A stretch of DNA of 64,000 nt, from NCBI GenBank assembly GCA_963807605.1, contig CAWECG010000001.1, positions 416,001 to 480,000 on the forward strand. Direction: 5' to 3'. Origin of the DNA: Candidatus Bathyarchaeota archaeon. Its GTDB lineage: Archaea; Thermoproteota; Bathyarchaeia; 40CM-2-53-6; RBG-13-38-9. Under the pieces are notes generated by a model. It was given only the letters and a program-made list of their open reading frames with translations, ran no database searches and was not told where the DNA came from. Made by a program: the position numbers and the translations under genes. This document shows positions 1-64,000 of the stretch, piece by piece. Every line of letters begins with the position of its first letter. Positions within the stretch are counted from its first letter, which is position 1.

Positions 1-348
1 GGCTTCTCCGATATACTCCATGTACTTCTTCTTTTGAAATGTCAAGTAACCTTTGGCCATCGGATTAGAGAGATCAAGTGTCGTAGTAGCTTCAACCTTC
101 ATCCCCTCAGGAATCAAGCCCTTGGAGAAAACGTCTTTCGTTATTGCTCCAAGTCTATATGGGTCGTCAACGTTAACGTATCTACCGAATGTTTCACCGC
201 TAGTAAGGCTATCAATAGTTTCAAAGACCTCTATGGCGGTAATTTTCTGATGGCTAGTTCTGGCTAGTTGCGACCAAGTTTTGAAAAGTTTGTCACGATC
301 TCTTCCATATCCTGCGTCCATGAATTTACTGATAGCATCAATTCTCAT
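1..348 (-). CDS. Hypothetical protein, partial (runs off left edge)
   Basis: Open frame from ATG 348 to the window edge (MRIDAISKFMDAGYGRDRDK...KKKYMEYIGEA), absent from the ORF track. An upstream ATG at 422 encodes a signal-like MSALTRKQIIADATLAALVGV that is one base out of frame. Confidence 0.6.
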   Translation of the reverse strand, partial: MRIDAISKFMDAGYGRDRDKLFKTWSQLARTSHQKITAIEVFETIDSLTSGETFGRYVNVDDPYRLGAITKDVFSKGLIPEGMKVEATTTLDLSNPMAKGYLTFQKKKYMEYIGEA

Positions 349-521
349 AATCGATGCTCTACTCCTACCAAAGCTGCAAGGGTTGCATCCGCGATTATCT
401 GCTTCCTAGTCAAGGCGCTCATTTAATAGTTCCTTCCGTAGCAGCCTGTCCAAAGATTCCGATCAATTAGTAGTTGCTGAAATACTGCATTTGAATCTTT
501 GCACCCGCACGCGGGTCATGA

Positions 522-622
522 TGTGTGTGCCCTAGCTGGTGAGCACCCACCACCACCACACACAATTCTAACTCACTCTAACGGTTCAAATCCGGATGCT
601 CTCACCAAGGGGCACACACACC
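522..622. repeat. Palindromic (CA)n / tRNA-3'-like repeat, copy 1
   Basis: TGTGTGTGCCCTAGCTGGTGAGCAC...CTCTAACGGTTCAAATCCGGATGCTCTCACCAAGGGGCACACACA; imperfect inverted ends; similar to copies at 2373, 5068 and 10320. Confidence 0.85.
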
Positions 623-726
623 AAGCGCGCGCTAACTACGAGCGCGTATGGGTTAACATTGTTCACTAACAATGTTCCACAACGTACATACCTAGAGATC
701 CATTATCGTTACAGCATGGTGAAAAA

Positions 727-1308
727 ATGAGTGTAAAAAGTAAAATCACCCCACTTACGATGGCAGTGATCATCATAGTGGTTATAGGCTCAACGCTAGC
801 GATGAGCGTCACATTTACAACGGCAACAAATGCAGCGCCAGATAAAACAAGCACATCGGGGAGCAGATACCTTAACACGGCTCACCGCATGCATGGAAAC
901 TTCTCCGCATCCAGACACGGAAATCAAAGCAGGTCTTGGAACGTGACAACTACTTCAGCGCAGGCCCAAGCAGTAGTTACCGCAGCTATCCCCAGTTTCA
1001 CTATCGGGGGGGCGAAGGACAGTGGCAGCTTATGGATGGTGAACGTCACATACAATAGTACAGTGGTTATGAACGTGCCCGTAGCAAAGGTCAATACCCC
1101 AACGTCTGGAGATGCTGTGAATGCTGTCCAAGCCTCTCAGGGTAAGGGCTGGACCGCTGGGACTCCAAAGCAATTCGCATTCATGTACAACGTGCCCATC
1201 GTAGATTCAAACGGCAACACTATCGCCAGTGTCAGGGTAGACGGTAGGACCGGCCACATCATTACTGGAAAGATGTCCGCCGGATTCCGAATGCATGCGC
1301 ATGCGTAA
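727..1308 (+). CDS. Secreted/membrane-anchored protein with two PepSY-like repeats
   Basis: N-terminal hydrophobic helix, S/T-rich linker, two helix-plus-strand repeats ending in SVRVDGRTGHII (PepSY-like V.VDa.TG.I). Confidence 0.6.
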   Translation: MSVKSKITPLTMAVIIIVVIGSTLAMSVTFTTATNAAPDKTSTSGSRYLNTAHRMHGNFSASRHGNQSRSWNVTTTSAQAQAVVTAAIPSFTIGGAKDSGSLWMVNVTYNSTVVMNVPVAKVNTPTSGDAVNAVQASQGKGWTAGTPKQFAFMYNVPIVDSNGNTIASVRVDGRTGHIITGKMSAGFRMHAHA

Positions 1309-1489
1309 GCACCCAGACCAACTAGTTCACACTCGGACCGAAACCTCCTTCTACCTCTCTTCTTGACTCGAAAGAGAATCAAACCCGCCGGAGACGGAAC
1401 AATACAGTGGACGCAAGAGGACCAAATTAGAAAGCAAATGCGCCTGCCAAGAAAGAAGAAGCCGTAGTCATGCTCGCAAGAAGACCGAG

Positions 1490-1520
1490 GAGGGGCCGGT
1501 CACACAGCTGCCCCTCTTTT
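1490..1520 (+). terminator. GC-rich hairpin followed by T-tract
   Basis: GAGGGGC...GCCCCTC TTTT between convergent genes. Confidence 0.35.
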
Positions 1521-1612
1521 CGCCTGCTTCAACACCGGACACAGACGCAGTCCAGAACCCGCATCTTGCAGGAACCAGTGATAACACTTTGCATAAGAGT
1601 CCAGCCAAGCAG

Positions 1613-2065
1613 CTAGATTCGATAGATTTCACCCAGCATCTTTAGTAGCTTCAAAATATGCGGGTTCAATAGTTTCTTGTCCATGTCGGACATCTGACCA
1701 TATGCCTTCAGCTTCTCCGGCCTGAGATCTTCGAGGATTATCCGGATCTCGATTAGTGTACTATACACCCAGCGGCTGAGAGACTTTTCATCCCTTTCTA
1801 GTTTAAATTTCTCTTTGAGCTGTCTGATCTCATCAAGCATGGACGTCGCAACATTCAGTATTTTCTTCTTCGTCTGAGGATCAACATCATAAGTAGTGGA
1901 TTGAAGGATTGACCCAAAGTCCTTGCTATCTTGCTCTAGCTTCTCAGTTATCGTATGAAGGTCCTTTTCAATGATTACCAGACTGCTTCCCAAGGCTCTC
2001 CTGTGGCTTTCATTCATAACCCTCACCTCATTGCAAAGCTGGAGCCGCTCTCCTAAAGTGAGCAT
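1613..2065 (-). CDS. Hypothetical helical protein
   Basis: 150 aa ORF with coding-like composition and the LEDLRPEKLKAYG motif. Confidence 0.7.
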   Translation of the reverse strand: MLTLGERLQLCNEVRVMNESHRRALGSSLVIIEKDLHTITEKLEQDSKDFGSILQSTTYDVDPQTKKKILNVATSMLDEIRQLKEKFKLERDEKSLSRWVYSTLIEIRIILEDLRPEKLKAYGQMSDMDKKLLNPHILKLLKMLGEIYRI

Positions 2066-2372
2066 CGACTATAATCGGGCCATAATGTGAGGCGCCTTTG
2101 AGTTTGCTTGTTACCCTCTCTATCACGTCGATCTCTGAACCGAAAGGCTCCTTCGTGACGTGCGCGTGTTTCCAGAACCAGACTGCCACACTTCACACAA
2201 CCCAACATCCACTAGTCTTCATTGAAGGTTGTAGAAGCTATCATCCCCCACGAACGCTAATGCAGGGGCAGTTAAAGGCGAGCCTCATCGCCTTACGTTT
2301 ACATCTAGCCTAGCGTCATAATAATAAACGTTCCCTCATCCTTTCCAAAAATCACAAGATAGTGTTCATCCA

Positions 2373-2486
2373 CCCTAGCTGGTGAGCACACACACAAATA
2401 GTCTACTCTAACGGTTCAAATTATGGTGCTCTCACCAGCTATAACACACACCACACACACATGATAACTGCTCGCTACGCTCGCAG
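2373..2486. repeat. Palindromic repeat copy 2 plus GNA-triloop/tandem-GA hairpin
   Basis: CCCTAGCTGGTGAGCACACACAC...CTCTAACGGTTCAAATTATGGTGCTCTCACCAGCTA(CA)n, then CTGCTCGCTACGCTCGCAG. Confidence 0.85.
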
Positions 2487-2559
2487 AACATACTGGCAGC
2501 AGTATAGGGTGCGGTTTCAATAGTTGCCGAAGTCTATTGTTTTATGGTTTGAATGGTTT

Positions 2560-2845
2560 TGGTTTACAATATAATACAAGAATACGCAATATCTCATTTC
2601 ATACCTAAATCAACATATGCAGATACCGGAAAACCAACAATACTAAACATACGCTAACAATACTAAAAATACTGGAAAAATATGACCTAAACAATACAAA
2701 CCAACAGAGAACAAAACAAACAACAAACAAAGAAACAAAGACATAAAGAAAGACATAACTCGACCCGGAAAAAAACAAGGAAAACTAATACAAAACTAAC
2801 AGTAAGCAGCAAAAAAAGTAACAAACTATGGCATACAACACATGA
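2560..2845. other. A/C-skewed low-complexity tract
   Basis: Plus strand is mostly A and C (AACAAAACAAACAACAAACAAAG...); no credible ORF. Confidence 0.7.
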
Positions 2846-2852
2846 TTCTGAA

Positions 2853-2906
2853 GTGCTAACCAGCTAAGGCACCACCACCAAGAATTACTGCTAGCTTCGT
2901 TCGCAG
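2853..2906. repeat. Half copy of the repeat family plus degenerate hairpin
   Basis: GTGCTAACCAGCTAAGGCACCACCACC...ACTGCTAGCTTCGTTCGCAG is an imperfect direct repeat of 2426-2486. Confidence 0.65.
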
Positions 2907-3380
2907 AGGTGAAGGTGTAGTTTGCATCCAAGTCAGTGCTAATACTGGAAAGGAAAACCAAGGTAGAGTTTTCTTTTTCGCTGTGAGTTTGGCTTTGAGT
3001 TCAGGATCTCAACAATCACGAAGTTGTTGGCTGCCGCACTAACCTTGTAGTGCGCGACCTTTACCCATTACGCGTGTTTTCTTGGAATTGAGATCGAGTA
3101 GGAGAAAGGTTGATTCTGGAGTGTAAGCTATCGATTTTTCAGATTTTATAACGATTGAACTTTCACCTGTTTTGCTAATCGTGATAGGGACTGTCTGCAT
3201 GCGCGCGCGCGTAGTTGAGATGATGAGGACTAGCGCGTGCAGGGCCCCTCCCGAGCCTTCATGGACAATCTGAAGAAAGAACTCTCACTCCGCTAAGAAC
3301 CCAGAATGGGTCAGGGAATAGCGCGCTACTGCACGAAATGGTTAAGAGTTCAAGCTTAGAAAGATACGCTGGTCTGAGCA

Positions 3381-3803
3381 TTGTCGCATCCTTCATTAAG
3401 GGAGTTTTATGACAAATTCAAGAATGAGCCGCCAGAGGCTGTTCAAAAGGTAGCCTTCGAAATGGGTCAGGCCCAAGGTCGCAGTTCCGCGCGAAAAATC
3501 AGCCTAAAGGGCAACGATGTGGAGGCTCTTGCTATGCTAGGTAACGCCGCGTTCAGAGAGCTAAAGTGGGGTGATTCGTGGACCGTCGAGGGCGATAAAG
3601 TTGTATTAAGAGCTGGATATTATTGCCCAGTTATGGTCGCTGCCATATCGCTCAAATTGTCTTGGGAGTGGTTAGACCAGAATTTTGCATTTCCATTTTT
3701 GAAAGGTTTTGTGTCGGCCGTCAATCCAAATATTGAATTCAAAATAGGAAAGCAGCGGTGTAAAGGAGATCCCATTTGTGAACATTTTTTCAAAATAAAA
3801 TGA
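3381..3803 (+). CDS. V4R/MetOD1-like small ligand-binding protein
   Basis: YCP and RCKGDPICEHFF motifs typical of the V4R/ATC-hydrolase-like fold. Confidence 0.6.
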   Translation: MSHPSLREFYDKFKNEPPEAVQKVAFEMGQAQGRSSARKISLKGNDVEALAMLGNAAFRELKWGDSWTVEGDKVVLRAGYYCPVMVAAISLKLSWEWLDQNFAFPFLKGFVSAVNPNIEFKIGKQRCKGDPICEHFFKIK

Positions 3804-3835
3804 ACCATACTTCATCTGAATAGGAAGGCTGTTGC

Positions 3836-4999
3836 GTGAAGGATAATTCCTTACAGGTTGCCACACCCCGTTGGGTTCACATATCTGTTTTTGCGATCAA
3901 TCAAAAAGATGAAGCTGAATCAAGCCAAAAAGTCCTCCAGTGCATAAGGGATAAGTTTTCCTCAAAATCAATCATCGCTGACTCCAACGGCGCCGAATTC
4001 TCAATAGACGGCAAGGAATGTTCCGTCAGGTTACTGGAGCAATCGGATTGTCATATTTTTACTGTGACTATTGATTCATCAAATGCTGATTATGTTTCAA
4101 AGAATTGGGAGAATGACGTTTCGAGTTATCTTCGATACGCCAATCTTATTTTGCAGATGTTGCCCAAAAACCCCATTTCGGAATTCACCATTTTCATTGG
4201 ACTTACGGATAGCCAGATTGATGCCTTGAGTTTGCTGCAACAGTATTCAGGTTACTTTGGGTCCCCCGATAAAGCTAGAGGCATCACGCGCAACTGTCTT
4301 GTTGCTACTTTTGAGAAAGCAAAAACAATGGATTGTGACTCTGTAGGAAGGAACTTTTTGATATCGCCTTTTGGTCAGAATACTCTTGAGTCAAAATATA
4401 ATTTATCAAACTTCTGTGAGGACCTCGCTCAATCTGCATCAATTGTTGGCAGATTGAACAACTTTTGCCGGTTGGATGAGCCTTTCTTCAAAACTATCAC
4501 GGCTGCGGAGCAGGCAGCGCAAGTGAGGAACGAAGAAATCTTTCGAAATATTGGGAATCTTGAACAGATAGAACTTGGCGTTCTAAAATCATGGTTAGGG
4601 GAACTGACTTACATGTTCTCATCCTTATCAGTCTTGACTGGCGCTATGAGACGCGACTATGCAAAAGCTCAAGTCTACTTAACTGAAATCAATGACCTTC
4701 TCAGCAAATGGAAAGAGAAGAATTTCGAAGGATATTCAACGAACTTATCCGCAGAAGTTATGGAATGTGAAGCACTTGCAAGACCCTTCAAAACCTTCTT
4801 GGACAGATCAGACGCGTTGAGAACCCAGATAGAAACGATTCTAGATACAATCCGAACCTACTTGAGTGTTCGGCAGCAGGAGCAGACCACTGATATACTG
4901 AAGGCTACAGAAAAAAATGAGAAACTCTTGAACATTTTGACATGGGTTATTACGTTTTTCACTATTGCTTTGGTCATCTTAGAAATACTAAGACATTAA
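3836..4999 (+). CDS. Hypothetical membrane protein with coiled coil and C-terminal TM (CorA/DUF3422-like architecture)
   Basis: 387 aa; long amphipathic helices, then LNILTWVITFFTIALVILEIL; probably co-transcribed with the V4R-like gene. Confidence 0.6.
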   Translation: MKDNSLQVATPRWVHISVFAINQKDEAESSQKVLQCIRDKFSSKSIIADSNGAEFSIDGKECSVRLLEQSDCHIFTVTIDSSNADYVSKNWENDVSSYLRYANLILQMLPKNPISEFTIFIGLTDSQIDALSLLQQYSGYFGSPDKARGITRNCLVATFEKAKTMDCDSVGRNFLISPFGQNTLESKYNLSNFCEDLAQSASIVGRLNNFCRLDEPFFKTITAAEQAAQVRNEEIFRNIGNLEQIELGVLKSWLGELTYMFSSLSVLTGAMRRDYAKAQVYLTEINDLLSKWKEKNFEGYSTNLSAEVMECEALARPFKTFLDRSDALRTQIETILDTIRTYLSVRQQEQTTDILKATEKNEKLLNILTWVITFFTIALVILEILRH

Positions 5000-5067
5000 G
5001 CACCTATGATGTCTGATAACCGCTACAATTAGGCAATCGCACCTTATTGGGTTCGAATCGGCCGAGA

Positions 5068-5150
5068 TGTCCCTTGGTGCGAGCGTCGTAGTTTGAACCG
5101 TTAGGCACTGATTTTGTGTGTGTGTGTCCCTTGGTGAGGGGGATATGGAT
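5068..5150 (-). repeat. Repeat family copy 3 (reverse orientation, two tandem ACCAAGGGAC modules)
   Basis: Minus strand reads CCCCCTCACCAAGGGACACACACACAC...CTAACGGTTCAAACTACGACGCTCGCACCAAGGGAC. Confidence 0.8.
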
Positions 5151-5396
5151 ATCTGGCTGTTTGGTGTTGTCACGTGGATACTGATTTTTTGACGCGGACA
5201 TCCACATGGACATTTCTAAATTGAAGTGAGTTGAGCGCACGCCCCATCTCGACTGTTTAAATGCTATTTCTTGTTTATTGGCACTGCCAATGACTTGATT
5301 CCTACACTAGAAAGAGCTGCACGGCTTCCCGTAAATGTGGTGCTTATACGCTGAGCAGGGAGTATTCTAGGAGTCGAGCTCCAGAGGCTTGGTGGT

Positions 5397-5987
5397 ATGG
5401 TCTTTTCAGCTAGCAGGTTGAGAATCCGGAGTCATCCAGAAGTCTATGAGCCTTCTGAGGATTCTGTCCTTCTGGCGAATAGTTTGGATATTGGTTCTGG
5501 GGAGAGGGTTTTGGAGATAGGTGTGGGGTCAGGTTACGTCTCGCTGGTCGCCGCTCAGAGGGCGGCTTCTATTGTTGGTATAGACATCAACCCACATGCT
5601 GCTCGACTGGCGAAGGCGAATGCCAGGTTGAATGGCGTAGCGAATGTTGAATTCATTGCGGGTGACCTGTTCTTTCCGATAATGGGCAGGTTCAACCTCA
5701 TACTCATTAACCCGCCTTACCTTCCGGAGAAGGGAGGCGCCAAGCGGGATCCCATAGAGCTGGCGTGGGATGGTGGAGAGGACGGGAGGCGTTTGACTGA
5801 GAGATTCATCAACGAAGTCCAGGATTACCTGGAGCCCGATGGGAGAGTACTCATGATTCAGTCCTCGCTCTCTGGATACGAGGAAACCGTCAGGAGCCTG
5901 TCTGGAAGGGGTTTTCAAGTCAAGACATTGGCTGAACAGAAGTTTTTCTTTGAAACCATCTATCTCATCGAGGCAAGGAGAGTATAA
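5397..5987 (+). CDS. HemK2/MTQ2-family SAM-dependent N-methyltransferase
   Basis: VYEPSEDS, LEIGVGSG, NPPY and WDGGEDG motifs. Confidence 0.9.
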   Translation: MVFSASRLRIRSHPEVYEPSEDSVLLANSLDIGSGERVLEIGVGSGYVSLVAAQRAASIVGIDINPHAARLAKANARLNGVANVEFIAGDLFFPIMGRFNLILINPPYLPEKGGAKRDPIELAWDGGEDGRRLTERFINEVQDYLEPDGRVLMIQSSLSGYEETVRSLSGRGFQVKTLAEQKFFFETIYLIEARRV

Positions 5988-6199
5988 TGTTCGCAGTACA
6001 ATACTATCCTGCAGAGGTTAAGACAGTTCGCATACGTAATCCACTGCAATGTGTGCAGGGCGCTAGCGTGTGCTATCATAAACTCTGCCAGGATTATTAG
6101 CGCGCACTAGCATTGAGAGTTGCCCAGTGTGTTAGCGGAGCAGGAAGCGTCTACACGTCTGCACAGGCTCTTAAGGAAATCCTCTAGCGAGCGTGGTGC

Positions 6200-6895
6200 T
6201 CATTTTGATTGGTTCCCGATGACTGTAAGTTTGCCGCTTTTGCCAACACTAACTTGCAGCTCTCCTCTAAAGGTTCTTACCTGTCCATTCTCAATTTGAA
6301 CTGTGTCACCAATCGAGACCATGTTTATTTGGTTGTTCCAGAGCGGTAACTTGATAGAACCAGTATCATCAGAGATTGTTGAGTTTGATACACCGAGAGG
6401 GTTACCCCCGTACCTCGAGAAGACCGTCCTCGCGATTGGTTTCTCAACGACCCGGGCTTTCAGATTGACCCATTTAACTCCCGAATTTACATCTTTGACT
6501 TTCATGTCGACAGGTATCGACTTTTCCATTTTGTTAAGTGTCGTGTATTCGTTCCATGGAGGGCTTTCAAGGTCAATTTCTGGCATATGCTTCAACGTTG
6601 CCCCGGTAAGGCGTAGTTGAGTGATTACCTTTTGATCTTGGGTTACGAGAAAGACACCGTCATCCTTTGTCTTTTGGCGACATTGGATCGATATGTCCTT
6701 GTACGACGATCTCTCATGCGTCCACGCATCGAAGAAACATTCAAAAAATTTGTGTGAGTCAAGCCCGTATTTCTTCGAAACGTAGAACAAGTACAAGATG
6801 TGTGTCATATCAGGCTTAAATTGCCGTTGGCCACGGGGCCTACCCCGTCCATATTGCAACATCTCTCTTCGTAGAACATGTAAGCCTGTCAACAA
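6200..6895 (-). CDS. OB-fold ssDNA-binding (RPA/SSB-like) protein with N-terminal extension
   Basis: C-terminal VNLKARVVE...ISDDTGSIKLPLWN...VQIENG..RTFRGELQVSVG OB fold; start uncertain. Confidence 0.85.
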   Translation of the reverse strand: MLTGLHVLRREMLQYGRGRPRGQRQFKPDMTHILYLFYVSKKYGLDSHKFFECFFDAWTHERSSYKDISIQCRQKTKDDGVFLVTQDQKVITQLRLTGATLKHMPEIDLESPPWNEYTTLNKMEKSIPVDMKVKDVNSGVKWVNLKARVVEKPIARTVFSRYGGNPLGVSNSTISDDTGSIKLPLWNNQINMVSIGDTVQIENGQVRTFRGELQVSVGKSGKLTVIGNQSK

Positions 6896-7090
6896 GATCA
6901 GGTTATTGTGAGTTGCCTTGCTCTTTAACTTTTGATCATCAGCTAGCGCGTGCTTACTGAGGAATCTGGATGCGACTGATACTTTGCTAAGCCCTTCACC
7001 CTGATGATATTTGGGTAGAGGTCAAGAGGCATCTTAAGAGATACTGAGCCTCTTCTCCGTCTCCTCAACGTTGTTAAGAAGGTGCTGCAT

Positions 7091-7690
7091 ATGGTGAATG
7101 ACGAAACCTATCGGTGGAGTTGTGAAATCTCGGCAAAGGACAAGGCGTTTGTGACTGTACAGAACGTTGTCGCCACGGCAAATCTAAAACACCGCCTAGA
7201 CCTAGACATCATCGCGCGATTATTTCCTGGAACTGAGTATCGACCAGAACAATTTCCAGGGCTTGTTTTCAGATTGAAGAAACCTAAGACCGCGACACTC
7301 CTTTTCAGCTCTGGAAAGATGGTTTGCACCGGGTCCAAGTCAGAACGGCAGGCAAAAAGAGCAGTGACAAATATCGCGGCTGAACTCAAGAGAAATGGAA
7401 TGGTAATCATTGGCAGACCCGACATTCAGGTACAGAACATTGTAGCTTCAGGCGGACTAGGCGGCTCCATCGACCTAGAAAAGACTACGTATTCACTGAA
7501 GAAGACGATGTATGAACCTGAGCAATTTCCCGGCTTGATTTACCGGATGGATGAACCGAAAGTGGTTATGCTCCTCTTCGCAAGCGGTAACTTCGTCTGC
7601 ACCGGGGCGAAGAAGGAAGAAGAAGTTCACCGCGCTGTAACCACACTTCAAGAGACGCTTGAGAAGAAAGAACTTATTGAATACAAGTAG
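7091..7690 (+). CDS. tbp: TATA-box-binding protein
   Basis: Two repeats of QNVVA/QNIVA, Y.PEQFPGL, LF.SG..VCTG; GGTG SD before ATG 7091. Confidence 0.97.
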   Translation: MVNDETYRWSCEISAKDKAFVTVQNVVATANLKHRLDLDIIARLFPGTEYRPEQFPGLVFRLKKPKTATLLFSSGKMVCTGSKSERQAKRAVTNIAAELKRNGMVIIGRPDIQVQNIVASGGLGGSIDLEKTTYSLKKTMYEPEQFPGLIYRMDEPKVVMLLFASGNFVCTGAKKEEEVHRAVTTLQETLEKKELIEYK

Positions 7691-7984
7691 GCAGACGATA
7701 TAGCCTACTCAAACACCACATCACTTCTCTAGCGTGCCCGTCAAAGGGATTTTGAAAGAGTTATCTCGATGGTTGAGACCGACCCCGTGTCACCTTCCTC
7801 CCGGGGCATCTCCTCTGTCCCAAGACTCACGCGTTCAACCTTGGTTTTTCATGAACCTACGTCTGGTTATTTCCGCGACGTCAACTGCGGTTGAAATGGC
7901 CTGACCTCTGGCTTTGAGGTTTACTAGCGCGCGCTGCGAAAGTTTTACTTAAGATATGCTAGTATAGTAATTGGAGAGTGAGGT

Positions 7985-9190
7985 TTGTTGATGGGCCAAG
8001 AACCCTATTATCCTGGTGATGAGGAGAGAGGGTGGAGAGATAGAGAGAGGAAGCAAGGTGGTGTTACTTCTAGAAGGCAGATTTATGCTCTTGTCGGACT
8101 GTTCATGATAAGTGTTCTGGTAATCGGTGTAGTTCTAGCTCTCTTGTCTACCGGAATAGGTCAAAGCGGCGGTGGGACTTGGTGGCAGAAGATCTCTATA
8201 ACACACACGCCCATCGCAACATCATCACTCGGCACGAATATAGTGGTTACCGCCAACGTCATCGGAACCCCCACAAATGTCACATTAAACTATCTAATCG
8301 TACCTAACAATGCCACATATGCAATAATTCGGACCGTTGCACCAGAGACTGTTTATATGCTCTTACTGTCGCCGGGAGGTACTCAGTATTCCTATACGAT
8401 TCAAGGCACTGAGGTGCTGGGGGACGTGACCTATTACATATCGGCTGCTGATGCCTTTGGAAACACTGCGATAACACCACAATATAAAATAGCGATTGAT
8501 GATTACAATATCCAAACTTCGCTTAAAGAGATGACTGTCTATGTGTCATATCCTGCAGCGACAACGGTTTACGTGAATTCCCTTAACAATTGGACCTCTC
8601 CAATCTCATTGAGAGCCACCGTGCTCGGTCTGCAAGCACTACCGGGAGGATTGGAAGCGGACTTTAACCCGCAGAGTGTTACACCACCGAAGGGTGGAAC
8701 AGCGACCGCAACAATGACAGTAAGGGCTACATCAAACCAATTCGTTCCAGGTGGCATCTACTACATGAGAGTGGAGGGACTTGCTTCTACTCCAAGAGGG
8801 TCCTTCATGAGAAACGGTACAATTGTAGAACTTAAGGTTCCTGACTTCAATTTCACAGTGAACCCGACAGCCCAGAGCGTGAAAAGACAAGTCGTCAACC
8901 AGATAGTCGAGCAGATAACACCCTTCAATCTCACAATAAATGTAGATCCAGGATTCGGGTCAAAGCTAGGCTTCCGTACTTCCGGTCTGCCCACAACTGG
9001 ATTATACACACGCTGGGTTGTAGCAAATTCTACTTTTTACACGACAGGAACAACCATTGTGACTCTTCAGATCGTAACAAATACCTCGGTTCAAACAGGC
9101 AGTTATACGTGTACTATTTACGTTTCAGGTGGAGGGCTCGAGAAGTGGCAACAAGTCTCATTCGTTGTATTAGCATCCACGCAATCATAA
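7985..9190 (+). CDS. Membrane-anchored surface protein with Ig-like beta domains
   Basis: Charged N-tail, one TM helix, T/V-rich beta repeats (ITHTP...YYISAAD, F.PQSVTPP.GGTATATMTV). Confidence 0.75.
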   Translation: MLMGQEPYYPGDEERGWRDRERKQGGVTSRRQIYALVGLFMISVLVIGVVLALLSTGIGQSGGGTWWQKISITHTPIATSSLGTNIVVTANVIGTPTNVTLNYLIVPNNATYAIIRTVAPETVYMLLLSPGGTQYSYTIQGTEVLGDVTYYISAADAFGNTAITPQYKIAIDDYNIQTSLKEMTVYVSYPAATTVYVNSLNNWTSPISLRATVLGLQALPGGLEADFNPQSVTPPKGGTATATMTVRATSNQFVPGGIYYMRVEGLASTPRGSFMRNGTIVELKVPDFNFTVNPTAQSVKRQVVNQIVEQITPFNLTINVDPGFGSKLGFRTSGLPTTGLYTRWVVANSTFYTTGTTIVTLQIVTNTSVQTGSYTCTIYVSGGGLEKWQQVSFVVLASTQS

Positions 9191-9544
9191 ATGGAGTAAA
9201 TGATGCAACATACACCTTTGATCATGGCGAGCGTGGCGAGCCATCCGTAAAATGAAGAGATGGTTTGGGAGATTCTTCTCCCAACATGAGTGAGAGGAAT
9301 AATTTTTGCTCTTCAGAATATGGTGTTGATTCAGCTCATCGCTGCCATAATGCCTCCTCTAGTCTTATCGAACACCAGCGATGAGTCCATCGTAACTGTA
9401 TCTGACGTATCCTGTCGGTCATGTTAAGCTGAGCGCACGTTCAACGACGCTATCCAACCTAGGTACTCTATGTTTCTAGACAATATGCTATGGTTGCTTC
9501 TACGTGTGCGCTTAAGTTGCTGTTACAAGATAGCCGCGGGCACC

Positions 9545-10291
9545 ATGAAGCCCGTTCTTTTTTTATTAATACTGTCTATTGTGCTCACGCCGTCTTTCGC
9601 TCCATCAGGAGCGCTATCAAACTCTGCTTTGAGGTTTAACAAGACTGGAACGAGTTTAAACTGGTCAGGTTATGTGGTCGAAACAAGTCTTACTTCACCA
9701 CAGAAGGGAGCTGTAACAGATGTTAAGGGCACGTGGATACTTCCTTCAGTTCATCATTGGATCATGCCATACGCTGCTTCCTGTGTTTGGATAGGGATAG
9801 ATGGTAATTCCTCTATTGAACAAGTAGGAACTGATTCTGACTATTGTCAAGGAACGCCAACATATTATGCTTGGTATGAGATGTATCCAAATAATGCTGT
9901 AATGGCAAACCTGAAGATTTCTCCTGGAGACAAGATATCCGCCGAAGTCAAATACCTGGGACAAGATAACTTCCGACTGATGATTAATGACACAACGACT
10001 GGGAAGAGCTTTTCAACAACTCAAAAAGCGCCCGCTGCTCAAGAATCGTCTGCTGAATGGATAGTGGAGGCGCCATCTTATTCATGGCGCATTCTGTCAT
10101 TAGCAAATTTTGGAACTGTTACTTTCACAAACGCTCAGGCAACTCTGAACGGACATACCGGTACGATAAGCGATGCTGCATGGAAATATGATGCAGTAAC
10201 TATGACTACGTCTTCCGGGACCGTCAAAGCCCAAGAATCAACTCTTTCAAGTAGCGGAACAAGCTTCTCAGTGATATGGCATAATTTATAG
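9545..10291 (+). CDS. Secreted family G1 glutamic peptidase (eqolisin)
   Basis: Signal peptide from ATG 9545; NWSGY, WIGIDG, IEQVGT, AWYEMYP and SAEWIVEAP motifs (catalytic Q and E present). Confidence 0.9.
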   Translation: MKPVLFLLILSIVLTPSFAPSGALSNSALRFNKTGTSLNWSGYVVETSLTSPQKGAVTDVKGTWILPSVHHWIMPYAASCVWIGIDGNSSIEQVGTDSDYCQGTPTYYAWYEMYPNNAVMANLKISPGDKISAEVKYLGQDNFRLMINDTTTGKSFSTTQKAPAAQESSAEWIVEAPSYSWRILSLANFGTVTFTNAQATLNGHTGTISDAAWKYDAVTMTTSSGTVKAQESTLSSSGTSFSVIWHNL

Positions 10292-10319
10292 AGCAGCACC
10301 TTTTCTTGAAACGCGTCGT

Positions 10320-10380
10320 CGCTCACCGAGGGATACGTCGTCGCCTTAGCTGGTGAGCACACACACAATATGCTACTCAC
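10320..10380. repeat. Repeat family copy 4
   Basis: CGCTCACCGAGGG...CCTTAGCTGGTGAGCACACACACAATATGCTACTCAC. Confidence 0.75.
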
Positions 10381-10451
10381 TTACGCACGTCGACAACCTC
10401 GACGTAACTTTTTTAATATAACGCCAAAGCAAACATAACTGTGTTAAGACA

Positions 10452-11003
10452 ATGAATGATCGAACTGTGGCAGGGTCTCTCCTACTAGTCGGCAACGCCC
10501 AATACATCATTAGTATAATTGTGTCGGAGTCTGTATACCCTAATTACAGCATTTCTCTTAACTATATCAGCGACCTGGGCGTAGGCCCTACAGCCGCAAT
10601 CTTCAATTTCTCAGTATTTCTAGCCGGTTTGATGGGCATAGTAGGCACCTATTTCATTCATCGCGAATTTCACAACCGTGCGTTCACAGCATTCATTGGT
10701 CTCTACGGCATCGGAGCGATGGTCGTGGGCATCTTTCCAGAAACTACGGGTCTACCTCATTTAATAGCCACTACCACAGCCTTTCTTTTTGGAGGATTAG
10801 CCGCGATCACTGCCTACAAATTTGAGAAAAAGCCATTAAACTATTTCTCAGTCATTTTAGGAGTATTATCATTGACTGCGATGATTCTCTTCATTGGCCA
10901 TGCTTACCTCGGCCTTGGGAAGGGGGGCATGGAGCACATGATCATTTATCCACTATGGGTTTGGGAAATTGCATTCGGAGGACACCTGATTAACAATCAG
11001 TAG
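10452..11003 (+). CDS. DUF998-family membrane protein
   Basis: YPNYSISLNYISDLG, GIFPE...H and GGMEH motifs with about five TM helices. Confidence 0.8.
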   Translation: MNDRTVAGSLLLVGNAQYIISIIVSESVYPNYSISLNYISDLGVGPTAAIFNFSVFLAGLMGIVGTYFIHREFHNRAFTAFIGLYGIGAMVVGIFPETTGLPHLIATTTAFLFGGLAAITAYKFEKKPLNYFSVILGVLSLTAMILFIGHAYLGLGKGGMEHMIIYPLWVWEIAFGGHLINNQ

Positions 11004-11113
11004 AAGGCAAACTAAGATCATAGTGACGCCTGCCGATTTTGAGTCCGTCCGTGCTGATAGGTATAATCTGTCTTATTAGTCACGCACCTGTCACATTACT
11101 ATGATGAGTTGTC

Positions 11114-11701
11114 ATGAAGTTTAATGGTGTCAATCACCTCGCGATGGCAACAGGCAACATGGACGAGACGATCCGATTCTGGAGAGACCTGCTTGGCATG
11201 CGACTGGTGGCCGGACTAGGCGAGCCCGGCTACAGACACTACTTCTTCGAGCTCTCAAAGAACGACCTGCTCGCATTCTTCGAGTGGCCAGGTGTCGAGC
11301 CGGTACCTAAGAAGGATCATGGGCGGCCTGTCTCCGGCCCCTACATCTTCGACCATGTCTCCTTTGGGGTAGAGACCGAGGACGACCTTTGGGAGCTTAA
11401 GGACAAGATATCGGCAGCAGGCTTCTGGGTCTCAGAGGTCATAAACCACGGCTTCATCCACTCCATCTACGCCTTCGACCCAAACGGGATCCCCATCGAG
11501 TTCAGTCATAACGTCGAAGGAATTGATGTTCGCAAACATCCTCAGATGAGAGACAAAGCCCCCTCAAGCACAACTATTGAAGGTGCTCAACCCCAGCCTG
11601 GAAAGTGGCCACCAGTCAAGAATCGCACACCGAAAAAGGAATGGATTGTTTATCCAGGCGCAGGCAGCGAACTATTCCACGGCGTAAAGAAGACCAAATA
11701 A
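11114..11701 (+). CDS. VOC/glyoxalase-family protein
   Basis: GVNHLA, FFE, DHVSF and SIYAFDPNGIPIEF metal-binding pattern. Confidence 0.9.
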   Translation: MKFNGVNHLAMATGNMDETIRFWRDLLGMRLVAGLGEPGYRHYFFELSKNDLLAFFEWPGVEPVPKKDHGRPVSGPYIFDHVSFGVETEDDLWELKDKISAAGFWVSEVINHGFIHSIYAFDPNGIPIEFSHNVEGIDVRKHPQMRDKAPSSTTIEGAQPQPGKWPPVKNRTPKKEWIVYPGAGSELFHGVKKTK

Positions 11702-11771
11702 GATCTCCCCGAACCAGCCTACCCTCAAAATGCGCCACACGCTAGCACAATTACGACGCGCCCGTAAGAGA

Positions 11772-12056
11772 TTATTTTCTGAGCTCTTTGTTTCTCTTCT
11801 GACTCTTCTCCCTAAGCTTCTGGTTCTCCTCTAAGAGACGCTTCATATCATACTCAGAGTAGGGCGTCTTGGTCTGCCTCTGTGTCTGAATGAACTCCGA
11901 TAACAGGTTGAGAAAGATCTCGGAGGGCTGAGACTTGTTCAATCTATTGATCTTTGTGATAATACCATGCTCAGATCTGAACATATGTACTGTAACGTCA
12001 GGATCGTAACTGATATGGTGGCGTTGAACTATTCTGTATCGAGTTCGTCTTCTCAC
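11772..12056 (-). CDS. Small basic protein with a degenerate HNH-like motif
   Basis: RHHISYDPDVTVHMFRSEH resembles HH.SY.PE..V.LC..CH HNH-like proteins but lacks the Cys. Confidence 0.5.
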   Translation of the reverse strand: MRRRTRYRIVQRHHISYDPDVTVHMFRSEHGIITKINRLNKSQPSEIFLNLLSEFIQTQRQTKTPYSEYDMKRLLEENQKLREKSQKRNKELRK

Positions 12057-12181
12057 AAGCCAGGCCTCAACAGCAACCTACATAAACTCTCAATCAAAAA
12101 AAGCGCGCCCTAACCATCAACGATTACCGCTGTGTAACCCCTGATTAGGAGGTGCGCCGCTCAGGTTTTATTCCCACTTGT

Positions 12182-12632
12182 TTAGGTCGAGTCTTCGAGT
12201 TCTTTTGCCCGTGACTCAACGAACTCTACAACCTTCTCTTCACTGAACTTTCTTTCTTCCTGTTGCTTTTCTAGGAGTCTCTTGACCGTCTTCAGTAGAT
12301 CTTCTATGTTGATAGGTTTGACGAGGTAGCCGTCAGCGCCCTTGTTCACAGCCTCGACAGCATTCTGCAGTGAGGGGTAGCCTGTTAATATTATCTTCAC
12401 CATTCTCGGGGTTGTCTCCTTCAACTCGGTCAGGAGTCTCGTCCCCTCCATATCGGGGAGGCGTATGTCTATAAAGGCCAAGTTGTAGAATCTGATCTTT
12501 GGACTTTCTTATTGCTTCACTCCCGTTTTCAGCTTGGTCAACAAGGTATCCTTCTCTCTCTAATACGGCGGTCAATACGTCTCTTATGCTCTCATCGTCA
12601 TCGATCACAAGAATTCTGTTAACTTCGTTTAT
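12182..12632 (-). pseudogene. Stand-alone response regulator receiver, frameshifted
   Basis: RILVIDDDE...(frameshift at the T run ~12498-12500)...FYNLAFIDIRLPD..ILTGY..YLVKP; removing one base restores a full REC; likely ATA start at 12632. Confidence 0.85.
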
Positions 12633-12653
12633 TCCTCTCCACCTCTTTAGATT

Positions 12654-15317
12654 CTACTTGATTGGAAGCGATACCGTGAAGGTTGAACCCTTACCAATAG
12701 TACTTTCAACCAGTATTGAGCCTCCATGCGCCTCTATAATTCGCTTGCAGATCGGTAAACCGAATCCCATACCCCTCGCCTTGGTCGTAAAGAGCGGTAC
12801 CCAGAGCTTCTCCATAACCTCCTGGGTCATACCTTTACCAGTGTCAGCGAAGGCGACTCGCAAATTGCCTTCTGATGCTTGGCTCATGATTGCGAGTTTG
12901 CCCCCTCCAGGCATAGCGTCTATAGCGTTCTTGATGAGGTTCACGTAGACTCGCCTCAACTTCGCTGCGTCAACCCTCACCTTCGGTTCGTCCCCGGTCA
13001 AGTTTGATATTTGGATATTCTCTGGGACTCTTAATGAAGCTAATGCATCCTCGATCAGCGATCTCTGGTCAATCACTGTCAGTTCCAGCCGCACCTCCCC
13101 TGAATAATCTAGGAGGTCGCCGACTATCTTGTTCGCATAGGCGACATCCTTCTCTATTATCTCCAACATCGTCCTGACCTTTTCGTCAGTCGATGTCCTC
13201 AGCCCTACCTTCAGTACATACGCGGCGGCAAGGATTCCCTGAAGAGGATTGCGTAGGTCGTGACCAACCATCCCTGCTAATTCTCCAATAGCAGCCATCC
13301 TCTCTGACTTGAGAAGCAGAGCCTGAATACGTTTGTGCTCAGTTACATCGTGCGCGACACCTTGGACTGCTGGCCTGCCTAGATAGTTTATAGGGATCTC
13401 TACGACCTCGACATCGATGGGTGCACCATCTAGGCGCAGGAACTTCTCTTCAAATACAGGTGCCGATCTTCCTTCTTCAATTGCACGTTGCATCTTCTCC
13501 GTGAAACTCTCCCGATACTCTGGGTGAATAATATCTGTCACAGACCTTCCGATGATCTCTTCAGGATTTGTTGCTCCCAGAAGTCTAGCTCCTGTAGGGT
13601 TCATGTAGACAATTTTGCCTTCGCAGTGGACAAAGATGATATCCGGGGCGTGCTCCAAGAGTCGTCGGTAACGTTCCTCACTCACTGCCAAGTCTCTACT
13701 CTTCGCCCTAACGAGATCCTCCAGGTGATCTGATTGTCTTCTAAGCTCCTCCTCCAGTCTCTTTCGCTCGGTTATGTCACGAAGACTAACTACTCTTCCA
13801 ACTATTCTTCCTCCGATCCTTTGAGGTCTGGAGTATCTTTCGAAGACCCGGCCATCCTTGAATTCAAGCGTGTCTAAGAGCTCTATGTCCGGCTTAGCGA
13901 ATAGTTCTCCGGTACTTCTCACAAAATGCTCTGGGGCTTTCAGCTGGTCCTGAATAAAAGTAATCAACTTTCGGTCATCACGCGTTGTCAATATTGTCTC
14001 TGGAACGCGAACCATGTCCACATATCTTTGGTTATAATCTGTTACCCATTTCTCTGAGTCAACCACGAGGATGCCGTCAGCAGTAGATTCAAGGGTTGCA
14101 CGTAATACAGAAAGGGAACCTTCGAGCTCCTGCTCCATTCGCTTGCGCTCAGTAATGTCGCGGAAGCTGACTACTCTTCCAACAGTTCTTCCTTCTATCC
14201 GACTGGGTCGAGAATACCGCTCGAAAATTCTTCCATCTTTAAACTCTACCAGATCAAAGCTTTCAACATCGGGATGAGAAAATGATTCTTTAATTCTTCT
14301 GTAGACGATCTCGGGATCTTTGGCCTGCTCCTGCAGAAATGCAACGACTTTGCTGTCATCCCTGGACTCCAAGATATGCTTGGGAATGCTCGTTATCTCA
14401 ACAAATCTTTGATTATAGTTGGTTATCTTTTCTTCATTGTCGACTGTGAGGATTCCGTCAGCGGTCGAGTCTAGGGTCGCACGCAATACAGAAAGAGAGT
14501 TCGAAAGCTCTTGCTCAATCCGTTTGCGCTCGGTGATATCAACCCAAATTGAAAGGTAGTACCTAAGCGTCCCGTTACTCGTAATCGGAGTAGCGCTAAC
14601 TTCTATCCAGAAATCCTTTCCTTTCTTCGTTTGGAAGCATTCCTCATGTCGGGTAGCTCCTTGACGCATATACTCTTCGAGACGTTTACTAATCTCATCT
14701 TTCAGTTCCTTCGGCCACCATGGGTAGGGAGCTTTCCTACCAAGGATTTCTGATGAAGAATAACCTGTCAATAATTCAAGGGCCGGATTCACATAACGTA
14801 TTGATGTATCCTTGTTAGCGACGAGTATTGGGTTCGGGGAGTTGGCCAGCAGGCTGGAGCTGAACTCCTGACTTTCTCGCAGTCTCTCCTTGGCGCGTCC
14901 TTCTTCTGTGACATCTCTTGAAACAAGTATTATGCCCCTTTTGCCATCTAATGTCTTAATAGGTTTGGCTCGGATGTGAGTGACCCTTCCAGTGGACTCA
15001 GCAAGGCGGGTGTCTTCGAAGGAGTCTGCTCCCTTCTCCAGTATTTCATGTACTTCGCAAGGTACCCCCGTATGATAGCACGGACTGTCTAAGTCTCTTA
15101 GAATTTTATGGCATTTCTTTCCCAACATATTTCCATAGACATTCTTTGCGGATTCATTGATGAATCGACAAATGTAGTCTTCATCGATGACTACTACGCT
15201 GTCTGACATGTTGGAAAGGATGTTGTCTAGGAAAGGCGAGGTCTCGACTGGTCTGCGGAATTCCCGCTCAAAGATATCCTGTGTCTCTTTTTCCTTTGAT
15301 CTTCGAGCCTTTTTCAA
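12654..15317 (-). CDS. Cytoplasmic multi-PAS sensor histidine kinase
   Basis: Five PAS/PAC segments (each ending DVTE/DITE), HisKA GHDLRNPL, HATPase NLIKNA/DTGKG/GMGFGL. Confidence 0.95.
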   Translation of the reverse strand: MKKARRSKEKETQDIFEREFRRPVETSPFLDNILSNMSDSVVVIDEDYICRFINESAKNVYGNMLGKKCHKILRDLDSPCYHTGVPCEVHEILEKGADSFEDTRLAESTGRVTHIRAKPIKTLDGKRGIILVSRDVTEEGRAKERLRESQEFSSSLLANSPNPILVANKDTSIRYVNPALELLTGYSSSEILGRKAPYPWWPKELKDEISKRLEEYMRQGATRHEECFQTKKGKDFWIEVSATPITSNGTLRYYLSIWVDITERKRIEQELSNSLSVLRATLDSTADGILTVDNEEKITNYNQRFVEITSIPKHILESRDDSKVVAFLQEQAKDPEIVYRRIKESFSHPDVESFDLVEFKDGRIFERYSRPSRIEGRTVGRVVSFRDITERKRMEQELEGSLSVLRATLESTADGILVVDSEKWVTDYNQRYVDMVRVPETILTTRDDRKLITFIQDQLKAPEHFVRSTGELFAKPDIELLDTLEFKDGRVFERYSRPQRIGGRIVGRVVSLRDITERKRLEEELRRQSDHLEDLVRAKSRDLAVSEERYRRLLEHAPDIIFVHCEGKIVYMNPTGARLLGATNPEEIIGRSVTDIIHPEYRESFTEKMQRAIEEGRSAPVFEEKFLRLDGAPIDVEVVEIPINYLGRPAVQGVAHDVTEHKRIQALLLKSERMAAIGELAGMVGHDLRNPLQGILAAAYVLKVGLRTSTDEKVRTMLEIIEKDVAYANKIVGDLLDYSGEVRLELTVIDQRSLIEDALASLRVPENIQISNLTGDEPKVRVDAAKLRRVYVNLIKNAIDAMPGGGKLAIMSQASEGNLRVAFADTGKGMTQEVMEKLWVPLFTTKARGMGFGLPICKRIIEAHGGSILVESTIGKGSTFTVSLPIK

Positions 15318-15398
15318 ATACCTCTCATCTTCGTCAAAGTTTTATCAAAGTTGATATTAAATTGCTGACTGCGATCTGTAATTCTGTCATGATTCTGC

Positions 15399-15731
15399 TT
15401 ATTTCCTCGCACATCGAACATATTCGAGGAGTGTCCAGTCTGGATGTTCATAAAAGTTCAGATCGAGCCTATCATAGAGATGCTTGGCGATGAGCTTCTC
15501 AACAATCTTGGTTCCCCTGCCAAGTATGCCCTCCAGAGCTTTATGAAAGGTCTCAAGGTGCTCAGGGATTTCTTCGCGTCTGATTTCATACTTCCGCTCA
15601 ATATGGCCATAGATGGCTTGACGGGCACCCTCGCTAAAGACGGCCAAGCCATAGTCAACAGCCTCAAGCAAAATCTCTCTGAAGCGCCTAGCCAAGTCGA
15701 TCTCAAATTTCTGTGACGTGATCTTCACCAT
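15399..15731 (-). CDS. DUF3227/NitrOD1-like output-domain protein
   Basis: ILLEAVDYGL...AIYGHIERKY..EEIP...F..ALEGILG.G..IVE pattern; directly upstream of the kinase. Confidence 0.75.
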   Translation of the reverse strand: MVKITSQKFEIDLARRFREILLEAVDYGLAVFSEGARQAIYGHIERKYEIRREEIPEHLETFHKALEGILGRGTKIVEKLIAKHLYDRLDLNFYEHPDWTLLEYVRCARK

Positions 15732-15843
15732 CTGACAAATCCGCGGGATGATTGTAGTCAGCTCCCATCTTTGGCCAGGATCTCGAAAATCGCGTCAAAT
15801 GATCGCATCCAAACACGCGCGCCAACCTTCCTGTGTTCTAGGG

Positions 15844-15872
15844 GATGTCCTCTCACCAAGGGAAGTGTGCAC
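15844..15872 (+). repeat. Partial repeat-family module
   Basis: GATGTCCTCTCACCAAGGGAAGTGTGCAC matches the right arm of copy 1. Confidence 0.55.
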
Positions 15873-16005
15873 TAAGTTACACAAGTTAGCTTCTTAAGAC
15901 TAGTAAAAACAGAAGTCTCGTCTATCTAATCTAGAAATACACAAAACCATTAGGCTTATTACGCTGGTGATTTCATTAAAGCCAGTTCATAGAGGAGTAT
16001 CACAT

Positions 16006-16152
16006 TTGGTAGAGATGTTCTGCGTCAAGTGCAAAAAGAAGGTCACAGTTGACGACAGCGCGGTCAAGAGAGAGATGACTGTAAAGGGAAGACCGATTCT
16101 GAAGGCGATCTGTCCAGTCTGCGGTACTAGGATGACCAAGTTTACAAAGTGA
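16006..16152 (+). CDS. Small zinc-ribbon protein (DUF5679-like)
   Basis: FCVKCK...GRPILKAICPVCGTRM; GAGGAG SD before TTG 16006. Confidence 0.85.
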   Translation: MVEMFCVKCKKKVTVDDSAVKREMTVKGRPILKAICPVCGTRMTKFTK

Positions 16153-16278
16153 AAGCCCTCAACTCCCTTTCATACTTAGTAATTAGACTGCGGTCGGTAC
16201 CAGCTGAAGTCAGAGCCTAGAAAACCCAGAGGTTTTTTTCCAGAACTTAACCCTCCTAACCCTCCATTATACGATTCA

Positions 16279-17031
16279 GTGAAACGACACCTCTCATTGG
16301 AGAGGCTGCTTTCTAGGCAAGTGGATGAAGCGGTAGAGAGGAAGTACTGGCGTTTTCGAGCTGATCGATGGTACGGAGGTATAGCAACAGCCGACTGTGT
16401 CGGATGCGGATTAGCCTGCAAGTTCTGCTGGGTAAACGAGAAGGTTCTATGCAATCCGAGAACAACAGGTTCATTCTATAGCCCACGCGATGTTGCTTCA
16501 AGACTCAAAACCATAGCCTCTCAAAGAGACTACAGTCAAGCTAGGGTGAGTGGCGGCGAACCTACGATCTCAAGAGCCCACCTTATCCAACTACTGAAAC
16601 ACCTAGATCATAGCTCTCTAGCCTTCATTCTTGAGACGAACGGGATCCTGATAGGATACGAACGCAGGTACGCAGAAGAACTTGCACAATTCGATTTTCT
16701 GCAGGTCAGAGTTTCCCTTAAGGGATGCTGTGAAGCTGACTTTGAGAGGCTGACCGGAGCCTCACGTGCAGGTTTTAATCTTCAACTTCAAGCCCTCAGA
16801 CACCTGATCGATGAGGGTGTAAGGTGCCACGCTGCGGTTATGAAATCCTTCTCTTCAAATGAATCTTTTCAAGGCTTAGTCGATCGGCTCTCAGGAATCG
16901 ACCCACAACTAAGCGCATTTGAAATTGAGGAGGTGATAATGTATCCGCGGATCGCCAAGAAGATCAGCAAACTAGGACTGAACCCTCGAGTCTCTCACGA
17001 GCCAAGCAAAGTTCCGGCGTATCTTGTCTAG
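16279..17031 (+). CDS. Radical SAM protein (archaeal Fe-S oxidoreductase type)
   Basis: CGLACKFC (CxxxCxxC), SGGEP, LETNG. Confidence 0.9.
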   Translation: MKRHLSLERLLSRQVDEAVERKYWRFRADRWYGGIATADCVGCGLACKFCWVNEKVLCNPRTTGSFYSPRDVASRLKTIASQRDYSQARVSGGEPTISRAHLIQLLKHLDHSSLAFILETNGILIGYERRYAEELAQFDFLQVRVSLKGCCEADFERLTGASRAGFNLQLQALRHLIDEGVRCHAAVMKSFSSNESFQGLVDRLSGIDPQLSAFEIEEVIMYPRIAKKISKLGLNPRVSHEPSKVPAYLV

Positions 17032-18719
17032 GATCTCTTGAAGACTGCACCTTTGTCGGCTGAGGTTACCAGTTGAGCGTATCTGTAAAGGTAGCCGCGT
17101 TTGATCTTTGGTTCAGGCGGCTTCCACGATTTCAGTCGTCGTTGAAGCTCGTCTTTTGAGACTTCGAGGTCAAGTCTTCTTGTCTCAGCATCCATGATTA
17201 TAGGGTCTCCATCCTTGACCAGTCCTATTGGGCCACCTTCAACTGCTTCTGGTGAGACGTGTCCTATGCATGGGCCTCTGGTCGCCCCTGAGAATCGCCC
17301 ATCTGTTGCCAAGGCAACGGACTCTCCAAGTCCCATACCTGAGAGCATGGCGGTCGCCATCAGCATCTCCCTCATGCCAGGTCCGCCTTTAGGCCCTTCG
17401 AACCTGATTATAATAAAGTCCCCAGCAACGATTTTGCCATTCTTAAGCGCTGCGATAACCTCTTCCTCACTATTGAAGACCCTGGCGGGGCCCTTGAACT
17501 TGTACATCTTCGGCGTCACAGCCGCTATTTTCAGAACAGCGCCGTCTGGGGCTAGGCTTCCGCGAAGTATGACCAGCCCTCCTTCCTTGTTAACTGGGTT
17601 GCTTCTTGGTCTTATGACCTCGCTGTCGAACACTCGGGCTTGATCAATTATCTCTTTGATAGTCTTACCGCTGACCGTCGGGAGATCCAGATGAAGCAGA
17701 TCATCAAGCTCTTTCATAAGTGCCGGAACACCTCCTGCATTGTGGAGGTCAACGATCTTGTAGATTCCTCCAGGAGACATGCTACAAAGCTGTGGCGTTC
17801 TCCTGCTGATGTCATCAAAGAGTTCGAGCGGAAGATCTATAGCTGCCTCATTTGCAACAGCTTTAAGGTGTAAAATTGTGTTGGTAGAGCCACCCAGAGC
17901 CATGTCGACCGCTATTGCGTTCTCGAAGGCTTCCTTAGTCATTATCTGGCTGGGTCTGACATCTTTCTCGATGAGATTCATTATCTGCCTGCCGATATCG
18001 TGACACAGGCGCATCTTAGCAGCATCGACTGCTGGAGTCGTCCCCATGTAGGGGATAGTCATCCCCAACGCCTCCATGAGTGCCTGCGTTGTGGTCGCCG
18101 TGTAGAGTCCACCACAGGCACCCGGCCCTGTTAGCGTAATCTCTTCAAGATATGCAGCCTCTTCAGGAGTGATCTTCCCAGCCTGTAGGAGCCCCGGCAC
18201 TTCAAAAAGCTGTCCGACAGTGATCTTCTGACCTTTGTAATACCCCCACGCCGGACAAGCGGGGTACATAGCACCTCCAGGAGCCATTATAGTAGGTATG
18301 TCTAGTCGGGCAGCAGCCATCAACATACCCGGGTTTATCTTATCACATGTTGATAGACAGACCATCGCGTCGAATAGGTGACCTTGAATCATTATCTCAA
18401 TCGAATCCGCTATCAGTTCCCTGCTGGGCAGAGACATCCGCAGTCCCTCGTGACCTTGGGCTATACCATCGCACAGGGCAATCGTGTTGAACTCAATAGG
18501 AGTTCCCTGGGCCTCGAGGATTCCACGCTTGATGTTCCGACTCAGGGTATTCAGGTGGATGTGGCCTGGAACCAGCTCATTCCAAGAATTGACGACTGCG
18601 ACTAGCGGCTTGCTTAGATCTTCCTCTGTGAATCCTGCGCACTTGAACAGGGCGCGATGTACGTAGCGGTCGGTTCCCTCGACGACCTCTCTGCTTCTGA
18701 GTCTCGCTTTCTGTGACAG
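17028..18719 (-). CDS. ilvD: Dihydroxy-acid dehydratase
   Basis: CDG, CDK, GGSTN, GPKGGPGMREML, TDGRFSG. The frame continues 94 codons upstream of the track start with a conserved N-terminus (NSWNELVPGHIHL); start at CTG 18719 or ATA 18722. Confidence 0.95.
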   Translation of the reverse strand: MSQKARLRSREVVEGTDRYVHRALFKCAGFTEEDLSKPLVAVVNSWNELVPGHIHLNTLSRNIKRGILEAQGTPIEFNTIALCDGIAQGHEGLRMSLPSRELIADSIEIMIQGHLFDAMVCLSTCDKINPGMLMAAARLDIPTIMAPGGAMYPACPAWGYYKGQKITVGQLFEVPGLLQAGKITPEEAAYLEEITLTGPGACGGLYTATTTQALMEALGMTIPYMGTTPAVDAAKMRLCHDIGRQIMNLIEKDVRPSQIMTKEAFENAIAVDMALGGSTNTILHLKAVANEAAIDLPLELFDDISRRTPQLCSMSPGGIYKIVDLHNAGGVPALMKELDDLLHLDLPTVSGKTIKEIIDQARVFDSEVIRPRSNPVNKEGGLVILRGSLAPDGAVLKIAAVTPKMYKFKGPARVFNSEEEVIAALKNGKIVAGDFIIIRFEGPKGGPGMREMLMATAMLSGMGLGESVALATDGRFSGATRGPCIGHVSPEAVEGGPIGLVKDGDPIIMDAETRRLDLEVSKDELQRRLKSWKPPEPKIKRGYLYRYAQLVTSADKGAVFKRS

Positions 18720-19018
18720 TATTGACTACCTCGAAATAGACAGCGTGTCGTAAGCGTTGAAGTACAATCTTAAAGTTTTGCCTTTCTCAACGTCCTTTCC
18801 TTCAGGTTGATAGAGGCGACTTCAGTTTCTCATACTTAACAGTGTCACGATCGCAATCGTTTACGGGCGTGCATCACAAACGCTTCCACGTTACGAAGCC
18901 GGTCATGATGGATACTGCTGAAAGTTGTGAGTCTGTGTTCAATCTTTAGAACGCTCGTTTCAAAGTGTGCCCTTATAAGTTGTCGGAACCAAACTCATCC
19001 ACGTAAAGAGATGGTTAG

Positions 19019-19774
19019 ATGTTGAACGGTGATAAGAAACCCTTCTGGGTATTGGCCGCAGTAATAATACTCCTTGTTATATTGAACGGGGCGTTCCTTT
19101 ACAGAATGGAGACAAGGAGCAACCCATCTTCAGTGTCCACCTACACCTCAAACAAAGAAGAACAGCCCAAGAACACAATAACGGTCTCTGGAACCGGGAT
19201 AGTCCACTCAAAGCCAGATCAGGCGCTCATAACTGTCGGAGTCAGTACTGAATCGAAGAGCGCAGAAGATGCGCAGCAAGAGAATGCAGAGAAGATGAAC
19301 TCAACAATAGGTGCTTTGGAGGCAAACGGCATCTCCCAGGATAATATCAAGACTATAAGTTACCGGCTTGAACCGGTGATGAAGTATGATGGGACTCCGG
19401 TCCTGGTCGGCTACCAAGCAGAGAACATGATACAAATCACTCTTAACAACATCACGAGCGTCGGGAAGATCGTGGATATAGCTGTCTCCGCAGGGGCAAA
19501 TGAGGTTCAGAGCATTCAGTTTACACTCACAAACGACCACCTAAGCAGTCTAAGAAATGACGCCATAGACGCAGCAATCGAAGACGCAAGACAGAAGGCA
19601 GAAACAACGAGCAGAAGTCTAGGGGTTCAGCTGATAGGGCCATCGGAAGTAAGCCTGACGACTGGATACGAACCTACTCCAATGACATTAGCACCGAAAG
19701 AGGCGGGGACCCCCGTTATAGCGGGCGAGCTCGACATTTCAATAACCGTTCAAGTCGTCTACCAGTTCAAGTAG
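19019..19774 (+). CDS. SIMPL (DUF541) domain protein
   Basis: N-terminal TM; ITVSGTG..KPDQA, AGANEV..IQF, AIEDARQKAE. Confidence 0.9.
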   Translation: MLNGDKKPFWVLAAVIILLVILNGAFLYRMETRSNPSSVSTYTSNKEEQPKNTITVSGTGIVHSKPDQALITVGVSTESKSAEDAQQENAEKMNSTIGALEANGISQDNIKTISYRLEPVMKYDGTPVLVGYQAENMIQITLNNITSVGKIVDIAVSAGANEVQSIQFTLTNDHLSSLRNDAIDAAIEDARQKAETTSRSLGVQLIGPSEVSLTTGYEPTPMTLAPKEAGTPVIAGELDISITVQVVYQFK

Positions 19775-20031
19775 TGATTAACCTCTCACTACTACTGTTC
19801 GCATTCGAGTCGGCAACTATTCTGTGAGAACATCACGTTATGTCCGCGGATACAACTTCGAATACTATACTGATAAAGACGGCAACGACTGTGCTTCTGA
19901 AGCGCGCGCTACTCCACTGGAAATCAAGGTGAAACAAATTTGAAAAAAACAGACTCGAACCATACACCTAAAATACCACCTCCACCACCTTACTTCTAGG
20001 CGCAGTCACTTTATGATAGGAGAGGGAAAAC

Positions 20032-20793
20032 ATCTACCCTCAAGGTTATCAATATAGACCAGGCTTTGGTGGCCAACAACCAAGCTGGCAGGGTTGGGGT
20101 CAGGGGGCATATCAGCAGTCAGCATATGGTTATCAGCCTCAGTATTACCGGCAGTATAACCAGCCACAGCAACCATACCGGTCACAATACTATCCACCTC
20201 AATACTATCAACCTCAGGCACCCGCACCGTTTCAACAGCAGCAATACAATCAACCTCAGGCACCACCACCGTTTCAACAGCAGCAATACAATCCCTATCA
20301 ATACCCAAGCCAGCAGGGTTTTCCTCAACCGTCTCCGCCATGGATGATGCCCTTTGGAAGAGGCGCCGCCCTCACAGCGGCCTCGATCATATTTATCGTC
20401 TTCGGGGCGATTTGGATCGTATATGGCATAATCGCCCTCATCGCAGGTTTCCTCCCCTCACTCGCTGGAACACCAATCATCGGGGACTTCGTAAGCGCAG
20501 GTGTATGGATCTCGGCAACCATAGGGATCGGGTTACTGATACCAGGTATACTGTGTTTAGTCGCAGGATACCTGATCTGGAAGAGACGGAGATCCGGGGG
20601 CATGCTGGGGATTATCGTAGCCGCAATCCTAATAGCAGTAAACGCCGGGACAATTGCATTGTTAAGACTAGGGACGATGGTGATCGGTGCTATTGGAGTC
20701 GTTATCTTGGCCCTAGCAATAGTGTTAATAGCGATCGGATGGAAGCATTTTCAATCGCCCTGGCAAGCACCCTGGCCACCGCCTTGGCAATAG
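20032..20793 (+). CDS. Four-TM membrane protein with N-terminal Q/Y/P/G-rich low-complexity domain
   Basis: The frame of ORF 20344-20793 is open back to TAG 20017 and encodes YPQGYQYRPGFGGQQPSWQGWGQGAYQQ...QQQQYNPYQYPSQQGFPQPSPPW; start uncertain (ATC 20032 after GGAGAGG). Confidence 0.75.
   Translation: MYPQGYQYRPGFGGQQPSWQGWGQGAYQQSAYGYQPQYYRQYNQPQQPYRSQYYPPQYYQPQAPAPFQQQQYNQPQAPPPFQQQQYNPYQYPSQQGFPQPSPPWMMPFGRGAALTAASIIFIVFGAIWIVYGIIALIAGFLPSLAGTPIIGDFVSAGVWISATIGIGLLIPGILCLVAGYLIWKRRRSGGMLGIIVAAILIAVNAGTIALLRLGTMVIGAIGVVILALAIVLIAIGWKHFQSPWQAPWPPPWQ
20200..20293 (+). repeat. 42-bp tandem repeat (about 2.2 copies), coding
   Basis: CAATAC at 20200, 20242 and 20284; unit encodes QY[YN]QPQAP[AP]PFQQQ. 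Confidence 0.9.
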
Positions 20794-21239
20794 TGCTAGT
20801 AGCGGTCGGATGGAAGCGCTTGCTGTAAACTGAATGGATCGAAAATGCAACCAGACCGATCGGACGCCCGGCAGAAGTTTACGCAATAAGCTAAACTCAA
20901 CGTAACGCTGTCAATCCTAGAAGATTATCTCGATACAGACACGCACGAAAAGTCACTATGATAGTCGTACCTCAACCATCGTGAATATTTGATCGAATAT
21001 TCGCAACAAGCCATATTTCTGCATCGTCCCCTAGCATCATACCGTTAATGGGAGAAGCCGGTCAGTTTCTTAAGCAAATAACTCGAAATAACATGTTTTG
21101 CATGGACTCAACATCCCAGCGCGCGCTCTAGTTCAGCTGACTTCTTGGAGGGTTAACGGCTAGCTATTCATGATGGAATGTTGGAGACCTGGAGTAATAG
21201 CGAAATGACAGATACAGGCAACTGAAGGAAGAACCCGTT

Positions 21240-22058
21240 ATGCCGATGACCGAACCCCTCTTAGTCAAGCTCCTCAAAAAGGCCTTTCCCCACAGGACTC
21301 TACCGGCCAGATTGAGCAGAGCGCCCGTCCTCGGAGGGCTTATCGATCTCATGTTATTCGATGGAGATAATATGATCTACCTGCCGAAAGACCAAGTGAT
21401 CCAGATAAACAAGCCAATCGAGAGACTGGGTGAAATGGTGCTGCCGTCGCAAGTGGCGGAGCATTTCATCAAGACGGCGAATTATCATTGGATAATGGAT
21501 TGGTGTATCTGCCGCAAATCCATGAAGTGTAAGGACTACCCTGTTGATCTGGGCTGCCTCTTTCTGGGAGAAGCTGCACTGAAGATCGATCCACGTATAG
21601 GACATAAAGCAACAAAGGAAGAAGCCCTGGAACATTTACGACGCTGCCGTGAAGCTGGCCTAGTTCACCTAATTGGAAGAAACAAACTCGATGCAGTTTG
21701 GCTTAAAGTCGGGCCAAGCAACAGACTTCTGACAATCTGCAACTGTTGCCAATGTTGCTGTCTTTGGCGAGTCTTGCCTCATCTGGCACCTTACATTAGT
21801 TCGAAGGTTACAAAGATGCCTGGCGTGAGAGTAAGAGTTACAGATCGCTGTACGGACTGCGGAACTTGTACTCAGGGGATATGCTTCGTAAATGCTATAC
21901 AGCGAGTCAACAACCGCGTGGTTAGAAGCGACGAATGCAGAGGGTGCGGACGCTGCGCTGAGGTCTGCCCCCAGAAGGCAATTGAGATCTTAATTGACAA
22001 TAACCTTTTTGTGAAAGAGTCAGTCGATCGTATCACATCATCAGTAGATGTCTCGTGA
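21240..22058 (+). CDS. Cys-rich 4Fe-4S ferredoxin-domain protein
   Basis: CICR...C, ICNCCQCCC, CTDCGTC...C and CRGCGRCAEVCP. Confidence 0.9.
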   Translation: MPMTEPLLVKLLKKAFPHRTLPARLSRAPVLGGLIDLMLFDGDNMIYLPKDQVIQINKPIERLGEMVLPSQVAEHFIKTANYHWIMDWCICRKSMKCKDYPVDLGCLFLGEAALKIDPRIGHKATKEEALEHLRRCREAGLVHLIGRNKLDAVWLKVGPSNRLLTICNCCQCCCLWRVLPHLAPYISSKVTKMPGVRVRVTDRCTDCGTCTQGICFVNAIQRVNNRVVRSDECRGCGRCAEVCPQKAIEILIDNNLFVKESVDRITSSVDVS

Positions 22059-22214
22059 CCCTCTATTATTGCAAGCCGAGCGCACAACAACAATAATATT
22101 GAACTACGAAAAAGTCGAAACCATAGCACGCAAATTTTTTGCACAACTTTTCAATAAGAATTCATATGATAACCAATTCTGTTATGCTGCCTGAGATCGC
22201 ACATTGAAATGAGG

Positions 22215-23014
22215 TTAGAGGACATCCAGAAAGAATAGTTGTTTCGCTTTTCTGAGTCTTATATTCTCACCGAAGACAGAGATCATATTCTTTGTAGTCA
22301 AAATAGCATCTTTTCTTCCTGAGAAAATTACACGTCCATTCTTGAGGCCGAGTAGGTGAGTAATTTCCGGGAAGGTCTCTTCAATATGGTGTGTTACGAA
22401 AAGCACGCAGATATTCGATTCTTTCTTAATTAGAAGACGCAATGAATCAAGGTATCTCTTCCTTGCAACAGGATCAAGACCAGCACACACCTCATCCAGG
22501 ATCAACAGACGCGGCTTTTGGATCATTGCACGTGCAATCAAAGCCTTCTTCTTCTCACCAACTGAGAGGGTGGCGAATGATTGCTCCTCATGCTTCTGCA
22601 AGCCCATAAGCTTCAGAAGCATTCGTGCCCGTCGAAACGACGTGTCTTAGGAGGATCATAGAATAATCGTAGAGCCCCAAAATACCCCGAAGCAACCACA
22701 TCCAATACTGATTGGTCCTGTGGGAGCTCCTGTTCAGGCGCAGAACTAACCCAACTTATTCTTTTGCGTAGTCGTTGCAACTCTATCTTCTCAAACTCAC
22801 TTCCCAAGACTTCGATCCTGCCACGCGTAGGCCAGAGGTAGGTTGCAATCATTTTTAGTAGGGTCTTTCCTGCGCCATTTTGGCCGATGATCGCCCAGTG
22901 TTCTCCTGTACGTACTTCCCAGTCGATATGGTCGAGGATGCGGACTCCTTCACGTTCAAACGAAACATTATGCAAAGCGATTATTGGTGTTTCCAATTTA
23001 GCACCAAGAGGCAT
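22215..23014 (-). pseudogene. ModF-like ABC ATPase, frameshifted
   Basis: Walker A GQNGAGKT in ORF 22613-23014; signature, Walker B LILDE and VTHH in ORF 22215-22622; frame break near 22620-22650. Confidence 0.85.
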
Positions 23015-23330
23015 TTCTGTTACACATTATTTCAGGCAATAAGTAAGTCGGGCATCTATCTTCAGCACTATCTCTTGCTAAGAGCACCCAGAATTGAACT
23101 ATTAGATTGTGATTTTTACGCGCGCGCTGACCGACACATGGATTATTGTCCCCACTGTAACAGGTATCAATGGCATCATGTCTAGGACAATAAAGCTCAC
23201 GCTAATAGGTCCAACCTTGCCCACAATGGGAGCAAATTAGATGGACCGCCAAATCAGAAACCTTAACGCATCTCAGTGTACTAACACGCGCTCACTTCGA
23301 ACCTCTGCTATCGACACGAGTCTTTCAAAA

Positions 23331-23564
23331 TCAGTCTTCTATTCTTCCTCTTGAGACGACCGTAACGAGTATCTTGTCGTTTAAGGGAGTAGTGATTATG
23401 TGAGTGACTTCGACGTGTCTTTTTTCAACAGGCTTTTTGAGTTCTTCTAGATTCCTCAGCATCAGTTTCTCAATTGATTTGTTGACAGAGTTACTCAGGA
23501 AGTCATCTTTCATTTTAGGCCCATACGGAACCACTTCAGACGCACAAGAGTAGTACCAGTTCAA
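23331..23564 (-). CDS. Hypothetical small protein
   Basis: 77 aa, GGTGA SD before TTG, plausible composition. Confidence 0.5.
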   Translation of the reverse strand: MNWYYSCASEVVPYGPKMKDDFLSNSVNKSIEKLMLRNLEELKKPVEKRHVEVTHIITTPLNDKILVTVVSRGRIED

Positions 23565-23709
23565 TATGCTTTCACCTTGCCGTTATTACTCCTATGATGT
23601 TAGATAACCGTTTTCTGGTTACGCACGCGTAGTCCAAGAATTATCTCGTCACACATAATTTTTGGGCTTTTGACAGAATAGCGCGCGCTTTATTGATTTT
23701 TGATGGTTT

Positions 23710-23955
23710 TTATTCTTCTCTGAGCATGTTTGGGCAGATGTGTGGGCGGCAGTCTCCTCTCTTTATTTTGCAGAATCCATCTTTGCTGTGCTTGCATATC
23801 TGTTTGAGCCTTGTGAAGGTTCAGGGTGACAAGACTTGTGTGAGGTTCTTTGAGCGTGAGATTGACATGTCGCCTGAGTTTTGGGGTCAAATTGTAGCTG
23901 TATTTCGGTCTGCCACATCTATTTTCGACCTTTTCTGCTCTTTGAACTAGTGCCC
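23710..23955 (-). pseudogene. Remnant of a winged-helix regulator with Cys-rich tail
   Basis: Two frames join to give ALVQRAEKVENRCGRPKYSYNLT...LVTL / TFTRLKQICKHSKDGFCKIKRGDCRPHICPNMLREE*; GRP.Y.Y.LT wing motif; no start. Confidence 0.55.
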
Positions 23956-23995
23956 CAAGCTACTCGCGACAGCCAAACCGTGATTTTCAGAGTGT

Positions 23996-24973
23996 TCATG
24001 TCGCAAGTACGACGGCCAACTTAAGTAGGTTTAGATCCAAAGCCTTCTCGATCTCACATGATTTCTGAAGCTCGAGGCTTCCAATCCTGCCATTTTGCAG
24101 TCCCACTACTTTGTCGCCCTCCTCGTCTGACAACATCTCGACTGCTTTTTCTGCGAACAAGCTCGCCAAGAGCCGGCTCCTTACTGTGGGGCTGCCGCCT
24201 CTTTGGGCATAGCCTATGATGCTCAGTCTAACCTCTGCCTTTGTGTTTCGCTGGATTTGTCTTGCAAGCAGACGGGTGTCTCCTATTCCTTCTGCCGCCA
24301 CAACTAGGCCTGACTTTTTTCCTTTGGCCATGTTTTCTCTTATGGTCTTGAATACGTTCGCCTTTTGACATTTCACTTCTGGAACTAGAATTATTTCCGC
24401 ACCAACGGTGAGTCCCACGGCTAATGCAAGAAAACCCCTTTCTCGCCCCATCACCTCAATCATGAATACTCTCTCATGAGAAACTGCCGTGTCTCGGATC
24501 TTATCGATCTCAGTGACTGCTGTGTTTGCAGCCGTGTCAAAACCTATGGTTTCCTCTGTGCCAAAAACATCGTTGTCGATTGATGCTGGAATTCCGACCA
24601 TCATGGTATCCGTGTATGCGCCTAGCTCCAGAGCACCCTTAAAGGACCCGTTGCCGCCGATTACCACTAGTCCGCCAACATGATTCGATGCTAGAGTTTC
24701 CGCAGCTTTCCTGATTCCTTCTCTCTTCTTGAACTCGGGACACCTTGATGTATGCAGGATTGTACCGCCTAGCTGTAGAATACCGCCTACGGATCGAGGT
24801 GTCAAAGCTGTAAACGTATTTGTAATCAAGCCTTCCCACCCTCTCCTGAAACCTAGAACTTGAAGCTTCTTTGAACAGGCGATGCGGACAACGCCTCGGA
24901 TGGCAGCATTCATGCCAGGCGCATCTCCGCCAGCTGTGACTAGGGCTATCCTCTTCAACAGGCCTTTCCCCAA
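23996..24973 (-). CDS. pfkA: ATP-dependent 6-phosphofructokinase (bacterial PfkA family)
   Basis: TAGGDAPGMNA, GGNGS, PASIDND, EVMGR, GYAQRGG. Confidence 0.95.
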   Translation of the reverse strand: MGKGLLKRIALVTAGGDAPGMNAAIRGVVRIACSKKLQVLGFRRGWEGLITNTFTALTPRSVGGILQLGGTILHTSRCPEFKKREGIRKAAETLASNHVGGLVVIGGNGSFKGALELGAYTDTMMVGIPASIDNDVFGTEETIGFDTAANTAVTEIDKIRDTAVSHERVFMIEVMGRERGFLALAVGLTVGAEIILVPEVKCQKANVFKTIRENMAKGKKSGLVVAAEGIGDTRLLARQIQRNTKAEVRLSIIGYAQRGGSPTVRSRLLASLFAEKAVEMLSDEEGDKVVGLQNGRIGSLELQKSCEIEKALDLNLLKLAVVLAT

Positions 24974-25176
24974 TTTGAGCTAGCGCGCGCCAGCTTCTTG
25001 ATAAACTCTTTCGTTTGACATGAAGATGTATACGAGCTCTCCATGCTATGAAGATACGGAAAGACGAGTATTAAAAGCCATTTTTAGCCATTTTTGCAAG
25101 AGACCCGCGCGCTAGCTGCGTGTCCAAACAGAGTTATCTATGAAGGATCATAAATTATGTAAGAGTGTTCGTTACA

Positions 25177-26970
25177 ATGAGTGTTGAATCTAATGACCTG
25201 ACTGTCAGGGATCCCATCTGTGGCATGGTAGTCGATCCCAAGAAAACAGAATTCAAAGCCACGGTTAGAGGCAGACAGCACTATTTTTGCAGCGAATATT
25301 GCATGCGAAGTTTTCTCGAAGGACCTGAGATCGCATACTTCTCCATGGAAATCGGCATAAGAAGCGAGATCCCGACATATAGTGGCGGATTGGGCGTCCT
25401 AGCAGGAGACACCGTGCGCTCCAGCGCAGATTTGAGGATTCCACTTGTAGCTATTACACTCGTCAGCCGCAAAGGATACTTAAAGCAGAAAATAACGCAG
25501 ATGGGAGAACAGCTCGAGTATCCAGACGAATGGAACCCGTCAGATTTCATGAAACTAGAGCCAACAACCACAAAAGTGAAAATTGAAGGCAGAGACGTAG
25601 AGATTGGAGCTTGGATCTACAGTTATCAAAGTCTCACTAAGAGTGTTGTACCAATACTGTTTCTTGACACCGATCTTCCTAGCAATACGCAGGAGGACAG
25701 AGACATCACCAGTTTTCTCTACGGAGGCGACGAAAGGTACAGATTGAAACAAGAGATCGTTCTAGGAATTGGAGGCGCAAGGATCCTTGAAGTACTAGGT
25801 TTCAACATCAGAAAGTATCATATGAATGAAGGCCACTCAAGCCTTCTCATTCTCGAGTTACTGAAAAGGAACGAAATGGACCCCAACAAGGTCCGAGACC
25901 TCTGTGTCTTCACTACACATACTCCTGTTGCTGCTGCATTTGACAAATTCTCTTACGATCTCATCCAAGAATTGGTGGGCGACTATGTTCCGCTGGAGAT
26001 TGTGAAGAAATATGGTGGACAGGATGCGTTGAATATGACGCTCTTGGCAATAAATCTGAGTAAACACATCAACGGCGTGACGACGGCACACATGCAGTAT
26101 TCTGAAAAACTCTTTCCTGGACATCATATGAGGGCAGTAACCAACGGTGTGCATTCGTACACTTGGACTTGCCAGTATTTCAGGGACCTCTTCAACAAGC
26201 ATATCCCTGGCTGGGCTATTGAACCAGACCTGCTCGTCCGGGTAGACGAGATCCCGAGCGAAGACGTGTGGGACGCCCATATGAAAGCTAAGAACGATCT
26301 AATTGATTTCATAAAAGAGAGAACAAACATCAAGATGGATCCCGACGCCCTGACAATAGGCTTCGCCAGAAGGGCTACAGCTTACAAGAGATCCAACCTG
26401 ATCTTCTCAGACTTAGAAAAATTGAGAAGGGCAAATAAGACTGGACCCTTGCAACTGGTTCTCGCTGGAAAATCGCATCCACTAGACTACTCTGGCAAGA
26501 GCATAATCAGAGAGATCTATGATGACATATCTCGGTTGAGGGATGAGATGAAGATTGTTTATCTTGAAGATTATAACATGGCGATGGCCGCAAAATTGAC
26601 TTCTGGTTCAGATGTCTGGCTGAACACGCCCTTGCCACCGTTTGAGGCATCTGGAACAAGTGGAATGAAGGCTGCACACAACGGTGTCCCAAACTTCAGC
26701 GTTTTAGATGGATGGTGGGTAGAGGGTTGCATAGAGGGAGTTACAGGCTGGTCGATAGGCTCCCCATATGATATGCCCATCAGCGAGGATGAAAGGAGGA
26801 GCTTGGAGTTGGAAGATCTCTATGACAAACTGAGGTACCTCGTCATCCCTACCTTCTACAAGAAAAGAGACCAATGGGTAGCCATAATGAAGAGCTCTAT
26901 AGGAAAAGTAGCATACTACTTTAACAGTCACCGGATGATGAGGAGATACATTACAGAAGCCTATCTATAG
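25177..26970 (+). CDS. glgP: Alpha-glucan (glycogen) phosphorylase with N-terminal YHS/TRASH domain
   Basis: DPICGM...YFCSEYC, then AYFSMEIG, YSGGLG, HMNEGH, FARRATAYKR, EASGTSGMKA (PLP Lys). Confidence 0.95.
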   Translation: MSVESNDLTVRDPICGMVVDPKKTEFKATVRGRQHYFCSEYCMRSFLEGPEIAYFSMEIGIRSEIPTYSGGLGVLAGDTVRSSADLRIPLVAITLVSRKGYLKQKITQMGEQLEYPDEWNPSDFMKLEPTTTKVKIEGRDVEIGAWIYSYQSLTKSVVPILFLDTDLPSNTQEDRDITSFLYGGDERYRLKQEIVLGIGGARILEVLGFNIRKYHMNEGHSSLLILELLKRNEMDPNKVRDLCVFTTHTPVAAAFDKFSYDLIQELVGDYVPLEIVKKYGGQDALNMTLLAINLSKHINGVTTAHMQYSEKLFPGHHMRAVTNGVHSYTWTCQYFRDLFNKHIPGWAIEPDLLVRVDEIPSEDVWDAHMKAKNDLIDFIKERTNIKMDPDALTIGFARRATAYKRSNLIFSDLEKLRRANKTGPLQLVLAGKSHPLDYSGKSIIREIYDDISRLRDEMKIVYLEDYNMAMAAKLTSGSDVWLNTPLPPFEASGTSGMKAAHNGVPNFSVLDGWWVEGCIEGVTGWSIGSPYDMPISEDERRSLELEDLYDKLRYLVIPTFYKKRDQWVAIMKSSIGKVAYYFNSHRMMRRYITEAYL

Positions 26971-27045
26971 ATACCTCGATTAATGGCGAGAATTTTTTCG
27001 AAGGAACTAACGTACTGGTGACTGTCATCATCATCTGCATGAGGG

Positions 27046-27331
27046 CTACAGCCCTCTCTGCTCTTTTTCAGATCCTCTCAGGCAAAAGAATTGATTTTTG
27101 AGCCCATGTCTTCAGTTACTGGGTATCCTGGGCAGATGCAGTCTATTTCTTTTGTAAAACAGGTTGGACTCTTGCTCAAAGCATAGAACAGTAGTTCCTT
27201 CTTTTCTCGGGCAGAATCAGTATGTTGGACATTCGGGGCACATACAAACCTCTTTCTTAGACTCCGAGTTTTGATCTCTCTTTTTCACTCGTTTTTGTCA
27301 TTTGCTTCACAACTTCATCAAATCTGTTCAT
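27046..27331 (-). pseudogene. DUF2769-like Cys-rich protein, multiply frameshifted
   Basis: Pieced frames: MNRFDEVVKQM.../ESKKEVCMCPECPTY/DSAREKKELLFYALSKSPTCFTKEIDCICPGYPV.../NQFFCLRGSEKEQRGL*. Confidence 0.65.
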
Positions 27332-27644
27332 AAAATGCTCACTTCATGTTGAGAAGGAGAGAAATTTGTTTGACCACGATAGCGTTTACACCATATTCAT
27401 TTTCGCCTAAAAGAGTATTGTCTCTGCCACAATTCTGGGAACAATCGATGATTAAGTATGCCGTCGACGCCTTGACACTTTCATTTCTATCTATGTTGCC
27501 GCAATCATTAACGGCATGATTGTCATTAAAGCTTAAGGTCGTTAGTCGAATGGATCTGAATCCGTTATCTGTATATTTGGACGGCCCACCTATACCTAAT
27601 GTTCACTCGCACACTCATGGAGCGACCAGAGAGAGGTATGTCAA

Positions 27645-29051
27645 CTGACTTTAGAGTCATTCTTCAAACCTAGGTCTGTAGCGGTAGTAGGTGCTTCGAG
27701 AGAGCCAAGGAAGTTCGGCCACGTCATCTTCAAGAATTTCATCGAGTCGGAATTTAATGGTAAGACATATCCAGTGAATCCAAAAGCAGAGAACATACTG
27801 GGCCTAAAAACATATCCCAGCATAAGAGAGATTCCTGACCAAGTAGATCTAGCGATAATCGCAGTCCCAGCGTCAATAGTTCCCCCGATAATTGATGACT
27901 GTTTGACTAAAGGTGTTAAGGCAGGCGTAATAATCTCCGGAGGATTCGGAGAGATCGGCGAGAGAGGAAAATTGCTTGAACTCGAGATTGAGAGGAAAAT
28001 CAAGGGTAAGAACCTTAGAATCATCGGACCAAATTGTCTAGGAGTATATTGTCCGGTAAACCACATAGACACACTGTTCATGCCCAGATACAGATTGAAG
28101 CGCCCTAAAGAAGGCCCTATAGCCTTCATATCACAGAGTGGCGCTTTCGGGTCCGCGGTCCTCGACTGGGCAGCGTCACAAGACATCGGCATCAGCAAAT
28201 TCGTCAGCATAGGAAACAAGATCGATGTGGATGAGATCGATCTGCTGAACTATCTGGCCGATGACCCTATCACCAAATGCATCGCAGTCTACTTAGAGAG
28301 CATAAATCGAGGACGAGAGTTTCTTAGCGCCTCCACCAAAGTGGTCAAAAACAAACCGGTTGTAGTCCTAAAAGGCGGTGTAACACAAGAGGGTGCTAAC
28401 GCTGCCCTTTCTCACACGGGATCGATTGCAGGATCCGCGAAGATATGTGAAGGTGCATTCAAGCAAACTGGTGTAATACAGGCACAAACAGTGGACGAAC
28501 TATTTGATTATGCTCGGGTTCTAGCTTACCAACCGATCCCCAATGATCAGAGGGATATCGCGATAGTAACTAATGGAGGAGGATTCGGCGTCATAAGTGC
28601 TGATGCCGTTTCAAAACTCGGCTTGAAACTGGCAAAGTTCAGCTCAGATACTATAACACGATTGAAAGAAAGGCTACCCGACTATGCCATCCCGCATAAT
28701 CCGTTAGACCTTGTAGGCGACGCGGACGTAGAGCGCTACCGAACATCACTTAACGCTGTCTTCTCAGATCCAGGTGTTGGAATAGTTTTGGTTATCGTCC
28801 TTCTTCAGACATCATTCATCGAATCCGACGTCGTAGATGCCATAAGTGAGTCTCAAGTAACCTATGGCAAACCCACAATCGTCTGTACCGTGGGAGGGGA
28901 CTTCACTCAGATACTGGTCAAGATGCTGGAGGACAATAAAATACCATCATACACGACTCCTGAGAGGGCCGTTAGCGCAGTGAACGCTCTCACGCAGTAT
29001 AGCAGAACCGTTGAAAACATGAATAAGGAAAAGGAAATCGAAGATAATTGA
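27645..29051 (+). CDS. acdA: Acetate--CoA ligase (ADP-forming) alpha subunit
   Basis: FFKPRSVAVVGAS is in frame upstream of the track start; GPNCLG, SQSGA, SHTGSIAG (phospho-His), NPLDL. Start is CTG 27645, or ATG 27638 with a frameshift. Confidence 0.92.
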   Translation: MTLESFFKPRSVAVVGASREPRKFGHVIFKNFIESEFNGKTYPVNPKAENILGLKTYPSIREIPDQVDLAIIAVPASIVPPIIDDCLTKGVKAGVIISGGFGEIGERGKLLELEIERKIKGKNLRIIGPNCLGVYCPVNHIDTLFMPRYRLKRPKEGPIAFISQSGAFGSAVLDWAASQDIGISKFVSIGNKIDVDEIDLLNYLADDPITKCIAVYLESINRGREFLSASTKVVKNKPVVVLKGGVTQEGANAALSHTGSIAGSAKICEGAFKQTGVIQAQTVDELFDYARVLAYQPIPNDQRDIAIVTNGGGFGVISADAVSKLGLKLAKFSSDTITRLKERLPDYAIPHNPLDLVGDADVERYRTSLNAVFSDPGVGIVLVIVLLQTSFIESDVVDAISESQVTYGKPTIVCTVGGDFTQILVKMLEDNKIPSYTTPERAVSAVNALTQYSRTVENMNKEKEIEDN

Positions 29052-29222
29052 ATTATTGGAATAATGTTAATTGCACCGCAATCTGCAAGAATTTTCAAAA
29101 AAGGTCTTGGTTCAAAACGAAGGCTGTCCTCTCAATTTTTGCGAAAGAGAAGGGACTAAAGTCTATTTATATCATAACAACCATTTACCAGTCGACAAAC
29201 AATATTTCTCTGTTGGCTGATC

Positions 29223-30143
29223 ATGCTTGTCACGAATAGAGACCTGCTGATACCCGCTATGAAGAGGTCTTATGCAGTTGGGGCTTTCAATATCAGCAAT
29301 CTAGAAAACCTATCAGCAGTTACCCAAGCCGCAGTTGAGGAGAGATCACCTGCGATAATCGCAGTGACACCCTCCTCAATAGAATATGCGGGCTTAGCCT
29401 ACGTAGAGAAGACGGTCAAGACAGCAGCAGAATCTGTCGCTGTCCCTCTGTCACTACACCTTGACCACGGCAAGGACATACAGACCGTTTTGAAGTGTAT
29501 AGATTCTGGATTTACGTCAGTCATGATTGACGGCTCCCATCTAAAGTTCGAGGAGAACGTGGCTCTAGCAAGGCACGTAGTCGACATAGCTCATCCGAAG
29601 GACATCTCGGTTGAAGCAGAGCTTGGAAGGATAGAAAGCATAGAGGAATCAACAGCTGAGGAAAGAAAGGTCATCCTGACAGACCCTGACGCCGCTGAGA
29701 GTTTTGTTGAGCAGACCGGTATTGATGCGCTAGCAGTCGCTATAGGAACATCCCACGGAGCCTACAAATTCAAAGACGAACCGAGACTTGATCTTGAAAG
29801 ACTACGAATCATTCGTGAAAGAGTATCAATCCCACTGGTCCTTCATGGCGCTTCAGGCGTTCCATCATGGGTTATCGAAAAAGCCAACAAGTACGGTGCT
29901 GACCTGAGCAGAGTGAAAGGCATACCGGAAGAAGAGATCAGAAACGCGATTTCCATAGGGATATCTAAAATAAACATCGATACAGATCTACGCCTAGCCT
30001 TCACGGCGGGTCTACGAGAAGTGCTAGCTAACTCGCCCAGAGAATTTGACCCTAGGAAAATACTCGGTCCAGCCCGTACACTCATGGAGGAAGTTGTCAA
30101 GGACAAAATGCATCTATTCGGAAGTTCCGGAAAGGCTACATGA
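29223..30143 (+). CDS. fba: Class II fructose-1,6-bisphosphate aldolase
   Basis: HLDHG, SVMIDGS, VEAELG, GTSHGAYK, VLHGASG, KINIDTD. Confidence 0.93.
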   Translation: MLVTNRDLLIPAMKRSYAVGAFNISNLENLSAVTQAAVEERSPAIIAVTPSSIEYAGLAYVEKTVKTAAESVAVPLSLHLDHGKDIQTVLKCIDSGFTSVMIDGSHLKFEENVALARHVVDIAHPKDISVEAELGRIESIEESTAEERKVILTDPDAAESFVEQTGIDALAVAIGTSHGAYKFKDEPRLDLERLRIIRERVSIPLVLHGASGVPSWVIEKANKYGADLSRVKGIPEEEIRNAISIGISKINIDTDLRLAFTAGLREVLANSPREFDPRKILGPARTLMEEVVKDKMHLFGSSGKAT

Positions 30144-30166
30144 AGAAGCGCAGTGAAACTACAATC

Positions 30167-31612
30167 CTATCTTGGCACGCTACGCCTTCCCAATAGTTTG
30201 AGAGCGATGTTCTTCCCTTGTTCTAGGTTTTCTCTCAGCCTCCGCTTGTCAGCGGATTCCCCATAGACTCTGAGGAGCGGTTCCGTCCCTGAAGGACGAA
30301 TAAGCAACCATCCTCCGTCTTCCAAAAGCAGTTTTATCCCATCCATCCTATTTACACTCGAGACCTTGGTATCACCGACTTTGTCTGGAATTCCTGAAGA
30401 CAACTCTTCCATAACGACCTTCTTCAGGTTGTCCGGACAGGGAACATCGTCACGCCCGCTGACACATGGACCGTATTCGGACATTAACTCGCTAAAGATT
30501 TTCGTAAGAGACTTCCCAGTTTTGGCCCTCAATTCGGTTGTCTTGATACACGTGAAGATTCCGTCTTTTTCAGAGATATGACCCTTAAAGCTCATGCCCC
30601 CGCTCTCCTCCGCCCCTATGAGAACGTCTTTCTCACGCAGATACTGTCCAACATACTTGAAACCTACTGGGACCTCGTACACAGGCAACCCATGTCTCTC
30701 AGCGATCCTGTCCACAAGATGAGTCGTAGCCACTGTACGCACGACGCCACCATGACCGCCGTCCTTTATCAAATAGTCAAACAACATGGGGAATAATTGA
30801 TCCGCTGACAGATAGGTGCAGTCGCTGTCGTATACAGCCAGACGGTCAGCGTCACCATCTGTCGCCAAACCAAGATCCGCCCTAACGCTCCTCACTCTAG
30901 ATCTTAGTTCGGTTAGAAACTCCGGGAGGGGTTCTGGACGCCCTCCTCCGAAGCTTGGATCAGGGTCATCGTGAATCATCGTTACTCTACAGCCAGCATC
31001 GCGTAAGATGCTGTCAAGGTAGCGTCTACCTGTTCCGTACATTGGGTCATAGACGATTTTCAATCTCGCCTTCTTCATCGACTCCAAGTCTATCTGGTTT
31101 TCAACGAATTCAATGTAAGACGTCAAGGGATCAATCGATTTAAGAAGACCCTCTACGATGCCTTTCTCTATAGAGGACTCCTTTATCGCCTTACCGCCGA
31201 AAACTCGACTTATGTTTCTGGTTATCTCTTCGGTGATATCTGGCAATGCTGGGCCAGCATATTCGGGAATGAACTTGATGCCGTTCCACTCCGGCGGATT
31301 ATGTGAGGCAGTTATCATCACACCCCCACCCGCCTTCTTCTGAAATACCTCCAAAGCTGTCACTGGCGTAGGGGTATCTCTTTCAGTGATGCAGGTCAGG
31401 ATCTTGTTGCCTAGCATTACCCTGCACGTGGCTTCTGCGAAATCGCGCGATCTCTTCCTTGTGTCGTATCCAACAATGATTCCTCTACCGTCGAGCTCAT
31501 TCTCCTTCATGTAATCTGCGATTGCCTGGGCAACAACTTTCACGTTGTTAATCGTGAAATCCGTACCGATGATTCCACGCCAACCATCGGTGCCGAACGT
31601 AATACTGGTCAA
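30167..31612 (-). CDS. Phosphoglucomutase/phosphomannomutase
   Basis: FGTDGWRG, TASHNP, DGDADR, EESGG, RPSGTEP. Confidence 0.95.
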   Translation of the reverse strand: MTSITFGTDGWRGIIGTDFTINNVKVVAQAIADYMKENELDGRGIIVGYDTRKRSRDFAEATCRVMLGNKILTCITERDTPTPVTALEVFQKKAGGGVMITASHNPPEWNGIKFIPEYAGPALPDITEEITRNISRVFGGKAIKESSIEKGIVEGLLKSIDPLTSYIEFVENQIDLESMKKARLKIVYDPMYGTGRRYLDSILRDAGCRVTMIHDDPDPSFGGGRPEPLPEFLTELRSRVRSVRADLGLATDGDADRLAVYDSDCTYLSADQLFPMLFDYLIKDGGHGGVVRTVATTHLVDRIAERHGLPVYEVPVGFKYVGQYLREKDVLIGAEESGGMSFKGHISEKDGIFTCIKTTELRAKTGKSLTKIFSELMSEYGPCVSGRDDVPCPDNLKKVVMEELSSGIPDKVGDTKVSSVNRMDGIKLLLEDGGWLLIRPSGTEPLLRVYGESADKRRLRENLEQGKNIALKLLGRRSVPR

Positions 31613-31706
31613 GTGAGCTCACTGTTCTTGGCGCGTGCTAAAATATCCCGTCCATTAAGATATAGGGTTGAGGCTTCAGACTTGCCATATTCTGTAGAGT
31701 TGATAG

Positions 31707-33848
31707 ATGCTAAGGAAAAGGATAGGCTGTGCCTTACTGCAAGAGGTTACTCTATTGAAAGCCCAAGATGTTAGATTCTCGAGTCCTGCAAGAGAAGATA
31801 GTGATTGGGATTATGCTAGAAACAAACGGGTTTTCTTAAGAAAGGGATTGCTTGAGTGGAGCTGCTCAGTCTTCTCTTCATCAGTTAAGCTCTGGGACAT
31901 GAGTCTTGTTGGCCCCAACAGAGACTCCCCATATGAGGGACTAACCTACTGCCTGAATCAAACTTCGTATAGGTTTCTTGACGGTCTGCTATTTTCCCGC
32001 ATAAATGAGAATCTAGTGCCGGTGCAAGTTGAGGTCTTCCCGAATAAAGCGCGTTACGTCTACAGCTCATCAGGTGGGCTGTTTAAAGCCGAATTAAACA
32101 CGACCGACATCAAAGATCTCGGGCCCGTCCTAATTCTGTCAGTGAACAGAAAATGCACCTTAGCACCGTTAGTAGACATCAGAGGCGTCTATGAAAAAAC
32201 CAATTTGAATGACATAATTGTCGACTATCAGAAAGACTACACCGAAATCAGAGGCAAAGAAACTTCACTGATAATGTTCGGCTTGCAGAATTTTGAGAAA
32301 GCAACGACAACTCTCAGTTGGCACTACAAATATGATGATGGGTTCAGAAAGAAAGAGAATGGGTTAATCTCGTTCAAAGGCGCTGACAGGGAAGTCTTAG
32401 CAGCCGGTTACGGCATTGCCGATCAACATGTGCTCATCAAACCCTGCGAGAAAGGAGCAGAACAAGAGACTGCCAAGACTCTTTCGAAAGTTGAACCTTC
32501 ATCGTTGATAGAGAAAGAAGAAGAGAGATTAGACAGGATATTAGATTCTGTAAGAATAGACACCGGAATAGAATTGACCGATGTAGCCTTGGCAGGCCGT
32601 ATTCTGACTTTAACTTCTTTCGGTCTTCCCGTGAATGGAAACGTAATTCCGGAAGCAGGAAGCTGGTGGTTTAGAAATTTGTGGGCACGAGATGCCCTTG
32701 AGGGAATCTTTTGGAATATAGAGACCTATGTGAAGATATTAGGAATGAAGGAATTTGTTAGGTCGACCTTGCGTTTTCTTCTGTCAACACTGAAATTAAG
32801 CAAAGCTGGCTTTTTGCCCGCTGTTATGACTCCTAACCCAGCAGGAGTGTCAGCAGACGGAACCATTCTACTTTTCTCTGCAATAGCAAAGTACAGCGAT
32901 GTTACTGGTGAAAAGGAGCTTTTCCTTGAAGCCAGAGAGATTCTAAGGAATCTCGCGGTTATCCTTCAGAATAACAGCGCAGACGTGGAGGGAGGACCTC
33001 CAGTTCTGGGAGAGAATTGTCTGTTGGCCTGTGCTCCAAATCAATCATGGACAGACAGCGTAAAACATGTCTCAGTAGGTTATGCTTCTTACCCTGGTTT
33101 TCCCTCAAGGATTCCAGACGAGTGGATAATCAAAGACATAGGGAGGATAGGGCCAGAAAAGGCTAGAGGAAGAGCCTTATCTCCAAAGTTCCTCCTTCCG
33201 GAGATCAACGCTCTTTGGATAAAAGTTTTGGAGAAATATGAAATCGAAAATCTGCTGCCAGATGCTGAAACGAATTTCCGTAAGATCTTCTGGAATGGCA
33301 ATTTCATAAACAACCTAGTCTCAATGGAAGGCGGGACGGATCCAACGGTCACCTCAATGGGAGTCGTGACTCTATCACTGCTTAAACACCTTTTCAATCA
33401 GAATGAGATCGACAGAGCTTGGAGTATAGTCAAAGAGAGACTCCTGATCCGCAGGCTTCCGGTGAGTTTCGGATCTTCACCTGTCCCATTCGGTATTCTT
33501 GTGAAGGATTCAGCGAAGAGGATCTACTTTGACGATGACGAGTATCATGAGGCTGTCGTTTGGCCCAGGGACATACCTTACCTGCTGGAGCTGGCTAAGA
33601 CAGCTGGTGAACCCGATCTAAGGAACTTACTTCTTAACGTTCTTGACGAGAGCCTATCCGAAGGCGCCTTGTTTTACACTGGCGAACTTTATTCTTTACC
33701 TGAAGGGGAAAATCCCAACCCGAACTCGCCTCTATCAGATAATCCCGTTCCAGTCAAGAACCAGATTCAATATTGGAGTCACTGGTGTGACCCCTTCTTA
33801 GACTTCAGCCTTTTAGCTCAGAAATACGATATTAATTCAAGAAAGTAA
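31707..33848 (+). CDS. Amylo-alpha-1,6-glucosidase / glycogen debranching enzyme (archaeal type)
   Basis: AGSWWFRNLWARD, SADG, SWTDS, EINALW, YHEAVVWP; the true start may be a little downstream. Confidence 0.8.
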   Translation: MLRKRIGCALLQEVTLLKAQDVRFSSPAREDSDWDYARNKRVFLRKGLLEWSCSVFSSSVKLWDMSLVGPNRDSPYEGLTYCLNQTSYRFLDGLLFSRINENLVPVQVEVFPNKARYVYSSSGGLFKAELNTTDIKDLGPVLILSVNRKCTLAPLVDIRGVYEKTNLNDIIVDYQKDYTEIRGKETSLIMFGLQNFEKATTTLSWHYKYDDGFRKKENGLISFKGADREVLAAGYGIADQHVLIKPCEKGAEQETAKTLSKVEPSSLIEKEEERLDRILDSVRIDTGIELTDVALAGRILTLTSFGLPVNGNVIPEAGSWWFRNLWARDALEGIFWNIETYVKILGMKEFVRSTLRFLLSTLKLSKAGFLPAVMTPNPAGVSADGTILLFSAIAKYSDVTGEKELFLEAREILRNLAVILQNNSADVEGGPPVLGENCLLACAPNQSWTDSVKHVSVGYASYPGFPSRIPDEWIIKDIGRIGPEKARGRALSPKFLLPEINALWIKVLEKYEIENLLPDAETNFRKIFWNGNFINNLVSMEGGTDPTVTSMGVVTLSLLKHLFNQNEIDRAWSIVKERLLIRRLPVSFGSSPVPFGILVKDSAKRIYFDDDEYHEAVVWPRDIPYLLELAKTAGEPDLRNLLLNVLDESLSEGALFYTGELYSLPEGENPNPNSPLSDNPVPVKNQIQYWSHWCDPFLDFSLLAQKYDINSRK

Positions 33849-33988
33849 CAATGACTCGAACATTTCTCTTTTGTAGGATCTTCGAGCGCGCGCCTATCGA
33901 ACAGGTGTATACAAAACACTGATTAGTACCAGCACACCAAGTAAAAAATAACGCATCGTCAATCTTTTGGTTTGCAGGAAAATATCGA

Positions 33989-34300
33989 TTATATTGCCCT
34001 AACTAACTCTCTTTTAGCTTCCTCTGGCGGCAGATTTTGCTCTCTAATACCTTTTATTGTTGCGGCTAGAGCTTCGTCTTTCAACATTTCTGATACCCAT
34101 TTCTCGAAGTCTCCCCTGTCGAGATGGAAAGCTATCGATTTACTGTCTACGGCCTTCAAGCATTCTTTGAACTCTTTTAGCGTAGAAGCTGATTTGTTAG
34201 CGGGCACGCCCACGTCCAGATAGAAATGGAACTCTCTACCCGGAGGAGCTCTGGCCACTTTGGCTATTTGAGTTCGTCTTCTACCTGCGGTTGTTGACAA
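33989..34300 (-). CDS. DUF5752-like small protein
   Basis: FHFY...LKEF...SIAFHLDRGDFEKWV..LKDE.LA; same domain as the GH57 C-terminus; GAGGTG SD before TTG. Confidence 0.8.
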   Translation of the reverse strand: MSTTAGRRRTQIAKVARAPPGREFHFYLDVGVPANKSASTLKEFKECLKAVDSKSIAFHLDRGDFEKWVSEMLKDEALAATIKGIREQNLPPEEAKRELVRAI

Positions 34301-34543
34301 GAAAATCACCTCGAATGAATCCTAAAATGTACTATGATATTCACGGAAGATAAAAGGGTGTAGGTGGGTCGACCAGATTTCGGAGTTGTTATGCATCAGT
34401 ACTGAGACAGACGAGAAATTCGTAAACCATCCCAGTCACGCGCTTCTTTTATCTCTATGCCTACTGATTCAGAACTAGAAAGTGTCCTTTCCATATTCAC
34501 ATGAAAATGATTTGCGGGATTATTCTAAGCTAATACCTTTTAG

Positions 34544-35878
34544 GTGCTTTCTCTGAAAGTCATAGATAATATCGATATAACAACAGTCAATTTGCTGTTG
34601 ATAGAATTGGCCACGGGTACCACGACCGATTATGACCCTGGATCCTTAGTGACAATAATTCCTATTGGCGGGGAGGCGAAACGTTTACTCCCACTCACAG
34701 CGGAGGTCGCCAAGCCGTGCATTAGGCTGCTAAACCGCCCCATTGTTGAGATGTCACTGTTATCCCTTACAAGTCAAGGAGTAAGAAACTTCATCTTTGG
34801 AGTTAAGGGCTATACCAACTACAGGAGTCTTTACGATTACTTCCAGTCAGGCGTTGACTTCTCAGCAAGATACAAGGTCGATCCACCTGTTCACATCAAG
34901 TATCAGCCCAACGTAGAAGACTGTGGAAGCGCTGACTCAGCCAGAATAAATATTGAATATTATGATATTGAAAAACCGATATTGATTATTCAAGGCGACA
35001 ATATTCTCGACGTTGACCTCAAAGATCTCCTGACTTTTCACCAAGCTAGAAGAGCCTACATGACGATTGGACTTGTACCCGTAACCGACGTTACAGGATA
35101 CGGCATAGCCGATATCGATAAGGACATGAGGATATCAAGGTTTGTTGAGAAACCTAGTCCAAATGAGGCACCATCAAATCTAGCGAACGCGGGACTCTAC
35201 TTGATCTCTCCAAAGATCAGGAGGATCTTCAAAGAGAAGACGATTCAAGAGAAGATTCTAAACAAGCGGTTAGATTTTGGCTACGATCTGATACCCTACT
35301 TGGTAGATGCTGGGATACGTGTCTTTGGGTATGTCCTGAAGGGAACATGGTTTGATGTAGGAACGCCGGAAAGATATCTTGAGGCGATGAAGGCTATACT
35401 TCACGGTCAACTGAAAGCCTTGCAGGACTTCGGCAGTAAGACATCTGAGAATCCTGCTGTGTGGATCCAGGGGGAGAGTATCGAATCCATTCGCACTAGG
35501 GAAGAGATAATGCAGAAGATCACTAGAGGCAAGATCAAGGTTGAAGGTCCCGTCCTTATAGGTAGACACTGCAGGATATCTGACGGAGCTAGAATAGTCG
35601 AATCGTGCATTGACAACTATTCACAGATCGGCAAGAATGTGATCGTAGAGAGATCAGCTGTGATGGACCGCGTAATAGTCGAAGACAACGCCGAGATACG
35701 TGAAAGCATCATAGGAAGACACTCAACCATCAAATCCTGCAGAGCCAAGCCTACAAAGATCCTCCAAACTTCAGTCTTGGCGGACGATGTTACAGTCGAA
35801 GCAGGATGTAACCTTGTAAGCGCAAGAATTTACCCACACAAGTACGTTTCCGAATTCGGCTACACCGACAAGAGATGA
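34544..35878 (+). CDS. Sugar-1-phosphate nucleotidyltransferase (NDP-glucose synthase candidate) with hexapeptide tail
   Basis: GGEAKRLLPLT...KP, QGDN, FVEKP, WFDVGTP, C-terminal beta-helix repeats; start possibly TTG ~34607. Confidence 0.9.
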   Translation: MLSLKVIDNIDITTVNLLLIELATGTTTDYDPGSLVTIIPIGGEAKRLLPLTAEVAKPCIRLLNRPIVEMSLLSLTSQGVRNFIFGVKGYTNYRSLYDYFQSGVDFSARYKVDPPVHIKYQPNVEDCGSADSARINIEYYDIEKPILIIQGDNILDVDLKDLLTFHQARRAYMTIGLVPVTDVTGYGIADIDKDMRISRFVEKPSPNEAPSNLANAGLYLISPKIRRIFKEKTIQEKILNKRLDFGYDLIPYLVDAGIRVFGYVLKGTWFDVGTPERYLEAMKAILHGQLKALQDFGSKTSENPAVWIQGESIESIRTREEIMQKITRGKIKVEGPVLIGRHCRISDGARIVESCIDNYSQIGKNVIVERSAVMDRVIVEDNAEIRESIIGRHSTIKSCRAKPTKILQTSVLADDVTVEAGCNLVSARIYPHKYVSEFGYTDKR

Positions 35879-35939
35879 GACAGATGCATCACGAGCACTG
35901 TCATATCGACTAATAGCAGACTCAGGAGTATCCAAAACA

Positions 35940-37860
35940 TTGGCAGATGAAGCGAACATTATAGAAAATACGCCGGGAGACGAACTACGACAGCGAGTAA
36001 AGGAACTCTCATGCTTGTATGGAATTGAAAAACTAATCGAACCAGGAGCAGACATCGACAGGATTCTGAACGGGGTGACCTCTCTAATTCCTTCCGCTTG
36101 GCATCAAGCTGATATCGCGTGTGCTAGGATCGTCTACGCTGGGCAGAAATTCGAAACAGCCAACTTCAAGGAGACCTTGTGGAGACAGTCAGCAGATATC
36201 AAAATTCTCGGAAAGAAAGTTGGCGCCGTAGAGGTCTACTATCTGGAAGAGAAACCTGAATTTCATGAAGACCCATTCTTCAAAGAAGAAAGAAATCTGA
36301 TAAATACAATTGCAGGAAGACTCAGCAGATTTCTTGAACGCAAGCAACTAGAGAAGACATTATCGGAAACTAAAGAGTTGCTGGAGAAGGTCTTCTCTAG
36401 CATCGACATCATGATCGTCTACATGGATAGAGATTTCAACTTCATACGTGTGAATCGGGCCTACGCCGAGGCTAACAGACATGAACCCGAGTTCTTCGTT
36501 GGCAAGAACCACTTTGATCTCTATCCAAGCAAGGAGAATGAGGAGATATTCCGAAGGGTCGTTGAGACCGCCGAACCCTATTTCACCTACGCTAAACCGT
36601 TCAAGAACCCTCTACGGCCCGAGCTTGAGATAACCTATTGGGATTGGGGCCTCCAACCCGTGAAAGAAACCGACGGAAGAGTAAGCGGATTAGTCCTAAG
36701 TCTCATTGATGTAACTGAGCGCCAGCAGGCACAGGCAGAGCTTGAGCGTTACCACAAACACTTGGAAGAACTGACTGAAGAGCGAACTAGGGACCTGAAG
36801 CATAGCGAGGCCCGTTACCGCGGAATCGTCGAAGACCTGACCGAACTGGTCTGCCGTTTCTCACCCGACGGCAAACTCACCTTTGTCAATGACGTTTACT
36901 GTCTATACTTCGGCAAAAGACGCGAGGAACTGGTAGGGTACAGCTTCATACCTCTCATCCATCAAGAGGACCGTGAAAGAATAGAGAAACAGATCGCATC
37001 CCTTAGCCCGGAGAGACCTTTAGCTGAGATTGAAGAACGCATTATAATGCCCAGTGGGGAGATTCGCTGGCAAGAGTGGACCAACCGAGCCATTTTCGAC
37101 GATCAGATGCGCTTGATAGAGATACAGTCAGTAGGACGCGACATCACCGAACGCAAGAATCTAGCCGAAATAAAAAACCGATTCATATCAGCCGTCACCC
37201 ATGAACTCCGAACTCCCCTCGTCTCAATTGGCGGGTACTTGGATTACATCCTTATGGGAAAGAGGGGGGCGGTGCCAGAAAATATTCAAGAGAGCCTCAA
37301 AATTGTCAAACGAAACGCTGACATGCTCCTCAGGTTAACGAATGACCTTTTGGAGATTCAACGCATCGAGTCCGGAAAGTTCAGTCTGAAGTTGGAGACT
37401 CTCGATCTTAGGAAAGTTATAGATCGATGCGTTGAAGAGATTCACATTCCTATCGAGAAGAAAAATCAGAACTTTCATCTAAAGATTCCTGAGGGATCCA
37501 TGCCAGTTAAGGGGGACTGGGAGAGGCTGAGCCAAGCCCTAATGAACCTACTCTATAACGCCAACAAGTTCACACCCGAGGGGGGGAATATAGTTCTTCA
37601 GGTGGAAGAGGATGAAGCCACCTTCAGAGATCCAAGTCTCTGATACAGGGCTCGGTATTCGGAAAGAGAATCTAGAGACAGTCTTTGAACCCTTTGCCGA
37701 CATCGAGAAACCAGAATACTTTAGAGGAACAGGATTAGGCCTGAGCGTCACCAAGGGCCTGATTGAGGCTCACGGAGGCAGGATATGGGCTGATTCAGAA
37801 GGGGAAGGCAAAGGATCTACCTTTAGCTTCGAAATACCCAAATTAATGGGCGAGGGATAA
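35940..37860 (+). CDS. GAF-like/PAS/PAS histidine kinase (apparent +1 frameshift near 37625)
   Basis: RVKELSCLY N-terminus, two PAS, THELRTPL, NLLYNANKF; the G1/F/G2 boxes (DTGLG, GTGLGL) lie in ORF 37612-37860. Confidence 0.9.
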
Positions 37861-37867
37861 TTCTTTC

Positions 37868-39485
37868 TTGCCAGATAGAATTCTTGTAGTAGACGATGAA
37901 CCCGACATTCTCAATCTGGCCCAGATGATTCTTGAAGGATGGAGGATACGATGTCCTGGTAGCCTCCAATGGGGAGGAGGCCATCCAGAGGGCAGAAGTG
38001 GAGATGCCAGACCTTATCCTCTTGGATGTCGTGATGCCTGGCAAGAGCGGCCTCGAAGTCTGCAAGACCCTAAAGACAAGACTGAGGACTCGGCTCATCC
38101 CGATAGTCATCTTTACTGTTCTAGGTCGCGATGTTGACCGCAAGAATATCATCGATGCTGGGGCGGATGGCCACTTCACGAAGCCCTTTACGCCTGAAGG
38201 TCTTCTATCAGAGGTTAAAAGACACCTTGAGAAGGCCAGAGCATCAAGACCTGCAAAACCCCTAGAAATGGAAGTCAAGGATTTAGGACGTCACCATTTC
38301 AAGGTGGCTATGCTGGCTTGGGAATCACTCTACACTGTTCGTATTGGAGGCCTTGCCGTGGCTGCTACCAGGTTGGCAGAGGAATTAGCCGAGGCGGGTC
38401 ACGTAATCCACTTCTTCACAAGAAGAGCGCCTGGACAGCCCCAATATATGACGATAAACCATGTCAACTATTATACTTGCGTATCAGATCCCGGCAATAA
38501 CAGCTTGGAATTCGCTCGTAACATGTCCAAGGCATTGGTTGCGGGCGTCCATGAAGTTCAGAGATATGAGGGCAAGTTTGACGTAATTCATGGTCATGAC
38601 TGGCTTGTCGTCGACGCTTTACACGATCTCAAAAATGAGGGCTATCCAGTAGTCCTCACTTACCACTCGACTGAGTACGGGCGTCAAGGCGGGAGCTTTG
38701 GTGACTGGTGGGAGTTCAAGGAGATCTCAGGCAAAGAATGGTACGGAGGGTACATCGCGAACAGAGTTACCACAGTCTCCAATTATATGAAGAATGAGTT
38801 GAACTGGCTTTACAAGATCCCTCTTGACAAGATAGAAGTGATTCCAAACGCAATCGATCCAACCGGATACAAACTGAATCTTGATCCTGGTAAAATAAAA
38901 GAGAAGTACGACATTCATCCCTTGGCTCCAATGGTCGGGTTCATCGGCAGGCTAGAAAGTCAGAAGGGCCCTGACCTTCTGGTCGAAGCCATACCAAAAG
39001 TGCTCGCAAACAGATGGGATACCAAATTCATTTTCATAGGACAAGGCAGTATGCGGGGCTACTTGGAGAATAGAGCCAAGGAGCTGGGCATAGCAGACTC
39101 AGCCAGATTTCTGGATTTTGTGCCCTATTGGCATTTTCGAGAGCTTATCAACGCATGTGACATCATCTGTCTCCCCAGCAGGAACGAACCCTTTGGGATA
39201 GCCTTGTTGGAGGCTTGGGCAGCCGGGAAGCCAGTTGTAGCGGCTGACGTTGGTGGCTTACGCGAGAATATAGATAATTTTGTTAATGGAATAAAGGTCT
39301 ACACAACCCCAGAGTCCGTGGCTTGGGGTATAAACTACCTCCTCAACTCACCTGATGCAATGAAGAAACTGTCTGAGGAGGCATCAAAGAAAGTATTGGC
39401 CTTCAAGTGGGAGAATACGATCAACAAACTAGTCGATACCTATTCCCATGCAATTGGCACACAGCTCTCCGGCAAGGTTCCATAG
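37868..39485 (+). CDS. Receiver (REC)-GT4 glycosyltransferase (glycogen-synthase-like) fusion, apparent +1 frameshift near 37937
   Basis: MPDRILVVDDEP.. joins ..GYDVL..LILLDVVMP..FTV..KPF; the same frame continues into WESLYTVRIGGLA, HGHDW, IGRLESQKG, EPFGIALLEA. Confidence 0.9.
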
Positions 39486-39586
39486 TTCGTGGACTCTTTT
39501 GATAAGGCTTGAACCCGACTCTGGCGCTTATGTCCCCATTGTCCTAATTGCGAGCAAGTGCTAAAGAAACTGACTTTAGGATCTTC

Positions 39587-41125
39587 CTATATCAGGGCTC
39601 TCAATTCCGATACTCTTTGATTTACACGGTCATGGAGAGTCTTTCTGAGCTCCGCGGCATTTGACTTTCGGATGTTTTCTATTCGATTTGCGAGTTGGTC
39701 ATCTCCTATAACTTTACTGATCCATTTCTCAAAGTCTCCACGAGCGAAGTGATACTCAATAGATCTGTCAGAAGCGATCAAGATAGCTTCTTTGAACTCA
39801 TCCATTGAGTGTGCTGACAGGCTAATGTATTTGCCGTTCTCACGAAAGTGAAAAGCCTCGTCGGGTGGCACTATTCGGAGCACATATGCAGATGTTCTCT
39901 CCGGCTCAGCAAGGTTGTCAGCCACTTTCGCATAAAAGTCCGAAAGGATCCGGGTAAACGCCCAGAAAGCCTGCACAGGAGGTTGATTGCTGAAGTATCC
40001 GTGCACCAAACCTGAAGCCCCTGGCTCCGTGTACATATAGTAAAGATGATCGCTTATCTGCAATAGCCTCCATAATTTTAGAATCTTCTCGTTTCGAGTC
40101 TTCTTTACGTAAGGTTCCAGACACTTTAGAGCGCTGTAGCACGTCCTCTGCATATCGTTGCCAAACCAAGCGTTTGTACTTCGTTCAACATCTGCCCAAG
40201 AGACTGTATTGAAGTCGTTCACAGATACTACTCCCACCGGAGCATGTGAGGATACGAGTTCAGAGGGAGTCTTGAACTGGAGGTTGTTGTATTTCAGAAT
40301 CTCCCCTGGTATCCACTTAAGGAACTCAAGTATTCCTGTTTCGGGCCATTGATGCTCACCGAAAGTCTCGTAGTCGATGAACATGTTTATGCATTGGCCT
40401 GGTGTCGCCGATAGCCATGCGGCGTACTTGTCGGCGGTCAAAGGCCATCCAACCCAGTCTCTAGCGGAGAACCTGAAGGCTACATCATCTGAGAGTCTAT
40501 TGTTTCGCAAGAGAACCACTATGTCTGTTTGGTCTGCTTTATAGACATAGTCGGGCGACCTCCATCCAAGAATACGCTCAGCCCCTTCTGTAAATACTCC
40601 CTGATACCCCATACAATCCAGCGTCTTCGCGATAGAATTGTTGTAGATGAACTCCGTATTCTCGAATACTCGTGGAACATAACCGAAGAGCTCTTCCATG
40701 AGCTGCCTGTGAAGACGCACCTGTTCAATAAATTCCTCTCTATTTGCCGAGAATAGACTTGAAATCGAATGATAATATGTCTGGTCAAGGAACTCCACGC
40801 AACCGCTATCAGCCAATTGTTTGAATAGATCTAAAGCTTCTGGCGCCCAGCGTTCTAGCTGTTCAATTAAAACTCCTGAAATACTATAAGCTACCTTGAA
40901 TTTCTTCTTTTCTTTCTTGAATTTATCGATATTCTTTAAGACTATTTCGTTGGCAGGGATGTAACATTTCCTGGCAACTCTTTTCAGGATGTCTCTGTTC
41001 CATTCATTATCAAAGTAAATTTCAAAGAGCTCTTCGGCCTTTTTGCCCTTGCTCAGGTCTTCGTTGAAATCTTTGAGGATTCTGAAAGGTTGGTGGACTT
41101 CGAAACCAAAACAGACATCAGGCAT
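39587..41125 (-). CDS. GH57 alpha-amylase-like enzyme with C-terminal DUF5752-like domain
   Basis: EVHQP, TYYHS, ENTE (nucleophile), DYETFGEH (acid/base), SD region; C-terminal HFARGDFEKWI. Confidence 0.92.
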   Translation of the reverse strand: MPDVCFGFEVHQPFRILKDFNEDLSKGKKAEELFEIYFDNEWNRDILKRVARKCYIPANEIVLKNIDKFKKEKKKFKVAYSISGVLIEQLERWAPEALDLFKQLADSGCVEFLDQTYYHSISSLFSANREEFIEQVRLHRQLMEELFGYVPRVFENTEFIYNNSIAKTLDCMGYQGVFTEGAERILGWRSPDYVYKADQTDIVVLLRNNRLSDDVAFRFSARDWVGWPLTADKYAAWLSATPGQCINMFIDYETFGEHQWPETGILEFLKWIPGEILKYNNLQFKTPSELVSSHAPVGVVSVNDFNTVSWADVERSTNAWFGNDMQRTCYSALKCLEPYVKKTRNEKILKLWRLLQISDHLYYMYTEPGASGLVHGYFSNQPPVQAFWAFTRILSDFYAKVADNLAEPERTSAYVLRIVPPDEAFHFRENGKYISLSAHSMDEFKEAILIASDRSIEYHFARGDFEKWISKVIGDDQLANRIENIRKSNAAELRKTLHDRVNQRVSELRALI

Positions 41126-41300
41126 TCAATCACCATACTCCTCCATCAAAACGGCGGCACACGTAACAATTCATCTTGCCTGCTTAGAAACTTAGCTTAC
41201 AATTAACAACTAGGTGAAAATTCGCAAGAAATCCTGAACGGAGATGTCTTGAAGACGATTCTTCCTGAAGTTATGATTGAAATCGTCTTTCTTTAATCTC

Positions 41301-42545
41301 TTACCCGGAATTCTCACTTATTTCTCCATAACACCTTAGAGTCTGGTCTGCCGCCTTGTCCCAAGTGAAATACTTGAGGACTCTTTCCCTACCATTCTTT
41401 CCCCACTTTCTAGCAGTGTCTTTGTCGGACAGTACCGCCATAATTCCCCACGCGATATCTTGTGCGTTGTTGCCGTCCACATGTACACCACACTGGTCTT
41501 TTCCTGAAGGAACCACTTGTTCCCTGAAACCGACGACACCTCTAGCACCCACGACTGTCGGTTTTTCCATTGCCATTGCCTCAAGGCTCACTATGCCGAA
41601 GGGCTCATAGATCGAGGGGAAGACGCAGACGTCTGATGCCGCATAGTTAAGTATTCTCTCACTTTCGCTGACAAATTCGAACCTATATTGCACTTTATCT
41701 TCTATCCTTAGTCTTGAGGCAAGATCCATTATATCTCTCTGTTCTTCGCCTTTGCCCAAGATCAAGAGTTTCGAGTTTGGATATTTCTCCAATACAGTGG
41801 GCATGGCTTGAATCAGGTTCCTGACACCCTTAACCCAGGTCAAGCGCCCTATGAACAAGATTAGATTGTCATCGTCATTAACGCCATACTTAGCCCTCAA
41901 GGCCTTCACATCGTCGGCTCTGGAATTTTCAGGGTTGTACTTGTCAGGATCAACCCCGTTCCAAGCAACATGTATCTTCTCTTCAGGCCAACGGTGCCTA
42001 GCCAAATCTTCCTTCATGGCGTGGCTTACTGTAATCACGCCATCTGCTTCGTCAGCAGCCTTCTTCTCTAGGGCCGTGATAATATTAGAACCGTTTCCAC
42101 TTCTACCCCATTCGGTTGAGTGGACATGAAATACTGTGGGAATCCCGAGCTCATCTTTGCCGATTATGCTTGCTACGCTGTTAAGCCAGTCGTGAAAACA
42201 TATCAGATCGTACTTGTAACCTTGTTTCTTCACCAGGTCATTGACTAGTTTCGATATCGATAGCGTATTGTACATGAAGAAATCGCTAAAGAACTTGACG
42301 TGGGAACCCCAGCTCTCCAAATCTTTGGATAACAAAGGAAAGATCTTTGAGGCATCTGTCAGGATTGGTCTGTGAACTTCTACTCCTCTTAGAATCTCAT
42401 TAGTCGGTAAATCTCCGGTATTCATGGCGAAGACTGTAACGTCATGGTCTCGCTCCACATATTTCCTAGTTATATTCTCGGCATAGGTACCCAATCCGCC
42501 AACGACAAATGGAGGGTACTCCCATGCAAAGAACGCGATCCTCAT
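41301..42545 (-). CDS. GT4 glycosyltransferase (glycogen synthase candidate)
   Basis: WEYPP.VVGGLG, HDW, HSTEWGR, IGRL..VKG, YEPFGIVSLEA. Confidence 0.9.
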   Translation of the reverse strand: MRIAFFAWEYPPFVVGGLGTYAENITRKYVERDHDVTVFAMNTGDLPTNEILRGVEVHRPILTDASKIFPLLSKDLESWGSHVKFFSDFFMYNTLSISKLVNDLVKKQGYKYDLICFHDWLNSVASIIGKDELGIPTVFHVHSTEWGRSGNGSNIITALEKKAADEADGVITVSHAMKEDLARHRWPEEKIHVAWNGVDPDKYNPENSRADDVKALRAKYGVNDDDNLILFIGRLTWVKGVRNLIQAMPTVLEKYPNSKLLILGKGEEQRDIMDLASRLRIEDKVQYRFEFVSESERILNYAASDVCVFPSIYEPFGIVSLEAMAMEKPTVVGARGVVGFREQVVPSGKDQCGVHVDGNNAQDIAWGIMAVLSDKDTARKWGKNGRERVLKYFTWDKAADQTLRCYGEISENSG

Positions 42546-42695
42546 CCTTGAAACCTTTGAGCAGTATCAGAGATAGTGATGAAAAACCAGAGTCCATTTA
42601 AGACTTTTGTCAGTTTCCACGAGATATCGAATATAATTGAAAATCCAGTTCTTCCTTGAAAAAGTGCAAGTGACTTATACTGCTGGCAGACTTCC

Positions 42696-43115
42696 TTAAA
42701 GCGAGTGTTTATGACTGTTTAGAGACTTGCCACTCTTTTCCCCCAGAAATTTCTCTAATTCTGCAGAGACTTCGTCACCGCCTCCAACCTTTAAGCCACG
42801 GGCGACGTCGTAAAGTACGATTCGGTGCTGCAAATCCTCAGACTCCTCGATCTCACTAACAATCTCACCCGGTAGATTTTCAGACACGAAGATCATAAGT
42901 CTAGCATCCTCTACTTTCCAAAACTCTCTCTCCCGAATAGACATTCTCCCACTCCTAATCATTGATCGGAGAGTGTGTGGGCTCATGCTTCTGCTGCAAA
43001 TTATCATGTGATAGCCTTGATGATCTTTAACCCATTCGCCTTCCTCGCCGAGCTGCCAACCTTCTTTGCCTGCACAGAACTGCTTAAACTCCTTCGGTAT
43101 ACGAGAAAGGTTCAA
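42696..43115 (-). CDS. Hypothetical protein
   Basis: 139 aa ORF within the glycogen cluster; no recognised motif. Confidence 0.6.
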   Translation of the reverse strand: MNLSRIPKEFKQFCAGKEGWQLGEEGEWVKDHQGYHMIICSRSMSPHTLRSMIRSGRMSIREREFWKVEDARLMIFVSENLPGEIVSEIEESEDLQHRIVLYDVARGLKVGGGDEVSAELEKFLGEKSGKSLNSHKHSL

Positions 43116-43345
43116 GAAAGTCTACCATAAAAAAGTAAGTTGCGCACAGATAAACCTTCTTGGAGTGGTTGCAGCTTATGTCGAGTTCACGTGTCTATTC
43201 ATCGGTCTCGGCGCACAAAGACCTGCAATTCTACTAAGATACTTATCAGTTCCAATCAATCTCATTATATCATAGGAGCTGAGGACTTCCTCAGATTCCT
43301 CCACATTTGCAGCAAAATGTTTCGAAAAAATGGAGATACAACTGT

Positions 43346-44389
43346 TTGACAATCGTTTTTGAGAAATTGTTTCAGGAAGCAAGTCTGCGAAGCCCTCTCC
43401 AAGGCCTCAAGGAAGTCCATCAAAGGATTGAGATCAGAAAGGATCCCTTGACTGGAAGACGGTGCAGAATAAATATCGACAGATCCAGGAGGCCTAAGCA
43501 GGTTTCAACTGGAACTGATGAGCTGGCCCAATTTTTCAAGAGTTCGAGAGCGAAATGTTTCTTCTGTCCAGAGAACATTGAGAAGATGACGCCCACCTTT
43601 GTCGGAACACTTCCCGAAAGGATCAAGATGGGAGCGTCTTGGCTTTTTCCAAATCTGTTCCCATTCGCAGGATTCCATGCCGTTGCAGTTTTCTCAAGTG
43701 ATCATCATCTTGAGCTGAACAGATTTTCTCCGAAGCTAATTGGGAATTGCCTTAAGGCGTCATTGGAATATTTCAGACTGATTAAGGCTCAACATCCGGA
43801 GGCCAGGTATTGGAGTATTAATTGGAATTACATGCCTCCCGCTGCCGCCAGCATTGTTCATCCTCATCTTCAGGTGATAGCTGATCCCGATCCGAGCCAA
43901 AACACCCTCCAACTACTTGATGCAAGCAAATCCTACCATGATAAGCGCAGACGCAATTACTGGCGTGACCTCGCAGAAGTAGAGCAACAGAAAGGGGAGA
44001 GATTCATCGGAAGGATCGGCTCAGTGAGCTGGTTAGCCAGTTTTGCTCCACAAGGGAATCGTGAGGTCCAAGGAATATTCTCTAACATATCAAGCCTCGA
44101 TCAGTTAGGAGAGAAGGAACTGAACGAATTGTCCACTGGCCTATCCTTCATATTGAGAGGATACTATTCATGTGGAGTCAAGAGTCTCAATATGGCTACT
44201 TTCTCAGCACCCTGCGATGAGGATCTGAGCGATTTCTTTCTTCTGAATTTTAGACTTATATCGAGACCCTTCCCGGCTTGCCTTTATGTCAGCGACAACG
44301 GTTTCATGGAGACTCTTCATAGGGAACCGATCATCGAGACAATTCCTGAGGATCTTAGCATAGAGCTGAAGCGATCTTTTCTTGAATGA
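43346..44389 (+). CDS. GalT-like (HIT) hexose-1-phosphate nucleotidyltransferase
   Basis: EIRKDPLTG, CFFCP, PNLFP, ASIVHPHLQ; TTG start after GGAGA. Confidence 0.88.
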   Translation: MTIVFEKLFQEASLRSPLQGLKEVHQRIEIRKDPLTGRRCRINIDRSRRPKQVSTGTDELAQFFKSSRAKCFFCPENIEKMTPTFVGTLPERIKMGASWLFPNLFPFAGFHAVAVFSSDHHLELNRFSPKLIGNCLKASLEYFRLIKAQHPEARYWSINWNYMPPAAASIVHPHLQVIADPDPSQNTLQLLDASKSYHDKRRRNYWRDLAEVEQQKGERFIGRIGSVSWLASFAPQGNREVQGIFSNISSLDQLGEKELNELSTGLSFILRGYYSCGVKSLNMATFSAPCDEDLSDFFLLNFRLISRPFPACLYVSDNGFMETLHREPIIETIPEDLSIELKRSFLE

Positions 44390-44598
44390 AGATCGCCGAT
44401 AAAATCGGTAACCGTATTCTAACAGGGTGACGAAGCGATTTCGAGTGCGGTCGACCGACCTTGGGCGCGAATATCAAATATGTGCTTGGGTTGCTGAGCT
44501 GGTTTATCTCACGCGCGCGCGTTAATCGACAAGCTCAAAGAAGAGAAGCCAAAATGACTGGTTCTGAAACGCCACGTGTCAGATTCTAGAAGGATTGT

Positions 44599-45018
44599 TC
44601 ATTTAGGACGTCGTCGATTCTTCGGCTGCTTGAAAGGATTCTTCTCATCACTCTCCTTAAGGCGCCTTATCACTTCCGCCAGGAGATCTTCAGGCGTGAA
44701 GGGCTTGACGAAGTAACCGTCGCATCCACTCTCCTCGGCGAGCTTGTGGTCAACATCTCTGCCCAGAACGGTGAACATGACTACGGGGACGAATCTGGCA
44801 ATTGTTTCGGTCTTTAGGATCCTGCAAACTTCCAGACCGCTCATTCCAGGCATTACTATGTCAAGGAGCACAAGATCAGGATTCTCTTCCTCAGCTTTTT
44901 GGATGGCCTCTGCTCCATTGGATGCGGTGACGACATTGTATCCCTCTCGCTCTAAGATCATCTGAGCTAAACTGCGAATAGGCTCTTCGTCATCTACGAC
45001 GAGGATCTTAGCTGTCAA
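44599..45018 (-). CDS. Stand-alone response regulator receiver
   Basis: ILVVDDE, LLDIVMP, FT, KPF; close paralog of the REC fused to GT4. Confidence 0.93.
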   Translation of the reverse strand: MTAKILVVDDEEPIRSLAQMILEREGYNVVTASNGAEAIQKAEEENPDLVLLDIVMPGMSGLEVCRILKTETIARFVPVVMFTVLGRDVDHKLAEESGCDGYFVKPFTPEDLLAEVIRRLKESDEKNPFKQPKNRRRPK

Positions 45019-45688
45019 AAGTCAATGCCTCTTTTCCTTCGCCATAACACTTGCCTAGTGCCAATGTTGGTCTGAATTAACCCTTTTGATACCTTCAGAT
45101 TCCGGCTAGATCCCCTAATATAAGCTACTCAATGCTGGAATGACGTCGATCAGCAGGGTCTCTGTCGATAAACTGTCGACCGTCAACGATACGAAGCCGA
45201 AGGTTGAAGACTCGTATGGCTCTCTTGCTACACTAATGGTCCCATTTACTTCGTATACCATCAGTACTGCTTTCCTCAGAGTACTTTGCGTCAAGAGATG
45301 GATCACTTCGTCTGCCAACAATGTTCTTGCGAATTGAAGGATGTCACTTCATCCGCGAAGTGCCTAGATCCGAGCGTTATGCACGCGAATTGTTGATTAT
45401 TTTAGCGAATGCATTTTTGTCATTTTCAACGTCAACTGCTCCGTCAACTTTCATTTTCGTTTCCTTTGTTTAGGAGAATATTTGGGAAAATCCTAGCATA
45501 CTACTAACTATTCTTGAATGTGAGTCAATTTGACGACGAAGATGACAATGTTCTTGACGGGAAGATGAAACTTTTTTGACGATGGAATTGACGTAAATTG
45601 ATAATATTAATGCTTCAATCTGAGGGTAGCTGCCTCAGCACGTGCTGGAGAAATAGTGGAAAGAGGGACGCGATTTGGACTCGAATTC

Positions 45689-45716
45689 TGGTGCGAGGAG
45701 GCGGATTTGGGCACCA
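45689..45716 (-). other. tRNA(Leu)-like 3'-end fragment inside a TGGTGC/GCACCA palindrome
   Basis: Minus strand reads CAAAT CCGCC TCCTCGC A CCA (T-loop end, 5-nt T-stem, 7-nt acceptor strand, discriminator, CCA). Confidence 0.55.
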
Positions 45717-45835
45717 ATCTACTAGGAAACTCAGATGAGCTTCGTTGGGCGCAGTAAATAAGGCACTAACACTCAAGCGCACGCCAAAAAAAGAGTAAGC
45801 CCCAACTAAAAGCGGACAGACTGACTGTGGGGCAT

Positions 45836-45982
45836 CTACTTCTTCACCATCGGCTTCTCGCAACATATCAGGGGTCCACAGGTGGGACACGACTCCTCAG
45901 TACATCCCTTGGTGACTGTGACTTCAATATCACAGTCTGGATGATCACAGACGTAGACGTCTCCTTTCTTGTACGTTACCAA
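45836..45982 (-). CDS. Desulforedoxin-like Cys-rich miniprotein (48 aa)
   Basis: MVTYKKGDVYVCDHPDCDIEVTVTKGCTEESCPTCGPLICCEKPMVKK; GGGGTGAG SD; below the ORF-track cutoff. Confidence 0.85.
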   Translation of the reverse strand: MVTYKKGDVYVCDHPDCDIEVTVTKGCTEESCPTCGPLICCEKPMVKK

Positions 45983-46061
45983 ACATTCTCACCCCCTGCG
46001 CTCTATCAATATTAAAATAGCAAGCCCAATTTAACCTATTTGCTGTTTGAAGTGACTACAG

Positions 46062-46592
46062 ATGGTTGACTTGGATGAGCCGGCACCGAATTTCTCAGTA
46101 ACTACGACTAAGGGCAAAATATCACTGTCTGATTTCAAGGGTAAATGGGTGGTTCTCTTCGCTTACCCTGCAGACTTCACCCCCATATGTGAAGCTGATA
46201 CAATCGGTTTCGCAAGAAAGAAGTTCGAGTTTGATGAGTTAGGAGTCCAATTTGTAGGCTGGAGTGTCGACTCAGTCGAGACACACCTAAGATGGATAAA
46301 GGAAATAAAAGATAGAGTTGGAGTGCAGATAGGCTATCCATTAATAGCAGACATCGACAAGAAACTTGCAGAGAAATACGGTATACTCCACAAGACTAAA
46401 GGAGTCACATACAGAGGAGTATTCATAATAGATCCCGACGGCATTTTAAGATTCGCCGCCACCTATCCTCTAGAGGTAGGAAGAAACACAAAGGAAATCG
46501 AGAGAATCATCAAGGTTCTACAAAGGGCCAGAGAGCTCAGTCACCTCAAAGAATTGGACCGGGCAAGAGAACTGAGCAAGTATAATGAGTAG
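46062..46592 (+). CDS. Peroxiredoxin (single Cys)
   Basis: YPADFTPIC, WSVDS, RGVFIIDP, GRN. Confidence 0.92.
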   Translation: MVDLDEPAPNFSVTTTKGKISLSDFKGKWVVLFAYPADFTPICEADTIGFARKKFEFDELGVQFVGWSVDSVETHLRWIKEIKDRVGVQIGYPLIADIDKKLAEKYGILHKTKGVTYRGVFIIDPDGILRFAATYPLEVGRNTKEIERIIKVLQRARELSHLKELDRARELSKYNE

Positions 46593-47411
46593 CATCAAGG
46601 TGTAGACCAATCTTTCTAGGTACCGATGGATAACACAAAAAAGCTCAAGACTTTTGAGATCGCTGCCAGAGGTACGTTAGTATGATGACGACGTACGTCA
46701 TGAAGGCTGTAGAATGTTTGAACATCTTGAAGGAGTGTCGCCAATTGCCGCGCTGATTTCACCCATGGACATATGGTAAAAAATATCCGTTATTAAAGAA
46801 CCTAAACCTACTATTGCCTAAACAAGAGATACATTCCAAGCAAGTGCTTTCTTCTTTTCAGACTTGGACACGGAAATCAGCTCAGATGGAGGGAATATAA
46901 TCTCACTTTAATCTCTTAGGATTTAGGGATTGGTCATTCACGACTACGAACAAACCTCGAAAAATCTAGGAGATTAAGCGGACTCTCGTCCTAATGATTG
47001 TGCCCCGGAAAGCGTTTGTGCTAAGGCTGATGAGGGGGTATAGATGACTAGCGCTATGAGTGATGGAATGAATGTCACGATTAGTGCCGTTATGAGTTGA
47101 TGTTGCCACAGCAGGTAGAAAGCAGCTAAGCAGTACCAACGTCCTTGAAGACTTTAAGTGGATGGATTTCATGGTAGCGCGCGCGAATCTACCTTCATCA
47201 TAAACGCTATGATTAGCTTCCTAATCTGCGCAGATTAGCATTTAACGCAGCAACAATTATCATACAGTTCCCAAGGAACTCCAAGTAAGTATAAGTATGG
47301 CATATATACGCGCGTACATGGAGAATGCGATTAATCGACACGTAATGTTTAATATGCGACGGACTATTCGGTGGAGTTTCAACCTAGAAATTTGGAGTAC
47401 AGGATCGATGA

Positions 47412-47717
47412 TTGACCTTGGCACGTCTTCTGGCCTTCGTAGACATTTTTGTAGAGTCACCCACTATGGACGACGTCATCAAAGCTCTCGAGCAATTCCC
47501 TAACGTAGAAGAACTCTACTTTGTAACAGGGGAATTCGACATTGTCACACTTGTCTCAGCAGCAGACATAGAGGAATTCCGGGACTTTCTGAAAAACAAG
47601 ATTCTGAAGATAAAAGGCGTAAAGAGCACAGTATCCTCCATCGTGCTAGAGACACACAAAGGCCACAGACACAGAAGCCACGCAGAACCTGCAGCATCCA
47701 AATCGACCTCGCAGTAA
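47412..47717 (+). CDS. Lrp/AsnC ligand-binding (RAM) domain protein, no HTH
   Basis: VEELYFVTGEFDIV...IKGVKSTVSSIVL. Confidence 0.85.
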   Translation: MTLARLLAFVDIFVESPTMDDVIKALEQFPNVEELYFVTGEFDIVTLVSAADIEEFRDFLKNKILKIKGVKSTVSSIVLETHKGHRHRSHAEPAASKSTSQ

Positions 47718-47804
47718 CAGCAACCTTACTTATGCATCGAGGTTGAATCCTTCAATCCATACTATTGATGAAAATTCTCGAAGAGAGTTTGGTGTTGAAC
47801 CGAA

Positions 47805-49460
47805 TTGATCGATCCCATTCAAGGGGCTGTCGTGATTCTGATCTTGGGCTCAGTGATCGCCATAGGCCGTTTCCTCGCACCATATGTTACCCGAGTCTTT
47901 GCTCGTACCCCTGGCCGTCTCGACAGAGTCTTGAATCCAATCGAGAACTGGATCTATAGGCTTGGAGGCGTAAATCCAACCCATTCAATGAATTGGAAGA
48001 AATACTTCCTATCGTTGATGTTACTCAACGTTTTCCAAATGGCCCTTGCGTTTCTAATATTCGTATTCCAAGGGAGACTCCCGCTTAATCCTCAAGGGTT
48101 TCCAGGCCTAACATGGGACCTTGCCTTCATGCAAGTCATCTCATTCGGCAGTAATACTAATCTTCAACATTACAATGGCGAGGTTGCGCTTTCGTATTTG
48201 AGTCAAATGGGGGCGGTTCAGTTTCTCCAATTCACCTCAGCCGCGTCCGGAATTAGCGTTGCGGTAGCCTTTGTGAGAGGTTTTGCAAGCGGCTCCAAGG
48301 ACTTAGGCAATTTCTACGTTGACTTTGTGAGGTCTCTGACCAGAGTTCTGTTCCCACTATGCCTTGTAGCGTCTCTGGTCTTTGTTTGGCTCGGCGTGCC
48401 TCAGACCCTTAGCGGGTACACAACAGTGAAGACGGTGGAGGGTGCGACACAACTGATTCTCGTCGGTCCTGTCGCATCTCTAGTCTCTATCATGCAGATT
48501 GGCACTAACGGGGGAGGCTATTATGGAGCCAATTCCGCCTACCCTTTCCAGAATCCAAATCCTGCGTCAAATGTTCTTGAGATCATTCTAATGTTGCTCA
48601 TGCCAACAGTGATGATCTTCATGTATGGCGAGATACTTGGAAAGAAGAGGGAGAGCAGACCCATACTCTGGGCTTCATACGCACTCTTCGTAATCGATCT
48701 CATTATCGCATTTATTCCCAATCCAATATTGGGTCCAGGGATGGAGGTTCGGTTTGGAGGATTCTTCTCAACTTTCTGGACTGTTGTTACGACTGCCGTG
48801 ACGACAGGTTCAGTCAACGCTTCGCTCAATGCCATTCATCCACTCGCCATACTCTCCGCTTTCATGGGGATGCTGATTCAGGCAACGCCAGGGGGCAAGG
48901 GTGTTGGATTGATGTACATGGTCATGTACGTGGTGATCACCGTATTCATCGTTGGGCTCATGTCAGGCAGAACCCCAGAATACTTGGGAATGAAAATCAA
49001 CGCAAGAGACGTTACTCTCGTAATGTGTGCCTTTCTGGTTCACCCGATCATCATACTGATTCCCACGGTACTTGCATACGCAGCAGGAGCCGCAAACGCG
49101 ATAGGTGTAGGAGGCAACTCGATCGGCTACACTCAAATTCTGTGGGAGTTCACATCAGCCGCAGCAAACAACGGCGCAGACTTCCTCGGTGCATCTGCGA
49201 ACACAGTATTCTTCAACATATCAACCGCCCTAGTAATGTTTGCAGGTCGTTTCGCACCAATTGGTTTCCTGATTGCACTTGGAGGCTCGATGATTGGGAG
49301 GAAGAGAAGCGCCGAAGTTGGATTGAAGACTGACAGCATAACGTTCTCCATAGTTCTTGTAGGAAGCACGTTGATCCTTGTTGTTCTGACGTTCTTCCCG
49401 TTCCTCGCACTCGGACCAATCCTTTCCTACTTCCAAGGCCACCTGAACGGGTTCGGGTAA
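47805..49460 (+). CDS. kdpA: K+-transporting ATPase subunit A
   Basis: SNTNLQHY, GTNGGG, GRTPEYLG, NNG filter segments. Confidence 0.95.
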   Translation: MIDPIQGAVVILILGSVIAIGRFLAPYVTRVFARTPGRLDRVLNPIENWIYRLGGVNPTHSMNWKKYFLSLMLLNVFQMALAFLIFVFQGRLPLNPQGFPGLTWDLAFMQVISFGSNTNLQHYNGEVALSYLSQMGAVQFLQFTSAASGISVAVAFVRGFASGSKDLGNFYVDFVRSLTRVLFPLCLVASLVFVWLGVPQTLSGYTTVKTVEGATQLILVGPVASLVSIMQIGTNGGGYYGANSAYPFQNPNPASNVLEIILMLLMPTVMIFMYGEILGKKRESRPILWASYALFVIDLIIAFIPNPILGPGMEVRFGGFFSTFWTVVTTAVTTGSVNASLNAIHPLAILSAFMGMLIQATPGGKGVGLMYMVMYVVITVFIVGLMSGRTPEYLGMKINARDVTLVMCAFLVHPIIILIPTVLAYAAGAANAIGVGGNSIGYTQILWEFTSAAANNGADFLGASANTVFFNISTALVMFAGRFAPIGFLIALGGSMIGRKRSAEVGLKTDSITFSIVLVGSTLILVVLTFFPFLALGPILSYFQGHLNGFG

Positions 49461-49470
49461 TTGTGAAAGG

Positions 49471-51633
49471 ATGAAAGAAATGTCAACCAAAAATCATCGA
49501 ACCAGTCTACGGACAGGATTAATGTCCAGCAAGACACTGACCGACTCCTTAGTGAGACTAAACCCCATCTCACTTATCGCAAACCCAGTCATGTTCGTCG
49601 TTGAAGTCACCTTCCTTGTCGTAGCAGCGATGGCTATCTATCCTCAAGGTTTCCTTCCCGTGGCAAGCCCTGGCGAGCGGATCTTCTACATCGAAGTTGC
49701 AGTCATACTGCTCATTACCGTCTGGTTTAGCACACTCTCAGATTCCCTCGCTGAGACACAGGCAAAGAACACTGCGAACAGTCTAAGAAAGCTCGAGACG
49801 GAATCCATGACCAAGAAAATAGTGACAAAAAGTAAGGAGCAGGGAGAAGGCAGACAAGAGGAAAGGACAGTCATTCTTACTCCTTCGACTCAGCTGCGAC
49901 GAGGAGACGTGATCCTGCTTGAGAAAGGAGACATGATTCCTATCGACGCCGAGGTTACCGAAGGCATAGCAATGGTTGACGAATCTCTTCTCACCGGTGA
50001 ATCGATCCCTGTCAGAAAAGCACCTAGTGACCCCTTGATCGGAGGCTCGAAGCTTATCAGTGATACATTGACAGCTAGAGTCACCGTGAATCCTGAAGAC
50101 AGCTACATTAACCAGATGATCCGACTGGTAGAGTCATCAAAGAGACCAAAAACTCCAAACGAACAAGCGGTAGTAATAGTTCTGATAGGTCTCACCGCCA
50201 TCTTTACCATAATCATTTTCGCACTTCTCGGCATATCAGTTGTGCTCAGCCTCGGAGCTGACCTTTCAGTCCTAATCGCATTATACGTTTGCCTTCTCCC
50301 AACCACAATAGGGGCGCTTCTTCCAGCAATCGGTCTCTCTGGGATGTCCAGACTGTATGCGAGAAAGATTGTTGCAAAGTCAGGTAGAGCAATCGAGACA
50401 GCTGGCGACACGGACACAATTCTCCTCGACAAGACCGGCACGATAACTGTTGGAAGTCGACAGGCGATCGAGTTCATACCGTTCGAGGGTCATTCAGAGC
50501 AAGAAGTTGGAGAAGCAGCGTTTCTAGCATCCTGGCACGATGACACTCCAGAAGGGCGTAGCATAATCAGGTTAGCTTACAACAGCGGTTTGATACCGAG
50601 AGATCTGAACGCTCTAGCTCTCTCGGAATCCTACGAGTTTTCCGCTACGACCCGAACAAGCGGAGTGAAGTTCACCGGTGGCACCGGCTTCCTGTTACCG
50701 AAGGGCGCCAAGGAAAGGCGAAGATTTAGACGGAAATTCACGAGTTCCCTAAACGGCTCCATAGGACCCAGCGAAGTTGAGATAATCAAAGGAGCCCCCG
50801 ACGCAATAAAGCAGATCGCAAAATCTTACCCCAATGACTTCGATGCCGTCATCAACAGGATTTCCAATGAAGGCGACAGCCCCGTCGCCATCGCTAAGAA
50901 CCGTGAGATAATCGGCATCATTCGGCTAAAAGACATCCTGAAGACAGGCATCGAAGAGAAGATTCAAGCCGTCAAAGCAATGGGCATACGACCCGTGATG
51001 ATAACTGGAGACCATCCACTCACTGCCAGAAGCATCGCAGCTGAGGTTGGGATCGATGAGTATGTGCCGCAAGCAAAGCCTGAGGACAAGCATGGAATAG
51101 TCCTCCGAGAGCAAGCCAACACGAGAATTGTTGCGATGATAGGCGACGGAACCAACGACGCACCCGCCCTCGCCGTTGCCGACGTAGGCCTCGCTATGAA
51201 CTCTGGAACACAGGCAGCAAAGGAAGCGGCGAACATGGTGGATCTTGAGTCCAACCCTGCAAAGATCATAGAGGTCGTTATGCTTGGGAAACAGCTCCTC
51301 ATGACTCGTGGAGCTGTAACTACCTTCAGCATCGCAAATGACGTTGCGAAATACTTCGCAATAGTACCGGTTCTCTTTACAGTTGTCCCCGTACTTCAAG
51401 CCCTGAATATTCTGCATCTCGGATTGCACAGCGCAGTGCTCTCGGCGTTGATATTCAACGCAATCATAATCCCGCTTCTAATTCCTTTAGCCATGAAGGG
51501 CGTATCCTTCAAGCCCTCAGACACAATGACCTTGTTCCTGAAGAACACAATGATCTATGGTGTAGGCGGGGTCATAGTTCCATTTGTCGGAATCAAGCTG
51601 ATAGACATCGCCCTCGAGGCGATTCACGTTTAG
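49471..51633 (+). CDS. kdpB: K+-transporting ATPase subunit B
   Basis: NPVMFVVE, TGES, PTTIG, DKTGT, GDGTNDAPALA, TTFSIANDVAKYF. Confidence 0.97.
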   Translation: MKEMSTKNHRTSLRTGLMSSKTLTDSLVRLNPISLIANPVMFVVEVTFLVVAAMAIYPQGFLPVASPGERIFYIEVAVILLITVWFSTLSDSLAETQAKNTANSLRKLETESMTKKIVTKSKEQGEGRQEERTVILTPSTQLRRGDVILLEKGDMIPIDAEVTEGIAMVDESLLTGESIPVRKAPSDPLIGGSKLISDTLTARVTVNPEDSYINQMIRLVESSKRPKTPNEQAVVIVLIGLTAIFTIIIFALLGISVVLSLGADLSVLIALYVCLLPTTIGALLPAIGLSGMSRLYARKIVAKSGRAIETAGDTDTILLDKTGTITVGSRQAIEFIPFEGHSEQEVGEAAFLASWHDDTPEGRSIIRLAYNSGLIPRDLNALALSESYEFSATTRTSGVKFTGGTGFLLPKGAKERRRFRRKFTSSLNGSIGPSEVEIIKGAPDAIKQIAKSYPNDFDAVINRISNEGDSPVAIAKNREIIGIIRLKDILKTGIEEKIQAVKAMGIRPVMITGDHPLTARSIAAEVGIDEYVPQAKPEDKHGIVLREQANTRIVAMIGDGTNDAPALAVADVGLAMNSGTQAAKEAANMVDLESNPAKIIEVVMLGKQLLMTRGAVTTFSIANDVAKYFAIVPVLFTVVPVLQALNILHLGLHSAVLSALIFNAIIIPLLIPLAMKGVSFKPSDTMTLFLKNTMIYGVGGVIVPFVGIKLIDIALEAIHV

Positions 51634-51645
51634 GAGATTATCAAA

Positions 51646-52083
51646 TTGAACAAGCATGATTATGGGCCCACCGTCAGACTGGCTATTATCTCACTTGTAT
51701 TATGCGGGCTAATCTTTCCCCTGTTCGTAACAGGATTAGCGCAACTCCTGCTACCCTATCAAGCAAACGGGGAGATAATCCAGTTCAATGGACGTTATGT
51801 CGGTTCCATTCTGATTGCACAGAATTTCAGTTCACCCATGCTCTTCCATCCAAGAAATGATTCAGCTTCCGGCGTGGATCCCGACATTACTCTTCAGGAC
51901 GGTTATTCTCAGATTCCAAGGATCCAGGCAGCAACTGGAATCCCCTCGGAAGTACTCAAACACGTTGTTGATGAAAACGTCGAGAGAACGTTATGGGTTG
52001 TTGGCGAACCATACGTTAACGTCCTCAGACTCAACCTGGTACTTGTCAAGGAAAACCCTTCAATTTACAAGTCATTCAGCTGA
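51646..52083 (+). CDS. kdpC: K+-transporting ATPase subunit C (short form)
   Basis: PYQANG, GS.LIAQ.F, FHPR, SASGVDPDI, VNVLRLNL. Confidence 0.93.
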   Translation: MNKHDYGPTVRLAIISLVLCGLIFPLFVTGLAQLLLPYQANGEIIQFNGRYVGSILIAQNFSSPMLFHPRNDSASGVDPDITLQDGYSQIPRIQAATGIPSEVLKHVVDENVERTLWVVGEPYVNVLRLNLVLVKENPSIYKSFS

Positions 52084-52259
52084 CACTTACCACATTAGAA
52101 TGCTGTCAATGTTCGATGGTGTTGGCTTTTCTCGTTGCAAGTTACGCGCATGAGTTAAGCCCTCCCACACTAGGCCACACTATAGTCTAGGACAGACAAA
52201 ATACTTGTATAACCTCGTGACTCTAAATTAAGACAAATTTGTGTCTTGGGGCAGTCCTA

Positions 52260-53279
52260 ATGAATGGAAAGCTCCACCAGCAGATTCTGATCTGGTGGCG
52301 GGCCTTCAGATATCACTTCGTACCACCAAGTATATTTCCAGCTACATTGGGGGCGGCGATCAGTTTGAGTGTTGATAAAACCTTTTCCACGGAGATTTTC
52401 TTTCTCGTTCTGCTAGGTGTGGTCGTGAATCATTTTGCTCTAAACATGACAGATGACTATTATGACTTCAAACACGCTGTAGATCAACAGAAACCCGGAG
52501 AAAAGAACCCGTACACTGGTGGAAGTGGCACCCTAAGCAGCGGCCTCATAACGCCACATCACATGTTGATGGCTTTTGTCGTATGCTACGGCATTACAAC
52601 TGGAATCGGAATTTACCTTGCTTGGATTAAAGGCTGGCCCATCTTGGCATTTGGAATGTTTGGCGTTTTCTGCTCGATCTTTTACACGATGCCTCCCATA
52701 AGTTACTCTCATCATGGGTTAGGCGAGCTAGGTCTCCTTGTGAACTTTGGATCAATCATAGGTTTAGGCTCCTATTTCGTTCAAGCTCACAAGCTCTCGC
52801 TGCAGGCTTTTCTAGCAACGTTACCTATGGGAATAATGCTATTCTCCATGATAGTGATAAACGAAATTCCAGACTATGAGACAGACAAGATGGCGGGAAA
52901 ACTGACTCTTGTCGCTAGATACGGTAAGAAGGCGGGCATAAAAATCTACATTTTGAGCTGGATCTGCACTTATTCAGTGATAATCGGCGCCGTTGCCCTT
53001 CAGTTAATCCCCAGGCTCTGTGTAATCGCGCTGGCCTCGGTCCCTCTGGCCTACAGATCAATCGAGTTTCTGAAACATCACTATAACAGCCCCACGGAGT
53101 TGGCACCGGCAAATCTTGATATGATCAAGGCTCACAGCGTCACCTCCATAGGCCTTATCGCCGCTTATGCTCTACAAGGGTTGATCAATGGAGCCAGCGC
53201 TGTCCAGTTGGGCATAATTATCCTGCTATTGGTGGGGTTCTACGCCCCAGCGGCGATCCCTCTGCTGAAAAAGCACTAA
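52260..53279 (+). CDS. MenA-like UbiA-superfamily prenyltransferase
   Basis: NMTDDYYDFKHAVD, YTMPP.SY..GLGE, NEIPDYETDKMAGK.TL. Confidence 0.85.
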   Translation: MNGKLHQQILIWWRAFRYHFVPPSIFPATLGAAISLSVDKTFSTEIFFLVLLGVVVNHFALNMTDDYYDFKHAVDQQKPGEKNPYTGGSGTLSSGLITPHHMLMAFVVCYGITTGIGIYLAWIKGWPILAFGMFGVFCSIFYTMPPISYSHHGLGELGLLVNFGSIIGLGSYFVQAHKLSLQAFLATLPMGIMLFSMIVINEIPDYETDKMAGKLTLVARYGKKAGIKIYILSWICTYSVIIGAVALQLIPRLCVIALASVPLAYRSIEFLKHHYNSPTELAPANLDMIKAHSVTSIGLIAAYALQGLINGASAVQLGIIILLLVGFYAPAAIPLLKKH

Positions 53280-53446
53280 AGGTGACAGACTCATTTGCTG
53301 CTACACGCGGTGCCCAGCCATCAAGATGCCTAGGAAGTCTACGCTTGTTGTCAGCGGACCTCAAATTATAGAACCTCCACAATATTTTTTATTAATGAAT
53401 GATTGAGTAACCTGCCAGCCTTAGGGCGTATGACGAGGATCAGGCT

Positions 53447-54316
53447 ATGAAAAAGCTGCTAGGTTTCATAAAAATGACCAGACCATACGTCCTTCTATCT
53501 TCAAGTTTCATTTTCATCGGTTCCGCATTCCTTGGTGTTAAAGGCATCCCATCCGCGTGGCCTTTCTTCATAGGCTATTTGGCAGTAGTCTTGGCGACAG
53601 CAGCCGTACACACATTCAATGATTATTCCGATTGGAAAACCGATGCCAAGAACCCGAGAACTTCAAAACGGCCGATCCCAACTGGTTTGATATCGCCGAA
53701 CGAAGCTCTCTTGGCTGCGCTGGCTTACGGGTTGGGCGCACTTGCATTGGCTCTTCTGCTTAATACCCCTTCATTCTTGATAGCTCTAGTTGCCGTTCCT
53801 ACACCCTTCGTTTACGCCTACTTCAAAAGACATAGAATTCCCTTCGGCTTCATCTGCCCAGCAGCCGCGGCAATTCTCCTAACACTCTTCGGAGCCGCAA
53901 CATTGACAGGTGAAGTCATGGCTGGCCAAGTGTGGCTCTTATTAGTTGTGAATCTACTTTGGGAGCCTGGGCGCGATTTCATTAGCGAGATCCAAGACTC
54001 GTCAGTCGATAAGACCTCAGGGTTCCTCACATTGCCAGTCATCTTGTCGCCAAAAGGAGCCGCTAAATGTGTTCTTGCTCTTTTTGTAATGACCTCAATT
54101 GCAGGTGTACTAGCAGGAATACCTGCAAGACTTGGAGGTCCATATCTCATTATTGCCTTGTTAGCGGGTATTTGGCTGACTTACAGAAGTACAGAGATTG
54201 TTAAAGAGCCGACCACTAAGAATGCTGTGAAGATGCGGATCCGTGCTCCGAGATACCTGATGGCAATTGTTATTGCCATCATAATTGGCCACATCATTGG
54301 TGGCAGCATAATATAA
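53447..54316 (+). CDS. UbiA-superfamily prenyltransferase (DGGGP-synthase/UbiA-like)
   Basis: MTRP, FNDYSDWKTD.KN...RPIPTG, EIQD..VD...TLP. Confidence 0.85.
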   Translation: MKKLLGFIKMTRPYVLLSSSFIFIGSAFLGVKGIPSAWPFFIGYLAVVLATAAVHTFNDYSDWKTDAKNPRTSKRPIPTGLISPNEALLAALAYGLGALALALLLNTPSFLIALVAVPTPFVYAYFKRHRIPFGFICPAAAAILLTLFGAATLTGEVMAGQVWLLLVVNLLWEPGRDFISEIQDSSVDKTSGFLTLPVILSPKGAAKCVLALFVMTSIAGVLAGIPARLGGPYLIIALLAGIWLTYRSTEIVKEPTTKNAVKMRIRAPRYLMAIVIAIIIGHIIGGSII

Positions 54317-54687
54317 TCCAGAATAGTGGCAGAGAAACCGCGAGCGTAATTATTTTGATTTGGATTGTTTGGCCTAACGGTTTCTTTATCCTCAATCCTA
54401 TTATCACTATTGAGGCTAAAACAACTGCTAATGTAATTGCCGCGAAATAGACTGACCATGATGTTTCTGTCTTATTCGTCGTTTCCGTCCTTGTCTGATT
54501 GTTTGTTGCTTTCGCGCGCGCTAGCGACGCTTGTGTCGTATTTGTGGACATGCATCATTGCTGCTTCTACCGTGGCTCATAGTAGTCATCCGCTTCCTTC
54601 ACGTGTTACACTTCTATGTCCGGCTATCCCAGATGAAGTGGTAGGGGCTAGCCCAGCATAGCTGTATAGTCCTCTAGCGCGCGTTAC

Positions 54688-55989
54688 TCACAGACATTGA
54701 CCCTCAGTTTTCAGCGCTTCCTTCAAGATCTTTACGGCACAATATCCGGAGCACATTGAACACGTCTCGGGATTTTTCAGTCTGATTCTGTCGCGAATCT
54801 TCGCGGCTTTCTCTGGATCCAAGGCATTCTCCAGCTGACTTTCCCAATCAAGGTTCGCTCTAGCTTTTGCCATGGCCAAGTCACGAGCGGCCGCTTTTGA
54901 TCCAAGCTTTGCAATGTCGACTGCGTGTGCCGATATTTTGGTAGCCATAACACCTTCTTTAACATCTTCTAAAAGGGGCAAACCCAGATGCTCTGAAGGC
55001 GTCAGGTAACAAAGGAAGTCAGCTCCGGCGAGTCCTGCAAGGGCTCCACCGATAGCTCCAACGATGTGGTCGTATCCCGGTGCTATCTCAGTTCCAAGGG
55101 GACCTAGTACATAGAGAGGCGCCCCCTTGCATATCGACTTTGCAAGCAGAACATTTGATTCTATTTCGTTAAGCGGTAGATGCCCAGGTCCTTCAACTAT
55201 AGCTTGTACATTTGCAGTCCTGGCTCTTTCCACGAGTTCTCCTATTGTGAGCAACTCCTGAATTTGAGGCCAGTCGGTTGAATCGAAAATGCATCCTGGT
55301 CTAAGGCCATCGCCTAGGCTTAGTGCAAAGTCGTATTTTGCAGCCAATTCCAGAAGGTAGTCGTAGTTTGCGTACAAGGGATTTTCTTTATTATGATGCA
55401 GGATCCATGCGGCTAGAAAGGTGCCTCCGCGGCTGACAATTCCCATCAGGCGTGGGTGCTTTGCTATCCGTTTGACGATTTGTTGTGTTACCCCGCAATG
55501 GACTGTCATGAAGTCAACGCCATCTTTGGCGTGTTCTTCTATCGTGTTGAAGATGTCATCTTCGGTCATGTGTATAATTGAGCCCCTCTTCTCAGATGCT
55601 TCGATAGCGGTTTGATATATGGGGACGGTTCCAATTGGAACATTAACATTCCTAAGAATCGACCTTCGTATATCATTCAAGTTGCCGCTTGTGCTAAGAT
55701 CCATAATGGTGTCTGTGCCATACTTGACAGCGATCTTAGCCTTCTCGATTTCTAAATTGAGATCACATAAGTCAGGGCTTGTTCCTATGTTTGTGTTGAT
55801 TTTGGTGCGCAGCCCTTTTCCAATTCCAATTGGATGAACATTTTCGCGTTGATTATTTCTGGCTATGATTACGGTTCCTTCAGCTATTCGTTGACATATC
55901 GTTGAAGGCAGCTCATCTTCATCCTTGGCTACTGTACGCATTTCTTCTGTTATTTGTCCCTTCTTCGCAAATCCTATTTGGGTTGCCAA
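54688..55989 (-). CDS. thiC: Phosphomethylpyrimidine synthase
   Basis: KINTNIGTS, MDLST, GTVPIYQ, VSRGG, EGPGH, YDHI, CSMCSGYC. Confidence 0.97.
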   Translation of the reverse strand: MATQIGFAKKGQITEEMRTVAKDEDELPSTICQRIAEGTVIIARNNQRENVHPIGIGKGLRTKINTNIGTSPDLCDLNLEIEKAKIAVKYGTDTIMDLSTSGNLNDIRRSILRNVNVPIGTVPIYQTAIEASEKRGSIIHMTEDDIFNTIEEHAKDGVDFMTVHCGVTQQIVKRIAKHPRLMGIVSRGGTFLAAWILHHNKENPLYANYDYLLELAAKYDFALSLGDGLRPGCIFDSTDWPQIQELLTIGELVERARTANVQAIVEGPGHLPLNEIESNVLLAKSICKGAPLYVLGPLGTEIAPGYDHIVGAIGGALAGLAGADFLCYLTPSEHLGLPLLEDVKEGVMATKISAHAVDIAKLGSKAAARDLAMAKARANLDWESQLENALDPEKAAKIRDRIRLKNPETCSMCSGYCAVKILKEALKTEGQCL

Positions 55990-56064
55990 ATTGATTTATC
56001 GCTCCAACCCAAGAAAAGCCGAGTTAGATCTGAGTTAGAGTGCACCAAATCAGGAATTCGGTAC

Positions 56065-56156
56065 ACGCCCCCTCCGCCAGCATTATCTGAATGAGGTTCT
56101 AGGGTCGGCGGTTCACCAGACCGCCCTCTCAGCCGGCTAACCAGCTCCCCTGGCGC
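56065..56156 (-). ncRNA. TPP riboswitch aptamer in the thiC leader
   Basis: GCGCC-AGGGG..CTGAGAG..GACCCTAGAACCT..GATAATGCTGGCGGAGGG-GGCGT: CUGAGA, ACCC/GAACCU, UAAU and GCG.AGGG landmarks; P1 GCGCC/GGCGU. Confidence 0.9.
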
Positions 56157-56185
56157 TTGCTTGTCTGAAATCGACAATACTCCGG

Positions 56186-56201
56186 AATTTAAAGTCTTTT
56201 G
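56186..56201 (-). promoter_or_regulatory. BRE/TATA promoter for the riboswitch-thiC transcript
   Basis: CAAAAGAC TTTAAA about 30 nt upstream of the aptamer 5' end. Confidence 0.6.
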
Positions 56202-56402
56202 TAGATACCTGCATAACTGTTCTAGCGCGCGCCTGAAGTATATGTCGGCTGGATAGAGATAACCGTGCGCGCTGACGTCGAGGAAGGTTCATATGTGCAA
56301 TATCGGAAGGGGTAGGCATTGTTAGCTCCTCAGTGAGCGTTAGCCGAAAAAGAGTCGGTAGACAAAGGGTCGCGATATCACAATAATCATGATGAAAGAG
56401 AT

Positions 56403-59393
56403 TTGCTCACAGGACACGCCTCGCTTCAAGAAGAACTAGAAGACATTGAGACATACGCACAGCCTTTATCCAAAATATCAGAAAAGTGGGGTTCAGATCT
56501 TGAACGTGGTCTCTCCGACAATGAAGCCAAAGAAAGACTTCGAGAATATGGTCTGAACCTAATTCCAAAGATAAAGCCTAGCTTTTACAGGATATATCTT
56601 GCACCCTTCCTCAATTGGCTGATAGATATCTATTTGATTATTAGCATAGTCTTGGCATTTCTTGCATTCTTCGTGCTGCATGAGGCTTATGGGCCAGTAA
56701 CCTTCTGGCTCTCAGTGATTAGTGTCAACGCCGTCGTAGCCGTGGTGCAGGAGGCCAGAGCGCAAAAGAAAATGGAGGCGCTCCAGAAGCTTTCCGCTTC
56801 AAAGAGCAAAGTAGTCCGAAAGGGTAGGCTCCTCGAAATACCATCAGAGCAGATAGTTCCAGGAGATATCATAAGACTTGAACAGGGAGACAGAATCCCT
56901 GGTGATGCTAGGATCATCAACGCGTCGAGCCTCAGGGTGAATGAAGCATCTCTAACTGGAGAGTCTGAAGAAGTAGAAAAATTCGAGGACGACACACCAG
57001 TTGAACAGGGCACTCCTATTCCCGGAAGGAGAGACATGGTATTTCTAGGCACATTCGTGATTGCAGGCACGGCAAAGGCACTGATAACACAGACTGGAAG
57101 AGCAACTCAACTCGGAAGAATAGCAGGGAACATGGAAGGCCTTGACACTTATGAAATACCTCTACGCACTAAAGTCAACCGGCTGGCAAAATATCTTGGG
57201 CTTGCTGTTTTGACTTATCTCAGCATCTCGCTAACATATCACATAACTTCTCTTTACTTGCACAATAACCTCTTCGTAGCGGGTATCTTCAACACACCAT
57301 TAGTAGCAAGAAGAGTAGTCGAAAGCTTGATCACGGCTATGTCGATCATGCCAATCAATATCCCATTTTTAATTACAGTTGTTCTTCTCACCGGTGTTTT
57401 GACTATGGCCAATAAGCAAGTCATAATACGCGATTTGAATGCCGTTGAGAGCCTTGGTCGAGTATCCATAGTTTGCTCCGACAAAACTGGTACCATCACT
57501 AGAAACGAAATGACGGTAAAGTGGATTTGTTTACTTTCTAGTCGAAAAGATTACCTTTTCGGTGTCACGGGTGTCGGATTCCGCCCCAACGGAAGGATCA
57601 TAGAAATCGATCCAGATTCAAGTTTCGAAGAGACTATTAAAAAAGAGCCCGAACTTCATCATGGAAATGAGATCGAAATAGGATCTGAAACGCCTCTTGA
57701 ATACCTTATCGTATCAGGATTGCTCAACAACGACAGCACAATCACCAAAGGAATGGTGGAGAGCCCTGACGAGGAGAGAGAGGAAGATGCTTACCGTCCC
57801 TTAGGCGATACTACTGACGCCTCGATAGTAACATTATTCCACAAATCAAAACTCCAGGAAGAAATATACAGATCTAGATTTCAAGAAGCCTTCAATTATC
57901 CGTTTGATTCAAATTTAAAGCGTACAACAAGAATCCTCAGAGACAACAAGAACAACCGATATGCTGTTTTTACGAAAGGAGCTACCGAGATCCTCCTACC
58001 ATTTTGTAACTACATCACAAAAGGCGTCGTCACTGAAGTGGACATCCTAACAGACAAGGAGAGGGCTCAAATCTGCACAAGAGCCGATGGTTTCGCGTCG
58101 TCAGGTTATAGGGTCATCTCATTTGCTTTCAAGTATCTGGAAGAACTACCGTCGGCCAGTAAGAGCGTAAGAGAACTTGCTGAGGATAATCTAACCTATC
58201 TCGGCTTCGTGGCCATCATCGACCCCCCAAGGAAGGATGTTCACGAATCGGTGCTTGAGGCTAAGAGCGCAGGAATAAAACCTGTCATGATAACCGGCGA
58301 CAACTTGAAAACGGCGCGAAGCATCGCAGAGCAAGTAGGAATCGCCGGAGAACTCGATTTGGCTGTCGAAGGACATGAAATCCAGACCCTACCCGATGAA
58401 GATTTCTTGAGAACGTCTGTGTTTGCTAGAGTCACTCCAGAACATAAAATGAGTATAGTGGAACGTTACAAGAGACAGGATCACGTTGTGGTGGCAACTG
58501 GCGACGGTGTCAACGATGCACTGGCGATCTCTGTAGCTGATGTCGGCATCGCTATGGGCATTACTGGAACGGACGTTGCAAAAGAGGCTGCAGACATTGT
58601 AATAGCAGACGACTCGTTCAACTCAATTATTAGAGGTATCCGTGAGGGCCGAGGTCTCTTTCAGAAAATTCGAGCCATAATTTTCTTTTACATAGCGGTA
58701 AACCTCGCGGAAGCCTTGATCTATTTTGGTTCTTCATTAATCCCCAGCTTTCATCTACTGAACATGGCGCAACGTATCTATATCTTCACTACAGCGCATA
58801 CGATACCACCACTCGGGATTATTGTAGATCGCGTAAGTAAGGATGTGATGAAAGAAAAGCCACGAGACACAGAAGCCATTTTGAATAAACGACTGGTTAT
58901 CGCGCTCCTACTCTTTTCAGCATCATTGGGACTCATGCTTTATGCTGTCTATTTCTTCACCCTGGGCGGTACCATTCCTGTCTTCGCAGGAAACAGAATA
59001 GGATATGTTCCGGACTTCAATCCCAACAATCTCTTAGACTCAGTTAATTGGAGTCAGGCGAAGGCTCGCACAATGCTGCTTACGGTCATATTTGTGGCAG
59101 AGTGCGCATTGGTAATCTCCTTAAGAAGGATGAACAAATCGTTCAGCAAAATATTAAAAGAAGACAATTATTGGATTATCTGGCCGCTCATACTGTTCGT
59201 TCCACTAGCTCATGTGTTATTGATGTATGTCCCAGCGATTCAATTGTTTCTGGCAGTTCGCTTAGGTATTGATCTCGAACTTATTACACTTACATGGATC
59301 GATTGGATTATTGCTTTCGCTGTTGGATTGACTCCTATCGCGTTATTGGAGGCTTGCAAATATTGGGTGCGCAAGAAAAGATCCAACTTTTAG
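56403..59393 (+). CDS. P-type ATPase, P2A-like scaffold with atypical membrane site (PINIP)
   Basis: TGES, CSDKTGT, KGA.E, MITGD, GDGVND; M4 reads SIMPINIP instead of AIPEGLP. Confidence 0.93.
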   Translation: MLTGHASLQEELEDIETYAQPLSKISEKWGSDLERGLSDNEAKERLREYGLNLIPKIKPSFYRIYLAPFLNWLIDIYLIISIVLAFLAFFVLHEAYGPVTFWLSVISVNAVVAVVQEARAQKKMEALQKLSASKSKVVRKGRLLEIPSEQIVPGDIIRLEQGDRIPGDARIINASSLRVNEASLTGESEEVEKFEDDTPVEQGTPIPGRRDMVFLGTFVIAGTAKALITQTGRATQLGRIAGNMEGLDTYEIPLRTKVNRLAKYLGLAVLTYLSISLTYHITSLYLHNNLFVAGIFNTPLVARRVVESLITAMSIMPINIPFLITVVLLTGVLTMANKQVIIRDLNAVESLGRVSIVCSDKTGTITRNEMTVKWICLLSSRKDYLFGVTGVGFRPNGRIIEIDPDSSFEETIKKEPELHHGNEIEIGSETPLEYLIVSGLLNNDSTITKGMVESPDEEREEDAYRPLGDTTDASIVTLFHKSKLQEEIYRSRFQEAFNYPFDSNLKRTTRILRDNKNNRYAVFTKGATEILLPFCNYITKGVVTEVDILTDKERAQICTRADGFASSGYRVISFAFKYLEELPSASKSVRELAEDNLTYLGFVAIIDPPRKDVHESVLEAKSAGIKPVMITGDNLKTARSIAEQVGIAGELDLAVEGHEIQTLPDEDFLRTSVFARVTPEHKMSIVERYKRQDHVVVATGDGVNDALAISVADVGIAMGITGTDVAKEAADIVIADDSFNSIIRGIREGRGLFQKIRAIIFFYIAVNLAEALIYFGSSLIPSFHLLNMAQRIYIFTTAHTIPPLGIIVDRVSKDVMKEKPRDTEAILNKRLVIALLLFSASLGLMLYAVYFFTLGGTIPVFAGNRIGYVPDFNPNNLLDSVNWSQAKARTMLLTVIFVAECALVISLRRMNKSFSKILKEDNYWIIWPLILFVPLAHVLLMYVPAIQLFLAVRLGIDLELITLTWIDWIIAFAVGLTPIALLEACKYWVRKKRSNF

Positions 59394-59479
59394 TCTCGTT
59401 GGAATCTTCTGAGGTCAATGTTTTACAGACACAAAAAATTCGAGCACGCTAGAGCTTCGTATTCGTGTGTACAGTAAAA

Positions 59480-59507
59480 TGGTGCGGGGGAGGGGATTCG
59501 CGCACTA
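59480..59507 (-). other. tRNA(Leu)-like 3'-end fragment (att-like) at the aglB stop
   Basis: Minus strand reads CGAAT CCCCT CCCCCGC A CCA; framed by the TGGTGCG/CGCACTA inverted repeat. Confidence 0.65.
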
Positions 59508-62249
59508 CTTTATTAGCTTGCTCACGGTCACTACCACTATCTTGCTTGTCATAGCCGCGTATTCTGCCGTTCCGGTCCACGATGCTCGCACATAATAGAC
59601 ACCTGCAGCCTCGGGAAGCCATTGAGGCGTGAAGACACCTTCTGCGGGCTGCCCAACTATCGTTGGAACCCAAGTCTTATTGTCCTTGCTCGTCTCAACG
59701 GTCACCTGCCCCTCTGAGAGCGGCGGAGATATCCTTACATCAACGCTCACATTCTTGCCGAAACCGACTATTGTTGGCGCCACAATCAACTTCACCTCTG
59801 GCATTCCCTTAGTGACGTTTAGTGCCTGGTAGGGGCTTGTTGCTGACGCATATTTGTCAGGAAGACCATCCCACCGAGCCCTGACCAAGTATCCGCCAAT
59901 AGATGGCGCCCAGACGTAACTGTAAGTTCCGTTCCCAGCCGTCTGGACGTCTTTTATGGAGAGCCAAGTACGGCCTTGATCCTCGGAGGATTGAAGATGC
60001 ACCGTTCGGTTGCCTAAAGGCCTTGACTCCTGATCGACGAGATTTCCTGAAAGCTGCTCCTTCTCAGGAAAGCTCACATTCATGCTTGCCAAGTTCAAGG
60101 TCATGTTGGTCCTTGTCAAGTATTTTACGTCATAGACTAGCACGAACCTATTTGATGAAATGAAGACAGGTCTGAAGAATTCATTCCCTTGAACCGGGGA
60201 GTAAGCGCCGGCCATCAACAGTCCGAGCAGTGTTGAGTTTGAGACTCCAACGTTATTGACTATGGTCTTGTTTGAGACAATCTTGTCAGCCACAGTTAGT
60301 ATACGGTCGTATCGTGTGTAGGCTGCCTGTCCTTCACCGACCCTCCTCGCGTAGTAGTATACAGTCTCGCCATCGAGTGTAGAGCCGTTGCTTATCCTAG
60401 CCATCCAATACCATTTGCTATCTTCACCAAAGCCGTAGAAGTGGACAGTATTGTTGCTGTTATACCAGGTTACTAGCAAAGTGATGTCGCTCACATTGTA
60501 TCTCTTCAGTATGGGCAGGGCTGTATCCAGATCAGAAAGAAAAGCGCGGCCAGTAACCGATATTTGGGTTGTGTTCATCGTTCCGTTATCTGTAAGAGTC
60601 TTCTTACCGCCAACGGTTGTTATCCAGTAGCCATAGTCCCACCAGGCAAGGACGACAGCATTGTTTGGGAGATTATCCTTCATCCACGTTAAAGCTTCAA
60701 GCCAGTCTCCAGGCGGGTTACTCACGACGGGAAGACTCGAAGTGACTATAGTGGCTGGAACATAAGCTGACTGGACGGCGCCAATAAATGTTGGTGTGAT
60801 TATCAAGAGCAGAACAAACATTATGGCAACACCGAATTCCTTGCCGACCTTTGTTGTGAAGCGGGTCTTTCTCTTTGGGAATATTACTTGTTCTCTTATG
60901 ATGTCCATAGCGGGTGTAGCAATCTGAGTGACCGCAATCGCTGCTAGAAGCGCAATAGCAGGCGCCATTATCGTCGAAGTTCTTACAAGGGACGCTCCAA
61001 AATATATGGTGGTGAGCCCAAAGACAATTATGAATATGTCACTGTTCCTGTGACGTTGAATAGCGAAGTAGAACCCGAATAGTGCAAGCAGAGGATATAT
61101 GCCAAGCTCGTGGTATATGCTGGCCCATGTGGCCATACGATTTTCTGCGACAGACTCTACTATCGGCATGTCAACTCTGTTTGAAGGATAAAGGACTGTC
61201 CAAAACTTGCCACCCAGTTCACTTATCAAGTGATGTTGTTGAAGGATAAAGGCTCCAACTATTAGAAGCAGAAGAACAGCTAAAATCCCTGACAGTCTAG
61301 TCCTATTGTTCTTGACTCTTTGGAAGAATTCGTATCCACAGAGTATTACAAATACCCCCGGGATAGCGTAGGTTGTCCATTCGCTTAGTGCTTGATAGCC
61401 TAGGTTTGGAAGCTGCACCATCACTAAGAAAGCAGAGCCGTAAGTGATTCCATAGGTCCAAAGGAGACGGCCATAGTATCTACCGAAAAGAGCAAGAACG
61501 AATACGAAAAGTGGTATAAGCGACAGTGCATACCGATAGGCCCCCCATCCTGCGCCGAGATAAGCCAAAGAGAGTCCCGACAGAAGTGAGCAGATTATGC
61601 CTGACCTTAAGGAACGTTCAGGAGAGATAGCCTTCAAATAGAAGTAAAATGCAAGAATAACCGTAAACACTCCTATTGTGTCATCCCCAAAGAAGCCTGC
61701 ACTCGTACGAAAGATATGCGCTGAATTGAAAGCTAGAAAGAGTGCCGAGAATATTCCGACACCGCGCCCCCACATGTCTCTTGAAAAAAGATAAAGGGCA
61801 ACGCATGCAGCTGTACCAAGGATTACTGGGAAGATTACGCAAAGGTCTAGTAAAGTGATCTGAATACCCACCGATTGTAGGAAAAGGTACAGCAACGCTG
61901 CCGTCATGGCCACCCCTGGATAGGCCTGTGTGATGAAGGGGCGGCCCCAAGGGTACCAGCTCATAGTATCGTGCCAACTGAAGTATGAGGTGAATCCATT
62001 GTTCACCATATACTCTGCTTGACGATAATTCACGTAAGGATCAAATTCTGTCAGGTAAAATCCCCATCTCAATGGAAGAATACGAATAAGAGCTGCCAGA
62101 CCAGCTATAACGGCAACACACAGAAAGTTCAGGTATGAAGCTCTTGGGATACTGCCGAGTGAGAGTCTAATATCACTAGCCCTGCGAGGAACCCATTCTT
62201 TCACAAAGGTTCTCACAGAACCTAGGAGCCCGGCTTTATAGTTGGTCAA
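59505..62249 (-). CDS. aglB: Oligosaccharyltransferase with C-terminal Ig-like extension
   Basis: EFDPY, ESVAE, WWDYG, DNGT, DSKWYWM; multi-TM N-half; about 200 aa beta-rich tail. Confidence 0.95.
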   Translation of the reverse strand: MTNYKAGLLGSVRTFVKEWVPRRASDIRLSLGSIPRASYLNFLCVAVIAGLAALIRILPLRWGFYLTEFDPYVNYRQAEYMVNNGFTSYFSWHDTMSWYPWGRPFITQAYPGVAMTAALLYLFLQSVGIQITLLDLCVIFPVILGTAACVALYLFSRDMWGRGVGIFSALFLAFNSAHIFRTSAGFFGDDTIGVFTVILAFYFYLKAISPERSLRSGIICSLLSGLSLAYLGAGWGAYRYALSLIPLFVFVLALFGRYYGRLLWTYGITYGSAFLVMVQLPNLGYQALSEWTTYAIPGVFVILCGYEFFQRVKNNRTRLSGILAVLLLLIVGAFILQQHHLISELGGKFWTVLYPSNRVDMPIVESVAENRMATWASIYHELGIYPLLALFGFYFAIQRHRNSDIFIIVFGLTTIYFGASLVRTSTIMAPAIALLAAIAVTQIATPAMDIIREQVIFPKRKTRFTTKVGKEFGVAIMFVLLLIITPTFIGAVQSAYVPATIVTSSLPVVSNPPGDWLEALTWMKDNLPNNAVVLAWWDYGYWITTVGGKKTLTDNGTMNTTQISVTGRAFLSDLDTALPILKRYNVSDITLLVTWYNSNNTVHFYGFGEDSKWYWMARISNGSTLDGETVYYYARRVGEGQAAYTRYDRILTVADKIVSNKTIVNNVGVSNSTLLGLLMAGAYSPVQGNEFFRPVFISSNRFVLVYDVKYLTRTNMTLNLASMNVSFPEKEQLSGNLVDQESRPLGNRTVHLQSSEDQGRTWLSIKDVQTAGNGTYSYVWAPSIGGYLVRARWDGLPDKYASATSPYQALNVTKGMPEVKLIVAPTIVGFGKNVSVDVRISPPLSEGQVTVETSKDNKTWVPTIVGQPAEGVFTPQWLPEAAGVYYVRASWTGTAEYAAMTSKIVVVTVSKLIK

Positions 62250-62734
62250 CAGGTATTCCTCAAATATGCATGTGCGTCGGTATTGTCAACTCGCAGCGTA
62301 TTCTTCACGAGGAGTGGCATCGGAACTTAAATCTATCGCTAGGCGCCGGTCTATTAGTCATTGTATATTCAGTGTATGGAGCTCGCGATTAGATCTCCTA
62401 ATAGATTTTGATTACCATCTCGGATCAAATCTCGCATATGAAAAATATCTTTCCGATAGGCGTCAGTACTGCAACCTTTAGTCATATGCACGCGTAGCCC
62501 TTCATGACTGCTCTGGAGCTTGCCACATACAGACACGCATTCTCCTCAACAGAAGTCACCGAGACCTTATCCAATAGAGGCGTAGGCTGTCACCATAAGT
62601 CTGAAGTGAATGAAACCATATTCCAAGGTCTATTGATACACTGGATAATCTATGCGATTCCTCTTCCCTACAGCGGCAAGACAGACAAGTTTCAGAACTC
62701 TTGACCAATGCAAGTGCGGGCGCGCGCTTAGTGC

Positions 62735-62755
62735 GGTGGGCCTGACGGGATTCGA
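62735..62755 (-). other. tRNA(Ile/Val/Ala)-like 3'-end fragment
   Basis: Minus strand reads TCGAAT CCCGT CAGGCCC A CC. Confidence 0.55.
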
Positions 62756-63049
62756 TGTGTTTTCGGTGCTGGATTTGGGCTCAAAATTAGCTCGGGTTCG
62801 GACCTCGGATGGTTCGCACCAGCGATCTTTTGGACCCGAGATTATCTCTGTGGACAACTCTTGATGGGGTCGTTGGGCCATCTGGCTCGAATCCGCCTGA
62901 CTGCAATGATAATTAGGTGAATCCGAGAGAAATCCAAGCCTGACGTGCATGTAAGAAAAAGGTCTTTCGAGCGCCGTTCACACTTTGAGGGCAGAACTAC
63001 GGAAAGTGAGATTAAGAAGCCGAACACTATTGCGGACGGTGAGTATTGG

Positions 63050-64000
63050 ATGCAAAAGGAGATGGACATTGGAATCCCAGACTCTCGATATGCCTATGTC
63101 CCTGGTGTCAAGACTGAGAAGGTAACCAGAGAATCATGGTTGAAGGCGGCCTTTCCAGAGTGGGGAACCTATCTTAACAAACAGATTGAAAAGACCGTCG
63201 TGAAACCCAAGACCTTTGTCATGTGGTGGTTCGGCGCCTGCGGCTACTTCGTCAAAACACCTAAGTCCAGCATAATAATTGACCAGTATAGCGGGCCCTC
63301 ACTCTACACAACTTTGGAGGATGGATGTGGCGTCTGCAGACAGTCAGGAGCGGAAAGAATAGACTGGTTGCGGCTTAACCCACACGTCATCGATCCATTC
63401 GCCATAAGAGAATGCGATGCCGTCCTCTCAACTCATTTTCATCCCGACCACTGCGACCCCTACACAATCACGCCTTTGGCTGAGAATACCAAGGCAAAAT
63501 TTATTGGTCCAAAGGTCTGCTGCGACAAATTCCGCGACTTCGGTGTTCCAGAAGAAAGAATCATTCAGGTAAAGTGGAACGAGACGGTCAGGATAAATGA
63601 CACAGAGATAGTTGCAACAGAGACCGCTGACAAAACTCTACTCTTCAGCGGAAAAGTCCTTCCGAAGACAATGGAGGAGGGTTCTGTCTGTTACCTGATA
63701 AAGACTCCGGGCGGAAGCATATTCCATAATGGTGACTCACATTACTCGAATCTCTTCTACAAGATTGGTTTAGAACATAACGTTGACGTAGCATGCCTTG
63801 ATTTTGGAGGAAATCCCCCTGGAGTTACAGACAAAATGACTTCCTTTGACTGTTTCAGAGTTGCTGAAGCGCTGAGGGCCAAGGTATTGATTCCTATGCA
63901 CTACGATAACTGGGCAAATATGCAGGGGGATCCAGCTGAGGTGGAATGGATTGTGAAGAACAATGCGCCCTGGATGAAGACTGTTATTCTGCAGTGGGGC
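63050..64000 (+). CDS. ulaG: UlaG-like metallo-beta-lactamase-fold lactonase, partial
   Basis: VTRESWL..FPEWGTYLN, MWWFG, PHVIDPF, THFHPDH, HNGDSHYS, IPMHYD; open to the window edge; absent from the ORF track. Confidence 0.85.
   Translation, partial: MQKEMDIGIPDSRYAYVPGVKTEKVTRESWLKAAFPEWGTYLNKQIEKTVVKPKTFVMWWFGACGYFVKTPKSSIIIDQYSGPSLYTTLEDGCGVCRQSGAERIDWLRLNPHVIDPFAIRECDAVLSTHFHPDHCDPYTITPLAENTKAKFIGPKVCCDKFRDFGVPEERIIQVKWNETVRINDTEIVATETADKTLLFSGKVLPKTMEEGSVCYLIKTPGGSIFHNGDSHYSNLFYKIGLEHNVDVACLDFGGNPPGVTDKMTSFDCFRVAEALRAKVLIPMHYDNWANMQGDPAEVEWIVKNNAPWMKTVILQWG

Follow-up and report, generated by a model that had tools for sequence, protein, structure and literature searches.

In a 64-kb stretch of DNA from an uncultured Bathyarchaeia archaeon (hereafter the window), a PAS-PAS histidine kinase gene (35940-37860) is followed on the same strand by a gene (37868-39485) that joins a receiver domain (REC) to a GT-B glycosyltransferase (GT), and both belong to a glycogen-type cluster. 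The fused REC-GT gene is genuine: it is conserved in three independent sequences and under purifying selection. The kinase is likewise under purifying selection, and the fusion is rare. On balance we lean towards the reading that these two genes form a signalling module placed before a glycogen-synthase-like GT-B gene, the receiver having been fused to the N-terminus of the enzyme that it would control.

The first gene of the pair (plus strand) is predicted by Pfam to encode a cytoplasmic histidine kinase of PAS_4-PAS-HisKA-HATPase_c architecture, whose coding sequence in the window is split between two frames (35940-37628 and 37630-37860). PAS_4, PAS and HisKA were located within 35940-37640 and HATPase_c within 37594-37857. 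The H box HELRTPL (37200-37220), N box NLLYNANKF (37545-37571), G1 box DTGLGI (37642-37659) and G2 box GTGLGLS (37726-37746) of a HisKA-type kinase are all present, spread over the two frames here and within one frame at the related locus L013, where the orthologue is intact (639 aa) and carries all domains. A preliminary description of this DNA had read the protein as a GAF-like/PAS/PAS kinase; the PAS and kinase domains stand, but neither GAF nor any other Pfam family matched residues 1-150.

The receiver (37868-38231, plus strand; Response_reg E 4e-19) begins at a TTG codon 7 nt beyond the TAA stop of the kinase (37858-37860). Its fragment in the window scores 69 bits with the PF00072 profile, above the curated cut-off of 30.2 bits, and the same profile is listed for the proteins P0001 and P0002 of the relatives. 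A cognate kinase lies directly 5' of the receiver in the window, in L013 and in L014, with a spacer of 6-7 nt or an overlap; in L014 the TTG start is found 6 nt past a double stop of the kinase. The acidic pair, phospho-acceptor aspartate, threonine and lysine described for this domain were all recovered in alignments, with the D15/D16 codons within 37886-37906, the D59 codon at 38025-38027, T89 within 38109-38126 and K111 within 38178-38198, and these five positions are nearly invariant in the REC subfamily. As also described, the receiver runs into the glycosyltransferase: Response_reg, Glyco_transf_4, Glycos_transf_1 and Glyco_transf_5 share one open frame, 37929-39482. The two parts are separated by a linker of ~22 residues (38232-38297, plus strand), predicted to be flexible (model pLDDT <50 at residues 136-145), and unfused GT orthologues begin directly after the linker position. 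The receiver part of the AF2 model is of moderate confidence (pLDDT 51-85), and no domain interface is derivable from it.

The fusion is not peculiar to this assembly; uniqueness was an outcome that the preliminary description had named as fatal to its reading. Two metagenome contigs show the same order of NDP-sugar synthase, kinase, REC-GT and GH57 with both signalling genes intact; their fusions, of 544 aa (97% identical) and 527 aa (77% identical), each lie directly 3' of an intact PAS kinase and NTP-transferase and 5' of a convergent GH57 gene. A stop codon between REC and GT, another outcome so named, is absent from the relatives, while the copy in the window has a frame break inside its REC. 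Relative to the closer contig, dN/dS is 0.08 for REC-GT (0.17 for the REC part and 0.057 for the GT domain) and 0.20 for the kinase, with values of 0.08-0.31 for the neighbouring genes. The fused receivers form one clade in the REC tree (support 95/89), suggesting that the fusion arose once. The GT orthologue is without a REC fusion in all other orthologue-level matches listed, and none of 400 other Bathyarchaeia genomes, nor any of the top 150 representatives in the library, has the fusion. In the genomes G036, G030 and G021 the same seven-gene cluster is present but lacks both kinase and REC.

Neither gene is the single uninterrupted reading frame that had been described, each being broken in the window by a 1-nt insertion. 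In the kinase the reading frame shifts near 37629, where an insertion relative to L013 falls in the word GAGATCC; the REC changes frame at 37929/30, where an extra T gives GATTC in place of the GATC of both relatives. These breaks lie ~300 nt apart, one in each gene, and comparison of the window with L013 revealed no other coding indel across the 11.8 kb aligned. They could thus mark genuine and recent pseudogenes, with the regulated synthase lost from this genome and glucan synthesis, if any, left to the second, unfused GT4 enzyme of the cluster (GT4b), a reading which we regard as rather improbable. It draws on the fact that the sole coding indels of the aligned region fall in these two genes, as two breaks in linked genes would also be expected from relaxed selection after a first hit, and on frame-switch rates that are alike in the relatives; the genome is not unusually error-rich, so that assembly error is not demonstrated. 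The dN/dS values of both genes, however, give no sign of relaxation, so that any inactivation would be very recent. Moreover, all four frame breaks of the window occur at GATC-type words, and at 37929 it is a conserved GATC that appears as GATTC. The enrichment is specific to this assembly: GATC, GAATC or GATTC lies within 8 nt of the frame-switch site in 12 of 19 cases in this genome, compared with 4 of 17 sites among the relatives and 22% of random windows. The genome encodes three Dam-class methyltransferases. Because of this clustering at GATC-type words, we read the frame breaks as probable errors of long-read assembly rather than gene decay. The likeliest source of the insertions would be base-calling errors at sites of GATC type, which are probably methylated; in that case the organism would produce the two proteins in intact form.

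The GT-B domain itself (38298-39485, plus strand) was assigned as a retaining, glycogen-synthase-like glycosyltransferase from Pfam, PDB match, AF2 and Foldseek. It carries the motifs RIGGLA (38340-38357), HGHDW (38589-38603), GGYIANRVTTVS (38745-38780) and GRLESQKG (38946-38969), and the E-x7-E motif NEPFGIALLE (39183-39212). The best solved relative is the GlgA of Pyrococcus abyssi (2bis, E 1e-26), in which KVGGLA, GRFDRGQKG and FEPFGLVALE align with RIGGLA, GRLESQKG and NEPFGIALLE. Both enzymes (PDB 2bis, 3fro and 3l01 for that of P. abyssi, PaGS) share K/R-x-GGL, HxHDW, GGYIA-x-VTTVS, R-x-x-x-QKG, E-x7-E and the GT-B fold, but they are only ~27-28% identical and PaGS has no receiver domain. 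The AF2 model of the domain (pLDDT ~97) shows the two-Rossmann GT-B fold; Foldseek matched it to MshA (ranked first), PaGS, BshA and GlgM, with TM-scores, normalised by target length, of 0.72-0.88 to PaGS, MshA and BshA, placing the fold equally near MshA and glycogen synthase. Pfam detected the GT-B families PF00534, PF13439 and PF08323 only, and no GT2 family.

These matches leave some room for another retaining GT4 enzyme, either a compatible-solute or glycoconjugate synthase or one of maltose-1-phosphate type, whose product the two-component system would then control. We consider this unlikely, although the domain stays under all curated glgA cut-offs (80.6 versus 328.45 bits for TIGR02095 and 102.8 versus 302.4 bits for TIGR02149), the NCBIfam MshA and BshA models score it as well as or better than the glgA models, and MshA leads the Foldseek matches. 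GT4b, furthermore, fits the Corynebacterium-type glgA model better than the fused GT, which counts against the glycogen-synthase reading, and either of the two GTs may be the one that elongates glucan. The mycobacterial GlgM and Corynebacterium-type GT4 'glgA' enzymes (TIGR02149; PDB 6tvp) are likewise alpha-glucan GT4 enzymes of GT-B fold and are found among the structural and sequence matches, but TIGR02149 gives GT4b 184 bits and the fused GT 103, both below cut-off. Against such an alternative product stand the sequence match to P. abyssi glycogen synthase, with its diagnostic motifs aligned, and homologues at 36-40% identity that carry fused CBM48, alpha-amylase and Alpha-amylase_C domains, that is, those of GH13 branching enzymes. 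The gene always has GH57 and an NDP-sugar synthase as neighbours; in this genome glycogen phosphorylase and phosphoglucomutase (PGM) are near as well. The motifs, the gene context and the branching-enzyme-fused relatives thus support a glycogen-synthase-like enzyme.

The neighbours that had been reported, NTP_transferase, GH57, second GT4, weakly GalT-like gene and free REC, were all located. The same-strand run opens with an NDP-sugar pyrophosphorylase (34544-35878, plus strand) comprising NTP_transferase (Pfam E 7e-40) and a left-handed beta-helix, 61 nt 5' of the kinase; NCBIfam gives matches to rmlA_long and glgC, none of which reaches its cut-off, and the gene is kept beside the cluster in L013, L014 and L055-L059. 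Convergent with REC-GT is a GH57 enzyme of 512 aa (39587-41125, minus strand; Glyco_hydro_57 E 1e-86), a candidate branching enzyme or other alpha-glucan-active enzyme, which adjoins the GT in every related cluster. GT4b (41301-42545, minus strand; Pfam) is ~30% identical to the fused GT and has TIGR02149 glgA_Coryne as its best NCBIfam match; the pairing of the two GTs is conserved in L014 and L055-L057. A conserved 139-aa protein, p139 (42696-43115, minus strand), matches no Pfam or NCBIfam family and has orthologues in L013, L055 and L056 (43-88% identical). The GalT-like gene (43307-44389, plus strand; 360 aa) encodes a HIT-type nucleotidyltransferase or phosphorylase with a weak NCBIfam GalT match (E 2e-6) and the GalT-like protein 1z84 as best PDB match (E 4e-7); orthologues are present in L055-L057. 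Located 5' of the kinase/REC-GT pair, p713 (31707-33848, plus strand), a member of the conserved cluster without match in Pfam, NCBIfam or PDB, is a 713-aa protein whose orthologues in L014 and L055-L057 are 30-36% identical, with many Trp, Arg and Asp residues invariant. The wider neighbourhood includes PFK, a YHS-phosphorylase, an aldolase and PGM.

The stand-alone receiver (44599-45018, minus strand; 139 aa, Response_reg E 1e-28) is ~60% identical to the fused REC and belongs to the same subfamily. Three motifs had been taken to tie the two together. FTVLGRDVD and KPFTPE are real, but they are common to the whole Bathyarchaeia REC subfamily (56-63% identical) and mark no special relationship; the LAQMILE of the fused REC arises in part from the frameshift, and the intact relative has LAQMILKDGGY at this place. 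In the REC tree the free receiver is sister to another REC (G000 C1:405594-405941; support 98/86) and not to the fused one, so that its suggested role as phosphate sink or trans-regulator is unsupported. Conversely, the fused receiver could itself be a phosphate sink, scaffold or localisation module, the true output of the kinase being another receiver such as the free one. Branched signalling is plausible in a genome that encodes no more than four REC domains and three or four HisKA kinases, and the free REC lies 5 kb off in the same cluster. We judge this quite unlikely, given that the free receiver groups with a different REC and has no counterpart in either L014 or the unfused clusters, and that the covalent fusion is kept at 77% identity. 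The conserved fusion and the purifying selection on its REC part argue that the receiver serves the attached enzyme.

From the architecture alone we infer, on good grounds, that glucan synthesis would be under phospho-control, and direct control by Asp-phosphate is the most economical reading because a conserved fusion with its own kinase coincides with the glycogen-synthase motifs, context and relatives of the GT. In this proposal, a kinase and receiver module would have inserted directly 5' of the GT-B gene of the cluster in one narrow Bathyarchaeia lineage, and the receiver would have become joined to the N-terminus of the enzyme. The PAS domains of the kinase may sense an intracellular cue, upon which the kinase would autophosphorylate the His of HELRTPL and transfer the phosphoryl group to receiver residue D59. 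A consequent conformational or oligomeric change of the receiver would then affect how the attached enzyme builds alpha-glucan chains, either activating or inhibiting it.

The CheB methylesterase, the diguanylate cyclases PleD and WspR, and RpfG are REC-linker-enzyme proteins with a cognate kinase, and in response regulators with enzymatic output the catalytic domain is switched when Asp phosphorylation relieves inhibition or brings about oligomerisation. The protein described here shares their architecture and cognate kinase; their outputs are signalling enzymes, whereas the output here is a predicted central carbon-storage enzyme. Eukaryotic glycogen synthase (GT3) is controlled by multisite Ser/Thr phosphorylation on the synthase itself and not on NDP-glucose supply. 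The resemblance would be conceptual, covalent phosphorylation of the synthase, an analogy and not homology, since the GT family and the kinases differ and the modification is Ser/Thr phosphate there and, in our proposal, Asp phosphate on an appended domain here. PMC5847659 describes the general trend for response regulators with enzymatic output. The REC-GT2 response regulators of Methanobacteriaceae, of MTH_548 type with a BcsA-like PF13641 output (Galperin et al. 2018, PMC5847659), are likewise archaeal, with a glycosyltransferase output, a narrow phyletic range and no characterisation so far; their output, however, is a membrane GT-A enzyme (GT2) similar to cellulose synthase, while the fusion in the window lacks PF13641 and combines an N-terminal REC with a soluble GT-B (GT4/GT5-like) output, predicted to be of storage-glucan type, and a cognate kinase in its operon. 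If our proposal is true, control would be post-translational and exerted at the synthase itself, which suggests a signalling pathway that directly switches a storage-sugar enzyme.

In the glycogen-type cluster two genes adjoin on the forward strand, a PAS histidine kinase (35940-37860) and a receiver (REC) fused to a GT-B glycosyltransferase (REC-GT, 37868-39485), neither of which forms a single ORF in the window (contig C1, positions 416001-480000, of the 2.65 Mb, five-contig genome G000), whose nearest protein matches fit an origin in Bathyarchaeia. Pfam places PAS_4, PAS and HisKA domains in the first part of the kinase (35940-37640, +) and HATPase_c, continued in another frame, in the second (37594-37857, +). 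The Response_reg domain then runs into Glyco_transf_4, Glycos_transf_1 and Glyco_transf_5 in a single open frame (37929-39482, +), and the first 20 codons of the receiver lie in a third frame, from a TTG start at 37868 that is separated by 7 nt from the kinase stop (37858-37860). The pair is preceded by an NTP_transferase/LbH gene (34544-35878, +; Pfam) and, further upstream, by genes for PFK, a YHS-fused glycogen phosphorylase, an ACD subunit, a class II aldolase, a phosphoglucomutase and p713, a 713-aa protein of no family. Downstream lie a GH57 gene (39587-41125, -; Pfam), a second, unfused GT4 (GT4b, 41301-42545, -), p139, a 139-aa protein that belongs to no known family, a weakly GalT-like gene (43307-44389, +), which follows p139, and a free receiver (44599-45018, -). 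The gene inventory of the preliminary description is thus borne out and every part of it is present, with two reservations: kinase and REC-GT each carry a frame break, and the kinase N-terminus, there labelled GAF-like, matches no Pfam family over residues 1-150.

The REC-GT fusion is real and conserved. In a search of 5.8 billion proteins two others were found, P0001 (544 aa, 97% identical) and P0002 (527 aa, 77%), encoded on the metagenome contigs L013 and L014, in which Response_reg and GT domains share one frame without a stop; hence the fusion is not peculiar to this assembly. Both contigs show the order NTP-transferase, intact PAS kinase, REC-GT and convergent GH57. On L014 a receiver TTG start is located 6 nt past the double stop of the kinase, indicating that the protein as called lacks a short N-terminal piece. 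Kinase and REC-GT lie translationally close to each other in the window and on both contigs; the kinases of L013 and L014 share only 43% identity, and that of L014 is devoid of the N-terminal 150 residues. The fused receivers form a single clade in the REC tree (support 95/89), which points to one fusion event.

This architecture is rare in the collections explored. Apart from P0001 and P0002, no REC+GT4 protein occurs in the best 120 matches of two word-index searches, one of which took just the receiver and linker as query; in the other, the remaining 118 matches carry no fusion, measure about 388 aa and come from Bathyarchaeia, Hadarchaeales and similar groups. Likewise, no REC-GT was present among those checked of the best 150 matches in 1.84 billion representatives, where the multi-stretch matches tested had either tandem GT4 domains or several RECs. 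Nor was the fusion found in 400 other Bathyarchaeia species genomes, and the GT orthologue, present in six, is REC-less in every case. Distant bacterial REC-GT4 architectures may lie beyond the reach of these searches.

The intact relatives also permit the frame breaks to be analysed. L013 is 94% identical to the window over 11.8 kb, and along this length the coding sequences differ in just two indels, both a single extra nucleotide on the side of the window, near 37629 (kinase) and at 37929/30 (receiver), the latter site reading GATC in both relatives and GATTC in the window. An audit of the genome for frame switches, in which tblastn was run with ORFs from three relatives, gave 16 sites (for example C1:162622, C3:151749, C3:990300 and C4:305532), or 19 with three further sites of the window. 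GATC, GAATC or GATTC is located within 8 nt at 12 of these 19 sites, compared with 4 of 17 frame switches in the relatives (24%; reverse test) and 22% of random windows; among the five sites detected once the idea existed, four carry the motif (P about 0.01). All four breaks in the window (12492, about 22640, 37629 and 37929) match the GATC-type pattern. That at about 22640 (junction 22634-22652, -) divides an ABC-transporter ATPase (22218-23026) into two overlapping ORFs and adjoins ggaggatca. That at 12492 lies in the receiver of a second kinase-receiver pair (receiver 12284-12614, -; kinase about 13101-13286, -), which is read in two frames with a junction at about 12492, at the word gtagaatctgatctt; the absence of a start codon there is more simply explained by a frame break than by near-cognate initiation. 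At two more frame-switch sites the nucleotide sequences of G000 and the same-genus genome are too diverged to show whether GATC is the original word.

We also considered whether G000 is unusually rich in frameshifts, so that its breaks would be errors on that ground. This was ruled out, since the relatives show similar rates: the forward test on G000 gave 13 sites per 177,000 aligned residues and 4 per 45,000, and the reverse test 10 per 166,000 (G002/G005, of the same family) and 7 per 50,000 (G001, also of the family). The argument for error consequently depends on the motif association and not on the rate, and it is this association alone that sets G000 apart. Together with three Dam-class (D12) methyltransferases encoded in the genome (C1:2613-3275, C1:362094-362747 and C1:365869-366504), the GATC-linked switches suggest that base calling erred systematically at methylated GATC throughout the assembly, and the breaks in kinase and REC-GT are likely to be long-read errors of this kind. 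That both genes are genuine recent pseudogenes is a less likely explanation; dN/dS against L013 is 0.08 for REC-GT and 0.20 for the kinase, with neighbouring genes at 0.08-0.31, so that any real inactivation would have to be very recent.

In 15 genomes of the family, one of which belongs to the same genus and is 90% complete, the glycogen cluster (GH57 plus GT orthologue) was looked for and not found. Three genomes from other families of the order share seven of its genes, namely NTP-transferase, GalT-like, p713, p139, GT4b, GH57 and GT, with neither kinase nor REC in the cluster. The occurrence of the same cluster lacking both indicates that the kinase-plus-REC module joined a pre-existing cluster, and its patchy distribution, absent in its own family and present in three others of the order, suggests transfer or repeated loss.

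Regarding the identity of the glycosyltransferase, none of the curated NCBIfam models attains its cut-off, and the closest solved relative by sequence is the glycogen synthase of Pyrococcus abyssi. The two align at the K/R-x-GGL loop, HxHDW, GGYIA-x-VTTVS, which is strikingly alike in both, R-x-x-x-QKG and E-x7-E. The AF2 model of the GT domain (pLDDT about 97) has structural matches to MshA, PaGS, BshA and GlgM. Homologues sharing 36-40% identity form part of larger proteins with CBM48, alpha-amylase and Alpha-amylase_C domains, the make-up of GH13 branching enzymes; such synthase-branching enzyme fusions from other organisms (P0256, P0274 and about 20 more matches, 900-2000 aa) provide a Rosetta-stone link between the GT family and the synthesis of branched alpha-glucans. 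On the basis of motifs, fold, fusions and neighbourhood, a glycogen-type synthase is the best reading and quite a probable one. Separate roles for the fused GT and GT4b are not distinguishable.

Several neighbouring genes deserve a comment of their own. The protein p713 (31707-33848, +; 713 aa) is a conserved member of all versions of the cluster, gave no match in Pfam, NCBIfam or PDB and only one in a word-index search. It displays many invariant Trp, Arg and Asp residues (e.g. WWFRKPW-x-RD and VVWPRD) and a secondary-structure pattern that is beta-rich in the N-terminal part and helical in the C-terminal part; its AF2 model from 6 sequences is poor (pLDDT 45). It could represent a new family of glucan hydrolases or debranching enzymes. 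The GH57 protein matched nothing in PDB by sequence at E <= 0.001. A short ORF (about 103 aa; 33989-34309, -; called on L013) resembles DUF5752, recurs in the related locus L057 and is 38% identical to the C-terminal part of the GH57 protein (residues about 404-498). It seems to be a stand-alone copy of this domain. The glycogen phosphorylase (25144-26970, +) carries an N-terminal YHS metal-binding domain (Pfam YHS, E 3e-9; Phosphorylase, E 5e-30), a fusion also found on L013. The GalT-like protein has its closest solved relative in Arabidopsis At5g18200 (PDB 1z84; E 4e-7), an ADP-glucose phosphorylase, a hint that the cluster may interconvert ADP-glucose and glucose-1-phosphate by phosphorolysis.

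The free receiver had been proposed as a phosphate sink or trans-regulator. The two are about 60% identical, as are many receivers of Bathyarchaeia response regulators of about 310 aa to the fused REC. In the REC tree the free receiver pairs instead with another receiver of the same genome (C1:405594-405941; support 98/86), it was not found on L014 or in the unfused clusters, and nothing specific speaks for a sink. The whole genome encodes just four receivers and three or four HisKA kinases, and with so few components a branched pathway is possible.

The fusion, a cognate kinase and a glycogen role are thus supported, and phospho-control of REC-GT activity may be inferred from sequence. The H, N, G1 and G2 boxes of the kinase are all present, as are residues D15, D16, D59, T89 and K111 of the receiver, which is joined to the first GT strand by a linker of about 22 residues predicted to be flexible. 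In the AF2 model of the whole fusion the GT is excellent, with REC at pLDDT 51-85 and the linker below 50, values at which inter-domain geometry is not readable. We propose, tentatively and at somewhat less than even confidence, that a two-component system directly switches a prokaryotic glycogen synthase through Asp phosphorylation of its N-terminal receiver. In this mechanism the PAS domains would sense an intracellular signal, the phosphoryl group would pass from His to D59, and the phosphorylated receiver would alter synthase activity in either direction, by relieving occlusion or by changing the oligomeric state. The model is provided by CheB and PleD, response regulators with enzymatic output in which receiver phosphorylation acts in these two ways.

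In textbooks, the control points of glycogen synthesis in prokaryotes are ADP-glucose pyrophosphorylase and transcription, and a glycogen synthase under covalent control counts as a hallmark of eukaryotes. In 300,000 characters of the text of a 2024 review on prokaryotic alpha-glucan enzymes, receivers, response regulators and two-component systems go unmentioned, and phrases combining REC with glycogen synthase or glycosyltransferase retrieved no paper in the literature searches made. According to a 2018 census of archaeal two-component systems, REC-enzyme fusions have a narrow distribution, and the sole glycosyltransferase output listed is a BcsA-like GT2 in Methanobacteriaceae, with no GT-B (PMC5847659); in contrast, the output of the fusion described here is a GT-B enzyme. 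Fusions of response regulators with metabolic enzymes are already known and typically lineage-restricted; REC-GT, with a probable storage-glucan synthase as its enzymatic output, is a new instance and no new principle. If the proposal is correct, it would be the first covalent phospho-control exerted on glycogen synthase itself outside eukaryotes, and GT-B storage-glucan synthases would constitute a new class of enzymatic output for archaeal response regulators. REC-GT with the PAS kinase of the same operon offers a compact system of three soluble proteins, suited to testing how receivers act on their targets in archaea, where most are without a DNA-binding output. Bathyarchaeia are abundant and we know of no culture-based study of them; the system also bears on which intracellular cue governs their carbon storage.

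Follow-up and report, generated by a model that had tools for sequence, protein, structure and literature searches.

TPP riboswitches are, to our knowledge, the only riboswitch class present in each of life's three domains. The thiM TPP riboswitch of E. coli, attributed to Winkler et al. in 2002, is said to be a translational OFF switch. TPP riboswitches were reportedly predicted in archaea, in Thermoplasmatales and others, by Rodionov et al. in 2002, and ThiR-type protein regulation of archaeal thiamine genes is likewise said to have been described by Rodionov et al. in 2017. The E. coli thiC TPP riboswitch exerts dual transcriptional and translational control with a regulatory pause (PMC5234074). 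For archaea, McCown et al. 2017 single out two classes, TPP and fluoride, as ‘sometimes present’, with counts for Euryarchaeota, Crenarchaeota, Korarchaeota and Thaumarchaeota in which Bathyarchaeia are not named (PMC5473149). The fluoride riboswitch of Thermococcus kodakarensis (Speed et al. 2018, cited after PMC8241225) was, according to a 2021 paper, the only natural archaeal riboswitch determined experimentally (PMC8241225). Our literature search found no paper describing riboswitches, TPP included, in Bathyarchaeia, and no account of the expression platform or signal transmission of any archaeal TPP riboswitch; bench tests of archaeal TPP riboswitches appear to number none to date.

We analysed the thiC leader in a 64,000-nucleotide stretch of a Candidatus Bathyarchaeota genome (hereafter the window, whose numbering we use unless a contig is named); the leader and its gene lie on the (−) strand. 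Judged from its sequence, this leader is almost certainly a real TPP riboswitch controlling thiC, and it is an ordinary member of a family whose existence and archaeal presence were already known, with no new class of mechanism. With E. coli thiM it shares the aptamer class, control of a thiamine biosynthesis gene and the underlying logic, in which an anti-Shine-Dalgarno (anti-SD) segment masks the Shine-Dalgarno (SD) sequence with TPP present and is captured by aptamer sequence in its absence. Unlike thiM, the archaeal leader has a TATA/BRE promoter and an aptamer that starts a few nucleotides from the predicted transcription start; its competitor is a 25-bp interrupted helix that reaches beyond the P1 region and disrupts P1, P2, P3 and the CUGAGA core; its gene starts with UUG, with an SD-like GGAG unusually far away (16 nt); and the target of its sequestor varies among close relatives, being the SD here and the start codon in others. 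With the E. coli thiC riboswitch it has the regulated gene in common, and the archaeal U-rich region near the start could similarly serve pausing or termination, although a termination component in archaea would need oligo-U or FttA. Like the predicted archaeal TPP riboswitches, which are of the same family, precede thiamine transport or synthesis genes and are known from bioinformatics only, the leader is a computational assignment; with the T. kodakarensis fluoride riboswitch it shares being natural, archaeal and presumably translational, whereas the ligand class differs. Together with about ten covarying relatives, it provides an explicit, mutation-testable model consisting of an aptamer, an anti-aptamer helix and an initiation-site sequestor; it is a well-defined subject, backed by covariation, with which mechanistic work on archaeal TPP riboswitches could begin.

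Aptamer, promoter and start site of thiC

The Rfam TPP model (RF00059) gave a full-length match (THI element) at 56053–56161 (−), scoring 61.8 bits against a gathering score of 54.3 (E 1e-9), and this match was the only one in the whole 2.65-Mb genome. The alignment spans model positions 1–105, is not truncated and contains all conserved cores, namely CUGAGA of J3-2 (56132–56127) and ACCU..AU..AAU..GGCG.AGGG of the pyrophosphate-sensor arm. P1 is formed by 56156–52 with 56069–65, and the minimum free energy (MFE) fold of the aptamer alone reproduces P1–P5. An element with these features would be expected to bind TPP. On the promoter side, a TATA-like box TTTAAAT (56193–56187) lies ~30 nt upstream of P1 and is adjoined on its upstream side by a BRE-like purine-rich AAAAGAC (56194–56200); the usual archaeal spacing between TATA box and transcription start places the predicted start near 56164–56160. 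Related thiC leaders carry CTTAAAT-type boxes 28–33 nt before a conserved CC(A/G)GGGG, and nearly all related aptamers have a CTTAAAT or TTATATA box at a similar distance, ~25–35 nt upstream.

The gene thiC (phosphomethylpyrimidine synthase, 433 aa; 54688–55989 (−)) begins 64 nt past the end of the RF00059 match on the same strand. Its product scores 626 bits with NF009895 (cut-off 410) and 620 bits with TIGR00190, above the cut-offs of both models and aligned from residue 2, and the BzaB model stays below its cut-off. An earlier reading of this DNA, made from the letters without database searches (the sequence-only reading), had proposed the TATA box, a complete TPP aptamer and thiC downstream, with the Rfam score as a check on the aptamer; all of these held, and similarly spaced TATA boxes in relatives extend the first. 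The start codon is UUG (55989–55987). Related thiC genes have UUG or AUG at the equivalent codon, with UUG in most Bathyarchaeia leaders, and genome-wide UUG opens 161 of 455 unambiguous starts (about a third) versus 207 for ATG. The best explanation most likely includes a monocistronic thiC mRNA with the riboswitch at its 5′ end. A small hairpin involving the UUG start (55991–86 with 55981–76) was considered and dropped, having energies of 0 to −7 kcal/mol and differing pairings across 30 relatives.

The putative SD is GGAG at 56005–56002. We located the 16S rRNA with the archaeal SSU model (RF01959) and found that its 3′ end reads GGAUCACCUCCU, a canonical anti-SD. In an unconditioned positional count over the 455 unambiguous starts, SD-like 4-mers peak 11–14 nt upstream, with 31–42 counts per position versus 6–9 in the control. 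The GGAG of thiC begins 16 nt upstream of UUG, compared with 13–17 nt in relatives, and so sits at the long end of the range; a following (C/U)GAU extends the complementarity to the 16S end imperfectly. Because this spacing exceeds the genome-wide peak, the role of GGAG as an SD is not certain, and we regard it, on sequence grounds, as likely but not settled.

Two predicted folds of the leader

Directly after P1, hairpin 1 (56040–56066; −13.4 kcal/mol) occurs in both folds described below. In it, GUACCGAAU (56064–56056) pairs with AUUUGGUGC (56050–42), and ViennaRNA extends the stem to 10–12 bp, with a core of 56064–55 and 56051–42 and a 12-bp extension reaching into the final two nucleotides of P1's 3′ strand. 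The platform continues with two copies of UCUAACUC, at 56039–56032 and 56028–56021 by direct reading of the sequence, both complementary to GGUUAG/GGUUGG-type sequence. Copy 1 is contained in the anti-SD segment CUCUAACUCAG (56030–56040), whose partner in the aptamer-folded state is the SD region. Copy 2, together with a pyrimidine/U tract CUUUUCUU (U4CU2; 56018–56011), makes up the anti-aptamer segment CUAAC-U-CGGC-U-UUUCUUGG-GUU (56006–56027), which is complementary to aptamer positions 56157–56137 and engaged in the unconstrained MFE structure. Last comes the 3′ arm of the sequestor, UUGGGUUGGAG (56002–56012), containing GGAG.

Folding the leader from the predicted transcription start (~56163, from TATA spacing) to +20 showed two mutually exclusive platform folds in the thermodynamic model. 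When the aptamer is enforced (−68.1 kcal/mol), hairpin 1 is accompanied by a 10-bp helix of CUCUAACUCA (56040–31) with UGGGUUGGAG (56011–02), and GGAG is buried. In the unconstrained MFE structure (−72.2 kcal/mol), an anti-aptamer helix forms and GGAG is unpaired. The anti-aptamer helix is interrupted and comprises 25 bp in five segments joining platform positions 56034–56006 to the aptamer 5′ half, 56157–56128: aptamer 56157–55 with platform 56008–06; aptamer CCAGGGGA (56153–46) with platform UUUCUUGG (56016–09); GCUG (56145–42) with CGGC (56021–18); GUUAG (56141–37) with CUAAC (56027–23); and CUGAG (56132–28) with CUCAG (56034–30). The platform strand thus pairs with P1-5′, P2-5′, P3 and CUGAG of the aptamer, disrupting P1, P2, P3 and the CUGAGA core. 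The existence of two exclusive folds also explains why there are two UCUAACUC copies, copy 1 acting as anti-SD and copy 2 as anti-aptamer strand.

Energies of both helices were compared with those of 1,000 dinucleotide shuffles. The SD duplex CUCUAACUCAG/UUGGGUUGGAG reaches −14.5 kcal/mol versus −7.2 ± 2.4 kcal/mol for a shuffled anti-SD (18 of 1,000 as low; z = −3.1), and the anti-aptamer duplex reaches −28.1 versus −20.1 ± 3.3 kcal/mol (14 of 1,000 as low). In the ensemble, the probability that GGAG is unpaired is 0.70 in the full leader versus 0.08 in the platform alone. The energy gap between the folds is 3–6 kcal/mol at 25–60 °C, in nearest-neighbour energies that ignore aptamer tertiary contacts and the growth temperature of the organism; binding of the ligand might reverse a difference of this size. 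As the transcript grows, the MFE structure is the aptamer until the 3′ end reaches ~56036, and the anti-aptamer fold wins once ~56012 has been transcribed, a late takeover that gives the ligand an interval in which to bind during transcription.

Much of this platform had been anticipated. The sequence-only reading had described the hairpin of GUACCGAAU and AUUUGGUGC, the two UCUAACUC copies, a helix masking the SD and an alternative pairing of CUCAG with the aptamer CUGAG; hairpin and copies are present where proposed, the masking helix appears in the aptamer-enforced fold with an energy that exceeds shuffles, and the CUCAG:CUGAG pairing is found in the unconstrained MFE structure. As an account of the platform it nonetheless fell short, having overlooked the 25-bp anti-aptamer helix that is the main switching partner.

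TPP aptamers and platform helices in relatives

Of 41 genomes from the same family or order, 31 gave RF00059 matches above the cut-off, and in these the aptamers precede genes for thiC, ThiT (PF09515), ThiW (PF09512) or an NCS1 permease (PF02133). TPP riboswitches are therefore common in this lineage, to which the earlier statement that archaeal ones are rare and reported mainly, as predictions, from Thermoplasmatales does not apply; the model set out here lies in a widespread sediment lineage in which such switches commonly precede thiC, thiT, thiW and NCS1-permease genes. An archaeal host is indicated by an AglB/STT3-type gene near the thiC leader, by a 16S rRNA that fits the archaeal SSU model and by promoters with TATA boxes; in species-representative genomes, the closest ThiC sequences (70–84% identity) nearly all carry the label Bathyarchaeia or Bathyarchaeota. 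Of 24 thiC loci in Bathyarchaeia genomes, at least 14 have a THI box, as do about half of the metagenomic thiC loci with enough upstream sequence, and 12 THI-box thiC leaders scored with Rfam reached 68–77 bits.

Several further features of this distribution were seen. Two or three TPP aptamers per genome are present in several relatives (L005/L032/L017/L033 and others), before ThiT, ThiW and NCS1-permease genes, and genomes G005 and G011 each have two near-identical aptamer copies on a single contig, 2–7 kb from each other. The stretch preceding the gene lacks a THI box at about 40% of Bathyarchaeia thiC loci (upstream of 1501 in L044, L046, L047, L058, L060, L061, L063, L064, L080 and L087); some of these share another conserved upstream sequence, and a different regulator is possible there. 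A second platform type with a different competitor characterizes a set of thiC leaders that we call group B (L056:1440–1500; L049, L052, L057 and L161–L170). In this group a long hairpin (for example, GAAUAAGC.../...GCUUAUUC) ends ~3 nt before U4–U6, followed directly by GGAGG, an arrangement that looks terminator-like, and a further segment, CUUCUCUAAAC, shows complementarity to the 5′ strand of P1/P2.

For the platform type of the window, we aligned 11 thiC leaders (alignment A1): the leader itself, one from a same-genus genome and nine from Bathyarchaeia contigs whose ThiC is 80–87% identical and whose RF00059 scores are 68–77 bits each. Aptamer helices P2, P3, P3b, P4 and P5 are 94–100% paired across the 11 leaders and P1 81.5%, with compensatory changes in P2, P3b, P4 and P5; hairpin 1 is 87% paired with three compensatory pairs. 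In the main anti-aptamer helix, which has 20 pairs, pairing reaches 94%, against 30–52% for the whole structure in a slid control, and five of its pairs changed on both sides and seven on one side, counts that overstate the number of independent events because the A1 leaders are mutually related and represent roughly three or four independent lineages. These changes include A-U, G-C and G-U exchanges at the CC(A/G)GGGG position and matched changes of P3 loop and platform in L160 and L043. The alignment thus shows an anti-aptamer helix that is conserved and covaries at the level of sequence.

The sequestor behaves differently. The SD-sequestor of the window leader is only 60% paired across relatives and is kept only in this leader and its same-genus counterpart. 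In most relatives an AGUCRRA following hairpin 1 pairs with the start-codon region UUUGACU (85% paired versus 12–52% slid), with one-sided changes only. Covariation across related thiC leaders, which the sequence-only reading had put forward as a check, accordingly speaks for the anti-aptamer helix and not for the SD helix, which is genus-specific. Masking of a translation-initiation signal nevertheless recurs, since the start-codon sequestor of the relatives would act on the same process though its target differs, and an SD or start-codon sequestor was found in almost all A1 leaders. As read from these alignments, aptamer, hairpin 1 and anti-aptamer strand are kept, whereas the masked target varies, being the SD here and the start codon in relatives. 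Such a pattern may reflect a sequestor that turns over while the output, blocked initiation, stays constant, and it offers a case of platform turnover between close relatives, from SD to start-codon sequestration, while the anti-aptamer strand is kept.

The same-genus leader (L031:168–343 (−)) differs from the window leader by seven substitutions in the aptamer versus one in the platform. Six of the seven are C-to-U changes at paired positions that keep pairing by turning G-C into G-U, and CUGAGA has become UUGAGA; RF00059 scores this leader at 45 bits, below gathering. An independent contig from a metagenome, L123, carries the identical variant (upstream of 401). The substitution pattern fits selection for structure despite the 45 bits.

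Two further analyses led to rejected candidates. When 400 genomes of the class were searched for the pattern of the anti-aptamer motif, about as many matches came up as with the reversed control; apart from the window leader and the same-genus leader, matches outside THI-box leaders were at chance only, and no leaders were gained. In L054, the full fold pairs a 5′ CUCCA with the SD; TATA spacing places this CUCCA probably upstream of the transcription start, and we treat the pairing as an artefact of the extracted range.

Mechanism, alternatives and neighbouring elements

Taken as a whole statement, we think it probable on balance that the leader is a functional TPP riboswitch on the thiC mRNA, operating as a thiM-type translational OFF switch. 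In this mechanism the aptamer would be transcribed first and fold. With TPP bound, the aptamer would be held in its folded state while the platform folds locally: hairpin 1 would form, and the helix of CUCUAACUCA (56040–31) with UGGGUUGGAG (56011–02) would bury GGAG, so that no ThiC is made. When TPP is scarce, the later-made pyrimidine-rich strand 56034–56006 would invade the aptamer at 56157–56128 (P1-5′, P2-5′, P3 and the CUGAG core). The resulting anti-aptamer helix would consume both the anti-SD, in its 3′ part, and the SD-side arm, in its 5′ part; GGAG would then be single-stranded, and thiC would be translated. The regulated step would accordingly be translation initiation. A translational OFF switch had also been the proposal of the sequence-only reading, and it remains the best-supported one in the thermodynamic predictions, which contain both of the folds that it implies.

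An alternative that we consider unlikely keeps the same aptamer and anti-aptamer helix but places the regulated step at transcription termination on the U-tract (56018–56011). TPP would leave the tract single-stranded for oligo-U termination or for aCPSF1/FttA, and without TPP it would be paired to the aptamer GGGGAG and read through, SD masking being secondary or additive. Archaeal termination uses oligo-U and FttA, and we know of no Rho in archaea. The direction would be right, in that the folds suggest that TPP exposes the tract and would turn the gene off. Every Bathyarchaeia thiC leader examined has a U-rich tract immediately before the SD, those of group B included, in which the tract comes after a long hairpin and looks terminator-like; in A1, the UUUUC core is invariant in 11 of 11 leaders, and three of its U residues are always G-U partners at positions where a C could pair too, hinting at a constraint beyond pairing. 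Yet the conservation of the tract is largely accounted for by G-U pairing with the invariant GGGGAG of the aptamer. The tract here is only U4CU2, and in the aptamer-enforced fold it lies in the sequestor loop with no stable stem abutting it. The helices that form upstream while the tract is being transcribed belong to the TPP-free state, the wrong polarity for an intrinsic terminator of bacterial type, and T5+ tracts are only weakly enriched downstream of open reading frames in this genome (7.5% versus 5.1% of random 60-mers), a difference that tells nothing of terminator usage. Of the earlier suggestion that the U-tract in the loop offers a termination mechanism, the position in the loop is confirmed; no hairpin lies right before the tract in the ligand-bound fold, as a terminator/antiterminator arrangement would have it, and the conservation has the explanation by pairing just given. 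A factor-dependent version, in which TPP would expose the invariant U-tract to aCPSF1/FttA or oligo-U termination on top of SD masking, would have the fitting polarity but strikes us as distinctly improbable. If true, exposure of the tract would be an archaeal counterpart of Rho-dependent riboswitch control and the first case described in archaea of transcription attenuation under ligand control.

We give little credence to the idea that the aptamer binds TPP but the platform works chiefly through mRNA stability or processing, for example by exposing single-stranded A/U-rich sites to an RNase in one of the two states, or that the anti-aptamer helix tunes ligand sensitivity while another regulator sets expression. 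Such readings draw on the strict conservation being limited to the anti-aptamer helix and on SD accessibility, whose predicted change is inconsistent among relatives and in several of them does not follow the expected direction. They fit poorly with the presence of an SD or start-codon sequestor in almost all A1 leaders, and we identified no specific cleavage motif. A second regulator of the ThiR type was likewise not detected: a PF10120 search of the 94%-complete genome found no stand-alone ThiN-domain (ThiR-like) gene, its single match (G000:C3:1030906–1031412, L229) falling in a 517-aa open frame that resembles a ThiD–ThiN fusion. This result fits a riboswitch as the regulator of thiC here. 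The same genome gave no match to Thi4 (TIGR00292) above the cut-off. That the leader is a decaying or non-functional aptamer relic with chance complementarities we regard as extremely improbable. The score of 61.8 bits is below the 68–77 bits of the relatives, and the same-genus copy, with its seven aptamer substitutions, falls to 45 bits; but the window aptamer exceeds the gathering score and has every conserved core in place, six of the seven same-genus substitutions keep pairing as G-U in a variant that recurs on an independent contig, both platform helices exceed shuffles, and the anti-aptamer helix covaries.

A fluoride riboswitch (RF01734) was also found, at 2225–2301 (−), with 42.1 bits against a gathering score of 34; the next open reading frame (1613–2065 (−), 150 aa) has no Pfam match and is unlike CrcB.

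Follow-up and report, generated by a model that had tools for sequence, protein, structure and literature searches.

What does a P-type ATPase carry when its catalytic motifs are those of the superfamily and the M4 motif read as PEGLP in Ca2+ pumps reads PINIP? This question is raised by a gene that lies toward the end of the window (the 64-kb stretch of archaeal DNA analyzed here). The original prediction for this gene described an active pump whose transport site is non-canonical and lacks the Ca2+ ligands, and suggested a lipid substrate and kinship with the P4 flippases. The reading that we favor, at a probability of roughly 60% for all of its parts together, is that the gene encodes an intact P-type ATPase of an ancient Asgard family that is sister to the prokaryotic P2A pumps, that it was acquired horizontally, and that its product would pump a small cation other than Ca2+.

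An intact P-type ATPase gene

The frame of the gene is open over all 996 codons, and every catalytic motif was found by translation and motif location (Table 1). The product has the P-type ATPase superfamily's characters, namely, DKTGT, TGES, a GDGxND hinge, a HAD-like P domain, and about 10 transmembrane helices. Pfam searches returned the domains E1-E2_ATPase, Hydrolase, Cation_ATPase, Cation_ATPase_N, and Cation_ATPase_C. The sole NCBIfam model passed was the generic TIGR01494 (265.9 against a cut-off of 62.3), and no equivalog cut-off was reached. Among 189 family members, the TGES motif is nearly invariant (T in 188, G and E in all 189, S in 185). In the DKTGT motif, D360, K361, G363, and T364 do not vary at all. 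In the AF2 model (pLDDT 84.1, pTM 0.76), M4 and M6 are unwound exactly at PINIP and H799. A fold search with this model gave SERCA E2 as the best match (TM 0.78), followed by SPCA and Na,K-ATPase, and each of the best 49 matches was a SERCA, SPCA, Na,K-, or H,K-pump. The gene product is an intact, probably working P-type ATPase; its standard catalytic machinery and SERCA-like fold lead us to expect the common E1-E1P-E2P-E2 cycle. The motifs that the original prediction had listed (TGES, DKTGT, GDGVND, and NLAE intact, with PINIP in M4) were thereby placed at exact coordinates, and its active pump with a non-canonical site finds support as an intact, probably active one.

Table 1. Features of the pump gene and its surroundings (positions in the window)
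Feature	Position	Strand	Details
Two UbiA genes	52239..54316		Prenyltransferases
Over-represented 10-mer TAGCGCGCGC	56223..56232	+	Promoter region; left breakpoint of the G000/G001 difference
P-type ATPase gene, PINIP family member	56403..59393	+	996 aa, TTG start, open frame
A-domain dephosphorylation motif TGES, aa 185-188	56955..56966	+	Motif search
M4 helix, aa 298-337	57294..57413	+	Unwound at 316-318; HMMER alignment, AF2 model
PINIP in M4	57351..57365	+	I318 replaces the SERCA E309 gate residue; N319 is new
Phosphorylation motif DKTGT (D360)	57480..57494	+	Motif search
P-domain hinge motif GDGVND	58500..58517	+	Motif search
M5 N767-L-A-E770 (NLAE)	58701..58712	+	Align with SERCA N768/E771, which are ligands of site I
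M6 helix, aa 788-808	58764..58826	+	Unwound at 797-800; HMMER alignment, AF2 model
M6 motif QRIYIFTTAHTIP	58770..58808	+	Motif search
M8 helix, aa 883-907	59049..59123	+	Contains E900 (59100-59102), equivalent to SERCA1 E908; aligned to the SERCA2 M8 Glu
Gene remnant shared with same-genus genome G001	59185..59417	+	98% identity (L157 588-820)
AglB/STT3 gene, convergent with the pump gene	59505..62249	-	aglB

Transport-site residues

Residue equivalences were taken from HMMER alignments to solved pumps, Listeria LMCA1 and SERCA2. Relative to SERCA, three residues of M6 are substituted: N796 by F795, T799 by A798, and D800 by H799 (codon 58797-58799). These and the replacement of the PEGL Glu by I318 are the equivalences that had previously been read by eye, and the alignments confirm them. 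Residues of the altered helices are strongly conserved across the 189 members, in M4 (P317 in 100%, I318 in 93%, N319 in 92%, I320 in 91%, P321 in 96%) and in M6 (H799 in 98%, Q790 and P802 in 99% each), as are the M5 ligands (N767 in 96%, E770 in 100%). The M8 residue E900 is kept as Glu in 164 of the 189 members (87%) and is Ile in 11%, so that a Glu in M8 is not obligatory.

On alignment to SERCA, three of the five side chains of site I survive. The claim that the Ca2+ ligands are lacking holds for site II and only in part for site I, where the M8 Glu had been overlooked. Judged by the alignment, site II alone is truly erased, its place taken by hydrophobic side chains (I318 for E309, F795 for N796). 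What is retained is a predicted site-I-like pocket composed of N767, E770, H799 where M6 is unwound, and E900, together with the new N319; the pocket geometry derives from the alignment to SERCA and not from distances measured in the AF2 model. In one subclade, N767S, H799F, and E900Q change jointly, with PVSIP in M4, as would be expected if the residues of the site form one functional unit.

A distinct family related to P2A pumps

The altered M4 and M6 pattern was present in 120 of 120 homologues at 43 to 66% identity and recurs across the 189 unique family members, so the pattern is not due to chance. The original prediction had been made to hinge on whether close orthologues retain PEGL; they do not, since PINIP and the M6 His run through the whole family and are not private to this genome. 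Some family members read PISIP in M4. In a search covering 1.84 billion representatives, a score of about 450 bits marked an abrupt switch of the motifs, with P[IVFW][NS][IFL]P and an M6 His giving way to PEGLP with N..D.

The family was monophyletic (SH-aLRT 94; FastTree 1.0) and was placed as sister to the sampled prokaryotic P2A pumps, with a FastTree support of 0.979 and also in the best trees of the AU tests. It formed a clade separate from the P2A pumps rather than one within them, the P2A sample being prokaryotic only. These results are best explained by a distinct, ancient lineage that would be the sister group of the prokaryotic P2A (Ca2+-type) pumps. Our literature search found no published description of PINIP pumps, and the family, which is large and typical of Asgard archaea, is apparently undescribed.

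Comparison with Ca2+, P3A, and P6 pumps

Among P2A pumps (LMCA1, SPCA1/PMR1, SERCA1/2), the best sequence match was LMCA1 (E 1.5e-114). The likeness extends to the Cation_ATPase_N/C domains, TGES, DKTGT, GDGVND, the M5 Asn and Glu, the M8 Glu, and the sister position in the trees. The differences lie in the transport site, where the P2A pumps have the PEGL Glu and M6 Asn796/Asp800 and the present pump has Ile (as do 93% of its 189 relatives) and F795/H799. The protein could still be a Ca2+ (or Ca2+/Mn2+) pump that uses an altered site I to move a single ion. Relatives are annotated as "Ca2+-transporting ATPase" in public sources, the equivalents of N768, E771, and E908 are kept, and the genome analyzed here has no canonical PEGLP/N..D pump except a single P2C-like one. 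A survey of Asgard transporters also found orthologues of a putative Ca2+-ATPase (TC 3.A.3.2.21) in five of five proteomes (PMC7997004), and these might belong to this family. We nevertheless consider Ca2+ transport unlikely, given that site II, which is kept by all known Ca2+ pumps, the single-site PMCA and SPCA included (PMC4937031), is erased, that His takes the place of the central Asp800, and that all Ca2+-ATPase equivalog models scored at about half of their cut-offs (TIGR01522, 418.6 against 798.3; TIGR01116, 392.9 against 703.4).

The P3A pumps (AHA2/PMA1 type and archaeal P3A-like) resemble the family in having a hydrophobic residue, Ile or Val, where the M4 Glu of PEGL would stand (PMC4937031), and a single protonatable residue at the M6 Asp800 position, which is Asp in P3A pumps and His here. 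In contrast to P3A pumps, the family has Glu residues in M5 and M8. The P3A model TIGR01647 scored 348.1 against a cut-off of 615.5, and P3A-like genes branched elsewhere from the family in the trees. The P6 pumps, represented by Mycobacterium CtpE, are a prokaryotic offshoot of Ca2+-type pumps in which the M6 Asp was lost (Palmgren 2023, PMC10654040). In CtpE, PEGL is retained and the Asp is replaced by Ile (PMC10654040); here, PEGL has given way to PINIP and Asp to His, and we rejected an assignment to P6.

Relation to P4 flippases

A flippase-like pump offers a different account of the altered site, in which I318 would serve as a hydrophobic gate for a lipid or another bulky amphipathic substrate and the family would be an archaeal sister or ancestor of P4 (and P5) ATPases. 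The M4 sequence P-I-[N/S]-[I/L] does resemble the P4 motif PISL, some members read PISIP, and P4 pumps of the ATP8A1/Drs2 type share both the Ile at the M4 gate and the motif PI[S/N][L/I]. The family is also Asgard-wide, and in one Asgard lineage the neighboring genes encode a FAD-dependent oxidoreductase and a YhhN-family protein, which could be lipid related; from weak Pfam matches, the oxidoreductase may be geranylgeranyl-reductase-like. An Ile or Val in place of this Glu occurs in P3 H+-ATPases as well (PMC4937031), and the genome analyzed here has two P3A-like paralogues whose M4 motif is PVALP; the M4 Ile is therefore not specific to P4.

The remaining characters of P4 pumps were not found. 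The A domain has TGES, where P4 pumps have DGET; the M5 Lys of P4 pumps is missing from the family; and at positions that hold Leu or Thr in P4 pumps, the family conserves a His and two buried Glu residues. Neither PhoLip_ATPase_N nor PhoLip_ATPase_C (PF16209, PF16212) matched the pump in Pfam, whereas both were present in the P4 proteins compared. The P4 model TIGR01652 gave 114.1 bits against a cut-off of 431.25, compared with 418.6 for the PMR1-type model. The fold matches were all to P2 pumps, and P4 and P5B sequences scored alike on the HMMs of the family and of P2A. P4 flippases are further marked by lipid-stimulated dephosphorylation and flipping and, in P4A, by a Cdc50 partner; on the genomic side, 20 loci of the family showed no conserved adjacent gene.

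Our main trees contained 20 natural P4 and 3 P5B sequences, were built without eukaryotic P2A-D, P3A, P4B/C, and P5A sequences, and were followed by AU tests on fixed alternative placements. P4 alone as the sister of the family was rejected (p-AU 0.023 and 0.030), as was the nesting of P4+P5 inside it (p-AU 0.0004 and 0.0013). With P4+P5 together as the sister, trees were 7 to 21 lnL units worse than the best tree (p-AU 0.05 to 0.25, RELL about 0.05 to 0.11), a placement that the tests did not firmly reject, and the best trees kept P4/P5 outside P2+P3 or outside PIN+P2A. Early trees with only six metazoan sequences, three each of P4 and P5B, had put P4+P5 beside the family. This placement was reversed after 18 metagenomic P4 genes were added, and we therefore do not trust the six-sequence result. 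Taken with the buried Glu residues, the P2 folds, and the missing P4 domains, the trees leave the lipid and P4 reading of the original prediction without support. Membership in P4 was rejected, the PISL-like Ile being the only P4 character found, and we regard a flippase-like function as improbable.

A deeper connection would make the PINIP pumps the archaeal survivors of a lineage that is sister to the P4 and P5 ATPases, which only eukaryotes have; the erasure of site II and the hydrophobic M4 gate would then have arisen in Asgard archaea and preceded eukaryotes. We see this as a long shot. If it were true, the substrate of the Asgard pumps may already be bulkier than a metal ion, and eukaryotes would later have turned the scaffold to lipids, helices, and polyamines.

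Distribution, probable transfer, and gene neighborhood

The family is near-universal among Asgard archaea and rare elsewhere: a sample of 301 Asgard genomes contained it in 210 cases (about 70%), and it occurred in 3 of 401 genomes of the organism's own phylum. There were no true members in 401 genomes of Chloroflexota or in 301 and 251 genomes of two further phyla, both archaeal (about 950 genomes over the three phyla), and none of the 40 nearest relatives of the host has the gene. Carriers also include Bathyarchaeia, MAGs labelled as Nitrososphaeria, and Dehalogenimonas. The closest Asgard match has 64% identity, compared with 57 to 60% for matches from the organism's own phylum. A genome of the same genus, G001, holds the final 209 nt of the gene and 24 nt downstream and lacks the rest, and this remnant marks a recent loss of the remainder of the gene in that genome. 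The chromosome is variable where this copy lies; at the left edge of the difference between the two genomes lies a 10-mer (Table 1) that occurs 8 times in the window, with 0.03 copies expected.

From the Asgard-heavy distribution, the absence in the 40 relatives, and the G001 remnant, we take the copy in this genome to be an accessory gene that was gained by horizontal transfer. The donor was most likely an Odin/Njord-like Asgard lineage, with the direction of transfer inferred from the distribution only. The GC content of the gene (0.46) is no different from that of its surroundings, which indicates that the transfer was not recent or that the donor had a similar composition.

The same absence from relatives and near deletion in G001, along with the TTG start and the lack of a clear promoter for the pump gene, would fit a dispensable, disused passenger copy or an ATPase that regulates and does not transport. 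Against this, the frame is fully open, all catalytic and family-specific residues are intact, and conservation across the family speaks for a transport function under selection, which makes such a copy very improbable.

The convergent aglB gene and the two prenyltransferase (UbiA) genes are located where the original prediction had put them. A functional link of the pump to aglB or UbiA was rejected: a thiC gene with its own riboswitch stands between the UbiA genes and the pump gene, and the AglB/prenyltransferase neighborhood is not conserved in 20 Asgard loci. Those 20 loci have no conserved neighbor, metallochaperone, or regulator in common and show synteny only at the level of lineages, and the upstream regions of this gene and of its counterparts in 8 Asgard loci contain no riboswitch or other Rfam element. 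The genomic context consequently gives no hint of the substrate.

Proposed substrate and implications

In the mechanism that we propose, one small cation per cycle would bind in the Glu/Glu/His/Asn pocket, and the transported ion would not be Ca2+. Our best guess from the residues of the site is that the substrate is a small non-Ca2+ cation rather than a lipid. One candidate is H+, as a protonatable His occupies the position of the proton-carrying Asp of P3A pumps and the M4 residue is hydrophobic, as in P3A. Another would be a divalent metal of borderline character, in the class of Mn2+/Fe2+/Zn2+, a candidacy suggested by the carboxylate-His-amide ligand set and by the fact that all hosts are organisms of anoxic sediments.

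P-type ATPases are sorted into P1 to P6, and a 2023 overview expects further prokaryotic families (PMC10654040). The PINIP pumps would add a family with an inverted ion-site logic, in which site II is erased and site I is kept and rebuilt around a His, and the copy described here shows that the gene travels between lineages. Public annotation and at least one Asgard survey label such pumps as Ca2+-ATPases, arguing for eukaryote-like Ca2+ signalling; that argument becomes doubtful if the proteins in question are members of the PINIP family. Knowledge of the pump's substrate would inform on the membrane energetics or the metal economy of the archaea that are most closely related to eukaryotes.

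Results

The product of the pump gene carries the full P2/P3-type domain set (Pfam Cation_ATPase_N, E1-E2_ATPase, Cation_ATPase, Hydrolase, and Cation_ATPase_C). It had originally been described as a P2-like ATPase lacking the SERCA Ca2+ ligands; the motif coordinates of that description were exact, and its by-eye residue equivalences were upheld by HMMER alignments to Listeria LMCA1 and SERCA2. In these alignments, I318 occupies the position of the PEGL Glu, and F795, A798, and H799 occupy those of N796, T799, and D800. The pump therefore lacks four ion-site residues of SERCA, whereas it shares with SERCA the M5 Asn and Glu (N768/E771, retained as N767/E770) and an M8 Glu that had been overlooked (SERCA1 E908, retained as E900). 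With these three residues retained, the alignment indicates that site II is erased and that site I is mostly kept, its central Asp replaced by His. An AlphaFold2 model built from a 59-sequence family alignment (pLDDT 84.1, pTM 0.76) contains helix breaks in M4 at 316-318 and in M6 at 797-800, which coincide with the sites where P-type pumps unwind to form the transport site. The best 49 Foldseek matches of the model in the PDB were all SERCA, SPCA, or Na,K- or H,K-ATPases (top TM 0.78, to SERCA in the E2 state), with no P4 or P5 structure among them. We infer the geometry of the pocket from alignment only.

Close orthologs did not retain PEGL, as P-I-N-I-P or a near variant was present in all 120 best homologs (43 to 66% identity). 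When 1.84 billion cluster representatives were searched, the motifs switched abruptly at ~450 bits: above this score, M4 reads P[IVFW][NS][IFL][PVI] and M6 contains His, while every protein below it has PEGLP and N..D. Among 189 unique members of the family defined by this pattern (the PINIP family), conservation was 100% for P317, E770, and E983, 99% for Q790, 98% for H799, K887, and D967, 96% for N767 and P321, 93% for I318, 92% for N319, and about 100% for TGES; E900 is conserved in 87% and is Ile in 11%. A small PVSIP subclade (proteins P0070, P0079, and P0122, one of them labeled Bathyarchaeia) carries N767S, H799F, and E900Q jointly with E770 unchanged, a coupled change that would be expected of residues acting as a single functional unit. 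In this subclade, the site may have degenerated or acquired a derived specificity.

The original prediction also read the M4 motif as P4 flippase-like and the substrate as possibly lipid. The pump does share with P4 proteins the Ile at the PEGL Glu position, known in P4 as the "hydrophobic gate," but the review that defined this gate notes Ile or Val there in P3 pumps as well (PMC4937031), and the two P3A-like genes of this genome have a hydrophobic residue at the same position (M4 PVALP). Every other criterion for P4 identity failed: the A-domain motif is TGES rather than DGET, the PhoLip_ATPase_N/C domains and the M5 Lys are absent, and buried Glu and His stand where P4 has Leu and Thr. The pump scored 114 bits against TIGR01652 (cutoff, 431), compared with 419 for the PMR1-type and 393 for the SERCA-type models. 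Natural P4 proteins scored about equally with the PINIP family and P2A HMMs (about 150 versus 155), as did natural P5B proteins (about 240 versus 240).

A suggested relevance to P4 origins was evaluated by phylogeny. Initial trees, which included natural P4A and P5B proteins (six metazoan sequences fetched with two short typed baits), best placed P4+P5 beside the PINIP family, with placement beside the family plus P2A not distinguishable from it (delta lnL about 1). We added 18 intron-free microbial-eukaryote P4 genes, recovered by searching metagenomes for a degenerate NLDGETNLK motif. In the enlarged alignment (53 rows by 840 columns, without eukaryotic P2/P3, P4B/C, or P5A, and with only metazoan P5 sequences), FastTree placed the PINIP family as sister to prokaryotic P2A (0.979) and P4+P5 outside all P2+P3. 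AU tests were concordant under LG+F+G4 and PMSF-C10. The best tree had P4+P5 outside P2+P3 (P = 0.79 and 0.72), followed by P4+P5 as sister to the family plus P2A (P = 0.56 and 0.66); a direct sister pairing of P4+P5 with the family was 15 to 21 and 7 to 13 lnL worse (P = 0.05 to 0.12 and 0.10 to 0.25). Rejected placements were P4 alone as sister to the family (P = 0.023 and 0.030), P4+P5 nested within it (P = 0.0004 and 0.0013), and P4+P5 as sister to P2A alone (P = 0.002 under both models). A link between the PINIP family and P4 origins is therefore disfavored but retains some probability.

The family was found in 210 of 301 Asgard genomes (drawn from the phylum to which a "Promethearchaeota" locus belongs), at one or two copies each and sometimes in tandem, and in 3 of 401 genomes of the organism's own phylum. 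There were no members in the 40 nearest genomes (same genus, family, or order) or in 401 Chloroflexota genomes; two further archaeal phyla yielded no true members in 301 genomes and none in 251, respectively. Named Asgard members come from Odin-, Thor-, Heimdall-, Hod-, Njord-, and Atabeyarchaeia. The few named non-Asgard members (Bathyarchaeia and Nitrososphaeria MAGs and Dehalogenimonas) all fall in one subclade with Odin, Njord, and Atabey sequences, and the best Asgard match of the pump is 64% identical, compared with 57 to 60% within its own phylum. We regard the family as an Asgard one, whose entry into this genome was most likely through horizontal transfer. Two copies are present in many of the 210 Asgard genomes with the family, with tandem pairs at G436:C53:2701-8602, G463:C86:1226-7483, and G619:C13:22261-28300.

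The locus is variable within the genus. Positions 1 to 820 of a contig from a same-genus genome (L157; G001:C333) match window positions 55817 to 59417 in two blocks, 55817 to 56217 (96% identity) and 59185 to 59417 (98%), between which 186 unrelated bases replace 2,967 bp holding nearly the whole pump gene. Since the match resumes only at 59185, G001 keeps just the final 209 nt of the gene, evidence of a recent loss there. The left breakpoint adjoins a copy of the 10-mer TAGCGCGCGC, which occurs 8 times in the window (0.03 expected), flanks thiC as an inverted pair (54514 and 56223), and recurs at the L157 junction; it resembles the terminus of a mobile or repeated element. Two 28-nt fragments resembling tRNA ends bracket a 13.8-kb block that includes kdpABC, two UbiA genes, thiC, and the pump gene, and ARAGORN detected no tRNA gene in the window. 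The kdpC gene may be frameshifted.

Features at the pump locus (window coordinates)
Feature	Position	Strand	Details
Pump gene	56403-59393	+	Single open frame, 996 codons, TTG start
thiC	54688-55989	-	
TPP riboswitch (RF00059)	56053-56161	-	Upstream of thiC; 61.8 bits (gathering score, 54.3)
kdpC	51646-52153		ORFs of 145 aa and 112 aa that overlap in different frames; Pfam KdpC match in two stretches
TAGCGCGCGC	625, 7925, 19902, 23679, 24981, 47175		
TAGCGCGCGC	54514	-	
TAGCGCGCGC	56223	+	
28-nt fragment	45689-45716		TGGTGC..., resembles reverse-complemented tRNA 3' end
28-nt fragment	59480-59507		TGGTGC..., resembles reverse-complemented tRNA 3' end

The pump gene's neighbors are kdpABC, the UbiA genes, thiC, whose TPP riboswitch shares an intergenic region with the pump promoter, and a convergent AglB/STT3 gene. 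The original prediction had also pointed to the nearby aglB and prenyltransferase genes. Across 20 Asgard pump loci, no neighbor was shared beyond lineage-level synteny. No Rfam element precedes the pump gene here or at 8 Asgard loci. The context thus gives no support to a lipid link and no indication of the ion. In one Asgard lineage (loci L140, L144, L152, and L154), the pump adjoins a YhhN-family membrane protein and an FAD-dependent oxidoreductase, the latter possibly geranylgeranyl-reductase-like by weak Pfam hits, an arrangement that reflects lineage-level synteny only.

The 2.65-Mb genome encodes 12 P-type ATPases. Two CPC-type copper pumps about 265 kb apart (L002, G000:C3:311227-311766; L003, C3:576115-576654) have open frames of the same length (701 aa), do not differ in Pfam score or motif stretches, and are likely a recent duplication. 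A P2C-like pump (L011, G000:C1:385533-389111; M4 PEGLQ, M6 IDLGIDVLP) lies about 27 kb upstream of the window; pumps of this kind are discussed as archaeal Na,K-ATPase-like.

Discussion

The catalytic apparatus of the pump is complete, its rebuilt pocket is conserved, and its site II is plugged. It would run a normal Post-Albers cycle and move one small cation, with E770, E900, H799, N767, and N319 as the binding residues. Ca2+ is an unlikely substrate because the site kept by all Ca2+ pumps is gone and D800 is His. By analogy with P3A pumps, with which it shares a hydrophobic M4, H+ is plausible, since a protonatable residue, here His, occupies the P3A Asp position. The carboxylate-His-amide ligand set, together with hosts that all come from anoxic sediments, makes a metal of the Mn2+/Fe2+/Zn2+ class plausible as well.

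No description of the PINIP family was found in the literature searched. A 2023 overview lists families P1 to P6 and expects more prokaryotic families (PMC10654040). In a 2021 survey of Asgard transporters, all five proteomes are listed with orthologs (39 to 47% identity) of TC 3.A.3.2.21, a "putative Ca2+-ATPase" (PMC7997004), and these orthologs may belong to the PINIP family.
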